A stretch of 64,000 nucleotides of DNA, from the NCBI GenBank assembly GCA_000091205.1, contig AP006499.2; one strand, 5' to 3'. How positions within the stretch are numbered: the first letter of the stretch is position 1; each line of letters begins with the position of its first letter. The stretch comes from Cyanidioschyzon merolae (taxonomy: Eukaryota). The notes under the pieces are model-generated. The model searched no databases, was not told the DNA's origin, and saw only the letters and a list, made by a program, of their open reading frames with translations. Positions 1 through 64,000 of the stretch are shown in pieces. Both the position numbers and the translations under genes were made by a program.

Positions 1-935
1 TTTCCCTGGCACATATGTCGGCGACGCTTGCTTGCTCTGTGTGTGGCGGAGCACAGTTCCCGATAGAATCCAAGCAGCGTTGCCACCCTCGGAGGGATAC
101 ATTTCAACAGGTCGCTTTGGGCGGATCCTTTTTCCCAGCGGGTTCTTTGGAGCTGCCGCTCTCGATGCAGCTTCGTGCTGCTGAGCTAAATAAATATTTT
201 CGGATGCCTGATCCCTAATCCAAGTGAGCATGAGCGCGTGCGGCGTCATCGAGCGCATCACTTTGCAGCGCTGGTTACACAATGGTGAGGATCCCGCTCT
301 TCGCGTTCCAAATGGGTAACCACAGGGTCTTGGTTTGACCCGGACGACGTCCTTCTCTGTGCCAGTCGAGCATTGCATCAAATCACTGTGACTGGCGCCG
401 CCACCGCCACCAGAGACTCAACCTCGTTGATCCCCCTGTAAATCCCAATTCGTTCTGCACCAGGATCCGATACGCTCCGAGGTACTTGGTTGGTGCAATG
501 GGTCTCTAGTGGAAACATCGCAGGCGCATCTGAGAAAACTGTTCAGTGCCTGATACCCGGGATGGTGCCCCGCGTAACCCAGCAACAAGTGATGGATGCA
601 CACACGTGCGTTACACGGCTATCATTGGCCATACTTGGCTTAGGCGAGCGACCATCAGCGCCCATCTGCCACAGGATCATTTGGTTCGTCAGGCATTTTC
701 ATTCATGGTTCAAGTTTTCTCGCGAACCGCTTACATCGAACGGTTTCTAACAAGGCGTCCGTTCGGCAACGTCTAGAGAAAAAATCCGGGCCCATCCGAT
801 GCCCAGCATACCAAACGTGTGCAAACAGGTGCGCTGCTGCAGAAATACACACAACGGATGCGTTCGCTTCCGAACTTGCTTCCCGCAGGCTGCACGTCAA
901 CGCTGTATGATTGATCGAGTTACCAGAGCAACGCT

Positions 936-1868
936 CTAGGCTGCTTCCGCAATGTGTTCTTCGTCACGGGCTGGCGTCGCTAGCTCGGCTCGTGCATCTG
1001 CATTCGTCAGCGAGTTGGACGGTCCCGCGGGAGTGCGCATCTTCCCCGTGACACAAGCGGTTTCCTTGGCCTCAATATTGGCTACTCGTTCAAGATGCAG
1101 CGCCGAATCTCGCGCCAAACTTCTCGAGGTGGGTGCGGACTGCTCGGGTGAGGCGTTTCTTTCACGCGATGGATGCCTCATTTCCTGTGCAGGGCCTGAT
1201 AGTCGCGTATCGGGCGTTAACTCGCGCTCATCTTGTGCTGCAAGTCGATTCGTCACGAGCGGTTGCTGCAATACACGATTCATTGTGAACGCTGCTAACT
1301 CCTGCTCTTGATAGAGCTCCAACAGGGCGCGCTGGGCGTTGGCTTCGACGTCTGGGGTGACCTCACCCTGCAACGCCTGTTCGATGCTCCTCGCGTGCTC
1401 GGCTGCTTCTTGTGTCTCCAGCAGCAAGTCCTCTACACTATGCAAATCGATATGCTCGTTAAGCCTCTTCACAAGCGCCGTGCTTTTCTGGATCTGCAAT
1501 AGTGTCTGTTGCTCCAACTCTGCCGTTTCGATAAGAAGCAGCATCTCTTCGAGACGACTGAGGCACGTTTCCGCGTTTAGAACTGCTCGCTCTTGTACTT
1601 TCATTCGACGTAGCACCAACAGTGCTCGTTCACGGCGGCCTGTAGCGATCAGCGTTCGTGCAACGTCAAGCTCCCGAGCTGCGGCCTCTTCGTAGCGGTT
1701 ACGCAGTTTCGTGACGCGATCACGGGTAGCCTTGATAGCCAGAATCACCTCGTCTCGCTCAGTGATCTCTACCTGGTTCTCTGGGCGCCGGACGTCTTTA
1801 CGTCTGGCTCGTTTCCTGGGTATGACAGCATCAGCAACCGCTCTGTCGCTGACAATGCAGTTTCCCAT
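936..1868 (-). CDS. CHMP6: ESCRT-III subunit, Snf7 family (CHMP6/Vps20-like); start taken at internal Met with MGN N-terminus
   Basis: ORF 936..2027 (-). From MGNCIVSDRA... (myristoylation-type MG start) the sequence ITERDEVILAIKATRDRVTKLRNRYEEAAARELDVARTLIATGRRERALLVLRRMKVQERAVL...VEDLLLETQEAAEHARSIEQAL follows the CHMP6/Vps20 Snf7-domain pattern (coiled-coil charged heptads, acidic C-terminus). The upstream 53 codons of the ORF are treated as non-coding read-through. Confidence 0.65.
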   Translation of the reverse strand: MGNCIVSDRAVADAVIPRKRARRKDVRRPENQVEITERDEVILAIKATRDRVTKLRNRYEEAAARELDVARTLIATGRRERALLVLRRMKVQERAVLNAETCLSRLEEMLLLIETAELEQQTLLQIQKSTALVKRLNEHIDLHSVEDLLLETQEAAEHARSIEQALQGEVTPDVEANAQRALLELYQEQELAAFTMNRVLQQPLVTNRLAAQDERELTPDTRLSGPAQEMRHPSRERNASPEQSAPTSRSLARDSALHLERVANIEAKETACVTGKMRTPAGPSNSLTNADARAELATPARDEEHIAEAA

Positions 1869-2651
1869 GGAAAGCTCAACAGCGACAGCGTAATCAATAG
1901 CACCATCGCCATCGTCATCCGAAATCTGCCGTTCTTGTGCTGGCGGTACGCGCTGCCGCGTTCGGGTTCCCGCGGCTCTGACGGCAAGCGTTCCCTCCGG
2001 TCGTGTTGCTTGCATAGGTTCGAGCACCCGTCAAACGTATGCGTACAGTTCGGGAACTGAAACGAATGTTCGTGCTTCAACTTCATCAGACGTTGCGCTG
2101 CTTCCTGGATGGGCTTGTCCCGAAATTTCTCGTCGTTTTTGAGTTCCCACGTGCTGATGCGCAGCGATGCATTCTCGGAGGCTGAGCAGGTCAATGGACC
2201 AGTTCTTCAGGAGCATGGGCGTCACACGCGGGGACTGATGAAACGGGAACTCTTTATCGCATGGAGGGTCCTCTGGTTTCTAATACGCCGGGCGTCGCGA
2301 CAGCATTGGCAGAAGCGTTGCGAATCCTGCGGACTCGAAAGTCTGAATGAGGCCGTGCGAGCGCTGATCTGTGCTGGCTCCTGTCATACAGCGGCAAAGC
2401 GTCGAAGGCGCAACGCTGAAATGACGACCAGGTATCGTCCAACTAGGTGCGAGTTCGTTAGCATTGCTGCTCCACTTCAATTGTCGAATCTATAAATCTA
2501 AAGAAAAGCTCGAAAAACATCGTAAGGAAAGAACAGGATGAGCACCGATGTGTTCCATGATCATGTGGTACGACTTGTATACCTGATTAGAGACGACTGT
2601 CCGACATGCGATCCAGCAGCGTCTGTTTTTGGGCGCCGCGCAGACGCCGCT

Positions 2652-2891
2652 GACGAGCAAGCGCTCCAGGCGCTAACGAGTAATCCGTCATTTCGTGCGC
2701 GTTCATGCCTCAAACCAGCGTTACCGATCTTCAGTCCCAGTGTACATTTGCTTTTGCAAACTCGCAGTTACGACGAGCAAGCGCTCCAGGCGCTAACGAG
2801 TAATCCGTCATTTCGTGCGCGTTCATGCCTCAAACCAGCGTTACCGATCTTCAGTCCCAGTGTACATTTGCTTTTGCAAACTCGCAGTTAC
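2652..2891. repeat. Perfect tandem duplication, 2 x 120 bp
   Basis: Unit gacgagcaagcgctccaggcgctaacgagtaatccgtcatttcgtgcgcg...ttttgcaaactcgcagttac occurs back-to-back at 2652-2771 and 2772-2891. It is visible as the duplicated peptide DEQALQALTSNPSFRARSCLKPALPIFSPSVHLLLQTRSY in ORF 2538..2972. Confidence 0.85.
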
Positions 2892-5566
2892 GACGAGCCT
2901 ACTGCGAAAGCGATGTGGCCTCTGGTTGCTCGCCCTGCATGGAAACGCACCTTCGATTTTCTCGCCATGTGACGTTCGATCAGCTCACCACACACCGTAT
3001 CGCGCATCCGACTACGCTCTATAGTCTTCTTCTGTACTGGTTTCAGCGCACGCCCGTACTCGTGGTTCGAGTACGTCGTACTGAATTCATGGATGGGAAT
3101 CGTGCAGCACCGAAACCTGCACGCGTTGGACGCGCTCGTCGAAATGGGCAGCGGCGCAGTATTTGCGAGTTTCAGCCTGTCCCGTGCCAAGGGCTGCTGC
3201 AAAATGACGCAAATTTTTGAGCTACTCCTTTTCCAGCTCGTTGAATAGCAAGGCGAATGTCCGCCTCGTGCCTCCCTACATCCGAAACATTACGAGGCTC
3301 TGGCGCGGTCGGATATACTCTTGCCAAAAGTCGTCGAAACGAACAATTTGGACGCTCATTTACTCACTGAATGCAGCGTACCATACCAATCGTTGCTTCT
3401 CGATACAGTGACGAGAGCGTCGAGATCGGTCCTGCCGTCGTCATGCCACTTGTTGATATGCTTCCTCACGACCACTGGGCCCGAACTTAGATAATATCGA
3501 GGCTCAGAAAAAAAGTCAGGCCGTGGTGCATCTTCAGTACCGCCCGTCGGTTGTTCCACAAAGGTTTGACCGAGGAATTCTGGGGGCATGTGAGCGCCTG
3601 GTAGCACCTCGCCCCGAACTCCGACAATCATCTCACTGACGTTGTACGTCAAGGCAAGTGGGGCCGAACAAGACCTTCCCGAAAAAGAAGCTGCAGAGTC
3701 CTTCATGGCTTCCCGCATCTCACAGTTTTGTAAGATTCTTCCCGTAGATGCGTTTTCGTACGGAGCTCTTGCCAATGATTTCACGCAGATCCTTTCACAC
3801 AGGCCGTTTTGCGTTCACGTACTTTCTCGTCCTCTTTCTGAGCGGATCTTTCTCTTCTTTCTTCTGTGGTTTCTTCACTGTCTCGTTTGCATGATGGAAG
3901 GGCACGGGTGCCGTCGCTTAGCTCTATGTCCGTTTCTCCCTTGGGTCCTAGACGCACTGGATGGATGTTGCGACGGATCTTGGCTTTCTCTATCTTTGTA
4001 TCCACTATACTTCGAGCATCTTTTCGCCAACAACCCCGATGCAAGCACGTCTGCGAACCGAAATGCGCCTTTCCATTCTCTTCTGCTATCGAGCACATAC
4101 GCAACGCCGTTGCTCACGGCTAGTGAGGCTAATGAACGGCTTTCCAGAGAAAAATTCGTCTACGAACGGTGTCACGGATGCGAATGAATCGTCTATGGAT
4201 GCGAAAGCTTACAAACGGCGTTTGACAGCATAGAAGCTGCTTCCGATTTGATACAACCAAGGAGAATAGGCTGCCACAAAGTGCAGATTAACGCCATCAC
4301 CGGCTGTGCGCTCTCTGGCCAGTTTTCGGGATGCAAAGCGACGTAGTCTACGAGCCGGACAGAAGACCACCGGAAGAAGAACCCGCAATGCGCTCCGATG
4401 AAGGAAGAGGCGTCAAACGATCCCGTCTGTTTGGGGATGATTCGGTGAGCAAACGACAGCATCGCCGCTCGGGCTGATGTCGCTTTCATTCCCGCTTGTC
4501 TTTTCTTTACGAAGAGCGGTGTGCCGCTACTCTAGGACCCCAACACAGGTCTACCATTTCTCCGGAATGAAGTCAGGTCGACTAAAACGAACATCCGTGC
4601 CACGTGTCGTCAGCGTTCGTGTTCCAGTACGAATTCGCTGGAGTGCGCTTCGTCAGCGTGCGATGCGCTCCCGAAGAAGCGCGCGTCGTTCTTCGCCTAT
4701 CTGCATCGCTTCACCACTGTTCGTTATCAAGGGTATGGAAACGTTGCATGCATGCTGTGGGTTTTTGGTAGTATTTCATAGAGAACGGATGCAGTGGCAT
4801 TGCCTGGCGAGGAAACTGTTGTATATATTGATTCTGATGAGTTCGAGTTCGATTGCTTGACGCTGAGCATATCGCCTAAGCGAACGTTCCTTCATCAACT
4901 TGCTGAAAGTTCAGTAGCTGATTCGTAAGAGGATGACCTGTTTCCGCAATCAAGCAGCAACAGCATAAAATCTTTCCACATTCTCACTCCATTCCGAAGG
5001 ATACAGTTATTTTGTTGCATACCTGCGAAGAAATAAACCAGGACAAAAAGTATATTCTGGTTGAGGTATTCTGGTACCACCGATTATGAGCGTAACGGTA
5101 GCGGCAGCGCGTCCGTGGGCATCGCCGCTGTCGCTCTTCGAACCGACGCCCTTTGTGGTTCGGCACTGCCGTTCTGTCTCCGTGCAGCGACCGCACCGGC
5201 GCTACAGGCGCTATTGCTGCCGGTTTCGGCAGGCTCGGCACACGATAGGGCGTATGAAACGACCAGAATATCCGAGATGAAGTATAGGTCATGTAACCTG
5301 AGAGTAGGAGGTTGATGGCTACCTCACCGCACACTGAAAGAAAAACACACACAAAGAAAATAAGAAACGAAAAATGCGCATAATCGGAGAACGCTGGCCT
5401 ATGGAAACGTTTTGTCCATGAAAAGAAAATGTGCCGCTGTCGCTGCGATCGGGTTGAAGGGCAGCGCGCCGGCGGCGGCGGCGGCAGCGCCAGCGACCCT
5501 AGACACTAGTCATAACCTCGCCGCTGCTGACATCATTCTATTGCCGCTGCGGCCTTTCAGAGCTTT

Positions 5567-7234
5567 TTGATGGGCAAGCTCTACCTTCTTTTCGAGGCAG
5601 CGTCGGGATATGCGATCTTTCGAGTGGTGGAGGCTGAAGACGTAGCATCTGGTACGACTGCGGTACAGTCCTCGTGGGGAGACTTCCACCGCTTTGCGAG
5701 CATCGTCAAGTTGCGAGCCTTCGAGCCGTACGTCTCAGCGGACCAGGCACTTGAGGACGTGAGTGCCGTGTCGGAAAATCGAGTGACGCCTTTCCTACTT
5801 GAGTTCGTTCGCGGTTATTTTGGCTCGAAAAGATGTCTTCTGGGAGTCTCGGAACCGCGGTTTGGCGCAGCGCTCCAGGAACAACTGGGAAAGAAGCACG
5901 TGAGAGTTGTTGCGGACGAACACATCCAGGAGCTTTTGCGAAACATCCGGCAGCACTTCGAGAAGTTTCTCAGTGCGGAGGTCTCGAGCGAGGAGCTCTC
6001 GAAAGCACAGCTCGGTCTGGCTCACGCGTTATCCCGTTCGCGCATCCAGTTCAATCCGCAGCGCAATGATCACGCCGTCGTCCAAGCGATTCATCTTATC
6101 GACCAGCTTGACAAGGATATCAATACTTTTGGGATGCGTGTCCGCGAGTGGTACTCCTGGCACTTCCCTGAACTTGCGAAGCTCGTGAGCGATATCGTTC
6201 TCTACTGCCGTTTGGTGTGTGCTCTGGGCATGCGCTCCGAAATGACGACGAAGCAGGAGGAGGACGTGAATAGCCTGCTCCATGGCGATGAGGAGCTCAC
6301 GCAGCGGATTCTTCGTGCAGCCCGCTCCTCAATGGGAACGGAAATCAGCCCTCTGGACATCATTCAGATCCGTTTGTTTGCGCAGAGAGTGATTCAAATG
6401 GCAACCTATCGGGACCATCTGCAGGGCTATCTTGGTCAGCGCTTATCGCTGATTGCACCGAGTTTGCGGGCGTTGCTCGGTGATCACGTCGCAGCGCGAC
6501 TCATTGCGCATGCTGGCTCTCTGGTGAACCTAGCAAAGTATCCTGCATCAACTGTGCAGATCCTTGGCGCAGAAAAGGCGCTTTTCCGGGCTCTAAAGCA
6601 AGCACGGGGAAAGCGGCTCGCGCGAACGCCCAAGTATGGGTTACTCTTCAATTCGACATTCATTGCCAAGGCAAAGCAACGAGCCAAAGGTCGCATTTCG
6701 CGTTACCTGGCGAATAAAGTGAGCTTGGCAAGCCGCATCGACTGCTTCCGCTCCGATAGAATCGGCGACACATTCGGTCGCAAGTTGCGAGAGCAGGTCG
6801 AGGAGCGGCTCCAGTTCTATGAAAAAGGCTTGCGACCTCGGCGCAATGCGGCCGTAATGACTGAGGCCATGAACGAGGCGCTTGCCACCAGCGCCATGGA
6901 TGACATGCGTGGAAGCGATATCGAGGAAACTCCGAGACCTGCAGCCGCTGGCCTACGCGCTGATCGGCTGGAAAATTCTTTGCTTGTTTTTGGCTCGGCA
7001 ACCAATGCGGATGCAGAAGGCGTACCGGAATCTGCGGCCCCGGAGACGCCAGCCCATGACGTCATGATGCGGAAACGAAGCCACGATGACACATCGTTCG
7101 TTGATGCGGGTGACGCCCATTTGACGACACTGGGAGCCCAGGATAGTTCTCGAGAAGCAATTCCTCGTGAAGCCCCGCGGAAGAAGAAGAAACAAGACAA
7201 ACATCGCGCCGAGGCGGTGCACGAAACCGTGTGA
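5567..7234 (+). CDS. NOP56: Box C/D snoRNP protein Nop56 (Nop5/Nop56/Nop58 family)
   Basis: 555-aa ORF with a NOP5 N-terminal domain ([14 protein letters not shown]), a Nop core domain (...[43 protein letters not shown] closely follows the Nop56 consensus [21 protein letters not shown]) and a lysine-rich KKKKQDKH C-terminal tail. Confidence 0.85.
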   Translation: [555 protein letters not shown]

Positions 7235-8820
7235 CCAAGCAGGCGCAAGGATACTATCTAAATGCTCTGGGCACCGTTTGCCACTCACTGGTTAGAATGA
7301 CGGTGCCGTATCCGTGCTACAGGTGCAGAAGATATCGGTAGAGGGAGAGCGAACGTTCTCTGAAACCAAGTTCGTCTCAGAGCGTTGAGCTCTGGTACAT
7401 CTGTATCAGCATGCTGCTTTTCCTTTTGTTTGTGTTTCTTGCAGGCATTCAATAAAAGGCATGCATCTTGTAGATCTGAGAAAGGTCGCGGAAAGATCAC
7501 GCTGTCATTGTCAGCAGCAGAAAATGGTCGCTCTCATACGAGGCAGTTATTCTGTGATCAGATGGTGGATGAACCACGCTTCTCGAAGAGCTGAACGTCG
7601 TGCACGCCAAAAAGAACTTGTGAAACTCTCTTCACACGATTTTCTCTTCCTTAATTCATTCCAATCCATCTGTACACTGAGAAACACGACCAAACAAGCC
7701 GCAGGCTGTGAGGATGATGCATCGTTGGTACCACCGGTGATGAAAAGGCACGGATGGAAAACGTGAACAGCACACCTCTTTGGAAGACACTGGCCCTATC
7801 AAAGCTACACGATCGATTTCTTTATGTGATGTGGATCCGTATTCACCAACGGGCGGATATCCGTCCTACTCTATGCAACCTTATTCAGGAGCATTACCAG
7901 ATTTGCGTAGGAGTCCTCCAGGAGGGCCAAATCGAGCTTCGTCGAGAAGCGACACGCGCGCGTTCCGACGACATCACCCGTGGCGGCAATGCTCTGATGC
8001 GGTTCCTTCCAAGTCGCCAGACTGACAAGATCGCTCGACACCGCATCCTCCGTTGAGGCGCTCGTCTCGGATTTGACGTTTCGCATGCTTCGGGCCTGAT
8101 CCCAGACGACATCTCTTTCCGTCACTAAAAAGCGGTCAACGAGCACGCAAAAGAGAAAAGCGTTGCGCTGCTCTTCCTCCGAATCCAGTCACTTTCGATG
8201 AACCCAGCCAAAGGCATGCCAGTCCTGTCTCCGAATCACCTCTGTTCTGGCCCTACAGACGCTATTCCGGATGATCAAGGCAGACTCGGCGACTGGTGGA
8301 ACATACGACATAGCCGTCATTACCGAAAACAAGTACGTGTGGAAGCTGGTGGTACCCTGGGGCACGCTGCAAAAATGATAGACGCGCTCCCCGATGTCGA
8401 TCACGTACCACGCTCTCCGGAACTCGCTTTTCACGCCACCGTTCTACGAATGTTGAGCGTGCATCAGATCATCGCTCCTCGCGTATCACACTGACCGGGA
8501 TTCCTGTTTCATGGCAAAGTTCCGTGGATTGCAAACAGCCACGGGATCAGCGGATCCGCCTCCGCGTTGCCGCTGCCGTTCCTGGACGAAAACGATGGTG
8601 CTGGTGCGCCGCCCAGCCACCCGGCTCTGTCTTGCCGATACGCAACACTTTCCAGCAGCGCTGTACATGTGTTGCCGCTGTTGTGCGCTTTCACCGATGA
8701 CTGTAGAGCACGCGGCGTCCGACTTGCTCGCATATAGCCTACGGTTTTGGAACTAGCGTATAACGCGTTTGTGCTCGTCTTGGCCACTCCATTGACCCGT
8801 TTACGACCCAGCGTCCAGGG

Positions 8821-9456
8821 TTGCCAGATATGGCGCTCGACTTGGCAGCCGACCCAGAGGCGTTTCGGCAACTCGAGTCTACCCACCAGATCGTCGTCGT
8901 TGTCTTCTACCGGGGACGCTGGTGTGCGGTTTGCTGCGCTTGGCTTTCGCGATTCCAGGATACGCAACCGGCACTGGAAACCTTTCTGGAACAACATGAC
9001 GCGTGTTTGGTTTTTGTCTCCGCCCAGGAAGCGTCCGAGATGCATCGCCTGGTTGACAACATACCCTGTCTCAAATGTGAACGTGTTTATTTGCTTGCAG
9101 ATGAGCGTACCGAGTTCACGCGCTGGTGGAACAAGCGCGGTTACGGTCAAGTCTTCATTTCACCGACCACAAAGCAATATGGGTATCGATATTCGCACGG
9201 ACTCTTGCAACCAGCCTTGTTCATTCTTCATCATGGCGAGTGTATGTACAAGTGGTGCAGCCTCCCGAATGTGCGGAATCTGGGCGGCGCCACTGGACGT
9301 CCGGATCCTCCGCTTGTCTTGGCAGCGGTGACCGAGCGCTTCGCCTCTGATGCAGCAGGGTCGCTTGCTGGCGGTGAAAGGACGATGCCAGCTACACGGG
9401 AACGTACATGGGTGTTTTTCCGCCGCATTGTTCGTAGGTTATTCGGGAAATTTTAA
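8821..9456 (+). CDS. Thioredoxin-fold (AhpC/TSA-redoxin-like) protein with FYRGRWCAVCC motif
   Basis: 211-aa ORF. VVVVFYRGRWCAVCCAW resembles the redoxin FYRG-WCP-C active-site region. It overlaps the junk-like minus-strand ORF 8509..9150, and I prefer the + ORF. Confidence 0.35.
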   Translation: MPDMALDLAADPEAFRQLESTHQIVVVVFYRGRWCAVCCAWLSRFQDTQPALETFLEQHDACLVFVSAQEASEMHRLVDNIPCLKCERVYLLADERTEFTRWWNKRGYGQVFISPTTKQYGYRYSHGLLQPALFILHHGECMYKWCSLPNVRNLGGATGRPDPPLVLAAVTERFASDAAGSLAGGERTMPATRERTWVFFRRIVRRLFGKF

Positions 9457-10387
9457 TATGCATATGGATCTACAGGTAGACAGCGTGCATGCTGGGCATC
9501 GCGGGAGCGCTCCACTGCGCTTCGATATGGCGATTCGATGGCGCTCGCTGGCAGCGGATTCCCCGCTCAGCCGTACCCATGATGACCCGCTCCTGGGTGA
9601 CGTCCATTGCAGCAATACCTGCCTCGCTGCGAGCATTCATGGTCATTGTGGTATGCCAAAGGTCCCTGGGTTGACCAAGCCCGCTTTGCGTCAGCGGGAA
9701 TGCACTGGAACGGGCGGTGCTTGGAAACGTTCGCGTCGGCGCTGGGGGCCAGGCGCTGCTAATCCGCAGCAATGCTACCTGCTGGAGGGACTAGTTCCAC
9801 TGATTCATTGGATATTGCGAGCAATAAAATATAGTGAGATCGCAAGGCGACCAGACCTTGGGACTCGGTGTTCGCGCTCATGCCTGAACGAGCAGATACT
9901 GCGGAGAAGCGACGCTTGATCCCGCCATCCGCGAGGCAACTAGCGCGGTAACGGAGTACCTCAGCCGGCCCTGGCGCATCAGCATGGACGCTCGGCCATC
10001 CGCATGGGACAACTGCTTTTCTGTGGCATGCCTTCCATGCCACTCGCCGTGTCAAGCGTCGTGCCACTGCTGCTGATTCTGATGCAAGCCGCATACGCTG
10101 GAGGCGGTCAGCAACTGCATCGAAGGTCGGCTTCGTACTCCTGCGGATCCCGGGCGACAGCCCATGCGGTGCACATGAACCCGCCACGAGGCAGTGTTTT
10201 CTACTCTGGCGAACGACGACTTGCTGCAAGGCAGCTGTGACAACAGGGAATTCGGATCCAGCGCTTATGATGAAAGCAGCCGCCGTACCGTGGCTAGTCT
10301 CGGTAGACAGAAATAGACCATCTGCGGGCACGCATTCTCCAGGCCAGCGCTGCCGCGTGGTGGTATTGTGTCGGAGAGCTGCCGGCC

Positions 10388-13300
10388 TCAGCGGGCAGTT
10401 ACAACCAGTGGACCGGGATACGCAAACGGCAGCTCGCTGGCTTCCCTGCGCCCGGTAGTCTCATTCAGCGAGTGATGCTGGATTTGACTCAGGCCCTGCC
10501 GGTTCCGAGTCACATAGATGTACGAGTCAGCGTACTCCCGAATATGAAGATAATCGAGGAAGCGCTCTTCATGGGTTATGAGTATAAGCTGAAAATTGCG
10601 TTGCTGTGCACGTTGTTGGATCAAGAGAGATAGCGATGCAGCGAGCGCTTTCACGTGGCTCTCGTCCAGGTTGGTCGTCGGCTCATCGAGCGCGAGGACC
10701 CCGCAGGCGTTCCCAAAGTTTTCCGCCAGCGCAAGGCGGATCAAGAGACATGCGAGCACTTTTTGTCCAGCCGAGCAGCGACCACGCATATCAAGCCAGG
10801 TATCACCCTGGCGCATCACTACCCTGTAGTGATAGGTCCGACGACCCATTGGAAGCGAGTCCGCCACAAAGTCGGATCGTATCTCGATTTCCTCGATATC
10901 GGAGCCGAGGTAGGTGCTCTGCCAGAGCTCCCGCAGCACTCGATTGATGCTGCGCATCTTGAGATCGTGATAGCGCATGATGGCCAAGTCCAGCGCCCGA
11001 TGGTAATTGCGCAAATCCCTGCAGACCAGCTCGATCACGTCACACTGCAAACGAAGCGCTTGGAACTGTTGCTCCGCTTGTGCAAAAACGTCCGCATCGA
11101 GTTCCACGGTGAGTGCCCGCAACTGCTCTGCGAGTAAATCACGCTGACCACGCAAATGATGAACTTTTTCCCGGAGCGTATCGGCTTCCGCTTTTGCCGC
11201 CTCTAACGCGGACACGTGCGGATCGTGTTCATCGGTCATTGGCAGGGTGCTTGCTAGCTCCACGTCTTTCTGTTGCAATTCGACGAGCATTTCCTGCAAC
11301 TGGCGGTACCGAAGGTTGTCGCGCACTTGACGCAGATACGAATCGGCGTTCTGGCGTTGCCCGGCCCACTGAGCTACAACCTGCACTGCCTGCGCTTCTT
11401 CGGCGAGCGTCTGTATGATTTGCTCGCGGCAGGTCTCGAGCTGCTTGTGGGCAAGTTTGTGTGCGTCACCTTCGAATCGTCTCGACTCTTGGATGTAGAC
11501 TTGAAGTCGGTTTTCAAGACGGATAAGATCTGTATGGATTGCTCGGTGTCGCGAACGAACGGCTTCCAGACGCGCCAACAACGCTGCACTCGCCGGTGGC
11601 GCTGCCTGCAACAGAGCTTCCTCTACTTTTTGATCCAACGCGCAAAGGGAAGCCTGCTTTTCTGATCGCTGTTTGCGTTTTTCCGCCAGACATGCTTCCA
11701 GCTGGTCACGGTCATGCTGCTTGGCGCGCTCCGCAGTGAGTTCCTTCTCAGTGGTCTGGATTAGATCATGGAGCTCTTGAGCGCGTACAAGGAGCTCTTG
11801 GCGACGCCCAAGCAGCGTGTCGAGTTCCCCCCGCAACGAAGTCTCTTCTCTTGCCAAAGCGTCCCCCGCGGACGTCGGTTGATGCGGTGCTTCGCGGGTG
11901 TCGACTTCCAATGCTGCAACTACCGGCGACGAAGCTGCGATTCCGGATGCCGAGCTGGGCCCCGATGGTGCCATCTCCTGACGCAAATGAGCCAAACGTC
12001 GCGCATACCAGAGGAGCTCTCGGGCATCGGCCAGTTCATGTTCAGCGACTTGCTGATCCGTTCGTTCGCTCCGTCTCGCATCTTCTAAGCGCTGGATCTC
12101 GGATTCGGCGCTGCGAATGCGAGAGATGCTTCGCTGCTCCTGTAAAGTGATCGCAGCACGCTCCTCCAGCAAACGCCACTGATGCTCCGCCCTGTTCAAA
12201 GCATCCTGAACGTATTCCAAGGAGTCGGAGTCTGCCGCCTGGGTCAACGTATTTCGTACTCGAGCTAGGGCGGACTCGACATTGGCCGCCTCGGCCATAC
12301 CGCTGAAAGCGCGGTCGCATAGCGGACAGGTTTTCTGTTCGTGCACGCGCTTGCGCATTTCTTCGAGCCAATTCGCTTGTCCGTCACGTTCTAGGGCTGT
12401 GCTCTCCAGCTCGAGATGTCGACGTTTCAGCGCTGAAATTTGAGATTTGAGGCACTCTGCATCCACTGTGCCTGGTTGCACACTTGCGTCGATTTCTCGC
12501 AGGCGGCTGCGCATCGAGAGCAGCCGTTCGCTTTCTTTGTCGCAAATAGCGCGCCGCAAGCGCATCTCCAGTTCCGTGCCCATGATGCGATTGCGTACGG
12601 CTGATAGATTGCGTTCGGCGGAGGCGAGACGATCTTGCGCTTCGGAAACGGAGCAGGATGGTAGCCGCCTCTGCTCCAGTAATCGTTGAATGGATGCTTC
12701 CTCTTCCTCGCGAAACTTTTGGAATGCCGCGGCTATCGCGCTTGCATTCGTGTCACCACGAGTAGCCGTGTGCGTCACGTCATTTCGACGAGAGGCCAGG
12801 TTTTTCGTGCGTACTTCGAAAATTTGTTCAAGACGTTTCCGAATAGTAGACATTCGGTCCATGTCGGTCTGGTTCGAAAGCTCTTCGTCCACCTGCTGCT
12901 TTTCTGCCTGAAACTGGACTAAAAGCGCCGATTTCATCGCCACAATCTCGACATTCATCGGGAGCGACTGCAAGCGTGCAGCGGTTTCCGCGCATGCTTC
13001 CTCCAGAGTGGCGATTTCGTTCCGAATCTGCTGCGCCTGACGCTGATCGGATTCCAGTTCGAGCTTCAATTTTTGTTCACGCTGGAGTGCATCCTCCCAG
13101 AGGCGCTTGAAGTGCTCCATTTCCCGTTCGCAGTCATTGCGAGAACGCTCCAGGATATGGATTAGATCCTTGGCACTCCGCTCAATGGCTCCTTCTCCTA
13201 TGTCCGTGCCATCAATCGAATGGCTTTTCCGGATTTCCCGCAGCAATTCAGCACATGATGCACGCTGCCGCTCTATGGCTGCCTGTTGGCAGCTGTAAGC

Positions 13301-14356
13301 AGCGCATTCCTCTTGGAGACGCTGCTCGCGATCCCGCAGAAGCTGTAACTGCTTTTGCAACTGCAAGCTCTCCTCGGATGCTTTTCTGTACTCAGCATCA
13401 ACTTGACTGTACTCAGCAGTGATGCGAGTAAGCAGTCGCTCCAGATCTTGGGTTGTTTCCGTGAGTTCTTTGCCGAGTTCGCGCCATAAACGATCACGTT
13501 CCTCAGTCCGGATTCGGATTTCGTCACGCAGCGCCTGCAACTGCCGGCGCCGTTCGACCTCCTTTGCACGCGCTTCCTCAAGCTCTGTGACCGCTCGTAT
13601 TTTCTCACTCAGTTCCGTTTCGAGGGTCCCCAGCGAATTCGACCATTCGAGGCATTGGGCTTGCATGCTTCGACAGTTTCGTTGCTTTTGCTTCAGGTTT
13701 TCGAGGCGATCCCGCCAACGCTCTAGTTCCGAATGCAGAATCTTGAGTTCGGCGAGCTTCTGCTGCGCACACTTCTGAATCGCGATGAGGGCTTTTGCGT
13801 AACCGCGTGCCTCGAAAATATCGTCGAATTTTTCCTTGACTTTCTTCGGATCTTGCAACGGCCATAGGGACTCTTCTTGATGAACGAAAATCACGTTCTC
13901 TAGAACCGCCTGGCGCACACCAAGAAACGCTGGAGCCATCGCATTAATGTCATTGCATCGGTTTGAGGTTTTGATGTGCTGTCCGTCCTTGTCCCGAATG
14001 CTGAGGCTTGTCTCCACGGTGCTGAAACTCTGTTTCCCAGCAGTTGTGAGCCGAAGCTGGAGCTGGCGGTTCACGGTAATCTGTCGACCAAGCGCGTCTT
14101 CAAATAGCAGGCGAATTTTGGCCTTCGTTTCCTTGCTTTCACGCAAACGTGGATCGTGCACAAAAGCGGCGCCTTTGTCGACGAGCGGCGGCAACTCGCC
14201 AGTCGTTGCCAAGCGCAGGCACTCCACTATGGTAGTCTTTCCGGTGCCGTTCGCCCCCAGTATGACGGTTATCGGCGCCTGGAAGCGTAGGCGTTGCTCT
14301 TCATCCGGACCGAAACTCCGTACGCCTGAGAAGCCTAGTTTGATCAGACGTGACAT
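10388..14356 (-). CDS. RAD50: DNA double-strand break repair protein Rad50
   Basis: About 1322 aa. N-terminal Walker A ([20 protein letters not shown]...[29 protein letters not shown], cf. human MSRIEKMSILGVRSF...GPNGAGKTTIIECLKY), long coiled coils, a zinc-hook CPLCDR (...[12 protein letters not shown]...), and C-terminal signature/Walker B/D-loop ([42 protein letters not shown]...ILITHEERF). The ORF track starts at a GTG at 14362, and the first ATG is at 14356. Confidence 0.92.
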   Translation of the reverse strand: [1322 protein letters not shown]

Positions 14357-14440
14357 AAACACACGAACAGGCGACCTTTCTCGCGCCTAAACGACAAACG
14401 TTGCTGCGGTCGACAGCATCGTAGTGGCGGCGAACGCGCC

Positions 14441-16704
14441 CTATCCAAGACGTCTCCAACTGATGTGCAGACGCGTCCCAGTCTTTTCGGACCGGCCACC
14501 TACTAATGCATTCGACTTCTTCTCGTATATATCCATCTTGACAGATTGTCCCACAAAATGCTCTCGTGTCAATTCGGGAGGTCTCGTCTCCAGCACCGCA
14601 CATCTTATGTTGATTGCGGCATTAAAACGTCGGTTCACGAACTCCATATGTTTCTTGCCGTTGCTTTTAGAACTCACTCATGCACGTGGCCCTTCAACTT
14701 TCATCCTCCTTTCCATTTGCTCTTCCGTCAGCGCTCCGTACTTTTCTATATCTTCAGGGCTCAGCTGACACTTTTCCATCTCGACTCTCTGAAGTGTGCA
14801 CCCCGTTCATGGTGTGTATACGATGTTCGAAACTCATCTATCGGTATCGTAACGATACGCCTGGCGCATTCCTTGTACGTTTTTGTCGACGGAGCTGGCG
14901 TAGTCCCTTTTTTGGACGCCCTGCTGCATATGCTTCTACTAGCCTTTGACTCTCGTCCTCCGTGAAAGCGCTCAACTGATTGAAAAAGTTGGCGAATGCA
15001 CGCTGCTTCCTACAGTACATGTTCATACGCTGCCGAGCCGGCCGGGGCGTGGTACACTCTCCTCACAGCACATCCCAATGAGCAACGCGAACTTGTATGA
15101 ATTTCAGAAAAGCCTCAAAGTTCGCGCCGCGGCTCGTCACCTCGCTCAAAGCTTCCAGGTGCTCTTTCACTCCTGCATGCCATGTCTCACTTTTCTTCCT
15201 CGCATTCATGATTCCCGATTCTCGATAGAATCCCGCTCTCGAGAATCTCAAAAGACGCACGTCTTTCTGGCGCAAGTTACCGTCGATGCTCTCTTCCATA
15301 CGCTTCGGTGCTGCGATGGTTCTGATTATCGTGTGTTCCCATGGTCCGAGCCAGTGACAAAATCGTTACCCTGAACTTTCTGCGTCACTGGATCCGCCTT
15401 TTTGTTTTCTTCATGCTTCGTCATGGGCGATATCGAAGACGTAACTGGACGTTTCGCCTTCAAGCGCCGATAGTGTACGCACATGGCTACTCCATCGGTT
15501 TCGATTATCCCAGTGAATACCTTTTGCTTGCTTACTTTGAGTCGTTTGAAATCGAAGGTATTCTTCCAGTAGGTCTCCCGGTTTTCACCGGGGAACTCCG
15601 TGTTGCTTTCATCGAACTCCGGACGGATCTCCTTCGTGATGCTGTAGAGGACTCTGGAGTCGATGGTCACAAAATTTGACTCGATGTTGCACAACGGAAC
15701 GCAATTGAAGCGCTTCCCCATTAGGAAAGCCTTACGTCTCTCCCACTCTTCATTGTTTTTCCTTACTCAGCTTCATCTCCGCGTTGCGTTCTAGTTCTCG
15801 GTTCAAAAACATGAAATATCGCAAGACGAGGCGATTGTATCTTTCCTTATCTTTTTTTCAACTCTGATATCTTTTCCGCTGGACTCGCCAGCCCCAGTAC
15901 CGCACGGTGCTCTTGTATAACCGCACGGATTACGGAAGCTTCATTTGTGCCCTCGTTTGACGCCTTCTTGTCGACGAATTCGACCTCATCTTCATGCTTG
16001 GGATCCTTCGTGATGCCATTGATAATCGCCCACATTCCTTTGCGAGAGATGCCAGGGTACAGCGCAAACACGGCGCGTATCATGAAATGTTCGAGGTTCA
16101 CTGTGAAATGGTTCTTCAGGTTCGTGATGTACTTCATCGCTCCGTAGGTGTAAATATCCGCTTCACCCTTGTATCGAGTACCGTTGAAGCGGTATTCGGC
16201 GTAATTTTCGTGAACGCCATGCACTCGCTCATTTCTCCTCGACGGTTCCCCTGTACCAAGCATCAGGTGACGAATAAAGGTCTTGTCGAAAAACTCGTAC
16301 GGAACCTCGTCTGTTTCCATGTGCGTCACGTCGCGATACATCTCCTTTACGAAATGCAGCAGTCCTGACGATGCCTTTACAATACTCATGGGGTACGAGT
16401 CGACACGGTTTCTGATGGCGTCTCGCAACTTTTGCCTGCAGAGATCCTTGATATGCCCAAAAAGACAGGCTTTCACCACCATCTCGTCGTTGTGTCGTCT
16501 TTCGTGCGGGTTCTGACTTCGGGCTTCCCTGTTTTGCTTCTTCGTCTTGTCTTGTTCCTCTTTGCTCCGCCATGTTTTTCGTTGTCTCCGGCAGCCAGTG
16601 ACATTTAGCCTCCAGGTCCTCAACTTGCTTTTCCATAACTTTCTTGTATTTATTTTGGAAAGGAACGCACGTAGAACGCTTCTGCTACAAACGGCGAAAA
16701 TCAC
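14441..16704 (-). pseudogene. Degenerate Fanzor/TnpB-like nuclease ORF (copy 1), multiple frameshifts plus in-frame TGA
   Basis: Minus-strand ORF pieces 15847..16704, 15326..15721, 15063..15299, 14838..15026 and 14441..14677 concatenate into one protein homologous to copy 3. Motifs: [10 protein letters not shown] (RuvC-I-like GxDxGxT), YKECARRIVTIPIDEFRTSYTHHE (cf. TnpB V-x-V-NPAYTSQTC preceding the zinc finger), and ...KHMEFVNRRFNAAINIRCAV (TnpB RuvC-III ADxNAAxNIlrrG, but the catalytic Asp is Arg in this copy). There are two frameshifts around 15722-15846 and an in-frame TGA before the RuvC-III segment. Confidence 0.6.
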
Positions 16705-16913
16705 TTGAATGAGCTTACTTGAGGGTTGGAAAACAATTCAGCTGAAAAACTATACTTTGCTATTACTTGAACGCAAATACAACTTTTACGGTAGAACAAC
16801 ACGCAAATATTCAGGATCGCGTTTCCCTTCAACGGCGAGATACTCCTCCTGTCTCATGCCTGCCAGATATCCCAGGTGTGCGTATCGACCACGCTATATA
16901 GAACAAATAACAG

Positions 16914-17568
16914 AGACTAACGATGAACTAGCAACGATATAAATATTTATTCCCCCTAGATGAAACGTTAAAAACGGTAAAGGCTTCCCGTACTGTCGAA
17001 AGTTTACCTTACAGGCGGAGGGTCCCGCGAGCCGGGCGACTCTGCTGGGCTGGTGCCCGGTGTGCCTCTAAAGTGGCAGGTGCTGTGGCGAGACCTGAGC
17101 AACTCGTCCGAAACGCAGTTCAAGCTGGAATAAGGGGCATTTGGCCTGCGTTTCAGCGTCGCCCCGGTCGCAGTGGACTCCCAGCATATCGCTTCGCGCT
17201 GCCGCAGACAGTATGTCTGTCCGCGTAGCTTGCAGGCTCCCCGAATAATTATGTATTCCGACCTCGTGTCGAGTGCACCACGCCTCGAGTCAACGCCCGC
17301 AGCGGAACAGCAAAGCCGTACAGTCTCCGGGATATATCTGCTCTGGCGGTTTTGGCGCCACCGCGGGGGCCGCAAGGCAGGCACTCAGCACACGATAGCG
17401 TGTACAAAACGACCCGTATACTCGGGAGGAAGTAAAAGCAATGGAACTTGAGGGCAGGTGCTTCATGATGGACGCCTTTTCGATTACCACTATCCATCCC
17501 GCAATCTGGGATCCATGGTCGATGGAGACGAATTTTGTCATCGGAAAAAATCGATCGCCATCCCATCG
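16914..17568. repeat. Repeat A (655 bp), the 5' non-coding module of the Fanzor-like element; near-identical direct repeat of 18844-19497
   Basis: About 99% identical to 18844-19497, with only a handful of substitutions and one 1-nt indel by eye. A roughly 80% diverged homologue lies at about 55925-56550 inside copy 3. Confidence 0.9.
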
Positions 17569-17781
17569 GCCTGATGGCGCTCCTGATGGCAATGCGCGCC
17601 TGTATACAACAGGGGCGCGAAACTGTCTCGGTTCCCATACGGGTCGTGTTTCACGTTAACGCTGCTCGACTCCTGTGTGTTTGTGTGTGCCCGACGTGAT
17701 AGTGGCCAAGCGGGAAGGCTCGCCCTTCTTTCCATTGAACCGTTATGCGTGGAATCCTCACCTGTAAAACTACCTGTTGTG

Positions 17782-18384
17782 ATGCAGAGACCTTTGGTTG
17801 CGCTGAAGATCGTTCTCGTGGGCAATAGTGCAGTGGGCAAGTCATCTCTCTTGCTACGATTTGCGGAAGGCACGTTTGCGGAACTGCCAGCCACAGTAGG
17901 CGTAGACTTTCGAGTGATCTCACTGGAAAACGTCCAGGGCTATCGTGTCAAACTCACCTGCTGGGACACCGCGGGACAGGAAAAGTTTCGCACCCTGACG
18001 TCATCTTATTATCGCGGTGCACACGGTGTTATTATGGTGTACGGTATAGATGATCCAGAGTCGCTGAAGCATCTTGAGACAGCTTGGCTAGAAGAAGCGA
18101 GACGGTATGTGAATAACCCAAACGCTGTTTATATGATAGTGGGCAACAAATCGGACCTGCCGACTGCTGTGGTGCCCAGGGCAGACGGGCGGCGACTCGC
18201 TGAGCGTGTTGGCGCACTCTTTCTCGAGACAAGTGCAAAGTCAGGTTCTGGAGTATCGGAGTGCTTTGTAGAGCTTGTTGCACGTATATTGGAGGCACAA
18301 CCCCATGTAACAGGTGATGGCGAGCAAGCAGGAGTTCAACTGGAAGCCGGTCCGTATCATGAAACAGCCTCATGTCTTTGTTGA
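17782..18384 (+). CDS. Rab-family small GTPase, Rab18-like
   Basis: LKIVLVGNSAVGKSSLLLRFAEGTF...VGVDF...WDTAGQEKFRTLTSSYYRGAHGVIMVYGIDD...VGNKSDL...ETSAKSGSGVSECFVELVARILE and a C-terminal CLC prenylation motif. This matches the Rab18 pattern GVGKSSLLLRF / [27 protein letters not shown] closely. The ORF track begins at 17677, and I take the Met at MQRPLVALKIV as the start. Confidence 0.8.
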   Translation: MQRPLVALKIVLVGNSAVGKSSLLLRFAEGTFAELPATVGVDFRVISLENVQGYRVKLTCWDTAGQEKFRTLTSSYYRGAHGVIMVYGIDDPESLKHLETAWLEEARRYVNNPNAVYMIVGNKSDLPTAVVPRADGRRLAERVGALFLETSAKSGSGVSECFVELVARILEAQPHVTGDGEQAGVQLEAGPYHETASCLC

Positions 18385-18843
18385 TCATCGCCGAGCTGAG
18401 CATCGCGCTGTGCACACTAGACATGATTCGGAAGCGATGGACCTGGATTTCGAGCCGAGTGGGGAGGCTCTGCAGCTGAATAGCACCAAGCTTGTAAAAT
18501 TCTCCTAACAACATACATATTTGCAGACATTAGGTAGTGCACAATTTGATGACCCGCACAACAGCGAGTTTGCGGTATGTCTCGAAAATCCAGTGGGCAT
18601 GTGCAGAGATACACATATGAGGTACAAGGCAAATTCCACAAGAATCCGACGATGCGTCTCAAGTGTACGGATTGTTTGTCCACGTCATCGGTGCATAAAG
18701 AAGCCGCTACACGGCACCGTGACGCAAAGACAGGTATCACACCGACGCTTTCAGAAAAGTACACACTTTGCGTAGCGCATTGCTGCGCGTCTTTCCAAGG
18801 TCCAGCGAAACCGAATCGAGCCTAGATCGAGGTGCACAGCAGG

Positions 18844-19497
18844 AGACTAACGATTAACTAGCAACGATACAAATATTTATTCCCCCTAGATTAAACGTTA
18901 AAAACGGTAAAGGCTTCCCGTACTGTCGAAAGTTTACCTTATAGGCGGAGGGTCCCGCGAGCCGGGCGACTCTGCTGGGCTGGTGCCCGGTGTGCCTCTA
19001 AAGTGGCAGGTGCTGTGGCGAGACCTGAGCAACTCGTCCGAAACGCAATTCAAGCTGGAATAAGGGGCATTTGGCCTGCGTCTCAGCGTCGCCCCGGTCG
19101 CAGTGGACTCCCAGCATATCGCTTCGCGCTGCCGCAGACAGTATGTCTGTCCGCGTAGCTTGCAGGCTCCCCGAATGATTATGTATTCCGACCTCGTGTC
19201 GAGTGCACCACGCCTCGAGTCAACGCCCGCAGCGGAACAGCAAAGCCGTACAGTCTCCGGGATATATCTGCTCTGGCGGTTTTGGCGCCACCGCGGGGGC
19301 CGCAAGGCAGGCACTCAGCACACGATAGCGTGTACAAAACGACCAGTATACTCGGGAGGAAGTAAAAGCAATGGAACTTGAGGGCAGGTGCTTCATGATG
19401 GACGCCTTTTCGATTACCACTATCCATCCCGCAATCTGGGATCCATGGTCGATGGAGACGAATTTTGTCATCGGAAAAATCGATCGCCATCCCATCG
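18844..19497. repeat. Repeat A' (solo copy of the element's 5' module), direct repeat of 16914-17568
   Basis: Near-identical to repeat A. It is not accompanied by the Fanzor-like ORF and lies between the Rab18-like and p23 genes. Confidence 0.9.
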
Positions 19498-19622
19498 ACG
19501 CGCTTCCAATGCCTTCGCGGAGCCGACGGCGTCCGCGTGTCCCGCAGCATCCGTATCTTGTTGCGTCTACTTAGGTGCGCAACACAGGTAACAGAGTATT
19601 CGTCTGAGATCAGGTACGTGAA

Positions 19623-20333
19623 ATGGTGCTTACTCCAGATTTTTGTTGGGCGCAACGCAAAGACAAGGTATTCGTCACCGTGAAGGTTCCAAACGTGCAG
19701 AAAGACACTGCTGTCCTGAAGGTCACCCCCGAAGGACAGGTGTACTTTAAGGGAACCGGCGGTGAGATTGGGCACGAACGGGAGTATGAGCTCGACATTC
19801 GGTTGCTTCACGGAATCAAGGCGGAGGAAGCACAGCACGGCATCCAAGCGAGGCAAGTGTACTTTGTGTTGCCTAAAGCGGAGGCCGGTGAATGGTGGCC
19901 ACGACTCCTTCACGATCCGGGCCGAAATGTACACCTGTCCGTGGACTGGAACCTCTGGGTCGACGAGGACGAGGATGATCAGTTTGATTTCGGTAGTCAC
20001 TTTGGATCGCGTGATATGGCCGACCTGGACTTTGGAATGGGTGACGACGACGACCTTGGTGACGACGAGGACGACGACGACGACGACGAAGGCGTTGATG
20101 GCGAGGGCGGCCTCGGCGACACGGAAGAAAAGGAGGACGCCCAGGAAGCCGCGGCGGACGTGACGCCGACGTTGTCTGAGAACCACATGCACCGCGATCA
20201 GGAGGCAGATGAGAATGACGTTGTTAAGAGCGAGCCAGGTACCGTGACTGAGGCTGCCAAGGATCTGGGTAAAAATGCCGAGTCCGTACAGGCAGCGTCA
20301 ACCGAGGGGCCTGCGTCAGTGTTTTCCTCTTGA
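19623..20333 (+). CDS. HSP90 co-chaperone p23/Sba1-like (CS domain) with poly-acidic C-terminal tail
   Basis: PDFCWAQRKDKVFVTVKV...WPRLL...LSVDWNLWVDEDEDD parallels human p23 (WYDRRDYVF...WPRLTKE...LSVDFNNWKDWEDD), followed by D/E-rich low complexity (GAC/GAG repeats at about 20040-20100). Confidence 0.75.
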   Translation: MVLTPDFCWAQRKDKVFVTVKVPNVQKDTAVLKVTPEGQVYFKGTGGEIGHEREYELDIRLLHGIKAEEAQHGIQARQVYFVLPKAEAGEWWPRLLHDPGRNVHLSVDWNLWVDEDEDDQFDFGSHFGSRDMADLDFGMGDDDDLGDDEDDDDDDEGVDGEGGLGDTEEKEDAQEAAADVTPTLSENHMHRDQEADENDVVKSEPGTVTEAAKDLGKNAESVQAASTEGPASVFSS

Positions 20334-21818
20334 GCTGGACACGAGGCTTGATAGGTTGCGTACAACTGCCAGCGATTATTTTCAGTAAAAGATTCACAAA
20401 AATCGTGCACAAGATGTTTACCATCGTTTAACCATAGTTTTTCTCCAGTAATAGCATTCTAGGCCTGAGCATACCGCGCCGTGCGGCGGCAGCATGGTCG
20501 ATTGCGTGCCTGGGCCCTGAGCGACTGAAAATCCATCGTGTTCCGAGCGCTGTGCTCGCAAACCTCGTTCACAGTTGTTCCATGAGGTCTGCATACCCGC
20601 CAGAAGCTGTGATCTGCAGCAAGTGGCGAGCTTGTCTAGAACAGCGCGCGGCAGGTCGCCGAGAGTTGTGTTGTGTCATGACTTGTGCGGCATTTTCGGG
20701 TATTACATACGAGCTGCCCGAGCATACCACCAGATGATCCGTTTCTTGAACAGGGCAGTGAGGAATCCCAAAGTTGCCTGCACCGATGCGGGTGCGTCAG
20801 CAGACACGCGCGCATAGATTCATGGCGCACGACACATCGCCGCCGTCGTTATCACGCGCGCGCCTTCCGCACACCTTTCTCGGATCCATGGACGAATGTC
20901 TCAAACAATGGCTCACGCATTCTGTCCACTCATGTATCCGAAGCGCACACCGTGCACTCGGATTCCGGTTAAAGCGATGCAGTTCAACTGGGGCCGGCTC
21001 CGCACGCGACTCAGGGAATGCACCTGAACTGCGACCAACACGCTTTCAGTCCGTGCGTTCGTTCGAAGCTCTGTACGCGCATTGGCTGATCATGGAACCC
21101 GATTTTGTCTAAGTTCAGGTTTCCGGGTGTGTTGCTCGGAGAGGACGTGCGTGCCCAAGTCGTGCATTACCCTGGTGTAGCAAATACAATGCGTTTTGCG
21201 CATTTCTGTGATATGCGACCAAGACACTGCTGCTTCGGAGTGTATGATCCTCTCAGCAACTGAAGTTGACACCCCAGGAGCACCGGCATGAATCACCCTG
21301 TCTCCGTGCAGCGTCCGCAGCGATGCTGCGGGCACCCCGGTGACCGCTCACGAGAGGCACGACACCCCGAGGATCGTATGAATGTTTCACGATCCCCCAA
21401 GTCTCGATAGGACGTGTTCGTCGTCTGTGGAGGATCTTGTGCGGAGTAGTGATTACGTCCCTGAATGCCGATACCAGCTGACAGCCTGACCATCCATCGG
21501 TAGCTTCATAGAACCGCAGCCCCCGCCCCCGCCACCGGCACCATCGAAAGCGAAACATGCGCTGAAATACAGCGCAGCGGATGGATCCTGTACATACTAG
21601 GTTAAAGACATCCACAAGATGATCCACGGACCCCTGTGTCATGGCGTGCATGCGCATCGCCCGCGGCATCGCGAGGCGCACGCCGCCTCGAATCCAACGG
21701 GAGGCAACGGTGCGTGCGCTGCTGCTGATGCGTGCTGCGGATCCTCTGACGCGGGTACGCCTGTTGCGCTTTCGACGTGTAGGCACCTTGCGAGCGGTGA
21801 TCGAAGCGCTAGATTCTA

Positions 21819-23267
21819 ATGCATTGTGCACGCTTTGTATTAGCGTTAGGTCGGCGTGACTTGCGTAGGGCAGAGAAGAGTTGGCCGAGTGATGTATGGA
21901 AAAGGGCGGTGCGAGCGCTGAGCACCTCAAGCGCCACATCGCTTCAAGAGGCCGTGCGCTCAAAGATTGAGCCGATGCGAGCTCAAGTCCACGAGGTTCG
22001 GGAACGATTCGGTGAAGAAGTTCTTGACGCGTGCACCGTTAATCAGGCCTACGGTGGGATGCGCTCTCTGAAGGCCATGGTCTACGAGACGTCACTCCTT
22101 GATCCGCAGGAAGGCATTCGTTTTCGGGGGTTTTCGATCCCCGAGTGTCAACGGTTGTTGCCAAGAGCAAAGCCCTCGGGCGAGCAACCACTTCCCGAAG
22201 GGCTTCTGTGGCTCCTCCTGACAGGTGAAATTCCGACGGAGTCGCAGGTCGAGAGCGTTTGCCAGGATTTGAAGCGGCGGGCAGCCGTTCCCCCGGAAGT
22301 GTTGCGCTTGTTAGACGAACTACCCCACGAGCGCATGCATCCCATGACGCAGTTCTCGGTAGCTGTTAGTCTTCTGCAGCATGAGTCAAAGATGGCAGAG
22401 GCGTATGCGCAAGGCGCTCCCAAGTCGACCTTCTGGGAATACTGCTTGGAAGACGCATTGACGCTTATCGCTCGGTTACCAGCAGTGGCTGCGAGAATCT
22501 ACCGTAATACGTTTCACGGCGGAAAGCATGTGCCAGCGGAAAAAATTGAAAAAGTCGATGACATGGGCATGCGTTTGGCGAGGTCACTAGGCTTTGAATT
22601 GAACGAATTTGATGAGTTGATGCGGTTGTACCTGGTGCTTCACGCGGATCACGAAGGTGGAAACGTGTCGGCGCATGCCGTGCGCCTGGTCGGTTCGGCG
22701 CTAAGTGACCCGTACTTGTCATTTGCAGCTGGTCTGAACGGTTTGGCGGGACCATTGCACGGCCTGGCAAATCAGGAAGTTTTGCGTTGGCTGCTACAAA
22801 TGAAAGAAAAGCTCGGCAATCGTCCGATGACGACGGAGAATCTGAGGGAACTCTGTTGGGAGACCCTGCGAGAAGGCCACGTCATTCCGGGGTTCGGTCA
22901 CGCGGTCCTGCGGCGAACCGACCCGCGCTACACAGCGCAGCGTGAATTCGCACTCAAGCATTTACCGCACGACGAGATGTTCCAGCTTGTTTCCAAGTTA
23001 TACGAAGTCGTTCCGCGGGTGCTGGAGGAGCAGGGCAAAGTGAAAAACCCGTGGCCCAATGTCGATCAGCATTCAGGAATTCTGCTTCGCTATTATGGAT
23101 TGGTCGAAAGCAACTTTTATACGGTGCTCTTCGGCGTGAGTCGGGCACTGGGAACGCTCTCCTCGCTCGTGTGGGACCGTGCTCTTGGTCTGCCCATTGA
23201 ACGCCCCAAATCAGTCACGACGCAATGGATACGAGAACACTTCGAGAAGCGTTCGGTTTCTGCATAG
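21819..23267 (+). CDS. Citrate synthase (mitochondrial type)
   Basis: 482 aa; [52 protein letters not shown] matches the eukaryotic citrate synthase signature region (HEGGNVSAH...[12 protein letters not shown]). The N-terminus is presequence-like. Confidence 0.92.
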
Positions 23268-23690
23268 ACTAGCCACCTCTGGCGCTGGCGCGCGCAAACG
23301 CCGGCACCGCGAACACAACCGAGAACGGCCTGCATCTGTCTGTCGCAGGCGCACAACTCGAAAAGGTCCGTACGAGTCATATGCCGAACACACAAGCCTG
23401 AGCCGCATCGATTCCAACGAAGGTTACTTGTGGTAAAAGCAATGACACGAGAATTTCGTACGCGCATTGGCTCACAGCGCGCTTCATCCTCTCCGTCACC
23501 ATTGCGTCGTGCACACACCGCGTGCTGGTTTGGATTGCACGTATGCTTCATGCTTGCAGGAAAGATGCAGCATCCACGCGCTCCTTGGATGCCGCATGGC
23601 GGAGTGCCTGGAATCTCATGCGACCTAGGCGGCCGTACTGGGTGCTCTTGCGGGGTTGCCTCACGAACCGGCAACTGCCGGAAGCGTTTG

Positions 23691-24482
23691 CTACGCCTGT
23701 TGCTCTTCGACGACAGCAGCACTTGGCCGCCGGCGCTCGGAAAACTTGCGATGAACAACTCGTGCGCGCTCTTCGAAAGCGCGGACCATTTTCCTAGCCA
23801 CCTCATTGAAGAACAAGTCCACGGCAGCCTGATATACTGGAGAGCGGAACCGAAAGTCTACATAAAAATCAACCCAAGACTCGTTGGGATTCTTCCCGGG
23901 TCGAAAGCGCCATTCATTAACCAGATGTTCGAAAAGCTGGCTCGTCGTGGCGGTTGCTCGCACTGCTCGGTCCGGCTCGAGACGCACCAGCGAAATGTAC
24001 TTCTCGTGGAAAAGCTGGAAGCCTACCTTGAGCTCCGCTTCTAGCAAACGTTCCCCGTATCGCTGAATAACTCGGGAGCTGGTGCACCACGGCACGAACT
24101 CGTGGTACCGTTCAACGTCTGCAACGACGCTGTAGAGCTCGTGTGCGCTAAACGGAACGAGTTTGCTCTCGCTGAACGAGCGTGAAAGTGCTGTCTGAGT
24201 GCTCCGGTCTCGCGGTGCTTCCGAAACAGTAGCACTGCGTAGTTTCCCAAAGAAGTCACGTTTGCTGCCGAGCACAGAAAAAGGTAGCCCATCGGGCTCG
24301 AGTCTGGAAAAGATCGTGACGTAAGCCGTACGCAACGGTGTCGGTGTCCGGCCAGGAAACGCTGCGCTCCGCCTAGTGCTCAGGTTTCGAGAATCTATCC
24401 CCGAGCCTCGTTGCCAATGCGCACCAGTGCTTCCAATGAATCGGTGAATACGATGCATCCGCATTGTTTTGCTTAGAAGCAT
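23691..24482 (-). CDS. COQ10: COQ10-like START/SRPBCC (polyketide cyclase) domain protein, mitochondrial
   Basis: FSESKLVPFSAHELYSVVADVERYHEFVPWCTSSRVI...AELKVGF...SQLFEHLVNEWRF...AAVDLFFNEVARKMVRAFEERA has COQ10/SRPBCC topology. The start is taken at MLLSKTMRM, and the ORF track extends further to 24581. Confidence 0.65.
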   Translation of the reverse strand: MLLSKTMRMHRIHRFIGSTGAHWQRGSGIDSRNLSTRRSAAFPGRTPTPLRTAYVTIFSRLEPDGLPFSVLGSKRDFFGKLRSATVSEAPRDRSTQTALSRSFSESKLVPFSAHELYSVVADVERYHEFVPWCTSSRVIQRYGERLLEAELKVGFQLFHEKYISLVRLEPDRAVRATATTSQLFEHLVNEWRFRPGKNPNESWVDFYVDFRFRSPVYQAAVDLFFNEVARKMVRAFEERARVVHRKFSERRRPSAAVVEEQQA

Positions 24483-27400
24483 CTTGGCGGGCTGAAGAAC
24501 CCGCCCGCCAAAAACGCTCTCCAGACGCAGCAGTTGGAAGGCGCCATGACCCGTAAGCGCTTGCGCGTTCGCCTGCGGCATACTGCGGAGCCACAGTGCA
24601 CCAAGGAAAGTGTGGTTTTTGCAGGGGCTTTGCCAACGGGAGGCGAATTTTTCTACTGCCGGTCAAGGGTGCAGAAGAAGCACTCGGGAGATCCTGAAAG
24701 CATTCATCGAGGCTATAGCATAAAGAAAGTTGGACGAAGGAGGTGAAGTGTCTTTGTGCCCTCTGCAGCGTGACTTGTCGATGAGCAGCGGTCGACGCGT
24801 ACCGGCACGCTCGCTAGAGCGCTCTTGCAGAGCGACGTGAAAAACTTGCATTCATGAAGAAAACACCACGGGAACGTAGCGCTTAGGAATATATGCCTAA
24901 ATGCAGTTTTTGGTGCTCGTTCGTCCAGCTGTGACGGAACGCCGATGGAGTCGTAGAAAACGGGATTCGCCTGTCATAGACGTGTACCCAAGCTAGACTG
25001 AACTGGCAATGGGTCGTCTAACGCGCCTGTCAATACTGCAGTTTGGGTCTTTTTTCTACTGCCTTCAACACAATCCTCTGTGCGCTTTTTCTGTGGCTGA
25101 TCCGTGTTCCTCTATCCTATCTTGGGCTCTAAATACGCGGGTCTTTAGCTTTCCCCCAGCCCCAGTGGAAGCAGTCGTACGACGTTGAGGGAGCGTTCAA
25201 GCGCCGATTTCGGAGCTCCCAGCTCTTGTCCATGCATTTGATGCACAGGGCGAAGTTGCGGCCTATGATTCGCTTGCCATTTTCTACTTCACTGCATACA
25301 CCCTGACTGTGCACACCGCAGCAGTGACACTACTTTGGGCAGGTGTTCGCAAACTTGCACCAAATCCCTCGCCTCAAGCCCAACTCTGTGGTGCGTAAAC
25401 GCTCGCTTCACCTCTTTCTACATGCCCCTGACGAGTACGGAAGGCGCAACGCATTGCCTTCCTCCGTTTCCGCTCTCGGTGCCGGACCCTATTATCACGG
25501 GCTTCTTCTGGGCGATACCCGCGGCGAGTTCAGTGTCCACTGCATGTGCAAGCGCATGCTGTTCCATCCTACACGAGGATTTGTGGAACGGGATGTCGAT
25601 CTTGATGAATCGAGAACCGGTGACGAATTCCAGGCGGGGAAGCAGTCGAGAAATTTGGATCCGTCAATACGCATTTTTTTGCCAAGCGGTGACGCAATCT
25701 CTGCACCGGAAGCGATCGCTGCGATGACGTGAGTCCGAGTCCAGACCCTTTTCTGGACAAGCGGAAGGAACCGGAGCCTCCAACAGCATAGCTCTCGAGA
25801 AGTATCATGCTACTGTGGTATGTCGTTCGTCGCTAAACACAAAGATAGGAGGATTTGTTTTTTGTACGGATCCGATTACGAATTGAAGATAAATTTTATT
25901 TTCAGGACAATGTTACGAACAAGTCTTCAAAAGACGACGACGACGACGCCTTTTCTCTTCGTACATCGGGTGGTGCGAATTGCTGTGCCCACGAATCCCT
26001 ACGAAACATCAAGATCGAAGAAATGACGCAGACGTGATTTGATCATTCTACTCGTAAAGAACGGAGAGGAATGGATGCTTGGACGTGTGCATTGGATAAT
26101 GGTATCCGGCGTTTACGAATGCCTGGTCGAGGCCCGTACAAATCATCCTGAGTCCTGTGCCGAAACGAATTCCATCGGCTGGGCGTCGAAGAAGCCACTC
26201 CGAAAACACGACCGACATTCGTGTAACGACAGCCGGCTCCGTACGCCGTTATTCCCGCACATCGAATACTGGGGCTGCAAATCCAAAAAACAACTTTGGA
26301 AAACCTGGATAGACGGGAACAGTGTGAGCGGTTCAGTGCCCCAGTTCAATTATCACGCGGACGAGGACTGCTTCGTACCACCAATAGAAAACGCAGTATT
26401 GGGATGGAGCACTAGTATCCAGGTGTGCACCTATCATGATAGAAGCGTTTCCAGTCGGCACCATCGAGGATCCCTCACTTGCCTCACCTACCGATTATCC
26501 TGGAAAAAACGGCCTGCAAATGATGAATGTATCACGAGCACTGCATTCCAGGGTGGCATTTGTCTTGCAAACAAAACGAAATGTGCGCTTTATTTCCCCC
26601 ACATGTAACCCAGAAACACCTAAATGCCTCGACTGGATCGGTCGCGCTGGTGGCAGTGCACAAAGCGTCCAAGTGTGTCGTGCGGTCGCGAGTGCCACTG
26701 CGGAGTGACGGCCTCTGCATGTGCTGGAGTCACGATATGCATACAACCATGCCATGAAGTATGTGCCGATGTCAACGCACACTCTGTAAGGTCGAAATGC
26801 TCTTCGCACGAAGAAACAGGCGACAGCCTCTCCGGTGTCATATCCGGTAGAACGTGGCTGTCACGATGGATACCAGCGGCCGACTTTGATACACTCTTGC
26901 TGGGACTCTGGTGCGCGTGCTCACGGAACTCATGCGAGGGCAGCGGAATTTACAGCTGCATGTAAAGGATTGCGGGTTCTGATGCCGGGGGCTGTTGTCC
27001 CGATTCACTCTGTCAAACGCTTACCACGGAATGAACTGGTTCGATGTATGGTGCATTGAGTCTGCGCCATCCCTTGCATGTCCACGGGCATGGTTTGTCG
27101 TGAACGTATATCGCGTGAGCCCATAACCGTGGCGGGTATCGAGTCTCGCTCGTGTCTGAGTACAGCTGAAAAAATTCTTATCAGAAGGTTTGGAGAATGC
27201 CTGATAGGGAAATAAGACTCGCGTCTGCACATCAGGCGAATAAGCTGATTCGGTCTTCCTGTTGATACCGCAGTCAGCTAGCTGTCAAGGCACACAAAAA
27301 GATTCACGATATGCTCGTCTAGCGAAACGGTTTCACACGCATACCAGGCGAACTAGCTGGCTCGTTCTAGCTATCGAAGCTGCAGCGAACGAATCAGCGA

Positions 27401-28068
27401 TTCCCCGTAAGAAGGCTCATGGTATGCCAAGGTCGGTAAGAGGCCATACATTCGCCAACCAGGAGAGCCAGCTTGTTCGTTATTCCCGGCGACGCTGCAG
27501 CCGACTTGAAGCCCCTGGGCACCGTGTGCTTCGTGCTTGCACCAACGGCTCGAAGTTCATCGATCACGCTTTCTACACGCTCTAACGTCGACAGCGCTTC
27601 TCAAGAAACCGATAACTCGTTTTCCGTACATGCAGCTATCGGATAGACAGGAGAACAAGTGCACTGAGATTCGTGTTCCTTCCAATACACCCGGTCGCTT
27701 GCCATCGAACCATGGAGTGCCACTGCGTCCTCGCGAGACGCACCCGCATGGATTCATCCACTACCATCCAATGTCAAATCCAGCATTATTCCAAAAGCAC
27801 TGTTGACTGACTCAAGACCATCTTATCGTATGCGCTCTGAAACACGCGCCTCTGTCAAAAGCCATAGAACGCAGTATGCGCTTTCTTATAGTCTGTGACA
27901 GCTCGCCGGTGGACGATACCCGGGGCGGCAGTCGCGGGCCTTGAGCCGGCCTCGAAACCCCCCCACCGACACACGGCGTAAAGTCGTTGCGCTCGGGTTT
28001 GGTCGGTAGCCGCGAAAGTGTTCAGTAGCGTTCGGTAGCGCTACTTTGTAAAGCGGTGAACGGCACAG

Positions 28069-30123
28069 GTGTCCCGGTCAAGCTCGACGCTCATGGACGC
28101 GGAGACTTCACGGCAAGCAGAAACGCTTCGGGCGCTCGAGCGAGCGCTCGTTCGGACCGAGCACGATAAGGTCCTGGCGCTGAGTAGCCAGCTTCTCGAA
28201 GGACCGGTTACGCAACCAAGCTCCTCTGATCGGTCCGAGGAAGCTGCGCTGCTGAGAGCTCGCCTCTTCCAGGTACGCGGCACAGCGCGGGCGAACCTCG
28301 GGCAGACGGAGGCTGCTGTCGCCGACCTGGAGCAGGTTCCGGAGGTTTTTCGCGACGAGTCACTGCGGTTCCTGCTGGCGTACCTTTACTACCAGATACG
28401 CAACCTAAGTGCCGCGAAACAGCACATACCCCAGGAAACTGCTGAGGGTGCCGAGTTTCCGAGCACATCGCGGCGAAGCTGGGACCTGCTACGTGCCCAA
28501 GTGGCGTACGTGGAAGGAAAACTCGACCAGGCCGCCAATACGTGGCTGCGGCTTTTATCGTCTAGCGTTGATCACGCAGAAACTGGAGCACTATGGACGA
28601 ACTGGTTTGCTGCCCAGAGTAGCAAGTCTGCGCCTGTTGACTTGAGCGGGGATGCATCCCAGGGTCTCGGAGTTCTTCGGGACGCCCAGTTATACGAGGG
28701 CCTCTTTAACGTCGCCTTGTGGTGCTCGCTTCGTGGAGATGCCGACACCGCAACAGACTTGCTTGAGGATGCCCGGCGTGTTGCTGTTTCTGAGCTAGGA
28801 ACCGAGCAGCACGTGGATGTCGCCCGTATCGACGTGCAGCGTGGATGCCTCCTGCAGCACCAGGGGCAAGAGCTCGCTGCACAGGCAGTGTATGCGCAAC
28901 TTGCCACGTGGCAGGCTCCGCGAGCGATCGTGCCTGTCGATGGAACAACAGACTGGGTACGCGCCTTCAACCTTAGCGTTATCGAAGGGTGCCTGGACGC
29001 GTTGCTCGATAGCGAGCCCAGCACATGGACGGTAACCGATGCGCAACGTCAAATTCTGTACTGGGATCGGGCACTCGTGGCCATTCAGCGGAAGCAGCCG
29101 CGTATAGCGCTGGATGCTGCTGAAGCTGCATTCATGCATCGTAATGATGCTGCGATGCTCAAAGCATGTGCATTGGATTCGCTCGGGCGACACGAGGATG
29201 CCGAGCAGCTACTACTCGCGCATCATCTGGTGATGCCCGCTGCGCAGCTGCGCTACCAACGAGGGGATCTCACCGGAGCGCTGGCCCTACTCGAGCAACT
29301 ACCGATACTGGATTCGCCGACAAACTCAGGCACTGTCCTAGGTCGGAATCAGCCTGCAAACGTGCTTTTTCGGGTTTCCGTGTACCGGCGACAAGGGCAG
29401 CTCCAGCGAGCGCTCGAGGCGCTGCAAGAAATCGACCATAGGAAGCTCAGTACCCGCCGACTTTATGTGGAGATTTTGCTCGAAAACAAACAGTACAACG
29501 ACGCTTTGGACTACCTGGCAAAAGATGCAATCTCTGATTGCGTGCTTGAGAGCTACCGCCTTATCGCCCTTAGCTATATCGATCCACTTGCCGCCGAGCA
29601 GGTCTTGCCGAAGCACATCGAAGAGCGTATCGCGAGAGAGGCATCCATTCGGAGCCATCAGGGTGGATGGCGCGCGCCCACGTCGGAATCCACGTTCGGA
29701 ACGCTGCGAAGCAACCAGCAGGGACCATATGACACCGAACCTGCAGCAGCACGAGCAGCATCCGCTCGACCCAGCGACGCTGGAAACGCCGAAACGGTTG
29801 CATCTAGGCGCCGGCGAGGGCATCGTAAGAGTCGAAACCCGCTACCACAATCTTTTCGAGCAGATGCCCCGCCGCCGGATCCATCGCGCTGGCTGCCCCG
29901 TCACCAGCGTCCGGGCTCTCGGCGGAAAGCACGGCGTCAAGCGGGAGCGCCGGGCTCAGCCACAACAGACAGGGCAACCCAGGGGAAGATAGAGACCGCA
30001 ACAGAACTCGACGCACAAATTCGAGCAGCGTCGGCCGCTGCCAAAGTGCTCCCCATGAAAGGCGCTGCCACCAAGTTGGCTGGAAAGAGGCGTGTGCGGC
30101 CATCGCGCGCCGGCCGCTCCTAG
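28069..30123 (+). CDS. SRP72: Signal recognition particle 72 kDa subunit (SRP72)-like TPR protein
   Basis: 684 aa with TPR-like repeats over the N-terminal two thirds and a basic C-terminal tail containing PPDPSRWLPRHQR, matching the conserved SRP72 RNA-binding motif PDPERWLP. Confidence 0.6.
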   Translation: MSRSSSTLMDAETSRQAETLRALERALVRTEHDKVLALSSQLLEGPVTQPSSSDRSEEAALLRARLFQVRGTARANLGQTEAAVADLEQVPEVFRDESLRFLLAYLYYQIRNLSAAKQHIPQETAEGAEFPSTSRRSWDLLRAQVAYVEGKLDQAANTWLRLLSSSVDHAETGALWTNWFAAQSSKSAPVDLSGDASQGLGVLRDAQLYEGLFNVALWCSLRGDADTATDLLEDARRVAVSELGTEQHVDVARIDVQRGCLLQHQGQELAAQAVYAQLATWQAPRAIVPVDGTTDWVRAFNLSVIEGCLDALLDSEPSTWTVTDAQRQILYWDRALVAIQRKQPRIALDAAEAAFMHRNDAAMLKACALDSLGRHEDAEQLLLAHHLVMPAAQLRYQRGDLTGALALLEQLPILDSPTNSGTVLGRNQPANVLFRVSVYRRQGQLQRALEALQEIDHRKLSTRRLYVEILLENKQYNDALDYLAKDAISDCVLESYRLIALSYIDPLAAEQVLPKHIEERIAREASIRSHQGGWRAPTSESTFGTLRSNQQGPYDTEPAAARAASARPSDAGNAETVASRRRRGHRKSRNPLPQSFRADAPPPDPSRWLPRHQRPGSRRKARRQAGAPGSATTDRATQGKIETATELDAQIRAASAAAKVLPMKGAATKLAGKRRVRPSRAGRS

Positions 30124-31378
30124 TTGAGGCCACGAGCACCTTGAAAGACAAGCTCACGACTAGACACTAGCGGCGACTTGCAACCCAAATGAATCGCTCC
30201 GCGAGATGCGTATGCGCGTCCGTGTAGATGCACGGATGCGTGCGCGCAAGGCGTACACGTGTACATAGACCTGCACGCGTCTAGATGCGAGTGTGCATTG
30301 GCGCGGGAGCAACGCCGTGCTTGTTCTGGTAACTTTCAACCGATACCTGTCGTCGCTAAATTTCCAGTTGCATACGCTGAAATCTTGATCTCATCGGGAA
30401 TACACGAAGCACCCCTGAACAAGCTGCTAGAAAAGTGGTAGGTTCCTGTTTCTCACAGAGGCCGGTTCGGATGCTGCCAATCTATCCCGGATTTTTATCT
30501 GGCGTTGCGTGCGGAACGCATGGAGTACCGCTCGCACTGTTGATCGTCATGACAGCCGACCAGCGATCTCAGCGGCCTCAGAACCACGTCCAGCAGCAAC
30601 AGGTGCAAAAAAAGCTGCAGCGTCGATCAGAATGCTGGTCAGGGATACAGCAACGCGAGGGCGCCTGCTGCTGCTGCTGCTGCACGCAACCGTGCTGCAT
30701 ACCTCATGCAGAGAGCGAAAACGACGACAGCGCAGCGGGTTCTTAACGTTTCTCGTGCGCGAGGCGTATAACAAAAGCCGCAACAGTCCGAGGCGCTTTT
30801 CAGTTACAGTGTGTGCTCGGCATGGGTGCTCCATATCGCTCCGAAGAAGCGAACATGGGCAAGTCCTCTATCCTGCACTGCACGCGACACGAACATGGAG
30901 ATGAGTTTCCCGCAACAATCACCATGCTTAGTGGAATACGTTACCCGAGATTGGGCTTTTCGCCTACTGGAGCTGATGCCGTCGACAACGCAACCCCAGT
31001 TTGACGACATCGCTCGAGACGGCACTCGTTGCGCGCTGTTCAATAGTTGCACTTCATGTCTTCCTCGTTTCCGCAGGCGAAACGCTAGGCGATACAGATG
31101 CACACTGGTCGAATGCCTTCCAGCGACAGTTTTTGCAAGTGATATCCTGTATTCCGCACATGCATTCCTAGCAGTTGCACCCGTTTCGAACATCTCATAG
31201 GAACGTTTTAGGCAGCTATCGCGATCACCCTCCGTGAATCATCACGGTTCCATGTGGAATTCGAATGGTTGATCCACCGCTGAAAGCATGCCGCCGCGGT
31301 GAATTCTGTGGCTGACGCTCTGAGCATCGTTCGACGACAGACGAAAATTCGCTGGCCGCATCACTGCAGCTCAGGTTA

Positions 31379-33019
31379 TCATTGACTTCGTTCACGTTTC
31401 GATTCACGACTCAAGGGCTCCGGCCGATTCTCCGGAGGGTTTCGCTTCGCTCCCGGCCGAGCAAGGCTATTGTACCCCCCTGGGGACAATTCAGATGCAC
31501 GAAGAGGTGCGGATGCTGGCGTCCTGGCTGCGGAATCTGGACGTCTAAGGTTGGTATAGGTTACGGCGCTGCGCATGGCCGCCGCCGTCGTCGCCGCCGG
31601 CGCCGAACCCCGCACGCCATAGGCAATATTGGCTACCGGTGCCGCTGGGACGCCTCCTTGTGCCATCCGGAGGGGACCATGGGACGGCACTGGACCCTGC
31701 CGCGCCTGCATAGCCAGTGCTGCTCCTGCGTTGGGCGCGATTCCTCCGACACCCTGGGCATGCCGCTCCAGTTGGCGTCGTTTGCGAGCCTGATACTCAT
31801 GTACAGAGTCATATCGAGGGAGCTCCTCCGGTCGGCACGGCAGTGGCTCCGTCGTGAACCACGGATGCTGGAGCGCCTCAGCGGCTGTGGGTCGCCTTTC
31901 TGGACAAATTGTCAAGAGTTTTTCGGCGAAATCCAGGGCGATGGAACTCAAGCCCTTGCTTCCGAAAACCGTCCGAAAGACGTTCGGGTAATGCTTGGCC
32001 TCGGGTACAGCGTTGAAAATGGTGCTCGCATACGGCAAAGAGCGGTATCCAGGCCACTGGTCCTCTGTCGGTGTTCCCAGGAGCGAAAAGATCAAGTTTG
32101 CTTGACTAACTTCATCTTTGCCTGGGAAGACCGGGCGCCCGGTCAACATTTCCAGAATGAGGCAGCCAGCGGACCAGATATCCACAGCGAAACCGTAGCA
32201 GTTTTCCCCGAGCAGCAGTTCCGGTGCTCGATACCACAACGTGACCACCCGGTTGGTGTAGCGACGCCCGGTTTCCCCGAGGAAGCGAGCGAGTCCAAAG
32301 TCAGCGATCTTCACTTTGCCGTCGCGACTAATCAGTATGTTGCTTCCCTTGATATCCCGGTGCATAACGCCCCGCGCATGGCAATATGCAAGACCACGGA
32401 GGAGTTGCTGCGCATAGCATTTGACCTGTGCTTCCGAGAAGTGAATCTCTGGCGTGTCCATTAAACCCGTGAGGTCGTAGTCCATATATTCAAACACCAT
32501 GAAGATATCGCCTTTGCGGTTGGTCTGGGTACCGCCTTGGCCTCTAGATGTTACCATCTCAATTAAGTTCACAATGTTCTCGTGCCGCAGCTCCCGCAGA
32601 ACTTTGATCTCCCGGCATGCTGTCAGCGGGAATCCTTCCCGTTCATTGGCCATACGGAGGCGTTTAAGGGCTACCTCTTGTCCTGTCTCTCGGTTCCGGG
32701 CGTGGTAGACTTCACCGTAGGTGCCTTCACCAACCTGTTCTAGTTTCTCGTACACCGTATCATCGCGAATCTTCCAGGGTGCTTCTTTTCGTCGTTGAAT
32801 ATTCAGCGGCTTCGCGGTAAAAGTCTGTTCGGCATTTCCTAGAGAGCTGAGCGCTGGCGATGTAGATGGAAGCCGGGGTTTCACTGTCCACGGAGCCGAT
32901 CCAAGAGACGTCCCTTCGGTCGTCTTGGACTCTGCAGAGGTTTTTTGGGCAGTCCCATTCTCCGGTGCGTGCATGGCTGCTATGAAGCCGTCCCCGATAC
33001 GTAGAAAAGAGCTACTCAA
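31379..33019 (-). CDS. Cyclin-dependent kinase, CDK9/CDK12-like (PLTACRE helix-C variant)
   Basis: GEGTYGEVY...ALKRLRMANEREGFPLTACREIKVLREL (cf. PITALRE/PITAIRE), HRDIKGSNILI, DFGLAR, WYRAPELLLG, DIWSAGCIL, with a long low-complexity C-terminal extension. Confidence 0.85.
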   Translation of the reverse strand: MSSSFLRIGDGFIAAMHAPENGTAQKTSAESKTTEGTSLGSAPWTVKPRLPSTSPALSSLGNAEQTFTAKPLNIQRRKEAPWKIRDDTVYEKLEQVGEGTYGEVYHARNRETGQEVALKRLRMANEREGFPLTACREIKVLRELRHENIVNLIEMVTSRGQGGTQTNRKGDIFMVFEYMDYDLTGLMDTPEIHFSEAQVKCYAQQLLRGLAYCHARGVMHRDIKGSNILISRDGKVKIADFGLARFLGETGRRYTNRVVTLWYRAPELLLGENCYGFAVDIWSAGCLILEMLTGRPVFPGKDEVSQANLIFSLLGTPTEDQWPGYRSLPYASTIFNAVPEAKHYPNVFRTVFGSKGLSSIALDFAEKLLTICPERRPTAAEALQHPWFTTEPLPCRPEELPRYDSVHEYQARKRRQLERHAQGVGGIAPNAGAALAMQARQGPVPSHGPLRMAQGGVPAAPVANIAYGVRGSAPAATTAAAMRSAVTYTNLRRPDSAARTPASAPLRASELSPGGYNSLARPGAKRNPPENRPEPLSRESKRERSQ

Positions 33020-33425
33020 CGTAACCGCTGTCCTGTCCGTCTTTCAACAACTGTGAAGAGAACCTCGATAGAACGCGCCCCAGCAGCGCGGACGCAACCC
33101 CTTACAGCGCTGTCTGCAGCGTGGAGGTCACCAAACCGTGAAAGCGTCCGTTACAACCTCGTTGGTTGCTATGCTTAAGAAAAACTGGAGCGTCCTTTTT
33201 CTCGAGTCGTTTTGTATCCGGCGCCGTTTCGTTTCGACTCGCTCCAACACGTACACGAAGAATCAGTCGTTGGAGGAAACGTAGCGTTTTTGACCGTTCT
33301 TCGCGATCGATTGGACGCGTCCGCGTATCGCCGAGAAAAGACCAGCAGGCTAGCCGTCAAAAACGTTACCCAAACACAGTACGCTCTTTAAAGCCGGTTA
33401 TCCCAGCGTTCAGCAGGGTCGAGCG

Positions 33426-33453
33426 CTCACTCACTCACTCACTCACTCACTCA
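33426..33453. repeat. (CTCA)7 microsatellite
   Basis: ctcactcactcactcactcactcactca read directly. Confidence 0.9.
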
Positions 33454-33886
33454 CGCTATCAGGCGCTGCACCGAGACTCGACCAAGCTCGACCGCGTACT
33501 TTCACCAAGGTACTGTCGAAACGTAGCGAGCTTGAGATTTCAACGTGACGGAAACACTTGACTTTGTATGCGTTTGCCAAAGTGTGCGTCCGTGTGCCTG
33601 CTGCGCGGAACCCACACGCTCAAGCTGATTCCCGAACTGCGGAAACGTGTTGAACGCAGTTCAAACCTTCCTTCGTTACCGTTTATACCTCAAGCTCGGT
33701 GACTTTCGTGCAAGTTAATTAGAGAACCCCACCAGAACCTCAGCTTGAAGTACTGAAAGATAACCAATCGAAAAACAACGCCGAAGACCCAGACGTCCTA
33801 TAACAAGTAACCAACGAACCAACAGAATAGTAAGCTCGGTATTTTCGAGGATTCAGAGACCGCCAGTTCCATCGGCGAGCACAGCT

Positions 33887-36271
33887 TTGTGTCAAAGCTG
33901 CGTTCGGGCGGCGGTGCAAGAAGCTCGGGTCCCGAAGCACTTTGTCCGGCGTTTAGCTCCGACTCTGCGGATGCCGGTGGCGAAAAGGCGACGAGGCGGG
34001 AAAACTGCTGCAGTTGAGCCGGACACTCGCGACACACGCTCGGATGCAGTCGCAGACCGGAAACGCACTGCCGCTGAGGTACCTGCGTCGAAGCTTCCAG
34101 GAAAGATCACGGACTTTGGAAGCGTTCCTCTGTCGAGACCTCTCGCCCCACCACTGCTCTTCGAGCTAGCTGAAGAGCGTGCGGACGATCTTTGCCGACT
34201 TGTGCTGGTCTCCCACGAGGGACGCCCGGTGTCCAGCGTCGACGCCCTATCGGAGTCGGAGTGGCGGGGGTTTGCGACTCAGGCAGTGCTGGCTCGCGAA
34301 GCTTGCTTCGCTGCTATACAGGGCGTACACCAGGGTGAGGCTCGTTCAGAGGACACGATTAAAGGAAACCAACGCGCAGCAGCACGCGATGTCAGTGAAA
34401 CTGCGAGCGACGCTGAGGCGGAACCATCTCCAGAAACTGCTATCCAGACGTCCGTATCTATTGCGGTGAGCGAAATGGATGAAATGATCACTCTATTAGA
34501 TGCTGTAATTGGTGGGTTTCTGCAGACCTGCGCTGCAGAAAGGTCAGGCTCTACTCGAGTCGAAGGCGGGGCCTCTCCGGCAGCACCACCACCTATCCTG
34601 CGCCCGGTTCCTCGAGACCGCTTGACAAGCCTCAAAACGCCGGAGACATTGCATCTGCATTCCAAAGACATGGATACAGAACGAGATACAGCGATAGTAA
34701 GCGTACAACGAGGATCGAGCGATTCCATGGGCTGGGCTCCACTCTGGATGCGTCGTGTTCAAACACTACAGTCGATTGCGGCGTTTTTGCGCCATCAGCA
34801 TGAGGTACTGGTTGGGCAAGGGACCAAGAATCGTCGCTTTCGTGAAGATCTTGCAATGCTCTGTTACGGAGACACGACAAGTTGCTCTGTGAATCGTTTG
34901 CGCCCGGTTCTGCTCGATACCCGTCTCTTGAGCGATACGAGAACAACAACAACAACAGCAGCAGCAGCAATGAGTCCGAAAGCTGGTACGCAGCGAATAC
35001 GGATCGAAGCGCACCTCCATGATGACTGCTGGATACCGCTCTGGCCCTGCGAGCGACACGAGTCTGCACTCCATGGCCATATCTCCGTACACGCATCGGA
35101 TATCGCTTCCCGTCTGGACTGCACCTGCCCGGTGCTGTTGCAGTGTTTCCGTGGACCAGAATCCTCGACCTGGTATCCAGATCAAGAGCCATTACTGCCC
35201 TTACAAAACCCAGATCCGATGTCGTTCCGTTCCGTGCCTTCTGCGATGAATGCAAACTCGGAATTCGTCGGTGTGGCTGCAGTTCGCCGTCTTCTGTTCA
35301 GGGTACGCTATCAGCAGACAATGCGACGACTGTATGAGCGACTCATCCACCAGGCGCATGACTGGCTTCGGATGTCCTTGCAGAGGCGATACCCTGGATC
35401 GCCGTTCGCCCGATACGATGGCGTCTGCGATCTTCGCGACGTTGACGAACGAGGCTTCACTTTCTACGATGCGCTCTCAGAGCAGGCGCTGCTGCGCGTT
35501 GCACTTGAACAGAAAACTCCTGGGGTGCTCAGAAGCGAAACGCATAGCGCTTCGGTGCCGCCGCTCCTGCAAGTTGTTGATGATATCGTCGGGCAACACG
35601 GTGCTGATTTTCCTGTGTTATGGCAACTCCTGGGCAATGCGTTGCGCATCTGTCATGGAACACTAGCTGTGTACACCGCAAGTCAGACATTGGGGCTGCT
35701 CGTTGCGAGCCGTCGCGACGGGTCACTGCATCCTCACGATGCAGCTGCTTCACGTGCCGACGTTGCGCACTTTACATTGGAGGTACGCTGGCCACAAACC
35801 GCTGGTGATGCAGCCAGTGTATGTCGGCTTCACTTCGGGAGCGATGCAGTTTCTGGGTGGGCATCAACGGATGCCGCCTCCCATCCAGAAAAGCTCTCGG
35901 ATCCTTCCCAGTTCATTGCGTTCTTGATTCGCAGTGTAGAATCGACACTGCTACGTCGAGCGATCGATGCATGGCATCGCGCGCTGCGTACACAGGCCCT
36001 GGAGTACGAGGTAGCGCTCCTTGCGAGCGGCGTCGCTCGAGTGAAGGTATGGCCTTCGGGTGCTGCGGCCTCAAGCGATGTCGTGGAACCACAGCGGATC
36101 ACGATGCATGTGGAGGCGCTGCAGAGCCCGTCAGCCTTGCCCAAATGGACGGGGCATGTTCAATTCAGACTTTGTTTGAACAGTGAGGAATGCTTTGTCG
36201 GCGATGCTGGTGCGCTCTGGACCTATTTGGACGAGTCGCTCAATATCCAGCGCCTGTTGCCGAACCTGTGA
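33887..36271 (+). CDS. Hypothetical protein (794-aa ORF; likely start at the internal Met MPVAKRRRGG near 33971)
   Basis: A long uninterrupted ORF in a compact locus with a basic N-terminus. I recognise no domain. Confidence 0.45.
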   Translation: MCQSCVRAAVQEARVPKHFVRRLAPTLRMPVAKRRRGGKTAAVEPDTRDTRSDAVADRKRTAAEVPASKLPGKITDFGSVPLSRPLAPPLLFELAEERADDLCRLVLVSHEGRPVSSVDALSESEWRGFATQAVLAREACFAAIQGVHQGEARSEDTIKGNQRAAARDVSETASDAEAEPSPETAIQTSVSIAVSEMDEMITLLDAVIGGFLQTCAAERSGSTRVEGGASPAAPPPILRPVPRDRLTSLKTPETLHLHSKDMDTERDTAIVSVQRGSSDSMGWAPLWMRRVQTLQSIAAFLRHQHEVLVGQGTKNRRFREDLAMLCYGDTTSCSVNRLRPVLLDTRLLSDTRTTTTTAAAAMSPKAGTQRIRIEAHLHDDCWIPLWPCERHESALHGHISVHASDIASRLDCTCPVLLQCFRGPESSTWYPDQEPLLPLQNPDPMSFRSVPSAMNANSEFVGVAAVRRLLFRVRYQQTMRRLYERLIHQAHDWLRMSLQRRYPGSPFARYDGVCDLRDVDERGFTFYDALSEQALLRVALEQKTPGVLRSETHSASVPPLLQVVDDIVGQHGADFPVLWQLLGNALRICHGTLAVYTASQTLGLLVASRRDGSLHPHDAAASRADVAHFTLEVRWPQTAGDAASVCRLHFGSDAVSGWASTDAASHPEKLSDPSQFIAFLIRSVESTLLRRAIDAWHRALRTQALEYEVALLASGVARVKVWPSGAAASSDVVEPQRITMHVEALQSPSALPKWTGHVQFRLCLNSEECFVGDAGALWTYLDESLNIQRLLPNL

Positions 36272-37410
36272 ATGCTCGTGCGATCGTCTCCGCGGTGGTT
36301 CGGCAGATCGTGCAGGACACTTCGCCATTGGACACTGGGCGGAGAGCGTTTACGATCGGCAGCAGAGCTTCTTCGAAAAGCGCAAAGCAACTGAAGTTTT
36401 TTTTCATCGAGCACTGGACATGTCCAGGAGCTTGATTCGCAAACGCGGACCTTCTCGGGATGCAGTACCGACACACAGGGACTGCCACCAGTCCCGAGTA
36501 CGAATTGCACAGGCGTCACAGGCTACAGCTTGTCGAGACGCGTCTGGCGGACGCATGTCTCATCTGTTGGTGCTTCATAGGCATCTTCCTAGGCAATGGT
36601 GCTGTTGTCTCGCAACATTGTTCGTCCCGAGCGAATGACGTGCTCGGTTTCCGCATGGATGCAGTGTCGCTTTTCTCAATTCGGAGTATCGGTATACAGC
36701 GTACAACGCATCTTTCGTGCAGTCAAGAGTGACTTGCGAATCTAGAGCGTCGCTTAAGCTAGAAAAACACCAACTGCCGATGCAATACGCTTTTCTATAT
36801 GTATGCGACCTAGGTCTCATCGATGAATAGAATGAGTATGTCGATCATTTTCTCGATAGCGCACAGCACCAATTTTGGTATGAAACATTCAGACTGTCAC
36901 GCACTTCCAAGTCATCAGGGGATATGTTCTACCCGCTTCCTCATACGCACACACACACACACATACGGCAGGTGCCGCACAGGTCTACACGCTCAAACCT
37001 GTGTGCTTCTGCCCTTCAAGCCAAAGCCTCAGAAAGCACCGCGGTCCCGGAAAAGCACCCCGGACGAAACGTTAGAGATAATAAAGTGAGGATAAAATTA
37101 TAGAAAGCAATACAGCAAGGTTTCTTCCATAAGACAGGAATCGCTGCCCCAACCAAACGCTCCGCAACGCACCAACACGCCTCAGTATCAAGCCGATAAC
37201 AGCAGTTCTCGCGTGAGCGCTTTTCCGTGCCGCTGGTACCGAGATAGCGTGCAGGCGCTGCGAGACGTATCCCCGACCACGCAGACGATTCCGGTATCTG
37301 GTGCCGTTGACCCCAAAACACCCCAAAGGACTGATTTCGACTTGATTGTTGCCACAGTTGAATCATTGAATACGTTTCATTTTGCAAGCGCTGTTTCCTA
37401 GACGCTTCGT

Positions 37411-38214
37411 TTGGCAAGTAACGTAGGCCTCGTTATGGCAATGGGTACCACGGCGTCGACTCCAGCAACACTGGAAACTGACAAGAAACAGCTCTTGGAA
37501 AGGTTTGCTGAAGAGGAAGCAGCTTTCTCTGAAATACGCTTAGCGCAGCAAACTCTTGAACGCTGTCAGCTTCTGCTAGAGCAAGCAAAAGCGTTCTACG
37601 AGCGGGCGCTCAAGAGTACACAGCGCGATGCCCAGTCGGACACCGCTTTGGCCTCGACGTTCGACTCGGGCACTGTGGAAGTGCAGCCGCACAGTTTGCT
37701 TATTCGGGCACGCTTGCAACTATACAGATCTCAATTTAACTACGGCTGGGCACTTGTACAACAGCCGCAACCGACTGGACGAGAGCTGGTGCGAGAAGGC
37801 ATCCAACTGTTGCAGCGTCTCGCCAGTGAACTGGAGCGGGATGAGCACGCGAACGACGAGAATCTCGCCTCTGAATGCTATTACTTCGCTGCTTACGGCC
37901 TGTATCGCCTCGGTGAATGGTCCGAGGCTCGCAATATGCTGCGAATACTGGTGAGTCGGCGCGACGGCTCGAGTCAGCAGCGTCGTCAAGCGAGTGCTTT
38001 CCTGGCCATTGTCGATGATCGTATTCGGCGTGATGGATGGATTGGACTCGGCGTTGCCACAGCGCTATTCGGTGTCGCCGGTGCGGCTGTTGTCGGGGGC
38101 ATCCTCGCAATGCAGAAATTAGGCAACCGAGACGCGTCTGCGACGGATGCTACAAAGGCGCGACGAGGCTCTGCGGTCGCGTCCCGTCGCGAAGCTTCGC
38201 AAGGTCCGTCGTGA
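37411..38214 (+). CDS. FIS1: Mitochondrial fission protein Fis1-like (TPR-like fold with C-terminal tail anchor)
   Basis: ECYYFAAYGLYRLGEWSEARNMLRILVSRRDGSSQQRRQASAFLAIVDDRIRRDGWIGLGVATALFGVAGAAVVGGILA parallels Fis1 YLFYLAVGNYRLKEYEKALKYVRGLL...NNQAKELERLIDKAMKKDGLVGMAIVGGMALGVAG, including the C-terminal TM segment plus basic end. Confidence 0.6.
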   Translation: MASNVGLVMAMGTTASTPATLETDKKQLLERFAEEEAAFSEIRLAQQTLERCQLLLEQAKAFYERALKSTQRDAQSDTALASTFDSGTVEVQPHSLLIRARLQLYRSQFNYGWALVQQPQPTGRELVREGIQLLQRLASELERDEHANDENLASECYYFAAYGLYRLGEWSEARNMLRILVSRRDGSSQQRRQASAFLAIVDDRIRRDGWIGLGVATALFGVAGAAVVGGILAMQKLGNRDASATDATKARRGSAVASRREASQGPS

Positions 38215-41053
38215 AGCGGCTACGACGAAGCACAAGTTTTCTAGTTTTCGGAAGTAAGCACGTGGATATGGCGCTCCGAGTCTCTGGTGGTGATGTTCGT
38301 TTCAAACGAAAAATGCGGATGAAGATGGATGAAAAAGTGCATGCGCATGCACCGGTCTCTCGGTCGAGAGATCCGGCACCTGCCGCAGCTGCTCTGCCGG
38401 AGAAGCGCACGGCAGTGGTGGTGCTGGCGTCTCTGAAGCGAAACCAAATCAGCAGACGTGAACGGTATGTTGGGCATTGCGTGTCCTACCCAAAGCATGT
38501 GCAACACGTTGCTTGCAACGGAGACGCTACTGGGCCAGTTTTCTTACAGAAACGCTTCGCCGTCGAGCAATGGCCAGCGAATGTAACATTTTCCCTGAAT
38601 CGTTGCGGTTCGTTGAAAATTGCTTGGAAAATCGGTGATGACGGCTGCGGTGCACACGGAACTCCACACAGAAGCACCTGTTCATGTCGTGCCCCTTGGG
38701 GGATATAGCGTGCTCTGGGTCGGCTGAAGACCGGATTTCTACGGCCTGGTTGCTTCTCATCGGGGCTTTCGTCGGCGCACAAGGAACACAGTGGACGAGA
38801 CTTTTGGTACCAGCGTCGTTCACTTCGCTGAACCCTCGGGTCTCGATGCCCTCGCGCAGCGGCGGTACTGATTGACGACATCCATGAGACTGCAGCACGG
38901 ACACGAGGGTGCAATGTATCTCATATGAATACTCATCGGAACCGGTCTTGCATACCAATCTGATACTCATTTCAGAGTAAAAAATGAAATGGACACACTC
39001 ACATAAGTAGAGCGAACACGCTAAATTTTGGGCCTGTTACCACTTTCTGGAACACCAGTTTTGCGGGCTTTCTCTGTGACTGCTTCGTTTTTCGTCGCCC
39101 CAGTCTGAGGCGTTAAATATGCCAGTCTCTAGTGTTGCTCTAGCTTCGATACAAGCAGTCGAAAGATATTGATGACGGCATTCTAGTCCCGATTTGGCAG
39201 TTTCCGGCAGATGTCGAGGCATTTCATGCACAGGTGGAAATAGCGATCTACGCTCCGCTGGCTGTTGTCATCTCCCCAGCATGCAGCTTCAATGCGTCCT
39301 TGGAAGCGTCGACGCTAGGATGTGGTCAGGCATACCCACATGTCCATCGAACCTTCTCGTTTTCCGAGGTTCGGCCCTGTGGCTCGTGAAGGTCCATGTC
39401 ATCGCTCGGCGCTTGCCCTTGGCGGGTACGCAGAGCTCCCCTCGATGCAGTGCTTTGTTTCCGCGTTCCATGCCGTTCCCTGCGACCGTGGACTTTTGGA
39501 AGATCCCCCTGGCGAGTGCTCTGTTCGGCACATGCGGAAGCGCACGCTGTTGCATTCTACAGCGTTTCTTTTTTAAAGCGATTTTGTCGAAGATGAATCT
39601 AGTAGCGGGAGGAAGATCCTGGCCGGATTCGCAGTCGAGAAATCTCGATCTACCTACGTACCTGTCGTGCGAAGCGGTGACACACGCTTCACTGGGAGCG
39701 ATCGCCACGATAACTGAATTCCGAGGCCAACCTCCTTTTTCCATGCAAACAGAAGAGACGGGCGCCCCTTCGGACATATCTTGTGTGGACTACCATGTTA
39801 CTACCGTCGAATACCATGTCGTCGATGGCGAAAAACAGAGAATGTTTTTCTGCTGAACGGGATCGATTTTCTGACGGTGCGAATTTCAATGTGCTTTGGA
39901 TATGAGTTGGTCAACAGGTCCTCAATGGGCGAGGTCGAGCTCTGGACTTCGTCAATCCTGCAGTCCGAACGGATGTACCCAAGAAATCGGGTTGGAGCAA
40001 CATGATCGAAGACTTGAAGAATACGTGATTCTAGCATGCTAGGCGCAGGACAGAAACAAGAGCGGAGGCCTGTACGTGTGCACTGGATATTGGTGTTGGT
40101 GAATTTACGAATCCTTCTTCGAGAGCGTCTAAAATCATCTTGATTCCCGACACAACACGAATTCCACCTGCGATACATCGAATGATCCGCTCTTGAAAAA
40201 CGAGCTAGAATCCGAAACCTACACGTGAATCCGCACGCCGTTATTGCTGCACTTTTAATGTCGAGGCTGTACATCTAAAAGAATGTCCTGAAAGATCTCC
40301 AGGCGGGGACAGATCGCGTCGTTCAGACTTCGATTTGAATCTGACACGAGCGCACATTTGCTAGATATTGGTGTCAGAGATGGATCGTGGATATGTTTCA
40401 GGGCTCTGGGAGATTTTAACCCCAATGTACTCGATGAAAGGCTCTATTCTTTCTTTCAGGCCATGTACAGATGGTGTCTGGAATTCGGCATCGCAGCGAT
40501 TCGAAGTTCCGGTTCACGATAGGGCACGCTCAACAACTAGCGTCCGACGTTGCTAAGGTGAAGACGCCAAAATTACCATGCAAACTTCATGTCGGTGATG
40601 CGCGGAATTCGGGAGCGTTCGCCACGTTGGTTTATTTTGAGCGCAAAACAAAACTTGTGGCAAACACTATACATCTGTGCGTTGAGCCTGTCGACGGCGC
40701 TCTGTTCCGGGAGTCGGGCGTAATGTCAGCACTGGGCTGCAGTGCATCCGGATCCCTTGGTGAACAAAAAGGCATTGTCGGCGAATAGAGGTGAGAGGTG
40801 AAAATTGGCTGGTTCATGTCTTGCGCTTTGAAAATCAGGGCCCGATTCAAGTTCTCTACCACACACGTTCGATGTACATGCTTGCATCCTGATCACAATC
40901 AAATGACCTCTTAATCTATATCCAGTGGAAATTCACGTCTGCATCACAGCGAAAACCCCCCGAGTTTCCGCAGCGTCGCCCCTGCATTCGCCAAATAATA
41001 TTTTCAACGTCCAGTTCGCCAGGAGCGTTCCTCCTCTAACACGCGTGAGATAC

Positions 41054-41698
41054 TTAAGCCCCAGGGATACCGCTTTCAAAGTCCGCTTCTCCAGGAGGTT
41101 TCCGGATTGCAGCGTGGGCTATCGCGATCGTTGCGACAACGAACAAGAGCGTACTGAACGTCGCACCCGCGCCTGTTAACCACAGAATAACCAAAGAGAA
41201 GACCAAAACAACGACACTTTTCCCGCGACTATCTAAAACCACGCGGTCGCCGAGTGCTGTGATCGGTTCGGGGTTCAGCGCAAACAGGTACGTGTAGAGA
41301 GCGAAAATGGCCAGCGCACCCAGAATGCTCAGCGGTGACACGAGCACCATAAGCACAACAAGCACAGCGAAGATCGTGGCATAGTTGTACGCGTAATATG
41401 CAAGGTTCTGCGACACTCGTTCACGAAGCTCACTCAGCTCGGGCTTATTCATAGCGGCTGTGTTAAAGAACTCATTCCAGGGTCGAGAACGCGTCCACAG
41501 GTCGCCGATGCGCGCTCGAAAGTCCTCGCCTGTCGGTAAGCGCCGCAGAAGACTCCCGAGGACGCCCGGCGCCTCCATAACTGCCGTCGAAGACACCGAA
41601 CTTGCGGCACCTCCATTCGGACTCACTTGTATCGCCATGGAAAACGTAGCGAAAGGAGAACACAACTGAAGTCTGAATGGCAACGAAGTGGTAGACAC
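41054..41698 (-). CDS. PRA1 (prenylated Rab acceptor / Yip3) family membrane protein
   Basis: SRPWNEFF motif (PRA1 RPWxEF), then YYAYNYATIFAVLVVLMVLVSPLSILGALAIFALYTYLF and a second hydrophobic hairpin. Topology and length (214 aa) fit PRA1. Confidence 0.7.
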   Translation of the reverse strand: MSTTSLPFRLQLCSPFATFSMAIQVSPNGGAASSVSSTAVMEAPGVLGSLLRRLPTGEDFRARIGDLWTRSRPWNEFFNTAAMNKPELSELRERVSQNLAYYAYNYATIFAVLVVLMVLVSPLSILGALAIFALYTYLFALNPEPITALGDRVVLDSRGKSVVVLVFSLVILWLTGAGATFSTLLFVVATIAIAHAAIRKPPGEADFESGIPGA

Positions 41699-41858
41699 GC
41701 AGGTGCCTCGCGTAACGAGTGCTGTCCAGGGGTTGCGTTGGCGCCGGTGTGCTCATGTCCATGAAGCGATTTGCTGGACGGTGTGCATGATTGTACTGTT
41801 ATGTACTGTAATACAAAGTTTGTACGGAATGCCGGCTTTACGCGCACTGGGGCTGCCT

Positions 41859-42126
41859 CGCGTGCCCTGATCGTGGCCCTTGGCATGCAGAAACTGTACA
41901 GAAACGGATTTTGCTGCCCAGACATGTCGCGTGCCCTGATCGTGGCCCTTGGCATGCAGAAACTGTACAGAAATTCCTTTTCCTGCCCAGACATGTCGCG
42001 TGCCCTGATCGTGGCCCTTGGCATGCAGAAACTGTACAGAAACGGATTTTCCTGCTCAGACATGTCGCATGCCCTCATCGTGGCCCTTGGCATGCAGAAA
42101 CTGTACAGAAATGCCTTTGCCTACCC
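41859..42126. repeat. Minisatellite: 69-bp unit x about 4 (units start 41861, 41930, 41999, 42068)
   Basis: cg[c/g]tgccctgatcgtggcccttggcatgcagaaactgtacagaaa[cggattttgctg/ttccttttcctg]cccagacatgt repeated head-to-tail, about 90% unit identity. It lies between PRA1 (-) and the DGAT1-like gene (+). Confidence 0.9.
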
Positions 42127-42300
42127 TAGCAAGAAGGCGTGCTGCATGTGCTGCAGGCCGACCGTTTTGCGCAGCCGATCGCAGGCTGCCGGCAGCGAAG
42201 CGCCACGCACCAGTATACACGCTGTACCGGGATGCGTGCTTGTGTGCGCTGCCAGGCACCAGCTCACGTGCACGAGCAGCACAAGCACTACCGACCCCTT

Positions 42301-43950
42301 ATGACGACAGAGTCTCCAGCGTCTGCTCCTGAAAATGAAGTGATCCAGGGCTCAAACGGTGTGCAGGATGATGCAGCAGCGGTTGAAGTGACTCGCCCTT
42401 CAATATACCCGCAGTCGCACCGTCCGCAACCGCGGGACGTGCCGCTGTCCTTCATCGACGAGCGCAACTTGTTGAGTGAGTTGAAAACATCACGTCTAGA
42501 GGGGTTTTATAACTTGAGTTTTCTCTTACTCGGTTTCGCGCTTTTCTACATGACAGTGCGCTCTATTGTCGAAAAGGGACTGCTCGTGGACTTTGGTGGC
42601 ATCTTGTTTCGTTGCCCAGCGTTCTTGTCCGATGTCTGGTTCGTTCTTCGATTCTCCGCAGCACTTTGGGTGTATTCTCTGCTTTTCTTCCTCTTAGTTT
42701 GGCTGGCTATGGCCCAGAAGCAATACAGTCGCCGTCGCTGGTTACAGCGGCTGCGCATCGCGCTTGCAGTCTGCGGCTACATCGCAGTCCAGGCGGTGTT
42801 ATACTGTGGAAGCACTTGGGTGCTCTGGCAACGACCAACGACACCAGCGCTCGGAGGATTCCTGACTCTTTGGGTTATTACGATATCGCTGAAAGGTCAC
42901 AGTTATTTCATCACAAATTGGTACCTGGCCGAGGAAGCGGAACGAGCTTGGCGAGAACGGGCGCGTCGCAAAAAGGAGACACCCGTCGATGCGCATGAGG
43001 AGCCCCCGCACTCTGATGTAGCGCTTGGTGACGCTACATCTGGTACCACGAAGACCTCGCCAACGGAATCAGATCGTCAGTCGTCGTCTGACATGCCTGA
43101 TTCAAGGGCGGGAACGCAGAGCCGGCCCCTGAAGCGGGACTCCTCGGTATCGAGCGATCTCTCCAGCACGATGAGTGTCGGGTTTTCGCGTGCAGTCCGC
43201 CAGAATCGATTGCGTGGCTTTCCGGCGAATGTGAATTTGGGAAACTTTGCATACTTCATGGTCGCGCCCACGCTGGTCTACGAGACGGAGTATCCTCGCA
43301 CGGAGCGTGTCCGCTACCGCTACGTTGCAACGATGGTAGGCGTCATACTGCTCTGTATCGCGACTCAAGTAGCGATCATGCAGCAGTTTATGCTCCCAGT
43401 TTTACAGGGACAATCGGCTGGTTATTCTCTGGTTTATCATGCAGCAAAACTTGCGATTCCGTCCATTATTGTATGGCTGTTGGGTTTTCTGTGGTTCTTT
43501 CACTGCGCGCTCTCGGCATGGGCAGAGCTGCTTCGCTTCGCGGATCGTCAATTCTATCAGGATTGGTGGAACGCCACGACTCTAGAGTCATTCTGGAACA
43601 AATGGAATATGCTTGTGCATGAATGGGCTTTGCGTCATGTGTTCATTGAACTTCAGTACAGAAGCAAGCGAGTGAGCAAGGCAGCCGCCGGCTTTGCAAC
43701 ATTCCTCGTGAGCGCTGTGCTCCACGAATACCTGTTCGCTGTCGCGTTCAAGACGATCAGCGTTGGTATGTTTCTGGGAATGATGATTCAGGTTCCGGGC
43801 ATCTGGCTTACGCGACACTCGTATTTCCAGGGACGGCGTCGCGGCAATCTGCTCATGTGGCTAATGCTCTTTCTGGGGCATCCGCTGGGCGAGTTGCTGT
43901 ACTTTCGGGCGTATTTTCGGAACCATCATAACTTCTTCTGTCATGACTGA
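42301..43950 (+). CDS. MBOAT-family acyl-CoA:diacylglycerol/sterol O-acyltransferase (DGAT1/ACAT-like)
   Basis: Multi-pass membrane protein with FYQDWWNATTLESFWNKWNMLVHEWALRHVF (the DGAT1/ACAT FYxDWWN signature) and the conserved His region (SAVLHEY). The start is taken at ATG 42301 (MTTESPAS...), because the upstream ORF extension overlaps the minisatellite. Confidence 0.8.
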   Translation: MTTESPASAPENEVIQGSNGVQDDAAAVEVTRPSIYPQSHRPQPRDVPLSFIDERNLLSELKTSRLEGFYNLSFLLLGFALFYMTVRSIVEKGLLVDFGGILFRCPAFLSDVWFVLRFSAALWVYSLLFFLLVWLAMAQKQYSRRRWLQRLRIALAVCGYIAVQAVLYCGSTWVLWQRPTTPALGGFLTLWVITISLKGHSYFITNWYLAEEAERAWRERARRKKETPVDAHEEPPHSDVALGDATSGTTKTSPTESDRQSSSDMPDSRAGTQSRPLKRDSSVSSDLSSTMSVGFSRAVRQNRLRGFPANVNLGNFAYFMVAPTLVYETEYPRTERVRYRYVATMVGVILLCIATQVAIMQQFMLPVLQGQSAGYSLVYHAAKLAIPSIIVWLLGFLWFFHCALSAWAELLRFADRQFYQDWWNATTLESFWNKWNMLVHEWALRHVFIELQYRSKRVSKAAAGFATFLVSAVLHEYLFAVAFKTISVGMFLGMMIQVPGIWLTRHSYFQGRRRGNLLMWLMLFLGHPLGELLYFRAYFRNHHNFFCHD

Positions 43951-44625
43951 ATCGCAGATGCTGAGACAATGGCCCGCCTCCGCTGCGGCACCCCGATTTC
44001 ATCATGAGTTGGGCCAAGTTGCGCGCGATTCTCGCAAGCGTACACCGCATACAGCGCGTCTCTCATCGAGAGCATGCGCCCAGGTACCGTGCTGCACAGC
44101 GTCAACCGTCTCAAGCGACAAGCGCATGGCACCGAGGGCGCACGGCATCGTTATGCGTCGCAGTGTAGCGAGGCGCAGTTCGCTTGTTTCGCACTTGGAT
44201 GCGTCGTGGTCACCAAGTGTGCGCAGTTATCAGATGGCTCCATGAGAAACCGCCGCGGCGCACCGCGGATGCATGAATGCAGCACATGTATCGATGCAAG
44301 GTGCTTTCACCAAGTTTCTATTATTCGTGACCGCATATCACCATGCTGGGATCATTGCGATCCTGGTCGCTGACTTGGATATGTCGCAGGCTTGCAGCGT
44401 GTGTAATTGTGCGTCTGCGGCCGCTCCGAATTCTCCCAGTGACCTCACAACAGACCCATATCGTATGATGTGCTGTAGTGCAGTATTGCGCTGTATCTTT
44501 ACGGAGTAACGGACGTGTTGGACCGTGCTCTGTGAACGTGCGCGCTGCGTCCAGCGTAATCATGGCAATCACAAGGTTCTGTTTCAAGCATTTCAGGAGC
44601 GCGACCGCTGGTGTCGTGTTCGCGC

Positions 44626-45645
44626 TTAGCCCGGCGAGCGCTGCGATGCACCTGATGCGGTACCCGCTCGCTGCTGCTGCTGCTGCTGCTGCGCAGATGA
44701 GGCCCGGGCTGCAGCCTCAGGATCGGGCACAATCTGACCCTTGACGAGCCGGAAGAACTCCACCTCTGAGCCACCTGCGGCTGGAAAATGCTCCCAAGGA
44801 GTCTGAAAATCAAACGTTCGAAACTCTTGCGTGATCTCCAGCGGCTCGTATACGACGCGCTTCTCAACTTCATCATATCGAACTTCTTCGTACCCCGATA
44901 ATGGAAAATCTTTGCGTAACGCATGGTAGCTTGTTCCGTAATCGCTAAGAATGCGACGCAAATCCGGGTGATTCATGAAAAACACGCCAAACATATCGTA
45001 GACTTCTCGTTCGAACCAGTCAGCGCCTTTGAAGACGGAGGTTGCAGACTCGAGCGGGGTCAATTCATTGACGTGCGTCTGCACGCGGATTCGGGTATTG
45101 TAAACGAGAGACTGTAAATTGTAGACAACACGAAAGCGATCGGGCCGATCTGGAAAGTCGACACCACAACAGTCGATAAAGTGGCGGAAGCGACAAGTCG
45201 CGTGATCGCGTAAGAAACGCAACACCGGCACAGTGGCCGTTGGCGGCACTTCGAGGACCAGCTCACCCCCCGAGTTCACGTCATGGCCGTGGTGAATGTA
45301 TACAGCTGATATGAACTTGGGAAGCATCTCTACGATTGAGGCTGCAAAACGTTTCTGGGACTCCAACCGCAGAGGTTCGCTGTGTTCGGGACCTGCGCGG
45401 TATACCGGGTCAGCTGAGCGCTCCCTGTTCAACTCATCTGAAGTAGTGCTTCGTTGCCGAAAGCCCAGCGTGCCGTGGCGTACGGGCAGTACCGTACTCC
45501 TGGTTAGCGTATGCAACCAAAAGCGCCCAACCATTCCGCGGTGCGTTAAGAGCGCGCGCCACAGCTGTACCATTTTCGAAGCAAACGCCACACACCGTGC
45601 AGTCTTCTCTGTCCTGCTCACAAACAAGTTGGTTGGTCGAAACAA
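44626..45645 (-). CDS. NDUFS3: NADH:ubiquinone oxidoreductase 30 kDa subunit (NDUFS3/Nad9), nuclear-encoded with presequence
   Basis: ELVLEVPPTATVPVLRFLRDHATCRFRHFIDCCGVDFPDRPDRFRVVYNLQSL...ESATSVFKGADWFEREVYDMFGVFFMNHPDLRRILSDYG...HALRKDFPLSGYEEVRYDEVEKRVVYEPLE is the complex I 30-kDa subunit signature. The true start is possibly the Met at 45573. There is a low-complexity Q/A-rich C-terminal tail. Confidence 0.85.
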   Translation of the reverse strand: MFRPTNLFVSRTEKTARCVAFASKMVQLWRALLTHRGMVGRFWLHTLTRSTVLPVRHGTLGFRQRSTTSDELNRERSADPVYRAGPEHSEPLRLESQKRFAASIVEMLPKFISAVYIHHGHDVNSGGELVLEVPPTATVPVLRFLRDHATCRFRHFIDCCGVDFPDRPDRFRVVYNLQSLVYNTRIRVQTHVNELTPLESATSVFKGADWFEREVYDMFGVFFMNHPDLRRILSDYGTSYHALRKDFPLSGYEEVRYDEVEKRVVYEPLEITQEFRTFDFQTPWEHFPAAGGSEVEFFRLVKGQIVPDPEAAARASSAQQQQQQQRAGTASGASQRSPG

Positions 45646-47675
45646 ACCGCCAGTACGTTAAGTTTGGTATCGACGGTGGCGACCCAGAACAACGCACCTG
45701 CAGGAGAATTCGTGAAGCGTTGCGCGCTTGAACGCAATGTCGATTCGTGGTATGGGATCGTTGATACGAGGCAGGCGGTGAACAAATAGTTAGATAGATA
45801 ATTAGTTAGTTAGAGCGTCATGAGTGCTTGTATCGCTGGATGGTACCACAGCCATGATCGAGCTGATGCTCGTGAAGCGATCTATGTTGCTTCTTCGGCA
45901 GAAGGTGTATATCGACGGGGGTTCTAAGTTGCACGCTGGACATCAGCGATCGGGGAAAAACGTCCATCGTTCCACCAACCTTGAAATTCCAATCATCATT
46001 ACGCTCACCAGCGATAACGGTCATTTTGTACGTTCAGTCGTGCGTCGGGCCTAGTGTGAGCGACCGCAAATGGCCCCTCTAGCACCTGTGTGGAAGGAGC
46101 ACGGAGATAGAATCCATATCCCAGGCAGGTAATGGTGTCGGCTCGAGGCCCGGTTCATCGGACGCGGGTTTGGGAGTGATCGTCGACGGGTGCTCCGGCA
46201 GTCTCCGGGAAGCGACTAGGTGCGTTTCAGCAGACCCCAGCGGTACATGCAACGCCGTCGCAAGCTTCTGCAGAAAGTCTGGCAGCTGAAGAATGCCGCG
46301 TTGATCAGGTCACGACGTTTTTCGTAGGATACTGGACGTGAACAAGCGGAACGTGGATTTGTCCGGTAAGGAGCAAAGGTCACTTCCCTGGCTACAAGCA
46401 GCATGCACGGATGGGTTAGCGTTCTCGTTCAATACATTGGTGCTACGCTTGCAAACGAAACGCTAGCATTTTCCGCTCCTCACATGCTGCATACATGGAG
46501 CACACGGCAAACGAGCACGAACGAAACGCCAGCATCACCATAGCACTCCGCTCGTGTGGCACTCTCTAGGATGCACATTGATCTCGCATCATAGCAAGGG
46601 TGCCGCTTGGGATCCCTGGTTCATCTCATCGATTGCTCACCATGAACGAAACATGGATCTCGGGGAGTCGGTCGTAGACAAGTATTCGCAATGCCGGGAG
46701 CCCGCCGGCCATGCAGATGCAGTACCCCGTACGTCTGGGATGATCACGAGATCCGTTTTCATGTGGGCGTCTGTCATGCTTCATTGCGGGTATCTCGTGC
46801 CTCTTTACCATGCGGCAGTGAGGCATCCGGTGTACTACCCGCTCATACCGGAGCGCGACCTATCGAAACGTACCGAGAACAAGAGCCAAGGTTACTGATA
46901 GCATGACGCAGCGCGTCACCATCTGTGTCAACGACGACAGGTGACCCCTGCTTCACACTCGTGCAGCTGTTGCCATCGATTTTGGTACCATACATTCGAT
47001 GGGTACCGCGGTTGCTTGAACACATCGCGAAGGATACATGAAGCGTTGACACCATGCAGTCGGAACACTTCCTCGACACTGGCGGCGTGGTCGTTCTCCA
47101 AACCGGAATCGATCCACTTGGGATGATGGTGTCGGCGAGTCGCCGCTGCCGGAGGTGCTGCAGCAATTTTGGCGCTTCTGGTATCCCAAAAGCGACACGT
47201 CCTAGACGGCATTGTGTTGCTCTGGTGGAGGCACCGTCGTCAAAAAGCGCATCCTGCCTGGTTCCGTGCATTTCAGGTCGCTCGGCGTTGCAGTCGAGTC
47301 GAGAGAATGCCCAGAACTGTGGCGACTTTCCCATGTACCGGATGCGTATTCGTGTACACGACCATGAACCTGGTGCGACTGAAACACCACGCTCATTCCG
47401 TATGGACTATGAGACTCAAGACAGACCCGAATGATACACATGGCACTGAGGTCTACGATTTCATCCGCATGGACATGTGAAGCATGTGCGAGATCAAGCA
47501 ATCGTTTTTTTCCAGGGACGCTGTAGCACCGCTGGATCAAGGTCGATCCCCAACTAGGCGTGCGAACGCTATCGAGCATGCTCCACAAGGTTCATCGAAA
47601 ACAACCTCTGCACCATGAATACAAGTAGAACATGCAGATCCTACACTTGCGGCTGAACGGAAACGCTGAACGCCC

Positions 47676-48455
47676 ATGGACGATGCACCAAAATACTCGT
47701 CAACGATTGGTTGCTTGTTGTTGTTGTTCCTGCTGCTGCTTCTGCTCCTTTATTCACGTGGACGTTGCGAGACCGGCGTTTGGAAGACGCGTCCTCTCCG
47801 AGCGATGGAAACCTATGGTGCTTGCGTCGTCGGCCTTGCACCAGAATGTTTGCAGCCGCTGCCCAACATGAGTGGCAAGTTTATGGGGGCACTCTCGGTA
47901 CCGACGCTCGGGACTGAAAACTCCAACGCGACGCCATGTGCGAAACCCGTTGTGCTCGCAGTGTGGAGGGCGGCTCCGCAGCCGCTCGTGCACGTACCAA
48001 ACTGTTGCAGAGCTGACGTGTTTCTCTCGTTTGACCAGGGCGCTTCCTGGGTTGCAGCCGCAAGCCTGGACCCCGGGCAGAACTCTTGTCTGGTGGTGAT
48101 TCCGGCAGCGTTTCTGGAACAGACTTGGCGTAGCTCTAAAGTTCCAGGCCACGCTATTCTTCAAGTTGGTATTAGTGTAGAAGATGCCAGTGTTGTTCCA
48201 CGACCTGCTCAGGCCACCGGACTCACCCAGGTGGGTTTCGGGGAACATCCGCTTGCCGCCACCGCAGCCGGTACCGGTGTCGTGCCGCCGGGTTTACCGC
48301 AGGCGCTGGCGCGCGACCTCTACCAGTTTCTGCATAGCTTTGATACGACGTTACCAGAGCGTTGTTCTCCTCTGCTTGATCGATGGCTGAAGCGTGTCGA
48401 GCGTCGCTTCGAAGCCGATCCCTGCTGGTGGCGACGCGTGGGGCAAAACACCTGA
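47676..48455 (+). CDS. Hypothetical secreted protein (N-terminal poly-Leu signal-peptide-like segment)
   Basis: 259-aa ORF with LLLFLLLLLLLYSRGRCETG near the N-terminus. I recognise no domain. Confidence 0.35.
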   Translation: MDDAPKYSSTIGCLLLLFLLLLLLLYSRGRCETGVWKTRPLRAMETYGACVVGLAPECLQPLPNMSGKFMGALSVPTLGTENSNATPCAKPVVLAVWRAAPQPLVHVPNCCRADVFLSFDQGASWVAAASLDPGQNSCLVVIPAAFLEQTWRSSKVPGHAILQVGISVEDASVVPRPAQATGLTQVGFGEHPLAATAAGTGVVPPGLPQALARDLYQFLHSFDTTLPERCSPLLDRWLKRVERRFEADPCWWRRVGQNT

Positions 48456-50379
48456 GTCGGCATGGTGTTCACGTGGATACGCAGATGCTAGAGCATGGTG
48501 TGCACTGCGGGAACAGGTCATACTTGGAGGTGTCGACGCTTGCAATGCTAGGATCGTTGGTCGTCGCTGTCAATGAGCGATATCCGCGGGACTGCTTGGC
48601 TGGGCGATGTCACCAAGCTTTGATGAAAGTTTTTCCTCGAAGCGAAAATTTTTTATATAAATACACCGGATAAAACCCAAGTGGATCGTGTCTACAACGC
48701 TGCTGCTGGCGCAGACGAGGCAATGCTCTGGCATCAGAGGCCTTAGTATATGACAAGCAGCGGGAAGTAGCGCGGGTTTTCATGGGTACGCTTCACGCCG
48801 GTGGTATCACGAACGATCATCCCCGGCGTCTGTGGGAAGAGATGGATATGGCTGGGCGGCAGAGATGAGCTGCGCGTATCATGATACCCATGGCAGCGTA
48901 AAATGGAATGCCTCACGAGACCAAGTAGACCGTTCAGGTTCAAGTTTGGCGCTCGATCCGATTTCTTCTACAGAACCGTATCTGCCGGCTTTTTGAGTAA
49001 CTGCTTGTTTTTTCTCGTTAAATGCCGACTGCACCCACACACACACCGGGCTCTTCTTTCGCTCCAGTTTCGGGGCGAAAAGTCGAAGGATGTGGATCGG
49101 AGCGTTCAAGTCCCGATTTAGCTACTTTTGGCCGTTGTTTACGCAAATCACACGCAGGTAGAAGCAGCTATCTCCGCTTCGCTTATCATTTCCATCTCGT
49201 TTGTCGACAGTCTCGACGCACTCCGCGCAGCGGTGACATGTAGCTGTTGGCATTGGGTCCTATACGTCTACGAGACCTGCTGCTACGTGCACTGCGCCGT
49301 CGCACCTGAACGTTTACTTGATCGAACGGTACATTCTCGTGATGAGTACAGAAGGTTAACCTCTGTGCCTTGCTCCGTTTTCGCGACAGGTGTCGTCAAC
49401 GACGACCACGGGCATCCAGCGGGCTATCCGTTCGGCGCGTACGCTGTCCGCAGCAGGTGCAAGCGCTCACCGTTCCATTCCATAGAGGACTTGAGGAGCG
49501 CGATGCTTTCCAGGATAAAGCAAGTACCTGAAGCAGAATCCAGGCTGAGGAACAAGTCGAGCATTTCGATTTGTCTACGCTCTCTTCCTGCAAAGCAGTG
49601 ATACGTTCGCCGCAAAAAGCGATCGCTGCGCTGACTCAACCCCGAGTTTAAGGTCCATTTCTATGCCAGTAGTAGAGACGACAGCCTCTAGGCGCATATA
49701 CAATGCGAGGTATCATGCTGCTGATGCATTGCATTTCTCTGATGCCTCTCAAGTGAGGGGGATGTTCGTTTCGAACGGAATCGATTGGTTGAAGTAAGAC
49801 GTTTGGTGAATGTTCCGGATGGTCTGGTGGATCATTCGTCAAGGAACGAAACGTCCGGTACGTTTCTTCGTCCGTGGAGCCGTGCGAAGGGCTTCGCCAA
49901 CGATTTCGCTTGAAACACGAAGATCGGGAGCTTGGAAGCCGCGTGCTTTCCGCATACTGTACATAAGGAAAGGAGAAGAGAGCAGGCCTTTGCGTTGGAA
50001 TTCGGTGGTGGTACCACTTATCTTACGTACCGTATTACGAGAGCCCCGCGAATAACGTTGAAGACGGTTGGATAACGAATCCAGTGGCAAAGCGTCGACG
50101 CAGCTACTTCGAAACCTGATTAAGAAACCTACACTACGATTGCATTCCAAAGCACTTATAGTCTCTCATCTCAAATTCGTTTTACCCCCCAGGTGCATGT
50201 CATCAAATTCATTTTCGTGGTTTATAGCAAATATGTTCGAAGTGCTCTCATTTGGAAGAAATAGAAAATCCATGGAAAGGGGCGGACCTGGAAGTCAAGG
50301 ATCCTGCAGGCTCGATGTCGCCGGGTTCAACAGCTTTTGGAAAAAAATCCTCTTCTTGGCAACCATAGAGCGAAGAAGA

Positions 50380-50770
50380 ACAAGTGACGGAGAAGAACAA
50401 GAAGGGAGATAGGTGAGAAAATGTATTCGTCCGAAGTGACGATGACGAGACTTTAGTGTCACAGAAGACGCGAGTTCTAGGAATCCTCCTATCGCTGAGT
50501 TCAACCAACGGCAGGAAACGCATTGAGTTCGTGAACCGAGACTTTAATACCGCCATCAATATCAGACGATGTGTGGCGTTGGAGACGAGTCCCGAAGAAC
50601 CAAGGCAATGCAACTTCATGATGCAGCCTCTGACGCTCGTCGTACGACTGGATACACCGAGGCCGATAGCAGGCGGCCGGGGGAAAAAGACTGCGAAGCG
50701 TTTGCGGAACAGTATGTATACACTTACCGTTCAGGATCTTAGGGCGTTGTCCGTTTTCACTCATCACATA
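50380..50770 (+). mobile_element. Truncated 3' fragment of the Fanzor/TnpB-like element (copy 2), plus-strand orientation
   Basis: Plus-strand frame reads RVLGILLSLSSTNGRKRIEFVNRDFNTAINIRRCVALETSPEE, homologous to copy 3 RVKFRGLLAMESATSCNKKWMEFVNRDFNAAINIRRRAVMERR. Downstream, the conserved tail aggcggccgggggaaaaagactgcgaagcgtttgcgg matches the rc of the copy 1/3 tails (gtaggtggccggtccgaaaagactgggacgcgtctgcac). Confidence 0.5.
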
Positions 50771-52513
50771 TTGCAGAGCGTGGTATTTCAAGCCTGCACA
50801 GCGATCAACATTTCGGCTAAAAATCGAAAGGCAAACATCGCGCGAGCTCCATGGTCCCCCAGTTTCGTCTCGTACGAGTGTAGACACGTCCTCTGGACTT
50901 GATGCAGAAGCAGCCGATATCGATAAGCGACACCTGTACAGCACTTGGAGCCTCACGTGTTCTGGTTGAAGCTGATCGTGCACATGTCCACGCATCTTGC
51001 TAGAGAAGGCATCATCGAATAGATTTTCACCGCATCCATACACCTGCTCAGATGATGCAGGTTCTCCATGAGCGTGCATCTGTGCTGCGCAGACACATCG
51101 CGTCTCGAAAAGAAACACAGGCGCTGCAATCAAGTGCGGATCTGAGGATTGCTGGACAACACGAATCGATGCAGGACCTCGGAGCCATTAGCTCGCAGTT
51201 CAGATTCGGGACCCAGCGACGGCTTGTACCGACATCGATTACCGAAAGATATGTGCATGGCGATAGCTAGACTCGGAAATGCAGGAGGAATCGGTATGTG
51301 ACGTTCTGGAGAACGACCTGAAGCGGAATCGAATCATACCAATGTCTGAAGAGACTCTTGTCGAACGGCGGTCCAGTATGACGTGTCACGGGTATGCAAG
51401 ATCATCACGTGATTGGTTTCTTGTGCAGATCCATTGAAAATATCGCATGGAGATGAAGAGCGAGCGTAAAGAGGCAGCCATGCATCAGTCGAGCGCAGGC
51501 CACGAGCGCTACCCTGGAAGGCCGGGTCGCCGACGCAGCACCACAAGCTGCACTCCACGCCTGGCAGCCATTCTATGCCAGTTGGTGCAACATCGCCAGC
51601 ATCCTGGCTCATGGGCAAAGTCTCGGTTGCATAGTGATGTCCAGGCGAGCCGGATTCGCTGATCGCCTCCAGCTGGCAGTACCAGACGCCGATGCGACGT
51701 GTAGCGCCCTGCATGGAAATGCCCAATCCATAGACATTTTGCGAGTCTCCAAATCGCACCGGGAAACATGTCCGCCGTTTAGGGTTCTGTATTTTTCATG
51801 GGGCGTGCCCAGTGTGTCGAACCTGAGCCCCCTGGACGTGTGATTCCTAACTGCGACCAGTAACGCATTCGCGGTTCGAATAGAGAGCTTTTGGGTTTTC
51901 ACAGAGCCCGGGCATGTGTCACACAGCCGGAAATGTGGTATGCATCCACTTTGCGACGTTCCAGGATCCAGAACATGCCATTGGCGCTTGCTGCGATGCA
52001 TTGCTCTGTAGCGCCACCGCGATCACTGTCCAGGGACAGCGCCGCTTTTCGGTGCTCCAATGGAGGCGTCGGCTCGAGGTAAATTCCTCTGTATTGGAAG
52101 CAAGCAGCGTAGATTCTGTGAAATGCCTCCATCGTGACGCTACGGCCGTTCAAGTGCGCTCCGCTCCTGACGCGAATCCCTATTCGGTATGCATCCGTGG
52201 ATTCCCAGTTGCGAATCGCGTCAGCTGCGGTTCCACTGCATCACACCTCTCAAAAAGTGATCGGGGTTTACGAATGGGCGTTTTTGGCCAGCGATAACAA
52301 GCTGTTGAGATTCATACGAATGCATCCCGTTCTTCAGTCCTGGGGCTCATAGTGAACATTCAGCGAGTGCCCGGTGCCAGGTACGGAAGCCAAGGACGGT
52401 CGAGTCGGCAACCAAACGCGCTGCTTTGAAGGATCCACTCGCCGAATGAATCGTCATCAAATCGCATTCCAGTTTTGATGTCGTTGCCGTCTGAGTCGAC
52501 GCTTTACGACCGA

Positions 52514-53371
52514 TCAAGCGAAGGCATATGCCTGGAAACGAAGTTTCTCAGCGAGGTACCGATTCGCCGCAAGAATACCTCTACCGTCGAGAATGAACTG
52601 CGCTCCGTTTGGCAAGAGACAAACACCACCAGCTTCCTCGACAAGCACTTGACCAGCGGCGAGATCCCAGGTATACGGACCCCATTCCGTGACCACATCG
52701 AAACGTCCACAAGCGACGAAGGCCATATTCAGGGCGGCACTGCCGGTGCTTCGAACCGCTTGGGTGCCGTTCTCGAGGATAGATCGCACCATTTCCAGCA
52801 TCATGGCGACTTTGGAGGCGGAGCGATCACTACCGTATTCGGTAGCAATACATGCATCGGGGAGTTCGCTCACACCGCTACAGAAGATCGGCTTGCCGTT
52901 CAGAAACGCCCCTCGACTGCGGCGGGCAACGAACATCTCCTCCATGATGGGGTTGTACACAACGCCCAGTCGAGCTTGACCTTCGGTGATCAACGCAATA
53001 GAGACAGCACATAGCGGAATATGGTGTACGAAGTTGGCCGTGCCGTCGATCGGGTCGATTGCCCAGGTCGGCGGGTCCAAGTCTTTGACCTGGAGGCTTT
53101 CAGGGCGCCCGTCGAAACCCTCTTCCCCGAGCACTCTGTGGCCCGTACCGTACCGCTCCAGGATGCGCCTTCGGCAGAGCTCCTCGACAGCTCGGTCAGT
53201 TTCTGTTACCGGATCCGTACGTTTCTTAACGTCGTATGCCGTGTGGTACCCGCCCACTGGAGCAGTTCGGAACGGCCAGTCTTTGAAGAAAGCCTGGCGA
53301 ATGAGCTCGCCGCACTCACGAGCCAGTGCTTCTGCGAAAACAAGTGCCTGATCCAGCTCCGACTCGAGCAT
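52514..53371 (-). CDS. Inositol monophosphatase family protein (IMPase / 3'(2'),5'-bisphosphate nucleotidase fold)
   Basis: VTETDRAVEELCRRRILERYGTGHRVLGEEG...WAIDPIDGTANFVHHIPLCAVSIALI...WDLAAGQVLVEEAGG carries the IMPase metal-binding motifs (DPIDGT, WD-AAG). The start is taken at MLESELDQ, and the ORF track's upstream extension to 53539 runs into the transposon tail. Confidence 0.85.
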   Translation of the reverse strand: MLESELDQALVFAEALARECGELIRQAFFKDWPFRTAPVGGYHTAYDVKKRTDPVTETDRAVEELCRRRILERYGTGHRVLGEEGFDGRPESLQVKDLDPPTWAIDPIDGTANFVHHIPLCAVSIALITEGQARLGVVYNPIMEEMFVARRSRGAFLNGKPIFCSGVSELPDACIATEYGSDRSASKVAMMLEMVRSILENGTQAVRSTGSAALNMAFVACGRFDVVTEWGPYTWDLAAGQVLVEEAGGVCLLPNGAQFILDGRGILAANRYLAEKLRFQAYAFA

Positions 53372-53467
53372 ACCTCGAGCCTTCAATCCTATGCAGGTAT
53401 ACGCTGCGTTGCCTGCGTAATGTCGTAGTAACCGTGAAGCTTGTCGTGGAAAAGTGCAGCACCGACA

Positions 53468-56400
53468 GCGAACGCCTTTCAAAAGAAAAACGCTGCCGCC
53501 GGCAGCGTACAGCCGTGGCGAAAAACCCGCCCTCGACAAGACGTCTCCAGCTGACGTGCAGACGCCTCCCAGACTTTTTTGGACCGGCCACCTACTACTG
53601 GTTTCAACTTCTTCTCATATAATTCCACCTTGTGAAGTTCCCCATAAAATTCTCTCTCGTCAAGTACGCAAGTCTTCTTTCCATCACCGCCCTTCTCCTG
53701 ATATTGATAGCGGCATTAAAGTCGCGATTCACAAACTCCATCCATTTCTTGTTGCAGCTGGTAGCACTTTCCATTGCAAGTAGTCCTCGAAATTTAACCC
53801 TCCTTTCCATTTGCTCATCTGTCAGCGCTCCGTACTTTTATATATCTTCAGGACTCCGCTGGCACTTTTCCATTTCGACCCTCTGAAGTGTACACCCCAG
53901 TTCATGGTGTGTATGGGACGTTCGAAACTCATCTACAGGTATTGTAACAAAACGCCTTGCGCACTCCTTGTATGTTCTTGCCGTTGGAGCTGGTGTAGTC
54001 CCTTTTTGGGTCTTCCAGCGCCCTGCTCCGTACGCTACTAGGAGCCTCTGACTTTCATCCTCCTTCAAGGCACTCAACTGATTGAAAAAATTCGCGAATG
54101 CACGCTGCTTCCCACAATACAAACTCATTCGCAAACGAGCCCACCGGGGCTTGCTGTACTCCTCCCACAGCGCATCCCAATGGGCGATGCGAACTTCCAT
54201 GAATGTCCGAAAAGCGTTAAAGTCTGCTCGTCGGCTCGTCACCTCGCACAAAGATTCCAGGTGATCCTTCATTCCTGCATTCCATGTCTCGATTTTCTTC
54301 CTCGCATTCATTATACCAGATTCTCGATAGTATCTTGCTCTCGAGAACCTCAAAAGACGCTTGCCTTTCCGACGTAAGTGTCCGTCAGTACCATCTTCCG
54401 CGCGCTTGGGTACTGTGATGTTTATTATATTCGTGTTTGCGGGGTCCGCGCCACCGACAAAATCGTTGTTCTCATGCACTTCTTGCGTCGCAGGATCCGC
54501 CTCTTTGTTTTCTTCAAGCGCCGATAGTGTACGCATATGGATACGCCATTGGTTTCGATTATCCCAGTGAATACCTTTTGCTTGCTTACTTTGAGACGTT
54601 TGAAATCGAAGGTACTCTTCCAGTACGTCTCCCGATTTTCACCGATGAACTCTGTCTTCCTTACATTGAACTCCGGACAGATCTCCTTCATGATGCCGTA
54701 GAGGACTCTGGAGTCGATAGTCACAAAATTCGACTTGATGTGGCACAATGGAACTTCGTTGAAGTGCTTCTCCAGAACCGCAGCCTTCCGTTTCGCCCAC
54801 TTTTCATTTTTTTCCACACTCAGTTTGATCTCCGCTTTGCGTTCGACTTCTCGGTTCAAAAACATGACATAGTGCAGGATGAGGCGATAGCGTCTTTCTT
54901 CATCTTTTTTCATATCTAGTACCTCTTCTGCTCGATTCGCCAGCCCCAGTGCCGCACGATGCTCATGCATAACCGCACGGATCACAGAAGCCTCATTCTT
55001 TCTCCTGCGCGATGTCTTCTTGTTTACAAATTCGGTCTCCTGTTCGTTTTTACTAACGTTCGTGACGCCATCGATGATGGTCCATATCCCTTTGCGAGAC
55101 AGGTCCGGGCGGAGTGCGAACACGGCGCGTATCATGAAACGTTCGAGGTTCATCGTGAAATGATTCTTCATGTTCGTGAGGTACCTCATGGCCCCGTGGG
55201 TGTGCATATCCGCGTCACCCTTGTATCGAGTACCGTTGATGCTACAGAAGATATATTTTTCGTGGAGGGCGTGCACTAGCTCATTTTCACTCCGCATATC
55301 CCATGTGCCAAGCATCAGGTGACGAATAAAGGTCTTGTCAAAAAAACTCGTCCGGAACCTCGACTGTTTCTGTTCCCGTCACGTCACGATACATCCCCTT
55401 CACCAAATGCATTAGTCCCAAAGAAGCCTCACGAACACTCGTGGAGTACGAGTCGACACGATTTCTGATGGCCTCTCGGAAATCTTCCTTGTACGGATCC
55501 TTGATATGTTTAAGAAGACAGGCTTTCACCACTATCTCGTCGTTGTGTCGTCTTTTGTGCAGCTTCTGACGTCGGGTCTCCCCGTTTCGCTCCTACGTCT
55601 TCTCCTGTTCCCCTGAGCTCGGCTCTGATTTTCGTTTTTTCCCAGCAGCCGGCGGCACTGGGCCTCCAAGATCCTTTACTTACATCTCCAAAATTTTTTT
55701 GAAAGAGCACGCTCTTTGAACGATTCTGCGATAAAGCGCGAAAAAACACTTGAGTAAACTAAACTGAGGGTTCAAAAACGATTCAATTGAGAAACTATGC
55801 CACGACTTCAACACAAATACATCTTGTACGGTAGAGCAAGAAGACAATGAGTAGAATCGCGTTTCCCTTCAACGGCGAGAAACCAATACTGTCTCATGCC
55901 TGCCAGGATGGAGGTGCACGTATCGACCGCGCTATATAGAACAATGAAGAGAGACTAACCACTAACTGGCAACGATATGAGAAGTTCGTTCCCCCTCTAT
56001 GATAAACGTTACAAGTGGAAGGCTTTCCATGTTGTCGAAGGTTTACGTTCTAGGTGGAAGGTCCCTCGAGCTGGACGAATCTGCCGAGCTTGCGCTCCGT
56101 GCGACTCTGAAATGGCGGCCACTGTAGTGAAATCTGTGCAACTCATCCGCAGCGCAGTTTACTCTAGGACTCGGAGCGAGTAGAATGCATCTGGGCGACG
56201 CCAATGTTGCAGTTCTCTCCTAGCGTGCCGCTTCGCGCTGCCGCAGGCAGTAGGTCTACCGGTCCAGTTTGCAAGCTCCCGGAATAATGATAAACCCTGA
56301 CCCTGTGGCGGGTCGACGACGACTGGAGCGGACGCCGTCAGTGGTATGGCACAGCTCGTCTTTCTTCGTGTTGTAAAAGCACAAGTAGTATAGGCGGTCT

Positions 56401-56560
56401 TGCGGGTGGAGCTATGCAGGCACTCGGTGCACGATAGAACAAACGAAACGACCAGTTTCTCCCAGAGAACGTATACATCATGGATCCTAAAGGTAGCACA
56501 TATCGTGAAGGAAGCTTCCCTGAATGCCAGTATCCATGGTCAACGTAAACATTCTTTCAA
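53468..56560 (-). mobile_element. TnpB/Fanzor-like element, copy 3 (3' tail + degenerate ORF + diverged repeat-A-like 5' module)
   Basis: Colinear homology with 14373-17568 over the entire length, including the non-coding 5' module (55700-56550 vs 16700-17560) and the 3' tail. It fills the IMPase(-)/CBS-domain(+) intergenic region. Confidence 0.6.
53604..55749 (-). pseudogene. Degenerate Fanzor/TnpB-like nuclease ORF (copy 3); RuvC-III Asp retained, one nonsense codon and at least 2 frameshifts
   Basis: Pieces 55338..55532, 54425..55315, 53838..54536 and 53604..53810 (-). Motifs: [18 protein letters not shown] (RuvC-I-like), YKECARRFVTIPVDEFRTSHTHHELGCTLQRVEMEKC (TS-motif plus degenerate Zn-finger), and MEFVNRDFNAAINIRRRA (RuvC-III D-x-NAAxNI-RR). 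There is a TAA after ...SPEDI where copy 1 has GAA (EKYGALT...). Confidence 0.6.
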
Positions 56561-56710
56561 TCCAACAGAAAAGTACATCGGGATACCTGTGTCCGCTGAG
56601 CGAGACGTCGTCCGCCCAGGGCGCTGCCCCCGCGGGAGATCCGTCGAGTGCACCAGATAGGCCGCTCTGGCGTGCGTTCGGTGACCTTAGCTTTTTAAGC
56701 GCAATATTCG

Positions 56711-58213
56711 TTGAAACTTATAATGTGGGCCAGCGTTCTTCGGTTCTTACCAAAGCATAAGGGAAACTTAGGTCGTTGTATGTCCGTGAGAGCCAGCGTC
56801 TTGCGTTCTGAGCATACGGCTCCGTTTTGGGAAGCACCATTGAGCAGGGCGTTGCCGCTGTACCAGGAGGGTTTCCTGCCCCGAACGGCTTCTGTGAGCC
56901 AAGCCGAGCCGACGCGCACCGAAACTGCACCCGTGCGCTTTCAGATGGCGCCAAGTGGAGCGGGGGACTCGTTGGTTTTTTTGCATGAAACATCGTCGGT
57001 ACGTGGTGCTCTCGAAGAGATGGTGCACCGGAATACCGCCTTTGTTCTCGTTGTGGGCGACCCCTTTAACCGGTCATCGCCAAAGGCGGACGTTCCTGCG
57101 TCAACTTCGGATATTGTGCGCATCTCCAGCGAAGCTGAGGGTGATGATCAGCGCGTTGATACCGAGCATGCTGCCGTGATCGGGTTGTTCACAGAGCGCG
57201 ACCTCTTGCGCTGCCTGGCGGACGCCGTCGCGGAGCAGCGCACCGGCGAAGCTGCAGCGCTCTCATTCCGTCTGCGGAAGGCGATGAGTCCGCTTTACGA
57301 TCGGTTTGGGACGCTAAAAGTGTCATCAAATACCATATATGATGCTGTTATGGTCATGCGGGAACGGAACATTCAAACCATACCCATCATTCGCGAGGAG
57401 GAGCACGAAGAGGACTACATCTTGCCGGGGGGTCATCCAGCAGCGGGCGAGAGCGCTTCCAGCAGCTACACCCTGGCATTGCCACCTCGATCGTTTTGTG
57501 GCGTTCTGACAGCACGCGATGTGGCTCGCTTCTTCCTCGCCCAAGATGCTAGCGTCCAAGATGCAGTCTGTAGCCTGGAGACGTCGACTGACGCTGGCGT
57601 CAGAGCATCGCGATCGACACGTCCGATGCTTCTGCGTCATCTCTTGTCTTGGCGCCTGCGTCGACTCTTTGAAGGCGCTCGACCTTTAAGTGATACTTTC
57701 CTCGAAGAAGACATCGTCGTGTACGAATCCGAGCATTACAGGGTGGTTTCAGTCCCTCGCTCGGCATCAGTGCGGGACGCGATCGCGGTCATGGCACAGC
57801 ACGATGTTCGTACGCTTCTGATTAGTGAGGACGCTAGTTCCGGCTTCGATGCAGCCGGACCCTATCCCAGTATTTACGGTGTCATTACGTTGCGAGATCT
57901 CATGAGGCAGGTCTTCTATCCACGAAGAAATCCGCTGGCGCTCAGCATGCAGACTCTCTTTCGTGAGCGCTGGACAGCGGCAGGGGTATCGAGGCCGCAA
58001 CTCGCAGCCGAGGAGCGCAAGTACGGAATCTCACCTGATGATGAAGTGGCGCATGCGCTGCGCTTGGTCGGTGGTATGAACGAGCGGCACATCCCAGTGT
58101 ACGTCTACAATGACGCTGATCAGACGAGCAACTGCGTCGCGATGGTGAGCGTCAAGGAGATGCTGTCGGGTGTCCATGCGGCAGAGCAGCGGCGGCGCGG
58201 GCAACGGTACTAA
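56711..58213 (+). CDS. CBS-domain-containing protein
   Basis: 500-aa ORF with several CBS-like segments (VIGLFTERDLLRCLADAV, CGVLTARDVARFFL, YGVITLRDLMRQVF, VAMVSVKEMLSGV). The N-terminal half is low-complexity. Confidence 0.5.
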   Translation: MKLIMWASVLRFLPKHKGNLGRCMSVRASVLRSEHTAPFWEAPLSRALPLYQEGFLPRTASVSQAEPTRTETAPVRFQMAPSGAGDSLVFLHETSSVRGALEEMVHRNTAFVLVVGDPFNRSSPKADVPASTSDIVRISSEAEGDDQRVDTEHAAVIGLFTERDLLRCLADAVAEQRTGEAAALSFRLRKAMSPLYDRFGTLKVSSNTIYDAVMVMRERNIQTIPIIREEEHEEDYILPGGHPAAGESASSSYTLALPPRSFCGVLTARDVARFFLAQDASVQDAVCSLETSTDAGVRASRSTRPMLLRHLLSWRLRRLFEGARPLSDTFLEEDIVVYESEHYRVVSVPRSASVRDAIAVMAQHDVRTLLISEDASSGFDAAGPYPSIYGVITLRDLMRQVFYPRRNPLALSMQTLFRERWTAAGVSRPQLAAEERKYGISPDDEVAHALRLVGGMNERHIPVYVYNDADQTSNCVAMVSVKEMLSGVHAAEQRRRGQRY

Positions 58214-58470
58214 TGCGGTGACTAGGCGCTGCTGGTTGCCTGGTAGGTAGGGTGCCAAGCAACGCTGTCCTGGGGATTGTAGGCGAAAAGATGATCATCG
58301 TGCTCGATTTGCGCACCAGGAGCAACTTGCGTTGACCGATGATACCTGTAGACTACTCCAGACGAATGCTCGCGAAAGCATATATGCATTGATCACGCGA
58401 GCTGTTTAGAGTATAAGCGCTGGTGAAAAGGCACGCGCATACGCTTAACATGAACCTGTTCTATAACAGG

Positions 58471-58603
58471 CAAAACTGATGCTATGTGCTCCACATCGCC
58501 GCTTTGACCTGCGCAAGTTGTACCGTATTCGCAAATAGCGCTCAAAACTGATGCTTTGTGCTCCACATCGCCGCTTTGACCTGCGCAAGTTCTAGCGTAT
58601 TCG
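58471..58603. repeat. Duplicated 60-nt motif (2 copies separated by 11 nt)
   Basis: caaaactgatgct[a/t]tgtgctccacatcgccgctttgacctgcgcaagtt[gtac/ctag]cgtattcg at 58471-58531 and 58543-58603, about 260 bp downstream of the CBS-domain gene stop. Confidence 0.75.
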
Positions 58604-59390
58604 TGACATTTGTCAACACCATTGCCGCAGCCGCCTTCTCAAGGAGCGTATCCGGCATGCAACATGGACCTGTTCGAATGAGCAAGCGATACCCGCGTTT
58701 CACGACGTAAGCCGTCGCCTAGAGCACGTTTACCTAAACCATATAGTGTTGCTGATGCACGTGTCGTGCACGAGGCGCGCTGACACCGATCCCATGTACC
58801 TGGAGGATATATGGTTGCCCGAGTGCTTTCACAGGAAGCACAGGGCCCGCCAGCATATGTACACGCGGGAGCCTGCCAATGCCAAGCTCATCATCGGTGC
58901 TCATTTCGCTGCTGAACGCACCGTCACTGGCACCCTCCGTTGACTTGACAGCTCTGCGCGTTTCTCGACGAAAGCTATCGAGCGTGCATCTGAAGTAAGA
59001 CTCTGAGAAGGGCGTTTCTCTGCCTCCCATTATACACCTATGCCCGCGTATATGGCTCGGTTACGACACGTACAAACGCCGATACGCTGCGACTCGACTG
59101 CAAGAAGCAGCGCAACAGTGCCTGGAAGAGGTAACCCGCCACAAGTCGCCCGTTCATAGCGCAGCCAATGCGCGATACGGGTAAACGCGCATGCTCAAAA
59201 CGACAGCTTCTCTTTGTAGATACCAGCGATACGCGTATTGCTTAGTTGGCATGCACCGGACTCAGTTTAGAGCGCGCTCGTGAGCTTGCCACTCGGTCGA
59301 CGAGCACACGGTTGCAGTAGTTCGGCAGCTGCAAGCGTACGCGCACGTGCGCTACTAGAGCTGGAGCCCGACGCACACGCTGGAAACGCT

Positions 59391-59418
59391 TCGTCGTCGT
59401 CGTCGTCGTCGTCGTCGT
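59391..59418. repeat. (TCG)9 microsatellite
   Basis: tcgtcgtcgtcgtcgtcgtcgtcgtcgt read directly. Other short trinucleotide runs lie at about 30676 (CTG)5, 34941 (AAC)5(AGC)5, 44663 (GCT)7, 47707 (TTG)4(CTG)3, and (AC)8 at about 36948. Confidence 0.9.
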
Positions 59419-59540
59419 TTCGCCAGCTTCCATGCAACTCCGCGAGGTCGCGGCAAGCGATCAAGTCGCAAGGTGTGATCACGCGAAACTCGCCGAAGAA
59501 GGATATCCCTGACTAGCTAGCTAGCTAGCTGGCTGGGCGT

Positions 59541-62500
59541 TTACGCTCCAGGTGGATCCCCGATATGATGTGAGCGTTGTGGCGCCTCTGATGCAACGGA
59601 CATGCCGATCCCTGCTTTCGGGTTCGTTGTCGCTGCCGTTGAGTTCGTTGGGTAAGCACGGTCTCCGCTATCGCCAAATACGTCCGTGGGTTGCTGTGAC
59701 CCCGAACCCGAGACAAGCGGCACTCGTTCTGCGCGCGTCGTTGCAGGCATTGCCAGAACAGTGAGATGCTGGAGCTGTTGGCGCACCAGGGCCATTTCCT
59801 GCCGCAGTGCTTCAATATCGCGACGCAAAGTCCCTTGTTCCTGGCGGAGGGATGAGAGCTCTCCTCGCAAATGTTCCACAGGTTCATTGCCTGGCTTGAT
59901 CGGTCCATTGCCGGATGGTACTGCACCCATGGCTGGATGCGGCAACAAAGCGGGGCTATAACCAGAGGTACCTGCAGGCGGTCCGACACTGATGCCGCTG
60001 GCTGCCGCAGCGCCGCTTTCCATGCCGCTCGCTTGACTGTGCTCAACACGTGGTGAAACGTAGGAATGGAGCGGTCCGGTTCCGGAGCCACTATCATGTA
60101 TACTGGAAACACCGTGCGGAATACCAGGGTACAGAGCGGCACTGGATGCCGGCCCTGCTCCTATGGAGATATCCGCGGCTGAGGCAGCGAACTGCAGGTT
60201 TCCGGCCAGCAGGGCCGAAAGTGTGCGTTGCAGGCCTCGTGCGTGGTGCAGCAATGCCAGCAGGTCCTCCTCGGAGACATTCGCTAGTGGCAGATTTGTG
60301 GTGGCGCGTTGCGCTCGACCTGGAACAGTACCTGCTGCGGAGGCATCTGTGGATGGATCCTTCGGAGACGTCGACGACGATGCAGTGATGCGAGTATGCG
60401 GCTGCCAAGCGTTACAAGTGGCAGTACCCGGAACGCTGCCATATCCCCGTTGATTTGGATGATTGTTGTTCATCGACGGTTGCGTCGCCCAGCGCGACGG
60501 CGGCGGTGGCGGTGACTTGGGTTTCGGTGCACGCGGAGGAGAACGCGTCGCACTCTGTGGCTGCTGGAATACACCGTCCAAAGCAGCTAGCGAAACGTAC
60601 AGAGGATTATGCGGAGAAACATCCCCAGTCGACGCGCTAGATCCTGGTGGTTGCGCTGTCGTTGCGGCTGCTCCACTGGAAAGAGCGGCTCTGGCAGAAG
60701 CAGAAGTTGGCATCGCCTGATGCAGTGGAATATCGATAACCTCAAAACGCCCGTGACTCGAGCGTCGAGACGCCTCGCCCAGTGCAGAGCCACCAGATGG
60801 TACATGTGGGGTCGAGCTTCGGTTCGGATGCGACGTGCTGGCTTCATGGACTGCTGCAGATGATGATGCCGCAGCTGCAGCCGCAGTTACTGCCGCCTCA
60901 GAAGGTCGTGCATTCCCTGACTCAACGGAATGCAACAGTCGCCTCGTTGATTGCCCCTGAGCGTTCCCCGGGTATATGCCATCCCCCAGAGAAGTGATCG
61001 TGGTGGATCCTTCATCGGTCGTCATCGATGTGCCAGTTCGCATGCCCAGTTCAGGTGGCGCGGTATTCCGACTCCCAACAGATTGGTTATAGAACCGGGG
61101 ACGTACGCTGCTGGTGCTGCTGCTATCACTAGCACATGGGTCTGCGGAGACCGCTCCCGGCCTTGGACTCGCGCGTGCTCGCACGTCCTCCGTGAGCATC
61201 TCACGCGTGATAATGTCTTCATGGACAAGGCACGCTGTACTAGGCGAGGTGTGTGGGCGGGACGGCTCCGTATCCACCAGGAGGAAACGCCCAGCTCGTC
61301 GAGACGACCCTGTCTCCACTTTGACAAGATTTTCTGCTGCAGGAGCGGTTTCCTGAGAAAGCGCTGACTCCGTCTCTGCTGATGCGCGCGACGTACGCAC
61401 CGGCGCCGGTTCCACGACCGAGGATCCTAGTGACTGTATATGTTCGTTTTCTGAAACAACAGCGGCAAGATCCGTTACAGGCTGCAGCCTATCTGGGGCT
61501 GGTACTGCGATGCTTTCCGGAATCCGCTGCAGATCACGTTCACGTTTTGCCTCAATTAACTCAGGGCTGTCTGCAAAGTTCCAACCACTGATACCCATCA
61601 CATTTCGGGGATGCTCCGGCGAGCGTCGTCCAGTCTGCGATGCCTGCGATTCCATCGTGCTCGATGAGGCGCTGCTGGCAGGCTGTTGCGACCAGGGCTC
61701 CTGCCCGGGATGCTTCGCCCCAGCGCCCGCTGACGCCACGTGACCCCGTTGCAGGGAGATACGCTCCTTCTCGGAGAGTGGATTCAACTCCAGCGGCGGC
61801 ATTCGGGAGAGCATGTTGGCAGCCCAGCCATTTTCCAATGGAAGCTCCGTCTGCATAAATGGATGTTTCAAGAGCTCACTCGCAGAAGGCCTCTTGTGTG
61901 GATCCTTGTGCAGGCAGAGTTCGACGAAAGCCCGAAACTCGCTGCTAAACCGCTCCGGATGCTCCAGTGTCGGTGGCGGACCCTGTAAGGTTAACTGAAG
62001 CACTTTCATCGGTGCGAAGCGCTCATAGGGCGCACATCCCTGGGCTAATTCGATAGCTGTGATGCCGAACGACCAAATATCTGCCTTGTAGTCGTAACCA
62101 GAGACCTGCTCCATTACTTCCGGCGCCATCCAGCACGGCGTTCCGACAAAAGTCTGCCGCAAGCGACGCGAGATGCCGCTCTCCAGCATGAGCCCCAGAT
62201 ACGTATAGTCTGTGAGCAGGATTCGGGCATCTGGTGTCAGTAAAATGTTATCTGCTTTGATATTGCGGTGGATCTGACGATTCCGGTGAAAGTATTCGAG
62301 GCCCCGCAGCGTACCGTGCAGTATGTACCGAATCACGGCCTCGTCAGGGAAGCCTTCGGGATACAAGTGGCGCAAAATCCGCCCGACAGGAGTCCCTGCG
62401 ACAAAAGGCATCACAATCCAGAGGTTATGCCCCACGGAAAAGGATGTTCGATAGGGCACAACGTTTTCGTGGGAGCTTAAAGACATGACGCGAATCTCCT

Positions 62501-62708
62501 TGATTAGATCATCGAGGGAGAGCGGCAAGCCTTCCAAGTTGATTACTTTGATCGCTACAGCTTCATTGCCGGCCGCAGGACAGATCGCCCGGTACACTGC
62601 TGAGTTTTCCCCGTGACCCAGCTCTTCGAGGAACTCGTACCCGTCAGGCGTCACCGGGTAGCGGCGCGGCGAAGCGGCAGTCACCACATCAACTCCTTTA
62701 TCCGCCAT
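59541..62708 (-). CDS. STE20-family (OSR1/SPAK/STRAD-like) protein kinase domain protein, predicted pseudokinase, with about 750-aa low-complexity C-terminal region
   Basis: Start at MADKGVDVV (ATG 62708; the ORF track extends to 62855). YEFLEELGHGENSAVYRA...AVAIKVINLE...HRNIKADNILL...LLTDYTYLG...FVGTPCWMAPEV...DIWSFGITAIELAQGCAPY follows the STE20/OSR1 order. However, HRD is HRN, DFG is DYT and the glycine loop is GHGENS. Confidence 0.75.
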   Translation of the reverse strand: MADKGVDVVTAASPRRYPVTPDGYEFLEELGHGENSAVYRAICPAAGNEAVAIKVINLEGLPLSLDDLIKEIRVMSLSSHENVVPYRTSFSVGHNLWIVMPFVAGTPVGRILRHLYPEGFPDEAVIRYILHGTLRGLEYFHRNRQIHRNIKADNILLTPDARILLTDYTYLGLMLESGISRRLRQTFVGTPCWMAPEVMEQVSGYDYKADIWSFGITAIELAQGCAPYERFAPMKVLQLTLQGPPPTLEHPERFSSEFRAFVELCLHKDPHKRPSASELLKHPFMQTELPLENGWAANMLSRMPPLELNPLSEKERISLQRGHVASAGAGAKHPGQEPWSQQPASSASSSTMESQASQTGRRSPEHPRNVMGISGWNFADSPELIEAKRERDLQRIPESIAVPAPDRLQPVTDLAAVVSENEHIQSLGSSVVEPAPVRTSRASAETESALSQETAPAAENLVKVETGSSRRAGRFLLVDTEPSRPHTSPSTACLVHEDIITREMLTEDVRARASPRPGAVSADPCASDSSSTSSVRPRFYNQSVGSRNTAPPELGMRTGTSMTTDEGSTTITSLGDGIYPGNAQGQSTRRLLHSVESGNARPSEAAVTAAAAAASSSAAVHEASTSHPNRSSTPHVPSGGSALGEASRRSSHGRFEVIDIPLHQAMPTSASARAALSSGAAATTAQPPGSSASTGDVSPHNPLYVSLAALDGVFQQPQSATRSPPRAPKPKSPPPPPSRWATQPSMNNNHPNQRGYGSVPGTATCNAWQPHTRITASSSTSPKDPSTDASAAGTVPGRAQRATTNLPLANVSEEDLLALLHHARGLQRTLSALLAGNLQFAASAADISIGAGPASSAALYPGIPHGVSSIHDSGSGTGPLHSYVSPRVEHSQASGMESGAAAASGISVGPPAGTSGYSPALLPHPAMGAVPSGNGPIKPGNEPVEHLRGELSSLRQEQGTLRRDIEALRQEMALVRQQLQHLTVLAMPATTRAERVPLVSGSGSQQPTDVFGDSGDRAYPTNSTAATTNPKAGIGMSVASEAPQRSHHIGDPPGA

Positions 62709-64000
62709 GGTTGCACCTCTGAATCTCAACGATACAAACGAAGGGCGTACAAGAACAGGTGTCAGCGCAGCGGTTTGCTCTAGCGCCTCCAAGCAGCAGC
62801 AGCACGTATGCGGTAACCGCTTCAACCAGCCAGCCAGCAACAAACAAACAAACACTCACGTGCGTTTACCGAAAAACGGTTTGGAGAATGGACGCATACG
62901 GTGCGCGCCGAGCGCTCTCTGTGTCAACAGCGGCAGTATACAGAAACACAGGAGAGCGTCAACCGGCGTTCAGCTTCAATGAACGATATCGCAGTACAGT
63001 GCCAGTGATGTGTCCGATAACATGGTGCTGGCTTGTGCATAGGGTCTCCACTTGACGTCTCCGCTCCTAAGCAGGTCTCGCGCAAAACGCACCGCCTAAC
63101 GTCGTCGAATGCTCTACATGGAGCGTCTGTGGAACAGCGATTCGTGGTGAGCGAAGAAGTGTCCATAGAAATCTGCATTTTGTCTGATAACGGTGCATGC
63201 AGTCTGGTCGTATGTGTGTTGATATAGGCTCCAATGCGTGCCTGAGGTCGTACGGGTAAATACGCGCTGGAAGCTGCGGACGGAATCCAGGTAGCGCTAT
63301 GACAATCGAAGGATCCGCTAGCGAGTGGTCGACGCTGACGGCTCGACGTAGTCGAATCACTGTGCAAGGGCACGGGGCGAGCCCAGGTCGAACTCGCTGA
63401 GACCCAACCAGCTGCGGATGAAAGAGGTGCTCCAAGGAACGCAGCATCAAGGTCAGCGATATGGCAGAAGCGGGAACGCACGCACACACAGTGTGGAACG
63501 AGTGCAGTGCACGATGGATCTGGTATTGCTGTCATCGCTTTTGGTACATGAGTATCACCTGTCGACCGAATGAAGTCCGTAGCGACAGCAAGTGGCGCCT
63601 GGGCGCGGGGAAGGTTGGGCGTTTTCCCGGAAGCGTCGCGAGTCCGCACGAAAGACCCGCTGGTCGACAGTGCACCGACGATAACTGCGTCGACTCGTCA
63701 TGCATGACATGAAGAGAACGACAGCCTCGGTGGTGTCCGTACAACTAGACTACTGCAGAGCGGTGATTTTTGCGGCACGCTAGTCGTACTCGTACGAGAA
63801 TAAAATGGTATGGGCCCAAGCCGAGCGTACACGTTCAAGTATCGGTCTCTTCCGAAGGTCATCAGCAGAAGCCGTTGCGAGCTTTTTCCTGTGACCGCTT
63901 CCTTGCGCTCTGTTCAAATCGCCGGCTATCAATAGGTCTGGAGCTCCAGTCCCTCTGGATCCCTTACCAGCTGTCGAAGCATGTTGATGGAAGCGTTCAA

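Follow-up and report, generated by a model that had tools for sequence, protein, structure and literature searches.

In the window analysed here (the whole stretch of DNA, 64,000 nucleotides in length), a repeated element reaches almost to the start codon of the gene encoding Rad50. This raises the questions of what the element is, why its end lies beside a start codon, and whether this end has become part of the promoter or the 5' UTR of the neighbouring gene. At positions 14340-14460, the best explanation is that the Rad50 start codon adjoins the right end, now decayed, of a CMe-1A-type Fanzor1 transposon that is non-autonomous; active copies would encode the omegaRNA scaffold in this region. 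Taken jointly with the placement and the mechanism discussed below, this explanation is considered reasonably probable. The coordinates of the features are given in Table 1.

Table 1. Genes, element copies and repeats in the window, in order of position.
Feature	Position	Strand	Description and basis
Heavily decayed Fanzor remnant	3045..3814	-	In a third divergent gap; hmmsearch on six-frame translation, nhmmer
Repeat-A-like fragment	5228..5317	-	About 250 nt upstream of ATG 5570; self-BLAST
Rad50 CDS	10388..14356	-	1322 aa; ATG at 14354-14356; ORF listing; codon score 183
Spacer between Rad50 ATG and last HMM-aligned element base	14357..14390	-	34 nt
Copy 1, core of CMe-1A-like Fanzor1 element	14391..16890	-	About 2.5 kb; HMM/nhmmer and family homology
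Copy 1, 3' tail (predicted omegaRNA scaffold)	14391..14605	-	Degenerate; overlaps ORF end; tail alignment, pair counts, folds
Junction segment between module A and core	16891..16912	-	Carries CTATATAG; common to copies 1 and 3, missing in solo A'
Repeat A (5' end of composite copy 1)	16913..17568	-	TE-N2_CMe-like 655-bp module; self-BLAST, boundaries
Rab18-like GTPase gene	17782..18384	+	200 aa; divergent from Rad50; Pfam Ras, E 3.8e-47
Solo repeat A'	18843..19497	-	98.6% identity to repeat A; self-BLAST, boundaries
p23/CS-domain gene	19623..20333	+	Pfam CS; synteny with sister species
Fanzor copy with internal deletion	50147..50715	+	5' part 50147-50408, C-terminal/tail part 50466-50715; nhmmer
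Inositol monophosphatase (IMPase) gene	52514..53371	-	285 aa; PF00459; P0338 100% identical
Copy 3, 3' tail (predicted omegaRNA scaffold)	53458..53599	-	Closing long-range stem and terminal hairpin of about 20 bp
Copy 3, core of CMe-1A-like Fanzor1 element	53459..55928	-	HMM/nhmmer
Repeat A'' (5' module of copy 3)	55951..56456	-	About 69% identical to repeat A; self-BLAST
CBS-domain gene	56723..58213	+	First ATG 56723; ORF opens with TTG at 56711

The junction at Rad50 and the other copies in the window

The Rad50 protein encoded in the window shares 99% identity with a RAD50 sequence of equal length (P0218, 1322 aa), 55% with the ortholog P0219, 55% with the nearest sequenced relative, and 46% with Rad50 of Cyanidiococcus. 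Upstream of its gene, the nhmmer alignment of copy 1 to the full-element HMM runs from 16890 to 14391 and ends at model position 2664 of 2685. Compared by eye with the family consensus, the spacer that remains resembles a decayed arm of the terminal hairpin (GAAAGGTCGCCTGTTCGTGTGTTT, directly followed by the ATG), and it probably holds the 3' arm of this hairpin and thereby the right end of copy 1. The true end of copy 1 would thus lie 0-34 nt from the Rad50 ATG by HMM alignment and by eye, compared with the 20-45 bp given in the first-pass annotation. Folding of the terminal hairpin has been lost in copy 1 (z -0.7).

Together with repeat A, composite copy 1 spans positions 14391-17568 (approximately 3.18 kb), and the ATG of the Rab18-like gene is located 213 nt past repeat A. 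The right end of copy 3 lies 86 nt from the IMPase ATG. The earlier description, in which copy 1 fills the gap between Rad50 and the Rab18-like gene and copy 3 the gap between the IMPase and the CBS-domain gene, was upheld in coordinates and geometry, as was the layout of both copies, with 3' tails facing the minus-strand gene and repeat-A modules facing the plus-strand gene. Similarly, the solo repeat A', which had been placed 126 bp upstream of p23, ends 125 nt before the p23 ATG. Copy 3 was found again in other samples (L001, L090-L092).

The window holds two further decayed copies. The remnant in the third divergent gap, which is flanked by genes at 936-2015 (-) and 5570-7234 (+), has the same layout, and the repeat-A-like fragment in this gap is probably the 5' module of a decayed third composite. 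The copy with an internal deletion breaks the placement rule described below.

Both divergent gaps were also compared with orthologous loci in a sister species, as the first-pass annotation had suggested, and were found to be free of the element there. The sister species has retained the gene orders p23-Rab18-Rad50 and kinase-CBS-IMPase; its Rab18-like ortholog is also 200 aa long, and its CBS ortholog is also divergent from IMPase. The gap between Rab18 and Rad50 measures 282 bp and that between CBS and IMPase 517-967 bp, without any trace of an element in either. Thus, copies 1 and 3 were inserted into ancestral head-to-head intergenic regions.

Identity of the element

The repeat abutting Rad50 is almost certainly a decayed copy of a described red-algal family of Fanzor1 (eukaryotic TnpB) transposons. 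The family carries the RuvC motifs GxDPG, DEFRTS and NRDxNAAxN. Neither a single-sequence query nor a 12-sequence profile yielded a match. A 42-member family profile matched the PDB chains of PpFz from Parasitella (E 2e-24), SpuFz from Spizellomyces (3.5e-20) and GtFz from Guillardia (9.3e-17), compared with an E-value of 0.02 for TnpB. For the intact relative P0047, an AF2 model (pLDDT 86.4) was searched with Foldseek; Fanzor1 structures took the first seven places (E 1e-17 to 1e-15), with SpuFz at E 1e-17 and the highest TM value of 0.74, and Cas12 and TnpB ranked after them. The family thus has the Fanzor/TnpB fold, with REC, a split RuvC and an inserted zinc-finger/TNB domain. The match of the family to the Pfam domain TNB (PF07282) is weak (E 0.07 to 5e-4). 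The catalytic residues of P0047, D421, E592 and D658, are invariant across the family.

Copies 1 and 3 of the window are both dead and are pseudogenes of this family, and an intact RuvC D-E-D within one ORF is absent from both. Copy 1 has at least four frame breaks and has lost the RuvC-III Asp (NRRFNAAIN). Copy 3 has kept all three RuvC motifs, but they are in differing frames or split by stops. Frameshifted pseudogenes also account for most of the 27 full-length copies, and the copies of this element of approximately 3.2 kb are 75-85% alike and for the most part decayed.

TIRs are absent, as end-to-end alignment scores do not beat those of shuffled sequences, and inspection of flanks and element revealed no TSD, target motif or transposase. 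A possible affiliation with Helitrons was considered. Helitrons, which carry Fanzor1 in Chlamydomonas, are characterized by a 5'-TC, a 3'-CTRR preceded at a distance of 10-12 nt by a hairpin, and insertion between A and T. In the present family, the hairpin extends up to the terminus itself, and the element finishes in GGT, GCC, GCT etc. instead of CTRR; G or C predominates at the first base of the flank. A Helitron or rolling-circle element was therefore rejected.

From alignment and folding, the 3' tail is predicted to comprise the omegaRNA scaffold and the right end of the element. About 200 nt of the tail are conserved, and the consensus vanishes abruptly approximately 12 nt past GGCGTT. 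In the proposed structure, 86% of cells pair, compared with 39-62% with slid partners; compensatory changes are few, and the structure was built from the same sequences. Fold z-scores range from -3.5 to -0.7, and the tail of copy 3 reaches -3.5 with an MFE of -63.2 kcal/mol. The terminal hairpin is retained in two subfamilies despite differing sequence, and no family in Rfam matches the tail. Pairwise identity is 0.78-0.81 in the tail and 0.80-0.87 in the decaying ORF. Conservation of the tail thus does not exceed that of the ORF, and this speaks against the tail being under strong sequence-specific selection.

Placement of the element across insertions

The promoter bias of insertion sites that the first-pass annotation had proposed was recovered in a census of 39 non-redundant insertions from hot-spring metagenomes. 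A same-strand host gene start is present within 450 nt of the tail in 32 of them (p 4e-6 to 4e-5), and of the 12 sites that could be classified, 9 are in divergent intergenic regions. The intergenic regions that hold these repeats comprise 11 divergent, 5 tandem and 3 convergent ones. Over a length-weighted null of approximately 0.4, the divergent enrichment is weak, with p-values of 0.015 and 0.09 and crude gene calls. The right end is separated from the host ATG by a median of approximately 55 nt, and in 21 of the 32 cases no more than 100 nt separate it from the scaffold end. The host ORFs past the tail contain Pfam domains in 18 of 20 cases tested. The rule is broken at 5 of the 39 sites.

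At four sites (L045, L056, L019 and L024), the host ATG is located only 1-5 nt from the right end, and in L045 and L056 only 1-2 nt. The host gene in L045 encodes KTI12, and its Pfam match begins at residue 1. At sites of this kind, the element must either contain the promoter and 5' UTR of the host gene or provide them by read-through. We regard the bias, namely a right end just upstream of a same-strand host start, as very probably real and general. A preference for divergent gaps alone would result in approximately 85% same-strand ATGs, so that an orientation-specific mechanism is not required.

Proposed mechanism

It is proposed that transposition machinery acting in trans places the element in open DNA of promoters or 5' UTRs, and that copies persist there since transcription of the host gene remains possible. 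Host transcription would then start in the element tail or read through from the displaced host promoter, which might now also drive Fanzor together with the omegaRNA. The host 5' UTR sequence beside the right end would form the guide portion of the omegaRNA in active copies. Such a guide would fit TnpB/Fanzor homing, in which the existing insertion is protected and new sites are not chosen. Copies 1 and 3 may today act as passive spacers with whatever promoter activity their tails carry. Donation of a promoter or 5' UTR by the tail to the host gene is suggested by sequence position, and it is put forward tentatively and with some doubt.

A far-reaching extension would regard the CMe-1A-type Fanzor as a promoter-resident transposon whose omegaRNA right end provides many host genes with a working promoter or 5' leader, with each guide being the 5' UTR of the following gene. 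This extension is improbable. If it were true, the host genes served would number on the order of a hundred, given a copy number like that in C. merolae (approximately 150), and an RNA-guided nuclease system would be tied to host gene starts, either via guide-dependent spread between similar 5' UTRs or via co-transcription of omegaRNA and mRNA.

Alternative explanations

The placement could also reflect tolerance only. Insertion would then be near-random, with survival mainly in divergent regions, which are the longest and least constrained non-coding DNA of a compact genome; the tail would be functionless, and a short core promoter would be kept or re-formed in the remaining tens of bases. 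The degree of tail conservation, the destroyed terminal hairpin of copy 1, the marginal divergent enrichment, and flanks without a target motif all agree with this explanation. However, for random points in the empty gaps (282-967 bp), median distances of 140-480 nt would be expected, which is considerably more than the observed distances. Furthermore, the 1-2 nt left in L045 and L056 are too short for a promoter, and displacement of a promoter by 3 kb should rank among the more harmful intergenic insertions. Tolerance as the sole cause is therefore rather unlikely; if it did apply, the placement would represent ordinary transposon accumulation in the least harmful places.

The 5' side of the element bears on a second alternative. 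The alternative 5' modules number at least four, and repeat A, a separate TE family, is among them; it has been seen both attached to the core and solo, as in A' of the window and in L014/L022, L048 and L073. The repeat-A end faces a gene start at 9 of 13 sites (not significant). The 3' ends are fixed across copies, and the 5' modules vary and are cut off at different points, so that the composite 5' ends are ragged. Elements also form tandem arrays directly upstream of genes. These features would be expected from one-ended nuclease-driven copying, in which a Fanzor-omegaRNA complex cuts a guide-like site in a host 5' UTR and repair copies the donor from its right end, so that 3' ends would be constant and 5' ends ragged, with new copies arising close to the starts of further genes. 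The lack of TIRs and of recognizable TSDs, both here and in PMC3627910, points in the same direction. In contrast, the 3' flanks of different copies have no detectable similarity, and the ragged 5' ends can also be explained by later deletions. In addition, the known role of TnpB/Fanzor is donor-site retention and not site choice, and we know of no experimental precedent for such copying, which is considered quite improbable.

Finally, promoter-proximal Fanzor proteins and omegaRNAs acting as RNA-guided regulators of neighbouring genes, for which the position beside start codons would put the guide on the host 5' UTR and for which bacterial TldR, a domesticated TnpB reportedly working as a transcription factor, would be a precedent, are highly improbable, and a TldR-like class with an intact nuclease-dead ORF at a conserved locus was rejected, because the ORFs of copies 1 and 3 and of most full-length copies are frameshifted, conservation is uniform as in neutral decay, and the insertions are missing from the sister species.

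Insertion into open DNA of promoters or 5' UTRs by machinery acting in trans remains the preferred reading. With dozens of independent copies located a few to approximately 100 bases upstream of gene starts, and with empty sites in a sister species, the start of omegaRNA transcription, the promoter activity of the tail and the preference for open promoters become testable. C. merolae is a genetically manipulable model alga. Publications on Fanzor have so far been weighted toward the nuclease as an editing tool.

Comparison with known systems

CMe-1A and TE-N2_CMe are repeat families of Cyanidioschyzon merolae (Bao & Jurka 2013, Mob DNA 4:12; PMC3627910), and the C. merolae family has approximately 150 copies (PMC3627910). 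The present element resembles CMe-1A in its length of about 3 kb, a single Fanzor1 ORF, absent TIRs and undetectable TSDs, copies that are about 80% alike with only some intact, and a host belonging to the same class of red algae (Cyanidiophyceae). As with CMe-1A and TE-N2_CMe, its 5' part of approximately 635-655 bp doubles as an independent repeat family; the assignment follows the published description of the two families. It differs in the at least four alternative 5' modules of the copies studied here. The element itself is known. The word 'promoter' is absent from the main text of PMC3627910 and placement beside promoters is apparently not discussed there; within the searchable literature, the placement rule appears to be unreported. 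In contrast to the present element, SPu-1 has 33-bp TIRs and TA duplications (PMC3627910).

With SpuFz1, GtFz1 and PpFz1 (PDB 8gkh, 9cer, 9cf0; Saito et al. 2023, PMC10432273; PMC11423790), the family shares the protein fold and the split RuvC active site, as well as a conserved non-coding region that overlaps the 3' end of the ORF and continues to the right end, its structure and the omegaRNA being predicted ones in the present case. The identity of these proteins to the present family is only 12-16%.

The TnpB/omegaRNA systems of IS200/IS605 and IS607 are more distant homologs, as reflected in the profile match to TnpB. The guide of TnpB derives from the sequence immediately beyond the right end, and the accepted role of TnpB is to cleave the empty donor site again, whereby the element is restored by copying. 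In contrast to these systems, the present element has no TnpA, its protein is approximately twice as long, and it resides in a eukaryotic nucleus.

Insertions of Tf1 in fission yeast, of P elements and of many MITEs cluster just upstream of genes in open chromatin and spare coding sequence. The present element shares this concentration just upstream of genes. Integrases or transposases are known for Tf1, P elements and MITEs, which also produce TSDs; in the present family, the end nearest to the gene is always the predicted omegaRNA end.

Layout of the elements and their flanking genes

Comparison of the window with itself reveals two long, co-oriented repeat copies (14424-17417 and 53515-56456) with 75.5% identity and a sub-repeat of 655 bp that occurs three times. 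These correspond to copies 1 and 3, two decayed Fanzor1 transposon copies in the divergent Rad50/Rab18 and inositol monophosphatase (IMPase)/CBS gaps, and to repeat A, which forms the 5' module of copy 1 (A) and copy 3 (A'') and is also present as a solo copy (A'). Composite copy 1 has a length of 3.18 kb, and 34 nt separate the Rad50 ATG from the 3' end of the 3-kb repeat. The gene identities proposed in the first-pass annotation stand, as do the gene starts except that of the CBS-domain gene, whose assigned start is a TTG located upstream of the first ATG. Sequence similarity of Rad50 and IMPase assigns the host to the Cyanidiophyceae red algae: Rad50 shares 55% identity with GCA_041825655.1 and 46% with Cyanidiococcus, and IMPase shares 80% with the species of GCA_041825655.1 and 64% with Cyanidium caldarium. 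An exact look-up of the Rab18-like protein matched no record.

Features of the window: element copies, repeat modules and flanking genes
Feature	Position	Strand	Basis or remark
Rad50 first six codons, spacer and repeat 3' end	14340-14460	minus	sequence reading
Rad50 start codon	14354-14356	minus	ATG
Copy 1 core	16890->14391	minus	HMM from 26 full-length relatives
Repeat A	16913-17568		self-comparison
Rab GTPase (Rab18-like) gene start	17782		Pfam
Repeat A'	18843-19497		98.6% identity to A
p23 (CS domain) gene start	19623		Pfam
IMPase gene start	53371
Copy 3 core	55928->53459	minus	HMM from 26 full-length relatives
Repeat A''	55951-56456		69% identity to A
CBS-domain protein gene	ORF opens 56711 with TTG; first ATG 56723		Pfam
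Decayed third composite, Fanzor remnant	3045-3814	minus	in divergent gap
Decayed third composite, A fragment	5228-5317		same layout as other composites
Fanzor copy with internal deletion	50147-50408 + 50466-50715	plus	~2 kb of middle absent
Unrelated dispersed repeat family	25419-25752, 39493-39739, 49330-49635; also 26007-26288, 39998-40280		~67% identity, three places in window

A and A' are direct repeats on either side of the Rab18-like gene; other repeat copies are 68-75% alike. The near-identity of A and A' points to gene conversion, to a local duplication that occurred recently, or to a recent TE-N2-like hop. The gap that holds the third composite is bounded by genes at 936-2015 (-) and 5570-7234 (+), and a perfect tandem repeat (120 nt x 2, 2652-2891) directly adjoins the Fanzor remnant on the side of the gene at 936-2015. 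The tail of the internally deleted copy is overlapped by a minus-strand ORF of 210 aa (50501-51133). A further Fanzor copy probably lies outside the window end, as an NRDLNASIN motif is found at ~1520 of the metagenome locus L001, a 99% identical contig, just past window position 64000. Other repeats in the window are a 69-nt tandem repeat of ~4 copies (92-95% identity, 41858-42126) and a 72-nt two-copy repeat (95% identity, 58471-58603) just downstream of the CBS gene.

Right end and proposed structure of the tail

In 39 non-redundant copies, ~250 nt beyond the last RuvC motif can be aligned, and this tail terminates in a long hairpin. Information content drops to background ~12 nt past the motif GGCGTT; this drop defines the right end, i.e., the 3' terminus of the element (53458 in copy 3). 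The proposed tail fold consists of a closing long-range stem (AGUAGUAGG...CCACUACU) that encloses internal hairpins, followed by a terminal hairpin of ~20 bp, which is kept by two subfamilies despite their different sequences. As RNAalifold on the whole tail alignment returned an almost empty consensus, the structure was instead derived from a ribosum-scored fold on the better-preserved copies. In this structure, 86% of cells pair compared to 39-62% with partners slid, evaluated on the same sequences that yielded the structure, and compensatory changes are few. Copy 3 has a fold z-score of -3.5, and two other copies reach -1.7 and -0.9; the value is -0.7 in copy 1, whose terminal hairpin is destroyed. 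Support for the tail structure is moderate. Its position and the analogy with solved Fanzor1 systems suggest that the tail is the omegaRNA scaffold.

Two metagenome loci (L086 and L087) begin at window position 14519, where two independent assemblies (one from JGI, one from Logan) break at the identical base. This base precedes the start of the predicted omegaRNA closing stem by a few bases, and its distance to the Rad50 ATG downstream is 163 nt; the most likely cause is an assembly break induced by the repeat and not the end of a transcript.

Placement across independent insertions

The abutment of element ends on gene starts, first noticed for the two copies in the window, is borne out and extends well beyond it. 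A scan of metagenome contigs yielded 351 related stretches, from which 80 loci were kept, and clustering of tail plus flank at 96% identity resulted in 39 independent sites. Most sites are from samples in which the window's species is present as well, since two of the loci (L090 and L091) carry a 100% identical IMPase. Genes were called by combining longest ORFs, inspection, and a codon-usage score for which long ORFs served as training set. A stricter caller based on codon score missed real genes, and its background was biased.

A same-strand host gene starts at most 450 nt from the scaffold end in 32 of the 39 sites, with 2 further sites being uncertain. The host start lies at a median distance of 67 nt from GGCGTT (~55 nt when counted from the right end), and 21 sites have the host start within 100 nt. 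The same-strand excess over equal orientation is significant (p = 4e-6 to 4e-5). Pfam domains are present in 18 of 20 tested downstream ORFs, among them eIF5B, ATP synthase, HSP70, alanyl-tRNA synthetase, phosphoglucomutase, KTI12, and others, and RPL37a, SUMO, and an E2 enzyme were recognized by eye among the downstream genes. At L045, the start codon of KTI12 comes 1-2 nt after the right end, and residue 1 of the protein is already part of the Pfam match. The internally deleted copy in the window (50147-50715, plus strand) is an exception to this placement rule, no same-strand gene following its tail.

Of the 12 sites that could be classified on the 5' side, 9 have a divergent gene as the nearest confident one. 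Intergenic regions with these repeats comprise 11 divergent, 5 tandem, and 3 convergent ones. The preference for divergent gaps stands out clearly when the null is count-based at 0.25 (p 4e-4); it is modest when divergent gaps are taken to be ~40% of intergenic DNA (p 0.015). The divergent/tandem/convergent background counts of the strict gene caller did not serve as a null, since elements lie at the centre of the loci and bias that background.

Empty orthologous sites

The comparison with empty orthologous loci that had been proposed in the first-pass annotation could be made with a sister species, represented by an NCBI assembly and several JGI metagenome contigs, in which the gene order is the same and both gaps lack the element. 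In the order p23 ... Rab18 | Rad50, 282 bp separate the divergent start codons, and in the order kinase ... CBS | IMPase, 517-967 bp separate the divergent genes. Searches of the sister-species loci with the element HMM and repeat A found nothing. The Rad50/Rab18 gap of the window measures 3425 bp, of which ~250 bp remain after subtraction of core and A, with 34 bp next to Rad50 and 213 bp next to Rab18. The insertions are present in every contig of the window's own species. Therefore, the parsimonious reading is that copies 1 and 3 were inserted into ancestral head-to-head promoter regions.

Interpretation of the bias

In a divergent gap, the gene past the 3' end lies on the element's strand in either orientation of the element. 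With ~75% divergent sites and the rest mostly tandem, ~85% same-strand starts are expected, which matches the observation; thus, the data call for a divergent 5' preference, and no orientation-specific mechanism is required. Chance accounts less readily for how close the right end lies to the ATG, as random points in the empty gaps of 282-967 bp have an expected median distance of 140-480 nt from the ATG. The repeat-A end is more distant from its gene (28-565 nt) than the right end. It points towards a gene start at no more than 9 of 13 sites, a share that does not reach significance.

At sites with 0-90 nt between the right end and the start codon, the old shared promoter is now 3 kb off. From this geometry, it follows that the host gene would either have its transcription start within the tail or depend on read-through from the displaced promoter over the dead Fanzor ORF. 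Additional selection on the tail as a promoter is unsupported, the tail being no more conserved (pairwise identity of 0.78-0.81) than the decaying ORF (0.80-0.87). This conservation and the hairpin loss in copy 1 argue against a strongly selected promoter sequence. The block CTATATGAG, which precedes the closing stem by ~23 nt, is well conserved, its conservation being no higher than that of many coding blocks. This block and CTATATAG at the A/core junction each resemble a TATA box, and neither is statistically outstanding. Candidate start points for transcription within the tail would be ~25-30 nt past CTATATGAG or in the terminal hairpin. The placement may reflect targeting, tolerance, or promoter donation.

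With respect to movement, the elements, ends, and flanks examined yielded neither a transposase nor a TIR, TSD, or flank motif; the inverted-repeat similarity of the ends is no better than that of shuffles, and a search of the flanks for a target motif after the right end found none. The ends conform neither to the Helitron type nor to the TIR type. The fixed 3' ends, variable and truncated 5' parts, and tandem element arrays directly ahead of genes allow for unusual copying mechanisms; alternatively, later deletions can be their source. At two loci (L052, ~4283-4374, and L073, ~683-779), the next element's 5' module has a second Fanzor tail ~130 nt upstream of it, an arrangement that indicates tandem or repeated insertions at one gene-proximal spot. 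The TnpB nuclease safeguards an insertion already in place by cutting the empty site again; it is not known to pick new sites.

What gives the placement rule its moderate interest is that it can be put to a direct test in C. merolae, an alga that can be transformed by homologous recombination. The rule is absent from the main text of Bao and Jurka (PMC3627910), where the word "promoter" does not occur, and no report of it was found in a literature search of incomplete coverage.

Fanzor1 identity and relation to the published family

The coding strand of the element is the minus strand, and copies 1 and 3 are both interrupted by frameshifts and stops. The stitched protein of ~650 aa contains three split RuvC nuclease motifs, one of which is NRDFNAAINIRR; the last motif reads NRRFNAAIN in copy 1. 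Pfam searches with ORF fragments and the stitched protein gave nothing usable apart from a single sub-threshold TNB match. The close relatives (n=70) are all metagenomic, with DUF8286 as sole annotation. PDB sequence searches with one sequence or a 12-member profile found no match, and only a 42-member profile, built after an exhaustive search (4685 cluster representatives), worked against PDB sequences. It matched Fanzor1 proteins of solved structure from Parasitella (E 2e-24), Spizellomyces (3.5e-20), and Guillardia (9e-17), and TnpB weakly. The AlphaFold model of P0047, like the copy at L004 an intact member of the family, has a pLDDT of 86. Fanzor1 proteins take the first seven places among its PDB matches (TM up to 0.74), ahead of Cas12 and TnpB. 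These profile matches, the model, and its structural matches link the family to Fanzor1. The window copies, with their broken ORFs, are thus dead Fanzor1 pseudogenes.

Most cores begin at a common point (CGCTCGGTG/CGGTCGATA...), ahead of which lies one of at least 4 alternative modules with ragged 5' limits. Repeat A as an integral left end is ruled out, as most cores lack A and bear other modules. Scanning the window against Rfam and for tRNAs gave no hit; therefore, repeat A is not a known RNA gene.

A Fanzor1 family of C. merolae, CMe-1A, was described by Bao and Jurka in 2013 (PMC3627910), with ~150 copies of ~3 kb each and ~80% identity to the consensus. It has a single Fanzor1 ORF that is intact in some copies only, lacks TIRs, and its TSDs are not determinable. 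Its 5' 635 bp share 95% identity with a separate element, TE-N2_CMe, of which ~70 copies exist (PMC3627910). Copies of the window family are 75-87% alike, and an ORF of at least 540 aa is kept in only ~6 of 27 full-length copies. Repeat A is found both attached to cores and solo, and like TE-N2_CMe it is also a free-standing repeat. The window family resembles CMe-1A in every listed published feature, with counterparts in length, ends, divergence, ORF decay, and module. The window element is a member, from a further species, of the published Fanzor1 family, its assignment to CMe-1A itself being based on the published description.

Follow-up and report, generated by a model that had tools for sequence, protein, structure and literature searches.

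A decayed copy of CMe-1A, a Fanzor1-carrying element, in a 64,000-nucleotide window of the Cyanidioschyzon merolae genome

A repeated element with broken open reading frames in a window of Cyanidioschyzon merolae DNA (the whole stretch that was analysed, 64,000 nucleotides) raises the questions of which element it is, which nuclease family its protein belongs to, and whether that protein can still be made. The region at 14389-17543 is almost certainly a decayed copy of CMe-1A, a Fanzor1-carrying transposable element of C. merolae 10D. CMe-1A was described from the C. merolae genome by Bao & Jurka 2013 (Mob DNA 4:12, PMC3627910), and the present identification is therefore not new. The first-pass annotation, a motif-based reading of the raw sequence, had not recognised the protein as any named Fanzor family member. 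It does have a name, being the CMe-1 protein of CMe-1A in that publication.

The published element is about 3 kb long and lacks terminal inverted repeats (TIRs). It is present in about 150 copies that are about 80% identical to the consensus, and some copies elsewhere in the C. merolae genome are intact. Its 5' 635 bp constitute TE-N2_CMe, which is also found alone, and the C. merolae family is placed in the Fanzor1 column (Bao & Jurka 2013, PMC3627910). The window comes from the same genome: BAM82089.1 and BAM82090.1 of C. merolae 10D are matched exactly by ORFs in it. Strains about 99% identical to 10D are represented in JGI datasets. Nucleotides 1-3161 of the 3169-nt CMe-1A consensus align to copy 1, a minus-strand repeat of about 3.1 kb, at 84.6% identity, which is far above chance. 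Overall the consensus aligns end to end with 82-85% identity, and nothing essential differs from published CMe-1A, the window copies being pseudogenes. Comparison of about 60 copies resolves the element ends better and reveals a candidate guide-RNA scaffold; independent copies are conserved about 15-25 nt further upstream and about 8-10 nt further downstream than the published ends.

Table 1. CMe-1A copies, fragments and protein motifs in the window.
Feature	Position	Strand	Evidence
CMe-1A/TE-N2 5'-region fragment	5135..5318	-	Consensus 71-257, 75.7%
CMe-1A copy 1, full-length, decayed	14389..17543	-	CMe-1A consensus aligns, 84.6%
Structured 3' terminus of copy 1, overlapping the ORF end; candidate omega/fRNA scaffold, decayed	14389..14515	-	Conservation, fold energy
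Pseudo-CDS of Fanzor1 protein CMe-1	14441..16636	-	86.7% identical to consensus CDS
RuvC-III motif MEFVNRRFNAAINIR, catalytic Asp changed to Arg	14603..14647	-	Codon CGT versus consensus GAC
DEFRTS motif VTIPIDEFRTSYTHHE, Fanzor-type relocated RuvC-II Glu	14806..14853	-	Glu column invariant
RuvC-I motif (10 residues), Asp kept, codon GAC	15332..15361	-	Column invariant in family alignments
5' non-coding part of copy 1, TE-N2_CMe-like segment	16913..17568	-	Consensus nt 1-628 plus 25 nt upstream
Solo TE-N2_CMe-like copy, 5' piece only	18843..19497	-	Consensus nt 1-628, 80.6%
CMe-1A/TE-N2 5'-region fragment, weak	45899..46174	+	Consensus 7-282, 64%, E=1e-20
Internally deleted CMe-1A copy	50157..50705	+	Consensus 786-948 and 2840-3084 align
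Motif ...IEFVNRDFNTAINIR... kept in internally deleted copy	50522-50566	+	
CMe-1A copy 2, pseudogene, D/E/D codons kept	53473..56537	-	Consensus nt 45-3169 aligns, 82.0%
RuvC-I counterpart motif (12 residues) in copy 2	54426-54461	-	

The element had been described as multi-copy with conserved non-coding ends, and both observations hold. The window has two full copies, one internally deleted copy, one solo 5' piece and small fragments (Table 1). The ends are conserved between the copies in the window and also in about 60 copies found in related genomes. Copy 1 and copy 2 (the latter called copy 3 in the first-pass annotation) share 76% nucleotide identity, while the 5' part of copy 1 and the solo piece are 98.6% identical. 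A Rab GTPase ORF lies between the solo piece and copy 1. On the other side, the RAD50 start codon lies about 33 nt downstream of copy 1, in the same orientation.

The minus-strand ORF fragments, proposed to assemble into a protein of about 700 amino acids, are present. Once their frames are stitched together, copy 1 yields a protein of 680 aa and copy 2 one of 645 aa; the two are 67% identical to each other and 79% and 76% identical, respectively, to the published CMe-1 protein. The proposed span of 14441-16704 does contain the fragments, but the start of the pseudo-CDS is revised to about 16636 (MEKQVEDLE...). The consensus protein is 734 aa long. The copy 1 pseudo-CDS has seven frameshifting indels and three in-frame stops. 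Copy 2 has four frameshifting indels, three in-frame stops and a start codon changed from ATG to TTG. The longest unbroken ORF piece is 285 aa, and the CMe-1 protein can no longer be made from the window copies.

CMe-1 is a Fanzor1 protein. The initial reading of the protein as TnpB/Fanzor and more Fanzor1-like is supported by profile, fold and catalytic residues. Searched against the PDB, a family profile of 54 sequences matches PpFz1 (9cf0, E=7.5e-19), SpuFz1 (8gkh, E=2.4e-11) and GtFz1 (9cer, E=0.068), and all of its PDB matches are Fanzor1 chains. A shallower profile of 19 sequences has no PDB matches; the Fanzor1 chains surfaced only after relatives of 30-40% identity joined the profile. 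The fold was tested on P0001 (752 aa), the closest intact relative, rather than on a broken window copy. Its AlphaFold (AF2) model has a mean pLDDT of 81.5, and in a Foldseek search the top seven matches are all Fanzor1 (E=4e-16 to 2e-13, TM 0.50-0.69, best probability 1.00). The match takes in the region ahead of the RuvC core as well as the nuclease-lobe (NUC) region. Cas12, Fanzor2 and Cas12f score far lower with this model. The first-pass annotation would have been refuted by the lack of an HMM or structural match to the TnpB/Fanzor group; such matches were found, with a profile E-value of 7.5e-19 and a Foldseek E-value of 4e-16. Among the top matches of the 54-sequence profile and of the P0001 model there is no direct sequence or fold match to TnpB. 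The long N-terminal region had been regarded as having no known function; it aligns with the non-RuvC part that precedes the RuvC core in the solved Fanzor1 proteins.

Single sequences and Pfam models give less. The window copies, searched singly, have no PDB match. With PF07282, copy 2 scores 13.1 bits (E=0.11), short of the cutoff of 26.3, and copy 1 gives nothing. PF01385 (OrfB_IS605) never matched, and a Pfam search with five close homologs returned nothing significant. PF07282 (Cas12f1-like TNB) is found at E<=0.01 in eight of the 54 relatives, with a best value of 2.2e-6. Neither window copy, taken singly, passes any Pfam threshold.

The RuvC triad consists of an Asp, a relocated Glu in DE[FY]xTS and an Asp in RD-NAA-N, and the three columns, those to which the motif reading had pointed, are invariant or nearly so across the family. 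All of the motifs quoted in the original description were located (Table 1). The RuvC-I Asp column, D484 in one family alignment and D366 in another, is invariant in both. The DEFRTS of copy 1 aligns to the DEFRTS and DEYKTS of PpFz1 and SpuFz1. RuvC-III is RD-NAA-NI in the family and is nearly invariant. The RuvC-III signature claimed for copy 1 is present, but its catalytic Asp is gone (RD to RR, codon CGT). Copy 2 keeps all three D/E/D codons.

The CMe-1 clade lacks the canonical zinc finger. The CCCC motif is common to SpuFz1 and ISDra2 TnpB (Saito et al., PMC10432273), and a C4 zinc finger is included in the conserved Fanzor motif of Bao & Jurka 2013 (PMC3627910). No C4 (CCCC) zinc finger was found between the TS motif and RuvC-III in the 56 aligned clade members. 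No CxxC pair is conserved after DEFRTS in this alignment, and the sole common Cys column is that of LLWC. The zinc finger had been called degenerate; the canonical CxxC...CxxC is indeed missing, but this is a trait of the whole clade and not decay of copy 1. Without this CCCC zinc finger, nuclease activity in the clade should not be assumed outright. The Fanzor1 assignment is kept, since the published classification, the fold and the profile agree.

Comparison with known systems places CMe-1 beside the solved Fanzor1 proteins. SpuFz1 (8gkh, 9ceu-9cez), PpFz1 (9cf0-9cf3) and GtFz1 (9cer-9cet) have a similar fold (TM 0.5-0.69) and a similar size (about 600-730 aa). They share with CMe-1 the RuvC-I Asp, the Glu in DE[FY]xTS and the RD-N-A-A-N of RuvC-III. 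In contrast, sequence identity is just 12-15%, and the CMe-1 clade is devoid of the CxxC...CxxC zinc finger, where SpuFz1 has a CCCC site. CMe-1A also differs in having no TIRs or known transposase partner, and its guide RNA and transposon-adjacent motif (TAM) are putative. VCa-2 from the green alga Volvox carteri, which is also the host of VCa-1, shares by eye the clade consensus VIAYGSAKFA..G.GE.(A/S)VPT..A.KEC..R..T..VDEFR (PMC3627910). Downstream of the DEFR/NEFR motif, both VCa-2 and the clade consensus appear by eye, rather than by formal alignment, to have no CxxC. With ISDra2 TnpB of the IS200-IS605 OMEGA systems CMe-1 has in common the RuvC core and the TS motif, and by analogy with that system an omega RNA would lie at the 3' end and overlap the last part of the ORF (PMC10432273). 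TnpB has about 400 aa, the canonical position of the RuvC-II Glu, a CCCC zinc finger and a TnpA partner, and CMe-1 differs in these respects.

Other explanations of the locus were weighed against these results. A coincidental likeness of motifs in a protein of unrelated fold would fit the single-sequence Pfam and PDB searches, which were not significant, and the empty result of the 19-sequence profile. However, the deeper profile matches Fanzor1 at E=7.5e-19 and the structure search does so at E=4e-16 with a probability of 1.00, so that coincidence has a negligible chance of being right; an unrelated fold is ruled out by the 54-sequence profile and the Foldseek matches. The protein could instead be of the Fanzor2/IS607 type, or derive from a TnpB insertion of bacterial or organellar origin. 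All of these groups have the RuvC core and the RD-NAA-NI signature in common, and there are weak Foldseek matches to Fanzor2 (9b0l, E=0.067) and Cas12f. This is very improbable, as the Fanzor1 matches are at least 10 orders of magnitude better and extend over its full length, the region ahead of the RuvC core included. In addition, no serine recombinase or TnpA was found nearby, and Bao & Jurka 2013 (PMC3627910) put the C. merolae family under Fanzor1. Equally improbable is a working or domesticated host gene, with an intact Fanzor nuclease expressed from the locus, in place of a dead transposon copy. The intact CMe-1A copies elsewhere in the genome (Bao & Jurka 2013, PMC3627910), the intact relatives in related strains, such as the 752-aa P0001, and the position of copy 1, co-oriented with RAD50 and about 33 nt ahead of its start codon, speak for it. 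Against it are the frameshifts and stops in both copies, the D-to-R change in RuvC-III of copy 1, the loss of the ATG in copy 2 and the lack of any uninterrupted piece longer than 285 aa. Sequencing error would have to account for about 10 errors per copy. For the window copies, an intact host gene is ruled out by the frame analysis.

How this Fanzor1-carrying element moves is a related question. Only chance-level short inverted repeats are present at the element ends, and these contain no TIRs. The flanks revealed no recognisable target site duplications (TSDs), as in Bao & Jurka 2013 (PMC3627910), and no transposase is encoded in the element. CMe-1A and TE-N2_CMe might be non-autonomous passengers of a rolling-circle or single-strand system encoded elsewhere (Helitron- or IS200/605-like HUH), with the Fanzor as mere cargo. 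The lack of TIRs and of a detectable TSD, the subterminal 10-bp hairpin at the 3' end and the T-rich ...TTTTC 5' junction are consistent with such a system. Furthermore, Chlamydomonas Fanzor1 genes ride in Helitrons (Bao & Jurka 2013 supplement table, PMC3627910), and non-autonomous Helitron associations are listed by Jiang et al. (PMC10530073). However, canonical Helitron termini (5'-TC...CTRR-3', A|T target) are not readable at the ends, and TE-N2 has only the 5' end of CMe-1A and not the hairpin-bearing 3' end. On balance passenger status is unlikely.

The 3' terminus of CMe-1A is a candidate guide-RNA scaffold. Fanzors are nucleases guided by omega RNA or fRNA, and the RNA derives from the transposon end (PMC10432273; PMC10530073). 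About 58 copies share this conserved terminus, and their similarity ends shortly past GGCGTT. The consensus fold has an energy of -56.8 kcal/mol (z=-2.63), and copy 1 alone has z=-1.73. In a hand-built structure 81% of cells across the roughly 58 copies are paired, compared with 39-60% in slid controls. Covariation within this structure gives no signal over shuffled controls. RNAalifold returned no consensus structure for the 3' ends, and an Rfam scan of the window has zero matches at gathering thresholds. The terminal 10-bp hairpin occurs in two sequence versions whose pairing registers differ, and it therefore cannot be scored as one aligned helix.

The intact element is about 3.17 kb long, with a 5' non-coding part, one gene and a short structured 3' terminus. 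The 5' part is about 900 nt, of which the first 630 nt or so correspond to the separately circulating TE-N2_CMe. The single, intron-less gene encodes a 734-aa Fanzor1 protein with a basic N-terminus that resembles a nuclear localisation signal (NLS). A large Fanzor1-matching region precedes a split RuvC with a D...E...D triad, the Glu being at the Fanzor-type DEFxTS position. Judging from its homologs SpuFz1, GtFz1, PpFz1 and TnpB, the intact CMe-1 protein is most likely an RNA-guided dsDNA endonuclease. The element's identity, its place in Fanzor1, the structure of its copies and their pseudogene state are shown directly; the nuclease activity is inferred, as are the guide RNA and any part they play in spreading the element. 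The 3' end of the element may be the source of the guide RNA, whose transcript would run on into the flanking DNA and, in this model, end about 15-20 nt past ...GAAAGGCGTT. The nuclease could then cut empty or excised sites, and the element would be restored by homologous repair. The primary literature describes the in-vivo role of Fanzor nucleases as unknown (PMC10530073).

The locus adds little as a discovery: CMe-1A, the CMe-1 protein, the copy number and the relation to TE-N2_CMe have been in print since 2013, and the biochemistry of Fanzors was established in 2023. As a calibration point it is useful, since raw sequence read for motifs alone led to the correct recognition of a Fanzor1 pseudogene. 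Of specialist interest is an entire Fanzor1 clade that apparently has no CCCC zinc finger. Tentatively, and with some doubt, the CMe-1 clade may be a zinc-finger-less Fanzor1 branch that is still an active RNA-guided nuclease and uses the 3' terminus as a scaffold of about 130 nt. The scaffold would consist of a long-range helix across the stop codon and the terminal hairpin in its two versions. If so, intact copies from this alga, which lives at 42-45 C and pH 2, may be naturally heat- and acid-tolerant eukaryotic genome-editing enzymes; the possibility does not extend to the dead copies in the window. Members of the clade are Fanzor1 proteins of red algae and probably of green algae, and public data contain about 2000 representative clusters of them.

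Because the published consensus DNA and the CMe-1 protein both align to it, the element at 14373-17568 is identified as a copy of a named and published Fanzor1-carrying transposon, CMe-1A, in the genome of its first description. Two ORFs of the window are exact matches to C. merolae 10D proteins (citrate synthase BAM82089.1, and BAM82090.1). CMe-1A is the single Fanzor1 family given for this species, with about 150 copies that match a ~3-kb (3169-bp) consensus at about 80% identity; it has no TIRs and its TSDs are listed as undetermined, and its 5' 635 bp are 95% identical to a separate repeat of about 70 copies, TE-N2_CMe (Bao & Jurka 2013, PMC3627910). Alignment of the consensus and protein from the 2013 supplement (PMC3627910) reveals two long copies and several shorter pieces in the window (table), and the stitched proteins of copies 1 and 2 match CMe-1 at 79% and 76% identity. 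The first-pass annotation read the element correctly as a Fanzor, but CMe-1A is not new and its copies in this window are dead. The ORF fragments and motifs that it described are real: fragments in three frames of the minus strand join into a 680-aa copy 1 protein, and the motifs were located. Its claim of a multi-copy element is borne out by related pieces in the self-comparison of the window.

Features of the window and their relation to CMe-1A
Feature	Position	Strand	Relation or identity
RAD50 ORF	10388-14356	minus	one flank of 14373-17568
Rab GTPase ORF	17677-18384	plus	other flank of 14373-17568
Motif, 10 protein letters	15332-15361		quoted in first-pass annotation
Motif VTIPIDEFRTSYTHHE	14806-14853		quoted in first-pass annotation
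Motif MEFVNRRFNAAINIR	14603-14647		quoted in first-pass annotation
Copy 1, consensus 1-3161	17543-14389	minus	84.6% to consensus
Copy 2, consensus 45-3169	56537-53473	minus	82.0% to consensus
Second full copy (self-comparison)	~53.5-56.5 kb		76% nt, 67% aa to copy 1
Solo TE-N2-like copy, consensus 1-628	19473-18843		
656-nt piece (self-comparison)	18843-19497		98.6% to 16913-17568
C-terminal fragment (self-comparison)	near 50.5 kb	plus	
Smaller consensus pieces	5135-5318; 45899-46174; 50157-50324 plus 50464-50705		
Perfect 120-nt tandem duplication	2652-2891		
69-nt unit, three times	41858-42126		92-95% identity

Both long copies are incapable of function. Projected on the consensus CDS, copy 1 has seven frameshifting indels, three in-frame stops, and CGT (Arg) in place of the aspartate codon of RuvC-III. 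Copy 2 has four frameshifting indels (one of 49 nt), three stops, and a start codon changed to TTG, and it keeps the codons of the catalytic D/E/D residues. The segments 16913-17568 and 18843-19497 form direct repeats around the Rab GTPase ORF, an arrangement that suggests recent local duplication or gene conversion and not two old insertions. Copies 1 and 2 both end just upstream of a host gene in the same orientation (14356-14389 and 53371-53473), at a distance of about 33 nt from the RAD50 ATG for copy 1 and of about 100 nt from the probable start of an inositol monophosphatase gene for copy 2. With n=2, this may be a mere consequence of the tiny intergenic spaces in this genome.

Profile and fold matches to Fanzor1 support the Fanzor/TnpB assignment of the first-pass annotation. 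Searches with single stitched proteins gave no PDB match, no Pfam match for copy 1, and PF07282 at E=0.11 for copy 2 (13.1 bits, cutoff 26.3). PF07282, named earlier as a check, is thus below the cutoff for the window copies but is found in 8 of 54 aligned relatives (best E=2.2e-6). A search of a large protein collection found 64 close relatives, including the intact 752-aa P0001 and the full-length P0051 (39% identical), and many of them carry the precomputed Pfam label PF26935 (DUF8286). A second search, with P0051 as query, brought in 74 more at 30-40% identity, of which a few are labeled PF07282 or, by their source, 'transposase'. An exhaustive HMMER scan returned 2059 representative clusters at E<=1e-3, showing that the family is large. 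In the 54-sequence alignment the G-x-D-P-G aspartate and the DEFRT glutamate are invariant, and the RD-NAA-NI aspartate is nearly so. Against the PDB, the profile of this alignment matches Fanzor1 chains only: Parasitella PpFz1 (E=7.5e-19), Spizellomyces SpuFz1 (E=2.4e-11), and Guillardia GtFz1 (E=0.068), with alignments that reach from the N-terminal half across DEFRTS to RD-N-A-A.

The AlphaFold2 model of P0001 (mean pLDDT 81.5, pTM 0.78) has the same affinity. The first seven Foldseek matches in the PDB are all Fanzor1 structures, led by SpuFz (E=4e-16, TM 0.69) and followed by PpFz and GtFz; Cas12 variants, Fanzor2, and Cas12f come later (E>=2e-3). Given the profile and Foldseek matches, the N-terminal region of about 350 aa, previously described as of unknown function, equates to the part of Fanzor1 that precedes the RuvC core. 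Disorder in the model is confined to a tandem-repeat linker (residues 375-470). This linker lies between a two-strand beta hairpin (residues 350-370) and RuvC-I, and has one to four or more units of about 20 aa (KHEE.K.A.PATQ.V.DND...), differing by copy; it is also seen in the relatives P0009 and P0012. The 49-nt deletion of copy 2, about 54500, falls at the linker.

The missing C4 finger is, in the aligned sequences, a genuine difference at the level of the clade. A conserved CxxC...CxxC is absent across all 56 aligned members, where the only common columns are a single Cys (LLWC) and two rich in His; the region is modeled with pLDDT of about 85-91 in P0001. The absence of the finger that the first-pass annotation called degenerate is thus clade-wide and not decay of copy 1. 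A CCCC site common to SpuFz1 and ISDra2 TnpB (PMC10432273) is missing from the CMe-1 clade, and a C4 finger is part of the family signature of Bao & Jurka (PMC3627910). Volvox VCa-1 and VCa-2 (2013 supplement) have, by eye only, a similar region. For Fanzor1 membership the difference is outweighed by the profile and fold evidence, but because of it nuclease activity of the clade is not to be assumed.

The 3' terminus is a reasonable candidate for a guide-RNA scaffold, with weak structural evidence. In Fanzor and TnpB elements, the guide RNA is encoded at the corresponding end (PMC10432273, PMC10530073). Ends were compared using 71 loci with relatives from JGI metagenome assemblies, one of which matches 7.1 kb of the window at 99.1% identity and thus represents a closely related strain. 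A 3' region of ~130 nt is well conserved among about 58 copies; it starts within the last ORF codons and stops just past ...GGCGTT. It has a long-range complement across the stop codon (AGTAGTGG...CCACTACT), two internal hairpins, and a terminal hairpin of 10 bp whose sequence takes two forms (CGTCGTTCGA-CTT-TCGAACGGCG and AACGTTTTTC-TTTT-GAAAGGCGTT). The consensus folds at -56.8 kcal/mol (z=-2.63), the decayed window copy at z=-1.73, and 81% of cells are paired versus 39-60% in slid controls. RNAalifold gave no consensus structure for the 3' ends, and covariation equals the shuffled expectation, with no excess signal. A diverged subfamily (GATACCAGTCGGCCGTTC...; L070:2814-2953, L058:2815-2954, L052:1336-1471) retains the same terminal hairpin and the CCACTACTG box; a covariation test would gain most from its sequences.

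The published consensus probably stops slightly short of the true termini on both sides. Upstream of its first base, independent copies from loci L003-L073 have a GGCG(T/A)YGATT(T)nC stretch in common over ~15-25 nt, so that the true left end probably lies slightly outside it; the 98.6%-identical window pair reaches 25 nt beyond consensus nt 1 (17544-17568). At the other end, the independent copies are conserved for ~8-10 nt past the consensus (GGCGTT-TGTTG-like). No TIRs were found at the element ends, and TSDs are not readable from the flanks.

The analysis itself establishes the element's identity, family, copy structure, and pseudogene state. By inference from solved and assayed relatives, the protein of an intact copy may well be an RNA-guided dsDNA endonuclease that uses RNA from the 3' end of the element. 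Cutting of empty sites by TnpB favors persistence of its element, and by analogy an intact CMe-1A might persist in this way. The role of Fanzor is called unknown in the primary Fanzor paper (PMC10530073). CMe-1A and TE-N2_CMe are both without transposase, TIRs, or TSDs, and, speculatively, a Helitron- or HUH-like carrier may have moved them.

Another Fanzor1-like gene, far more diverged, has left a relic with heavy deletions at 2945-3811 (minus strand) of the window; PMC3627910 gives only one Fanzor family for C. merolae. The relic contains ...CTIPIHEFSTTYSNHEYG... and is 28-31% identical in amino acids to CMe-1 and to its relatives P0051, P0065, and P0071.

Follow-up and report, generated by a model that had tools for sequence, protein, structure and literature searches.

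The right end of a decayed CMe-1A transposon in Cyanidioschyzon merolae as a candidate source of Fanzor1 guide RNA

In a 64,000-nucleotide stretch of the Cyanidioschyzon merolae genome (hereafter, the window), we read a region previously flagged as a possible guide-RNA scaffold as the right end of a decayed CMe-1A transposon, whose non-coding tail would act as the guide scaffold in active members of the family; we put the probability of this whole explanation at roughly 55%. By analogy with characterised Fanzor systems, the right end of copy 1 may once have encoded the scaffold of a nuclease guide RNA. The window itself offers little new biology, the family having been known since 2013; the useful gain is a corrected annotation, which now has the true stop codon in place and adds a C-terminal extension of 36 codons, the boundary of the right end, a tail motif and a terminal hairpin (Table 1).

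Table 1. Positions of CMe-1A copies, their parts and neighbouring features in the window.
Feature	Position	Strand	Remarks
Copy 1, whole CMe-1A	14359-17568	-	5′ module, core with broken ORF, and tail
Copy 1, 5′ module (TE-N2_CMe)	16913-17568	-	equal to TE-N2_CMe
Copy 1, core with broken Fanzor1 ORF	about 14441-16704	-	several frameshifts and stops
Copy 1, RuvC-III motif codons EFVNRRFNAAINI	14606-14644	-	catalytic D to R (NRRFNAAINI; family consensus NRDFNAAINI)
Copy 1, C-terminal extension, 36 codons GQSVKMDIYEKKSNALVGGRSEKTGTRLHISWRRLG	14441-14548	-	3′ part of ORF 14441-14677, ending in TAG 14441-14443
Copy 1, quoted sequence	14435-14503	-
Copy 1, true non-coding tail	14359-14440	-	~82 nt; candidate omegaRNA/fRNA scaffold region, degraded in this copy
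Copy 1, small GC hairpin GGGCGCGTTCGCCGCC	14426-14441	-	GGCG/CGCC stem, variable loop
Copy 1, version CCACTACGATGC of the tail motif CGCCACTACTGTAC	14416-14427	-	motif nearly invariant in the family
Copy 1, terminal long hairpin region and last ~11 nt of element	14359-14415	-
Rad50 ATG	14354-14356		2-5 nt from the right end of the element
TE-N2_CMe standing alone	18843-19497
Copy 2	50456-50830	+	old 5′-truncated remnant
Copy 2, quoted sequence	50668-50707	+
Copy 2, tail remnant CTTAGGGCG...	50738-50753	+
Copy 3, CMe-1A	53459-56456	-	75.5% identity to copy 1
Copy 3, early stop	53604-53606	-	made by a 1-nt deletion
Copy 3, quoted sequence	53526-53595	-
Copy 3, tail	53459-53532	-	intact 21-bp terminal hairpin

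CMe-1A copies in the window and their protein

Judged by sequence comparison, the repeats in this C. merolae 10D window are copies of CMe-1A, a family of transposons that encode the eukaryotic TnpB-like RNA-guided nuclease Fanzor1, first described in 2013 by Bao & Jurka (PMC3627910). The assignment was made against the published description (PMC3627910). The host is C. merolae, and a Rab protein encoded in the window is identical to XP_005538123.1 of C. merolae 10D; the element is ~3 kb long, occurs in many copies with ~75–80% identity between them, and has no terminal inverted repeats (TIRs), none being found in a search between both ends of the window copies and of an intact copy from elsewhere, L001. 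Also, the 5′ ~650 bp of the element constitute a separate repeat, TE-N2_CMe, for which the published figure is 635 bp (PMC3627910). At the level tested, we saw no difference from CMe-1A, and we therefore place the copies in the same family. The family counts ~150 genomic copies, besides >300 metagenomic relatives. The 2013 account predates RNA guidance and is silent on the 3′ tail, the hairpin, the right-end boundary and the C-terminal extension.

The window copies are pseudogenes and the system is dead in the window, because both full-length ORFs are multiply disrupted, and copy 1 has lost its RuvC-III aspartate to mutation and carries an insertion that breaks its terminal hairpin. In copy 3, the ORF has been hit by a frameshift, a stop codon and two deletions, of 49 nt and 1 nt, and copy 2 retains only the RuvC-III motif, the C-terminal extension (as protein-level similarity) and a barely recognisable tail. 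Introns were ruled out as an explanation for the frameshifts, because the lesions are copy-specific and consist of point stops, indels in homopolymers and a 49-nt indel that lacks GT..AG. When the window was searched for additional ‘ghost’ tails with the invariant motif, only that of copy 3 emerged. Nearly all copies are pseudogenes across the family as well, and nothing in our analysis shows that any CMe-1A copy is still active.

The TnpB/Fanzor call made earlier for the protein was correct, as seen by comparing an AlphaFold2 model of the intact family member P0001 (pLDDT 66, pTM 0.43) with solved Fanzor1 structures. The model has the TnpB/Fanzor fold, a fold defined by WED, REC, split RuvC and zinc-finger/TNB domains, and matches SpuFz1 (9ceu_P/8gkh) with an E value of 1.9e-14 and TM scores of 0.53/0.63, as well as PpFz1 and GtFz1 (E 1e-12 to 2e-11); the Cas12 family came below these Fanzor1 matches, at E > 0.05 only. 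The RuvC motifs GADPGNTN, VDEFRTS and NRDFNAAINI are present in the family, and residues D484, E656 and D725 are invariant in an alignment of seven proteins, comprising full-length or long family members and distant relatives. Pfam searches with the ORF pieces and intact relatives returned nothing useful, only a weak precomputed DUF8286 assignment, and a profile search against PDB sequences gave no match, so that membership in Fanzor1 rests on fold and motifs.

The end of the reading frame and the right end of the element

The sequence-only reading had quoted one sequence from each copy as a conserved tail, placing that of copy 1 at 14373-14445. All three sequences are real and homologous, but they lie at other positions (Table 1): the interval shares just 11 nt with the copy 1 sequence and covers instead the stretch from the copy 1 stop to the end of the element. 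The block had further been described as non-coding and beyond the ORF stop, which is true of copy 3 only, because the 1-nt deletion there brings an early stop. In copy 1, as in the consensus of 41 non-redundant members, the block is coding and supplies the final 36 codons of the ORF, GQPLKVELYEKKLEAVVGGRSKKTGRRLHVSWRRFV followed by the stop. In the frame of this extension, 43% of single-nucleotide differences from the consensus are synonymous versus 24% expected (p = 1e-15), an excess confined to the coding frame, with 25% and 16% synonymous in the other two frames versus 21% expected. Proteins of distant relatives continue into ..FVGQPLVHRVGKTLRR, and the likeness of copy 2 within the block lies mainly at the protein level (AGGRGKKTAKRLR versus VGGRSKKTGRRLH). 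The quoted block is thus conserved because it is coding sequence.

Beyond the stop codon, homology among the 41 non-redundant copies reaches about 11–12 nt past GGCGTT and then turns to noise, a drop in information content that was measured in 36 copies. All copies lose similarity at the same point, which therefore marks the right end of the transposon. The tail of copy 1 had been thought to end 20–45 bp from the Rad50 ATG; family-wide homology instead carries it to ~14359, 2–5 nt before that codon. Copy 3 ends ~88 nt before the ATG of a gene for inositol monophosphatase, and both copies are co-oriented with the gene they precede. A look-up of the Rad50 protein for an empty insertion site in other strains gave no record.

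Such positions raise the idea that CMe-1A right ends sit, or are retained, just upstream of co-oriented host genes, which we consider improbable; if true, a DNA-repair gene would now take its 5′ UTR or promoter from the tail of a dead element. A related proposal, that the Fanzor mRNA has the tail as its 3′ UTR, the hairpin and a U/G-rich tract serving 3′-end formation or stability, or that in copy 1 the tail is now the 5′ UTR or promoter of Rad50, appears very unlikely to us. The tail does lie directly 3′ of the stop codon, GUUUGUUGUUG does come after the hairpin, and the two right ends do precede host genes on the same strand; however, this arrangement is absent at L001, whose neighbouring gene lies on the opposite strand, and the invariant motif of the tail would go unexplained.

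Conservation, folding and covariation in the tail

The tail had also been held to be better conserved than neutral sequence, which our measurements do not support. The post-stop tails of copies 1 and 3 are 81% identical, an ordinary value for the element, as 32–41% of same-length windows within it are at least as similar between these two copies. Per-site diversity across the 41 copies is 0.32 in the non-coding tail, comparable to the 5′ non-coding part (0.27–0.35), versus 0.13–0.22 in the ORF and 0.15–0.28 at third codon positions; conservation in the tail falls below that of the ORF, even when only third positions are considered. The last 150 nt of the ORF showed none of the unusual synonymous-site conservation that an overlapping RNA would predict.

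Within the tail, a 14-nt motif, CGCCACTACTGTAC, stands out, with most of its columns at least 90% conserved in the family alignment and the exact 14-mer present in 24/90 fetched loci. This motif is able to pair with GCAGTAGTGG, ~85 nt upstream and inside the coding extension. The resulting long-range helix appeared in 21/41 single-sequence folds and also when the intact copy L001 was folded, and showed no covariation in the 41-copy alignment. The stem proposed by the sequence-only reading, CGTCTGCA/TGGAGACG, likewise exists, with 7/8 pairs and 82% pairing family-wide, but does not covary. The suggested RNAalifold analysis of the tails, run on a MAFFT alignment, gave a weak consensus of −4.8 kcal/mol, in which the covariation term was −0.2. 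Two hand-built candidate structures, holding the proposed stem, the long-range helix and the CCGGUC/GACNGG, AGAC/GUCU and GGCG/CGCC hairpins, had 85.8% of cells paired versus 85.3% in shuffles (23/500) and 85.5% versus 85.8% (419/500), respectively, and none of their helices covaried above shuffles. The stem of the small GC hairpin was 94.5% paired in the 41 copies, with one A-U compensatory case and no excess over shuffles. The comparison with curated RNA families, also suggested earlier, returned no match for the whole window with Rfam 15 at gathering thresholds, and a permissive Rfam scan of the L001 tail gave chance-level matches only (E about 9–10).

Over a longer region, the 157-nt fold of copy 1 had z = −0.89, and the tail of L001 reached −62.3 kcal/mol with z −2.47 (3/200 shuffles equally good). 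On average, the 154-nt tail segment folded at −57.6 kcal/mol, versus −32.2 for an equal length of upstream coding sequence, and stability had no relation to the intactness of the ORF (Spearman rho ~0).

Among the helices tested, only the terminal hairpin, which is G·U-rich, shows compensatory maintenance, its strands co-varying between lineages. In copy 1 this hairpin folds poorly (−11.4 kcal/mol, z +0.5) because of a 9-nt insertion; the family mean is −17.0 kcal/mol (z −1.8), copy 3 reaches −28.2 kcal/mol (z −5.6), and flanking DNA gives −11.0 kcal/mol (z −0.2). Across the 41 copies, pairing each strand with its own partner yielded −19.6 kcal/mol versus −16.3 kcal/mol with swapped partners (permutation p = 5e-5), a result unchanged without the outlier L067. 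Since this first version split each hairpin at the loop of its own fold, which could favour ‘own’ pairs, the comparison was rerun with fixed halves and a flank control; with fixed halves, p was 2.5e-4. The effect was seen in hairpin type A (p = 0.0014) and for the upper stem (p = 1e-4), and was null in hairpin type B, for the lower stem alone and in the flank control. In addition, over 53 nt the sense strand folds more stably than the antisense strand by 5.9 kcal/mol, with no asymmetry in the flanks, the p-values of this sense/antisense comparison being overstated because the 41 copies share ancestry.

These results bear on whether the tail has had any function, present or past, beyond membership of a repeat. 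Were shared ancestry the whole account, with hairpins produced by chance or by mutation, for example through local inverted duplications, one would expect the ordinary identity between copies 1 and 3, a diversity equal to that of the 5′ non-coding part, helices that mostly do not covary and copies that are nearly all pseudogenes, and the perfect 15-bp hairpin of L067 could itself stem from one inverted-duplication event. Yet most columns of the 14-nt motif remain at least 90% conserved while adjacent loops vary freely, the own-versus-swapped difference is significant without L067 and with fixed halves while the flank control is null, and the z-scores of the hairpin are clearly unlike those of flanking DNA; we regard a functionless tail as improbable.

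Readings of the tail and comparison with known systems

Fanzors have been known to be RNA-guided since 2023. Known Fanzor guide RNAs originate downstream of the nuclease stop codon, in the interval up to the right end of the transposon (PMC10432273, PMC10530073). [quoted passage not shown] The CMe-1A tail runs from the TAG to ~14359, with variable flank directly after it, so that by analogy its position and structure fit an omegaRNA/fRNA scaffold. The scaffold proposal of the sequence-only reading is thereby moved: the quoted block is coding and its stem is without compensatory change, whereas the unquoted tail has both the motif and the co-varying hairpin. In active members, a transcript through the 3′ end of the gene would be processed into an omegaRNA/fRNA, with the tail as scaffold, possibly beginning within the C-terminal coding extension; pairing of GCAGUAGUGG in that extension with CCACUACUGU could close a three-way junction. 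A guide of ~15 nt would be copied from host DNA just beyond the right end, and the ribonucleoprotein would then cut matching empty sites.

A single-stranded DNA transposition signal fits the terminal hairpin with its strand asymmetry equally well. Under this alternative, which we think possible though somewhat unlikely for the tail as a whole, a mobilising enzyme would recognise the 3′ end by the hairpin and the invariant motif, which would not be an RNA scaffold; comparable structures occur in Helitron/Helitron2 elements, with their 3′ hairpin, and in IS200/IS605, with subterminal hairpins. Strand-specific hairpins with G·T pairs would suit single-stranded DNA, CMe-1A lacks TIRs (see also PMC3627910), and across the family the 3′ end is constant while 5′ modules vary between locus groups, resembling the one-ended, 3′-anchored Fanzor1-carrying Helitron2 elements of Chlamydomonas. 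The left end of the core also carries a GC hairpin, GCGCTC-GGT-GAGCGC, replaced in another group by GCGCG-GTCGATA-CGCGC, and a T-run precedes the 5′ boundary of TE-N2; the heterogeneous 5′ junctions yielded no transposon-adjacent motif (TAM). However, neither the element nor the window showed an HUH or Rep/helicase gene, the 3′ terminus is not of the CTRR type, neither 5′ boundary has an asymmetric terminal repeat matching the invariant motif, and all Fanzor1 proteins characterised in the literature use RNA from exactly the position of the tail.

A signal in DNA and an omegaRNA are compatible and not mutually exclusive. In bacterial TnpB elements, one right end serves both transposition and the omegaRNA. 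The TIR-less, hairpin-ended, 3′-anchored architecture of CMe-1A might therefore mean that its terminal hairpin has a dual role, although we give little credence to the specific proposal that a single hairpin acts in a eukaryote both as a rolling-circle-type signal and as the last stem of a guide RNA.

For the reading of the tail as a guide scaffold, the corrected annotation defines a concrete construct with which a red-algal Fanzor1 could be tested, namely an intact copy, e.g. L001/P0001, together with about 200 nt of its native 3′ sequence and a ~15–20-nt guide. In L001, a TAA at 5257-5259 stands where a CAA would let P0001 include the 36-codon extension. C. merolae is genetically tractable and thermo-acidophilic, and an active CMe-1A ribonucleoprotein could therefore be of practical interest.

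CMe-1A resembles three known systems in different ways. As with the TnpB omegaRNA (reRNA) of IS200/IS605 elements such as ISDra2, the template of the candidate RNA overlaps both the nuclease gene at its 3′ end and the right end of the element, the guide would by analogy come from flanking DNA, and the element ends carry hairpins, not inverted repeats; unlike those elements, CMe-1A is without a TnpA (Y1) transposase, has a eukaryotic host and gave no Rfam/covariance-model match. Like the Helitron2-type non-autonomous Fanzor1 elements CRe-1, CRe-2 and CRe-3 of Chlamydomonas (PMC3627910), it carries a terminal hairpin on the 3′ side and has hairpins at both ends, keeps its 3′ end intact while the 5′ ends vary, and has T-rich sequence at the 5′ junction, but in CMe-1A no asymmetric terminal inverted repeats were found and no Rep/helicase relative was seen.

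The third system is the SpuFz1 omegaRNA of Spizellomyces punctatus (Saito et al. 2023, PMC10432273; Xu et al. 2024, PMC11423790). Protein identity between SpuFz1 and CMe-1A is just 14–15%, and the SpuFz1 element has inverted repeats that are spanned by the scaffold whereas CMe-1A has none; also, a 7-bp SL1 is reported for three Fz1 omegaRNAs, compared to 4–5 bp in the first (small GC) hairpin of CMe-1A. Nevertheless, the two share the protein fold (E 2e-14), the candidate RNA of CMe-1A likewise falls in the interval from the nuclease stop to the end of the transposon, its non-coding part of ~82–95 nt is similar to the 75-nt scaffold, and it too would have a stem-linker-stem layout followed by variable flank.

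The repeats as copies of CMe-1A

Self-comparison of the window from Cyanidioschyzon merolae, a nearly intron-free red alga whose Rab GTPase in this stretch is identical to that of C. merolae 10D (XP_005538123.1), recovered two long repeats, 75.5% identical to each other over 3 kb, and a short remnant. Conceptually translated, the repeats encode a ~660-residue protein in which GADPxNTN, VDEFRTS and NRDFNAAINI motifs can be read; the ORFs of both long copies are broken, by lesions that differ between them (homopolymer frameshifts, a 49-nt indel, in-frame stops), and the RuvC-III aspartate is mutated in copy 1. A protein search returned 66 relatives, nearly all from JGI metagenomes, and scanning of metagenome contigs turned up 315 loci that encode such proteins, 80 of which were fetched. 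One such locus, L001, encodes P0001, a 752-residue ORF without internal stops or frameshifts. Pfam and PDB sequence profile searches did not recognise the protein; the AlphaFold model of P0001 matches solved Fanzor1 structures, SpuFz1 foremost (E 1.9e-14, TM 0.53/0.63), then PpFz1 and GtFz1. In P0001, the linker before RuvC-I (residues about 375–471; L001 4120–4400) carries 3–4 tandem ~25-residue units (KHEExKEAxPATQxVQDNDLVVDA), modelled as disordered (pLDDT < 50), and the number of units differs among family members (P0001, P0008 and P0011 compared).

Neither the element in the window nor its kind is new. The repeats are exactly the CMe-1A family described in 2013 by Bao and Jurka (PMC3627910), a ~3-kb element without terminal inverted repeats (TIRs), present in about 150 C. 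merolae copies each ~80% identical to consensus, with 5′ 635 bp that are 95% identical to the separate repeat TE-N2_CMe. This sharing is seen here too, the 5′ module of copy 1 being 98.6% identical to a solo copy. The two form a 655-nt direct repeat flanking the Rab GTPase gene, and the solo copy matches TE-N2_CMe. Three tandem repeats in the window are unrelated to the observation examined here.

CMe-1A copies and other features of the window
Feature	Position	Strand	Basis or remark
CMe-1A copy 1	about 14359–17568	-	Self-comparison, ~3-kb repeat
CMe-1A copy 3	about 53459–56456	-	Self-comparison, ~3-kb repeat
Copy 2, short remnant	50456–50830	+	Self-comparison
Fourth TnpB/Fanzor-like remnant, very diverged	3011–3511	-	29% amino acid identity to RuvC half of copy 3, 171 residues
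Quoted block, copy 1	14435–14503		
Quoted block, copy 3	53526–53595		
Quoted block, copy 2	50668–50707		
Consensus TAG in copy 1	14441–14443		
Rad50 ATG	14354–14356	-	Same strand as copy 1
Inositol monophosphatase ATG	about 53371	-	Co-oriented with copy 3
Core left-end hairpin	about 16860–16895	-	
5′ module of copy 1	16913–17568		
Solo copy of 5′ module	18843–19497		
Weaker fragment of this repeat	5228–5317		
Rab GTPase gene	17782–18384	+	
Tandem repeat	2652–2891		120 nt x 2, 100% identical
Tandem repeat	41858–42126		69 nt x 3, 92–95%
Tandem repeat	58471–58603		72 nt x 2, 95%

The coding C-terminus and the tail beyond it

The sequence-only reading had proposed a conserved non-coding block at 14373–14445 as a candidate scaffold; the strings it quoted do exist in three copies, but at other positions (see table). 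In an alignment of the 3′ ends of 41 non-redundant copies (<97% identical), the consensus frame runs past the stop of copy 3 as GQPLKVELYEKKLEAVVGGRSKKTGRRLHVSWRRFV, ending at a TAG in the context GTCTAGGGCG, which has its counterpart in copy 1; the frame of copy 3 is shifted by a 1-nt deletion, and in P0001, which looks intact, the CAA of the Q codon has become TAA. Differences from consensus in this 36-codon block are 43% synonymous versus 24% expected (p 1e-15), resembling the RuvC-III region (49% versus 21%), and 25% and 16% versus 21% in the other two frames. Because of the consensus frame, this synonymous excess, the preservation of the block in copy 2 mainly at the protein level, and the distant relatives, which likewise run on beyond the same glycine (..FVGQPLVHRVGKTLRR), the block is the coding C-terminus, and the specific evidence offered for a scaffold is coding sequence.

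Nor is the tail unusually conserved, as had been supposed: after the stop, copies 1 and 3 are 81% identical, and 32–41% of same-length element windows are at least as similar. Per-site diversity across the 41 copies is 0.32 in the non-coding tail, compared with 0.13–0.22 in the ORF, 0.15–0.28 at third codon positions, 0.19–0.20 in the last 120 nt of the ORF, 0.27–0.35 in the 5′ non-coding region and 0.60 outside the element.

Anatomy and folding of the tail

Following the TAG, the tail consists of a GGCG/CGCC hairpin with a variable loop, an invariant motif (CGCCACTACTGTAC, with most columns ≥90% conserved while neighbouring loops vary freely), a long imperfect hairpin of lineage-specific sequence (CGUCGUUCGA-CUU-UCGAACGGCG or AACGUUUUUC-UUUU-GAAAGGCGUU), and about 11 weakly conserved nt (UGUUGUUGSUG) able to pair with the 5′ foot of this terminal hairpin. 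In the metagenome locus L067 (2400–2440), the usual terminal hairpin is replaced, at the same position, by an unrelated perfect 15-bp GC-rich one (CCGGCGAGCACGCGC/GCGCGTGCTCGCCGG, −36 kcal/mol). Information content falls to noise 12 nt past GGCGTT, which marks the right end of the element. The right end of copy 1 lies 2–5 nt from the Rad50 ATG, the one oddity worth noting; it follows that Rad50 must have its entire 5′ UTR and its promoter within this dead copy. Copy 3 ends roughly 88 nt upstream of the inositol monophosphatase ATG.

The tail of the intact L001 copy folds to −62.3 kcal/mol (z −2.47), with a 10-bp long-range helix (GCAGUAGUGG/CCACUACUGU) closing a three-way junction, then the terminal hairpin. 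Shuffled sequences fold as well as the window copies do (z −0.9 and −1.4), RNAalifold gave only −4.8 kcal/mol, and two candidate structures had as many pairs in shuffled controls as in the real alignment, so that the long-range helix, the small hairpins and the stem originally proposed are without covariation support.

In one tail helix, compensatory changes appear to have preserved pairing in the transcribed strand. The terminal hairpin has a mean z of −1.8 versus −0.2 for its flanks, and its sense strand is the more stable of the two by 5.9 kcal/mol, an asymmetry absent from the flanks. Its 5′ halves average −19.6 kcal/mol with their own 3′ halves versus −16.3 when swapped with other copies (p 5e-5; 2.5e-4 with fixed halves, 1e-4 for the upper stem); the test was not significant for one lineage variant (type B) alone or the lower stem alone, and the flank control was null.

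A probable scaffold template or a possible transposition signal

The main rival explanation, compatible with an omegaRNA, is that the tail acts as a DNA-level transposition signal. Consistent with this, the element has no TIRs, its core left end also bears a GC hairpin, its 3′ end is constant while 5′ modules vary among groups of loci, and the TE-N2 5′ junction comes after a T-run, traits reminiscent of Chlamydomonas Fanzor1 elements of the Helitron2 type. At the core left end (loci L001–L081) the hairpin reads GCGCTC-GGT-GAGCGC, replaced by GCGCG-GTCGATA-CGCGC in the group with the window copies. Upstream of it, at least four groups of loci carry unrelated 5′ modules, one an inverted TE-N2 piece, and the element therefore looks 3′-anchored with variable 5′ parts. 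Distant relatives on metagenome contigs (L082–L089), which share 37–39% identity with the window protein, are preceded by a gene for a DDE_3 (Tc1/mariner-like) transposase; they sit inside ~28–30-nt TIRs (TATACTCTG...), with a ~185-nt tail from stop codon to inverted repeat. Such a setting agrees with Fanzor1 being known to associate promiscuously with different types of transposon.

The original observation was partly right, and the scaffold interpretation is plausible, if unproven. Taking the compensatory helix together with position, size and layout, we consider it probable, with a confidence of about 0.55, that the CMe-1A tail is the template for the family's omegaRNA/fRNA scaffold; in this window the tail is a relic. 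The Fanzor RNAs that have been characterised come from the stretch separating the stop codon of the nuclease from the transposon right end (PMC10432273, PMC10530073), and in position, size and overall layout the CMe-1A tail fits that pattern.

Follow-up and report, generated by a model that had tools for sequence, protein, structure and literature searches.

How a complete Rab GTPase gene came to be enclosed by two almost identical direct repeats was examined in a window comprising 64,000 nucleotides of contig AP006499.2 of Cyanidioschyzon merolae. When the window was compared with itself by BLAST, repeat A (16913..17568, minus strand) and repeat A' (18843..19497, minus strand) aligned as direct repeats with 98.63% identity over 656 columns including 1 gap (E = 0), the two reference copies being distinguished by 8 substitutions and 1 indel. 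Near-identical direct repeats bracketing a Rab18-like gene had been described in a sequence-only reading of this DNA; the repeats are real, and their left edges (16913 and 18843) each lie 1 base outside the coordinates given there. Identity was uniform until 20–24 nt from either edge. The similarity ends sharply at both edges, as local alignment of 40–120 nt on each side revealed no likeness between the flanks above that of shuffled sequence (p = 0.12–0.99).

Rab18 Occupies an Ancestral Position

The unique host segment between the repeats (segment X; 17569..18842, plus strand; 1,274 bp) contains the entire Rab18 coding sequence (17782-18384, plus strand; 200 aa; BAM82087.1), as had been proposed, and the whole gene is therefore enclosed by A and A'. 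The protein matched the Pfam Ras family (E = 6e-47), its best named matches outside the Cyanidiales were Rab-18, RABC1/RABC2a and RB18B at 46–55% identity, the ORF shows a C-terminal CLC motif, and the cluster of homologues includes this C. merolae 10D protein. By these sequence similarities the gene is assigned to the Rab18 subfamily of Rab GTPases. The left host neighbor is a Rad50/SMC-type gene (10388..14362, minus strand; 1,324-aa ORF) whose SMC_N/AAA_23 domains were detected on orthologous gene calls. The right neighbor, which begins 125 bp beyond the end of A', encodes the Hsp90 co-chaperone p23 (19623..20333, plus strand; exact match to BAM82088.1; CS domain). The citrate synthase of the window matches BAM82089.1 of C. 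merolae 10D exactly, and the exact matches of these two proteins identify the window as nuclear DNA of strain 10D.

The order Rad50-Rab18-p23-citrate synthase is kept in Cyanidiococcus yangmingshanensis (L127) and in a second lineage (L128/L129), and in the related species Rad50 directly adjoins Rab18. The syntenic loci of both lineages possess neither repeat and displayed no CMe-1A homology. As two related cyanidialean lineages thus retain synteny without the repeats, Rab18 has kept its ancestral position, and the two repeats are insertions on either side of it. All sampled wild strains carry A'.

Repeat A Is the 5' Module of a Decayed CMe-1A Element

The CMe-1A transposon is about 3 kb long and is present in about 150 copies (Bao and Jurka, 2013, PMC3627910). 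Its consensus of 3,169 bp, published in supplementary file 2 (PMC3627910), served as the reference. Copy 1 (14389..17568, minus strand), whose 5' end is at 17568, corresponded to consensus positions 1-3130 between 17543 and 14421 with 84.9% identity by BLAST and to positions 2-3161 between 17542 and 14389 by nhmmer. Copy 3 (53473..56559, minus strand) corresponded to positions 4-3169 by nhmmer and to 45-3169 by BLAST, the latter with 82.0% identity. Both copies were assigned to CMe-1A by this similarity over the full 3.2-kb consensus (82–85%), and they share its layout of a 5' module, a spacer of ~270 bp, an ORF for a 734-aa Fanzor1 protein and, last, a short 3' tail. The RuvC-type motifs GADPGNTN, DEFRTS and NRDFNAAINI are present. 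No transposase, terminal inverted repeats (TIRs) or target-site duplication (TSD) could be identified, which agrees with the original description (Bao and Jurka, 2013). In tblastn searches the consensus protein was matched at 48–82% identity, over residues 18-733 for copy 1 and 1-734 for copy 3, but the matches were spread over different frames: tblastn and a six-frame view showed the Fanzor1 ORF of copy 1 to be broken across three frames, and copy 3 also is frameshifted. Thus, unlike the consensus, both copies are pseudogenes. Remnants of CMe-1A that have been internally deleted or truncated also were observed in the window, at 50149-50761 and at 5132-5416 with 2922-3502.

Repeat A comprises consensus positions 1-628 plus 25 bp further 5', and a CMe-1A element has one such repeat. 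With the module counted in, the BLAST identity between copies 1 and 3 is about 78%, which agrees with the earlier observation of a diverged module at the 5' end of copy 3. Moreover, copy 3 and two further copies (L035 and L056) show the same degree of divergence from the module of copy 1 as from its body. Repeat A therefore is native to copy 1, for which it forms the contiguous 5' non-coding module recognized previously.

The CMe-1 protein has been placed in the Fanzor1 group (Bao and Jurka, 2013, PMC3627910). The CMe-1 consensus aligned with the C-terminal half of Fanzor1 from the Pythium element PUl-1 (BLASTP, E = 2e-6, 255 aa), the alignment ending in NRDxNAAxN. CMe-1 thus is similar to other Fanzor1 proteins over the split RuvC and zinc-finger region. 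The match to Pfam Cas12f1-like_TNB was weak (E = 0.028; 15 bits against a cut-off of 26.3 bits), no PDB sequence was matched with either the single sequence or a 20-sequence profile, and the AlphaFold2 model (mean pLDDT 36.6) was too poor for a fold search.

Repeat A' Is a Solo Module of the TE-N2_CMe Type

The TE-N2_CMe family consists of about 70 copies whose whole length equals the 5' 635 bp of CMe-1A, with 95% identity to CMe-1A over these 635 bp and no TIRs (Bao and Jurka, 2013, PMC3627910). Repeat A' aligned to positions 1-628 only of the CMe-1A consensus, with 80.6% identity. The sequence that follows is the 3' region of Rab18; it resembles neither copy 1 nor consensus 629-700 significantly (p = 0.06 for the latter). 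A' is therefore a stand-alone copy that no Fanzor body follows, in accordance with its earlier description as a solo duplicate. Since its limits (1-628) match those of TE-N2_CMe (1-635), A' is regarded as a transposon-type unit and not an arbitrary duplicated segment; on this sequence evidence it belongs to an already described repeat family, which the sequence-only reading had not recognized. The assignment was made via the published relation of TE-N2_CMe to CMe-1A. A' resembles the family in that it comes from the same species, is composed of the ~635-bp non-coding 5' end of CMe-1A, lacks TIRs, and stands alone between host genes. It differs in its length of 655 bp, which reaches 25 bp past the published consensus start, and in being 98.6% identical to the adjacent CMe-1A copy but only about 80% identical to the CMe-1A consensus. 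The latter disparity indicates that A' derives from the neighboring copy and not from a separate TE-N2 master. Another copy that comprises only the module (L104) ends near consensus position 661, and nhmmer located further examples in the window at 45899-46201 and 8212-8403.

The arrangement of A and A' hence is an ordinary one, a decayed CMe-1A 5' end together with a stand-alone copy of that end. The locus offers little new biology insofar as it contains a described interspersed element in a finished genome and the correspondence of the short element to the 5' end of the Fanzor1 element has been in the literature since 2013.

Hairpin and Open Reading Frame within the Module

The strong hairpin reported in the module exists (17110..17154, minus strand; 9-bp stem, 27-nt loop), but it is not conserved in the family. 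The predicted stability in A is -17 kcal/mol (z = -1.8), whereas A' has a weaker version of the structure (z = -0.3). Paired cells amounted to 70.8% over 8 family copies, a value no higher than that of the shuffle control, and no compensatory changes were evident among these copies. Folding of the whole module gave z = -1.9 for the sense and z = -0.6 for the antisense strand, and the RNAalifold covariation term of +1.57 denotes no covariation-supported structure. No Rfam match was obtained in the interval 14000-20000. In characterized TnpB/Fanzor systems the guide RNA is located at the 3' end, which here is outside the repeated module.

The doubts voiced about a 126-codon ORF in A (17004..17384, minus strand), which has a twin in A' (18934-19314, minus strand), were well placed. 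It has no Pfam match and is disrupted by stops or frameshifts in 6/6 other family copies examined, for which reason coding potential was rejected. For annotation purposes, 16913-17568 and 18843-19497 should be masked as CMe-1A/TE-N2_CMe and the ORFs inside disregarded.

Origin and Age of A'

Of the differences from the consensus, 145 are common to the two repeats, compared with 7 that are private to A and 2 that are private to A'. A' is thus a late copy of its neighbor and not an independent old insertion. Because A' shares nearly all of the private substitutions of A, the template was neighbor A or an almost identical sequence. All other family copies retrieved were ≤78% identical to A (7 metagenome loci, 67–76%; copy 3, about 78%). 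The metagenome loci were recovered by a DNA scan with the conserved 18-mer CTGCGGCAGCGCGAAGCG, which yielded at least 7 true family loci, the other matches being chance occurrences in GC-rich bacterial contigs. Among ORFs starting in the 5' end of the module, only the A and A' loci were found. The divergence between A and A' of 1.4% is comparable with the neutral divergence of 1.1–2.8% between 10D and wild strains at the locus. The earlier suggestion that near-identity reflects recent copying consequently is upheld in that the event was late relative to the age of the family, but "very recent" was an overstatement, as 1.4% equals between-strain divergence and all strains possess A'. Among the three options that were offered, namely recent local duplication, gene conversion and a second element deprived of its ORF and tail, the first fits best.

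It is reasonably probable that insertion of CMe-1A into the gap between Rad50 and Rab18 was succeeded by copying of the module into the Rab18-p23 spacer to give A'. From the ancestral order Rad50(-), Rab18(+), p23(+), citrate synthase(+), a 3.2-kb CMe-1A entered the ~275-bp Rad50/Rab18 promoter gap in the C. merolae lineage, antisense to Rab18. Copy 1 then decayed in place, to which its frameshifted ORF and ~15% divergence from the family consensus attest. Much later, at about 1.4% divergence ago and before the sampled wild strains split, the 5' module would have been copied in the same orientation to the Rab18-p23 spacer 1,274 bp away. The most likely route would be mobilization in trans as a TE-N2-type unit that reinserted nearby, with the putative transposition machinery of the family as the mobilizing agent.

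Several observations bear on this route. Both repeats extend 25 bp past the published 5' end of the consensus. This extension includes a T-rich tract that every copy possesses, whereas the 11 nt at its outer end (CGATGGGATGG, 17558-17568) were observed in A and A' alone. Were these 11 nt of host origin, A' would have arisen by segmental copying and would not be a transposed unit. Transposition also is disfavored by the state of the template, as a decayed element ~15–20% from its consensus is a poor substrate for a transposase. No TSD or target motif was visible at the repeats, and no junction microhomology was detected there beyond a possible 'CAG'. A further point against the preferred history is that the flank of A' is marginally, though not significantly, similar to consensus 629-700 (p = 0.06); if real, this similarity would fit conversion of an older insertion.

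In gene conversion or concerted evolution, an older independent TE-N2_CMe at the site of A' would have been overwritten by A, or the reverse, and repeated conversion would have kept the two alike. C. merolae readily recombines homologous DNA. In metagenome loci, columns 254, 288, 321 and 557 vary between strains yet agree between A and A' within a strain; however, identity within a strain is also what is expected when a short-read assembler crosses one graph edge twice, and the only differences between A and A' in the L002 assembly lie no more than about 60 nt from the unique flank. The within-strain pattern accordingly was set aside as evidence of concerted evolution. Similarly, A' of 10D shows a T5/T6 length variant that also is present in A of a different strain, but homopolymer length changes easily recur. 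In addition to the marginal flank similarity, conversion is favored by the last 6–7 nt before the TE-N2 end (consensus 629-635), where A and A' differ more strongly than elsewhere. Nevertheless, copies that once were ~70% alike should retain unconverted margins and a mosaic pattern, whereas identity is uniform to within 20–24 nt of the edges. Conversion that stops at the end of homology cannot yield outer 11 nt restricted to A and A', and 1.4% divergence requires no homogenization when strains themselves differ by 1–2.8%. Conversion therefore is judged unlikely, although it merits some weight.

Alternatively, A' could be the stump of a second full-length CMe-1A in tandem with copy 1 that lost the Fanzor gene and 3' end, the third option noted above. 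The deleted and truncated remnants in the same window illustrate that such losses occur in CMe-1A. Here, however, the deletion would have had to stop ≤7 nt from the published TE-N2_CMe boundary (628 versus 635) while sparing the 3' region of host Rab18, no similarity to the CMe-1A body persists beside A', and module-only copies with the same limits constitute a recognized family of about 70, of which L104 is one more. A stump is very improbable.

Comparison with Other Mobile Elements

The two repeats recall an LTR pair or solo LTR, which likewise are near-identical direct repeats of a few hundred bp that are able to loop out the interior. In contrast to LTR retrotransposons, the interior here is an ancestral host gene, syntenic in species without the repeats, and not the interior of an element; each CMe-1A element has a single repeat, confined to its 5' end; and A and A' are without reverse transcriptase, primer-binding site, polypurine tract or TSD. 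A common 5' end with a variable 3' end among members and the absence of TIRs are reminiscent of Helitron/IS91-type elements, and Chlamydomonas Fanzor1 elements are listed as Helitron-associated (Bao and Jurka, 2013, supplementary table, PMC3627910). As no Rep/helicase gene, TC...CTRR termini, 3' boundary hairpin or A^T target were found here, the parallel is one of resemblance only.

A solo module that bears the private mutations of its neighbor is a small clue to how the short derivatives of an unclassified transposon family originate. Rather speculatively, solo TE-N2-type modules may arise repeatedly by partial copying of CMe-1A and not from one separate lineage. Copying may begin at the 5' start, cease at an internal stop signal near nt 630, make use of a decayed template, and deposit the product nearby. 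If so, this unclassified, Fanzor1-carrying transposon would spread by a one-ended, rolling-circle-like or template-switch process, and A and A' would have been caught in the act.

The Locus in Metagenome Assemblies

Misjoining or a duplicated read pile in the reference can be dismissed as the source of the second copy, as at least 6 independent assemblies from different samples repeat either the full order of left flank, A, X, A' and right flank or its junctions with the same flanks, and A and A' in the reference are distinct sequences. Both copies with the same flanks were recovered in the independent metagenome assemblies L002, L003, L005 and L131. In L133, L134, L141 and L142, the last 122, 44, 16 and 26 bp of A, respectively, lead into X, the whole of A' and the p23 gene. 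Assembly error, which had been named earlier as what would refute the arrangement, is thereby discounted.

As they are direct and nearly identical, A and A' could in principle recombine and loop out Rab18, and loss or gain of the gene by unequal recombination had been anticipated. No reliable case of loop-out was found among the metagenome contigs, and the expected products acquired no dependable support. The one Rab-less contig (L001), from which exactly 1,930 bp are missing, was rejected as a deletion allele: its own sample (3300005861) holds Rab18 on contig L146 (1,575 bp), in which X and its Rab18 gene are preceded by the terminal 121 nt of the repeat and followed by its initial 168 nt, so that the contig ends in the repeat. 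Five 'circular' contigs (L136-L140) have a period of 1,929–1,930 and terminal overlaps of 119–123 nt, and two others (L135 and L143) read X-repeat-X. Extrachromosomal circles or tandem amplification were considered for these seven contigs, but graph loops are the simpler reading. Repeat collapse best accounts for both L001 and the 1,930-bp 'circles'. The locus is systematically collapsed in short-read assemblies of Cyanidioschyzon populations, which contain false Rab18-less contigs and false 1.93-kb circles as a result, so that calls of Rab18 presence or absence from such data are unsafe. Contig L135 in addition is a strain chimera, as the two versions of X that it joins differ by 4%.

Direct repeats flanking the Rab18-like gene

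Comparison of the window with itself revealed one long direct repeat, 16913-17568 (A) versus 18843-19497 (A'), aligned over 656 columns with 98.63% identity and a single 1-nt gap. The direct repeats described in the sequence-only reading are real, and the coordinates proposed there were correct to ≤1 base in the self-comparison, with a repeat finder and by alignment. Similarity stopped abruptly on both sides of the repeat, where 40-120 nt local alignments of the flanks did not exceed shuffled-sequence scores. The 1,274 bp separating A and A' (segment X) contains a complete Rab ORF with a Ras-family domain (E = 6e-47). The cluster that holds this protein includes BAM82087.1 ('small GTP-binding protein of Rab family'), and the label Rab18-like is a fair one as its closest named relatives outside Cyanidiales are Rab18/RABC proteins. 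The downstream neighbours, p23 and citrate synthase, match C. merolae 10D BAM82088.1 and BAM82089.1 exactly. Each repeat lies upstream of a plus-strand host gene, A ending 213 bp and A' 125 bp before it, and is oriented away from that gene. The element to which A is joined (copy 1) occupies a former ~275-bp divergent Rad50/Rab18 promoter gap, ~30-60 bp from the Rad50 start codon (14363-14423; 17569-17781). The positions of copy 1, A and A' may reflect insertion into promoter regions of a very compact genome.

Relationship to the CMe-1A and TE-N2_CMe families

Copy 1 (14389-17568, minus strand) is a Fanzor/TnpB-like element with a reading frame in several broken pieces, and a second copy (copy 3; 53473-56559) is ~78% identical to it. 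The CMe-1A family of C. merolae comprises ~150 copies of ~3 kb that are ~80% identical to the consensus, without TIRs and with TSDs undetermined, and the short element TE-N2_CMe (~70 copies) is 95% identical over its whole sequence to the 5' 635 bp of CMe-1A (Bao & Jurka 2013, PMC3627910). Membership of the window elements in CMe-1A was demonstrated directly, at the level of sequence, by alignment with the 3,169-bp consensus from the supplementary file of PMC3627910: copy 1 matched positions 1-3130 (84.9% identity), copy 3 positions 45-3169 (82.0%) and A' positions 1-628 only (80.6%). As module A and the element body are, moreover, equally diverged when compared with copy 3 or with two metagenomic copies, A is the 5' module native to copy 1, in agreement with its earlier assignment as the 5' non-coding module of this element and with the diverged version noted at copy 3. 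A' is module-only, as its description as a solo copy implied, and its 3' limit is no more than 7 nt away from where the published TE-N2_CMe ends.

Seven family pieces are present in the window, counting copies 1 and 3 and A'. The remainder are much more decayed: an old full-length copy (5132-5416 with 2922-3502, minus strand), an internally deleted copy in which consensus 778-1015 is joined to 2803-3131 (50149-50761, plus strand), and module-only fragments at 8212-8403 (minus strand) and 45899-46201 (plus strand). Together with a module-only or truncated copy at metagenome locus L104, these fragments fit a common solo family. The CMe-1 consensus protein matched Pythium Fanzor1 PUl-1 across the RuvC/zinc-finger region (E = 2e-6). 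With the Fanzor protein, the curated Pfam model scored below threshold, PDB sequence searches produced no matches and the structure model was of unusable quality.

The sequence-only reading also described a strong hairpin in the module. The structure (17110-17154, minus strand; -17 kcal/mol, z = -1.8) is weakened in A' by two substitutions. In eight copies of the family, pairing holds in 70.8% of cells, which did not exceed the shuffle control, and no compensatory changes were detected; the RNAalifold covariation term was positive and there was no Rfam match. The 126-codon ORF, doubted from the outset, is broken in every other family copy examined. Neither feature deserves weight.

Origin and age of A'

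A and A' have in common 145 differences from the consensus, with only seven private to A and two to A', and every other family copy among the matches listed is ≤78% identical to A. Thus, A' is a copy of A, or of a near-identical sequence, made long after the lineage left the family consensus. In a protein-collection search that relies on short-ORF calls, ORFs that start in the module 5' end and run into the flank were found only at the A and A' loci, which weakly disfavours further near-identical copies.

The gene order Rad50(-), Rab18(+), p23(+), citrate synthase(+) recurs in Cyanidiococcus yangmingshanensis (L127) and in a metagenomic lineage (L128/L129), with a Rab18-Rad50 distance of ~200-300 bp and with no detectable CMe-1A or TE-N2 homology at the locus in either. 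The presence of the same order without the repeats in two related lineages shows that Rab18 is in its ancestral place and that A and A' were both inserted in the lineage of C. merolae. Neutral divergence at the locus between 10D and wild strains, measured in the decayed element body and spacers, is 1.1-2.8%. As A' is present in all strains sampled and differs from A by 1.4%, the copying dates approximately to the coalescence of these strains. The duplication, proposed to be very recent, is therefore late relative to the family (15-20% from consensus), but not very recent.

These observations are best accommodated, with reasonable probability, if the module of copy 1 was copied late as a TE-N2-type unit into the neighbouring intergenic spacer, where it would have become A'; the most probable route would be trans-mobilisation with local reinsertion. 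That A' is an older solo insertion overwritten by gene conversion is distinctly less probable: the even A/A' identity all the way to the edges and the outer 11 nt common to both repeats each fit conversion poorly, and homogenisation is not needed to explain a 1.4% difference. Derivation of A' from a second full element after loss of its body is very improbable, and an assembly artefact scarcely credible since several samples, assembled independently, show the same arrangement. Overall, A and A' are real but ordinary: the genome is a finished one and both belong to repeat families already published. The descent of a solo copy from its immediate neighbour is mildly new and, if a general rule, would explain how TE-N2 copies arise.

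Metagenome assemblies and recombination products

Both repeats are carried by L002, L003, L005 and L131, which are independent assemblies from several samples, and another four loci (L133, L134, L141, L142) begin with the final 16-122 bp of A, from which they continue across X and A' into p23. In L001, a contig of 131 kb, only one repeat is present (7015-7670), and the missing stretch, which takes in Rab18, measures exactly 1,930 bp, or one repeat period, as expected of unequal recombination. However, L146 (1,575 bp), from the same sample (3300005861), has X with Rab18 enclosed by repeat ends, the terminal 121 nt before it and the initial 168 nt after it, and L001 was rejected as a product of unequal recombination. 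The pair is a concrete case of misleading presence/absence calls from short-read metagenomes.

Five other samples yielded 'circular' contigs (L136-L140) of the repeat and Rab18 segment (corresponding to 16913-18842) with a period of 1,929-1,930 bp, terminal overlaps of 119-123 nt and differing rotations, and X-repeat-X paths occur in L135 and L143, the X ends of L135 being 4% apart. Most likely these are assembler loops, the overlaps, the rotations and the 4% mismatch being signatures of repeats that collapse in graphs built from short reads. A genuine circle of 1.93 kb or a tandem amplification is less probable. A and A' are perfectly identical inside metagenome loci, which is no evidence of concerted evolution because repeat collapse yields the same pattern. 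The metagenome assemblies examined thus furnish no trustworthy case of Rab18 loss, gain or circularisation, including the deletion or duplication by unequal recombination that had been anticipated.

Element ends and tandem repeats

The repeat reaches 25 bp further 5' than the start of the published consensus (17544-17568; 19474-19497). Just upstream of consensus position 1, all seven independent copies have a T-rich tract, in many cases with CGAT before it, which suggests that the published CMe-1A consensus begins ~14-25 nt inside the true 5' end. Among the family copies compared, the outermost 11 nt occur only in A and A'; their origin in the element or the host bears on the choice between transposition and segmental duplication of A'. 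One metagenomic CMe-1A copy (L056, 2162-2314) carries 75 bp from the Fanzor ORF (consensus 2119-2196) three times in tandem, producing repeated peptide units of 25 residues. Self-comparison of the window also detected short tandem repeats of ~69-bp units (41858-42126; 93-96% identity), 120-bp units (2652-2898; 100%) and 72-bp units (58471-58603; 95%).

Follow-up and report, generated by a model that had tools for sequence, protein, structure and literature searches.

The plus-strand interval 50146-50783 of the window (the whole 64,000-nucleotide stretch analysed here) very probably represents an old, degraded member of a short lineage derived by internal deletion from the Fanzor1 element CMe-1A. 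The copy is derived from a Fanzor1 gene and is not itself a Fanzor1 gene. The initial annotation had described a truncated Fanzor-like copy convergent with a neighbouring one, and this was borne out: the copy is a degenerate, non-coding Fanzor1 remnant, and its neighbour is a full-length pseudogene. The initial annotation had also taken the RuvC-III segment and the 3′ tail for the sole survivors, and this did not hold: the leader and opening codons of the element family are matched by positions 50146-50408, which lie directly upstream on the plus strand. With its leader and first codons the copy has an internal deletion and is not a 3′-only remnant.

The locus tags place the window on chromosome "Q" of the red alga Cyanidioschyzon merolae 10D, and other proteins of the window, including citrate synthase (BAM82089) and Nop56 (BAM82085), match 10D proteins exactly. 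The short copy lies inside a 4-kb unannotated gap that runs from CMQ478C to the inositol monophosphatase (IMPase) gene (GenBank protein numbering). The neighbouring genes and the two full-length CMe-1A pseudogenes of the window are as follows.

14421-17543, minus strand: CMe-1A copy A, full-length pseudogene, 84.9% identical to consensus 1-3130.
47676-48455: ORF of CYME_CMQ478C (BAM82098), exact protein match in C. merolae 10D.
52514-53371, minus strand: inositol monophosphatase gene (BAM82099.1), Pfam Inositol_P at E 2e-62, exact 10D protein match.
53473-56537, minus strand: CMe-1A copy B (copy 3 of the initial annotation), full-length pseudogene, 82.0% identical to consensus 45-3169.

Copy A carries several frameshifts. 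Copy B has an in-frame TAA at 53838-53840 in addition to frameshifts, and its nhmmer match runs from 56260 to 53462. A 192-aa antisense ORF (50501-51079) overlaps the short copy and is known only from metagenome gene calls. Elsewhere in the gap, window 49309-49697 resembles positions 1264-1652 of locus L048 (66% identity), and window 49080-49239 resembles L038 363-522 (65% identity, with an E value of only 0.001), both matches lying beside CMe-1A copies elsewhere. The gap between CMQ478C and the IMPase gene may hold several repeat relics. Further upstream, a tandem repeat of 69 bp (3.7 copies, 93% matching) occupies window 41858-42111, just upstream of the ORF at 42139-43950.

CMe-1A was described as a C. 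merolae Fanzor1 element with about 150 copies and a 3169-bp consensus (Bao & Jurka 2013, Mobile DNA 4:12; PMC3627910). The copies are each about 80% identical to the consensus, which encodes a 734-aa protein; the element has no TIRs, its TSDs were not determinable, and its 5′ 635 bp constitute a separate repeat, TE-N2_CMe (PMC3627910). Copies A and B were aligned with the consensus over about 3.1 kb, at 85% and 82% identity, respectively. Hundreds of relatives of the long copies, at 60-83% identity, were found in hot-spring metagenomes.

Forty-eight relatives, the most distant at about 30% identity, went into a protein profile of the parent family. In the PDB the profile matched only solved Fanzor1 structures, those of Parasitella (9cf0, E 1e-19), Spizellomyces (8gkh, E 4e-10) and Guillardia (9cer, E 5e-5); a PDB search with a single family sequence returned nothing. 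On the strength of these profile matches the CMe-1A protein family is assigned to Fanzor1. The parent proteins carry all three RuvC motifs (GADPGNTN, VDEFRTSY and NRDFNAAINI), and between RuvC-II and RuvC-III, the place of the C4 zinc-finger motif of Bao & Jurka, the CMe-1 family has TSYTHHELGC...EKC, with two His and two Cys and not four Cys. Matches to the Pfam family Cas12f1-like_TNB were weak, at E 0.14 for copy B and E 0.0017 for a distant relative, and Pfam searches of the short copy and of the copy ORFs gave sub-threshold matches only. An AlphaFold2 model of the family, made from a shallow alignment, had a pLDDT of 35 and was too poor for use.

Just upstream of RuvC-I, at about profile 1774-1955, the Fanzor ORF contains tandem repeats of ~24-25 aa (…KHEEKKEAGPATQEVEDNDLVV…), the number of which differs among CMe-1A copies from one to at least five (e.g. 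L029, L035 and L039). A much more divergent Fanzor-like remnant was also seen on the minus strand at window 2945-3511 (motif IPIHEFSTTYSNHEYG, 28-32% aa identity to CMe-1); it probably goes back to another, or a far older, Fanzor1 lineage, and it adjoins a perfect tandem repeat (120 bp x 2.1) at 2652-2898.

A nucleotide profile of 29 full-length copies was searched against the window with nhmmer, and two plus-strand matches, not one, were obtained at 50.1-50.8 kb. The first (window 50146-50408) covers profile 429-674 (E 4e-24) and the second (window 50473-50713) covers profile 2608-2851 (E 1e-23); the two blocks lie on a single strand and are separated by 64 nt. Searches with the published consensus (blastn) gave the same two blocks, consensus 786-948 matching window 50157-50324 (70% identity over 168 nt, E 4e-16) and consensus 2849-2971 matching window 50473-50592 (77% identity, E 5e-21). 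When a synthetic join of consensus 776-1021 with 2785-3169 was used, window 50147-50783 was recovered in a single continuous local alignment that crossed the junction and reached consensus ~3144 at 50783, with many gaps in its last part. From these alignments, the short copy reads as consensus 781-1021 joined to 2785-~3144, with an internal deletion of ~1.76 kb. The following parts were distinguished.

50146..50271, plus strand: 5′ block, non-coding leader upstream of the Fanzor ORF (consensus about 781-905).
50219-50228, plus strand: TATA-like box GGTTTATAGC, inside the leader of the 5′ block.
50272..50408, plus strand: start codon and first ~40-45 Fanzor codons, basic N-terminal region, frame-decayed.
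50405..50446, plus strand: deletion junction and weakly alignable start of the 3′ block (consensus about 1021 to about 2785).
50447..50713, plus strand: 3′ block, last ~90 Fanzor codons with RuvC-III (tblastn, nhmmer and blastn).
50714..50783, plus strand: faint traces of the end of the ORF, its stop codon and the beginning of the 3′ UTR (gapped local alignment).

The motif match at 50200-50228, in the leader, was found nowhere else in the window. The published CMe-1A ORF begins at consensus 906 with MEKEVEDPGGPVSPAAGKKRK; the ATG of the short copy is at 50272-50274 and a TAG follows at 50410-50412, the ORF 50068-50412 finishing with ...SMERGGPGSQGSCRLDVAG...EEQEGR*. The 3′ coding remnant lacks an ATG, and a TGA lies in its frame at 50414-50416. 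The short copy contains no intact ORF, both coding remnants being out of frame and interrupted by stops. On the 3′ side the secure homology stops near the stop codon (50713-50750). On the 5′ side the short family begins at about 50146-50160, equivalent to consensus ~781 and internal to CMe-1A. The copy has no counterpart of consensus 1-780, where the TE-N2 module lies, or of 1022-2784, nor was the terminal hairpin, in the last ~25-60 nt, detectable. It does not have the structure of a full-length CMe-1A, which spans about 3.2 kb from one published end to the other and has one 734-aa ORF.

The peptide RVLGILLSLSSTNGRKRIEFVNRDFNTAINIRRCVALE, quoted in the initial annotation, is encoded on the plus strand at 50471-50584, within the ORF 50456-50902, and its relationship to Fanzor-like C-termini was confirmed by tblastn, both with copy A (45% over 69 aa, E 5e-14) and with copy B (43% over 56 aa, E 1e-7). 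Residues 627-713 of P0161, a near-full-length family protein of 716 aa, also matched here (44% identity over 87 aa, E 4e-16; tblastn). The homology was not limited to the short NAAINI peptide, as colinear nucleotides extend for ~240 nt, far past it (profile E 1e-23, 50473-50713). The RuvC-III motif (NRDFNTAINI) is at 50534-50563, with its Asp codon at 50540-50542, and the missing ~1.76 kb of the ORF takes in RuvC-I and RuvC-II. Of the complete RuvC triad (the D of GxDPG, the E of DEFRT[ST] and the D of NRDxNAA) the short copy has the third residue only.

Stretches of about 500 bp that match window 50190-50700 at about 69% identity were found at other loci, namely L039 (which equals L040), L060 and L055. 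L039/L040 aligned with profile 439-673 and 2607-2842, L060 with profile 440-626 and 2608-2848, and L055 with profile 447-665, where it is cut off by the end of the locus; all were alignable with the window copy straight over the junction. The 5′ homology ends within a few nucleotides of one position in four loci, and no significant similarity was seen on either side in the flanks of the short-copy loci. Short copies are 63-74% identical to one another, and a short copy is at most 60-72% identical to any full-length copy over both blocks (42-65 full copies per block, compared by explicit segment extraction). Twenty derived positions are common to the short copies. These figures come from only four independent short-copy loci, in a sample that is biased towards CMe-1A neighbourhoods.

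Contigs orthologous to the window locus were present in the hot-spring metagenomes (98.9-99.2% identity over up to 12.9 kb). Because the same metagenomes contain C. merolae itself, the other short-copy loci (L039, L060 and L055) are most likely paralogous sites in the C. merolae genome. The short copy was present, at about 99% identity, in 7/7 orthologous contigs (L002 and L084-L089), and no empty site was seen among them.

The common junction, the unrelated flanks and the clustering of the short copies together argue that a single ancestral deletion was followed by dispersal of the short form, the deletion being older than the insertion at this site. A near-identical motif of 9-11 nt lies at each breakpoint of the consensus (GCGGGAGGCCC at 1013 and GCGGAGCCC at 2783). 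The microhomology that the initial annotation had proposed as a possible breakpoint signature was therefore found, within the element itself, and suggests that the deletion arose between short direct repeats, as judged from the modern consensus rather than from the actual ancestor. An ancestral element would have lost about 1.76 kb (consensus ~1022 to ~2784), almost the whole nuclease ORF, probably by recombination or slippage between the two motifs. What is left is a unit of ~640 bp: the leader, which includes the TATA-like box, then the ATG and ~40 N-terminal codons, and, fused to these, the last ~90 codons with the RuvC-III motif and part of the 3′ UTR. Presumably the machinery that mobilised CMe-1A, whatever its nature, also acted on this unit in trans, and the copy in the CMQ478C-IMPase gap was inserted before the sampled strains separated. 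We infer the mobility of the short unit solely from dispersed copies with unrelated flanks. Against mobilisation, if the CMe-1A termini are needed in cis, is the position of both short-family boundaries inside the full-length element.

The 5′ block is common to L039, L040, L060, L055 and L038. L038, which extends through the ORF, starts at the same 5′ point as the short family (profile 437), and the short lineage may have descended from a sister subfamily without the TE-N2-containing 5′ extension. Other recurrent internal-deletion forms of CMe-1A were observed in L066, L067, L072 and L073 (profile 28-283 followed by 1996-2939), and further forms in L061, L062 and L078; in one example the TE-N2 module is joined to the last ~940 nt of CMe-1A. 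Deletion derivatives appear to be common in the family.

A spread by segmental duplication or gene conversion, or an origin of the short copies as independent, look-alike remnants of an older sister subfamily, was also considered. The family boundaries differ from the CMe-1A termini, no TSDs were found, and L038 represents a sister lineage with the same 5′ start, as such an account would have it. However, homology ends within a few nucleotides of one 5′ position in four loci whose flanks have no significant similarity on either side, and a common internal junction would be hard to gain independently. This account is improbable, and the dispersal of an internally deleted unit is preferred to it.

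The 3′ end of the parent element was characterised by folding. At the 3′ terminus of full-length CMe-1A copies there is a long imperfect hairpin, seen at window 53462-53513 (minus strand) and at the 3′ ends of about 50 CMe-1A copies (loci L005-L089), in two sequence variants with TTCGACTTTCGAA and TTTTTCTTTTGAAA cores. The 3′ arm of the hairpin (…GGCGTTGTTGGTG) reaches about 10 nt beyond the published consensus end. In copy B the terminal hairpin has an energy of -29.6 kcal/mol, the 0.01st percentile of all 52-nt windows. Over 50 copies the mean z was -2.2, with z < -2 in 26/50, these being values from per-copy folding against mononucleotide shuffles and not from formal covariation; RNAalifold on 32 CMe-1A 3′ ends returned only an invariant stem of 4 bp.

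The 5′ ends of full copies are heterogeneous (profile starts 257, 296-301, 386 and 437), and solitary 3′-terminal pieces measure about 100 nt in L008 and L011, 154 nt in L013 and 443 nt in L019/L045. Together with the terminal hairpin, this means that the 3′ end of the CMe-1A family is fixed and its 5′ end varies, an asymmetry that may bear on its transposition mechanism.

In the short copy, a 102-position profile of the 3′ UTR gave no match at E values up to 10. Across 50650-50950 no strong hairpin was detected, the best 52-nt window being -18.5 kcal/mol (5.6th percentile of the window). A candidate homologue of the terminal hairpin, CGATCAACATTTCGG...CGAAAGGC at about 50796-50846, was ruled out by the 3′-UTR profile and the window-wide energy scan. 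An 11-mer, GATCAACATTT, is common to the short copy and L039 at a similar offset (E 0.05).

These results bear on whether the short family could be a functional mini-element that yields a guide RNA (fRNA/omegaRNA) or a small peptide acting in trans with Fanzor. In favour of this, the short copy keeps a TATA-like box as well as the ORF 3′ end, and the family has several copies. The guide RNA of characterised Fanzors comes from the 3′ non-coding region at the right end, and 20 extra stand-alone fRNA copies, described as highly conserved and structured, were reported in Chlamydomonas reinhardtii (Jiang et al. 2023; PMC10530073). However, the 3′ UTR with terminal hairpins, strongly structured in full copies and by analogy the putative site of the guide scaffold (PMC10530073), was undetectable in the short copies. 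The RNA fold of the short copy was no better than that of shuffles (z = -0.55), and in an alignment of three short copies the alifold covariation term was unfavourable (+2.13), with no net covariation. The paralogues are just 63-74% identical and their reading frames, in the window copy, are broken. Rfam and tRNA scans over the whole window returned nothing.

Strain variation was assessed in seven contigs of ~99% identity aligned with MAFFT, and the misaligned part of that alignment, beyond 53.4 kb, was disregarded. Variable sites per 100 nt were 3.6 in the short copy, 1.3-2.2 in the flanking intergenic DNA and 0.35 in the IMPase gene, the numbers of sites for the short copy and its flanks being small. 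The higher variability of the copy relative to its flanks could reflect relaxed constraint as against regulatory flanks, or a locally higher mutability. In contig L002 the TATA-like box itself carries a substitution (TATAGC to TATGGC). The short copy did not have the properties of a conserved, structured fRNA/omegaRNA scaffold under purifying selection. A functional mini-element is highly improbable. The short copy is an inert relic that cannot encode a nuclease and bears no sign of retained function.

The relationship between the short copy and copy B was examined in the light of the claim that the two are convergent inverted repeats bracketing the IMPase gene. The short copy is on the plus strand and the copy at 53473-56537 is on the minus strand, hence they are convergent; their 3′ ends are about 2.7 kb apart, and the IMPase gene (minus strand) lies between them. 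The convergence stands, but the two do not form a substantial pair of inverted repeats, only about 70-240 nt being common to them at about 62-78% identity. The convergence of the short copy and copy B is coincidental. A target-site duplication around the short copy was looked for, and no 7-mer or longer was common to both boundary zones.

The initial annotation had attributed the remnant to an abortive or template-jump-like insertion of a 3′ end, or to a deletion between copies; this was not sustained, the copy consisting of two blocks with a junction that recurs at paralogous loci. More broadly, an origin in situ (a Fanzor element truncated on site, abortively inserted from its 3′ end, or trimmed together with the neighbouring inverted copy) is highly improbable and largely refuted: the solitary 3′-terminal pieces and the heterogeneous 5′ ends of full copies do indicate that 5′-truncated insertion appears to occur in the CMe-1A family, but the short copy has the 5′ leader and first codons too, an identical junction recurs at three or more further loci in unrelated surroundings and the short copies group together, those loci are not assembly copies of the window locus (the sequences around them are different, and L084-L089, the orthologous contigs, are distinct from them), and, since the IMPase gene between the inverted copies is intact and copy B is complete to its 3′ terminus, nothing was lost between the copies.

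As a dispersed, internally deleted derivative, the short copy was compared with known systems. Like CMe-1A, it belongs to the same genome and family, is colinear with the consensus in two blocks (70% and 77%), and lacks TIRs and detectable TSDs; unlike CMe-1A it is just about 640 bp long and belongs to a separate short sub-lineage. A derivative of this kind is not mentioned in PMC3627910 or in the searchable literature.

TE-N2_CMe (~635 bp) is likewise a short, non-coding, many-copy relative of CMe-1A. The two have nothing in common in sequence, however, as TE-N2 corresponds to consensus 1-628 whereas the short unit begins at ~781, and the short unit is built of a leader block and a block from the 3′ part of the ORF. 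A solo TE-N2_CMe was observed at window 18843-19473 (minus strand; consensus 1-628, 80.6% identical to the consensus). It is 98.6% identical to the 5′ end of copy A (16913-17568), and this near-identity suggests a recent local duplication or gene conversion. A further TE-N2 fragment of 174 nt is at window 5135-5308 (minus strand).

MITE-type internal-deletion derivatives include Ds, which stands in this relation to Ac, and the PATE-like derivatives of IS200/IS605; classical internal-deletion derivatives keep both parental termini. As in the Ds/Ac type, the short unit is without the central coding region, its end-proximal parts are colinear with the parent, and one deletion is present at several loci. 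It differs in that neither published CMe-1A terminus was detectable in it, and no TSD or empty site was found. With the stand-alone fRNA copies of Chlamydomonas it shares the character of a short dispersed unit from the 3′ part of a Fanzor element, and it differs from them in lacking the 3′-UTR/hairpin module, a structure signal and conservation.

It would be very surprising if the short units proved to be a once-selected mini-Fanzor lineage, in which a promoter-driven 3′ guide-RNA precursor or small peptide parasitised the full-length CMe-1A protein, or if they carried internal mobilising cis signals. In the second case, the evidence for internal cis signals in this unclassified element would be the spread of units that have neither CMe-1A terminus.

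The short copy is ordinary genomic debris, neither a working gene nor a pointer to an unusual mode of insertion. With it, a transposon family already catalogued in 2013 gains another decayed copy, and the biological weight of the finding is small. Neither the short lineage nor the asymmetry of the element ends alters the present understanding of Fanzor function. Beyond the catalogue, a short lineage marked by a defined internal-deletion junction has arisen from CMe-1A, and a repeat annotation of its own for this lineage would prevent its misreading as an abortive or 3′-primed insertion. The asymmetry between the 3′ hairpin, which is kept, and the heterogeneous 5′ ends could help to classify CMe-1A.
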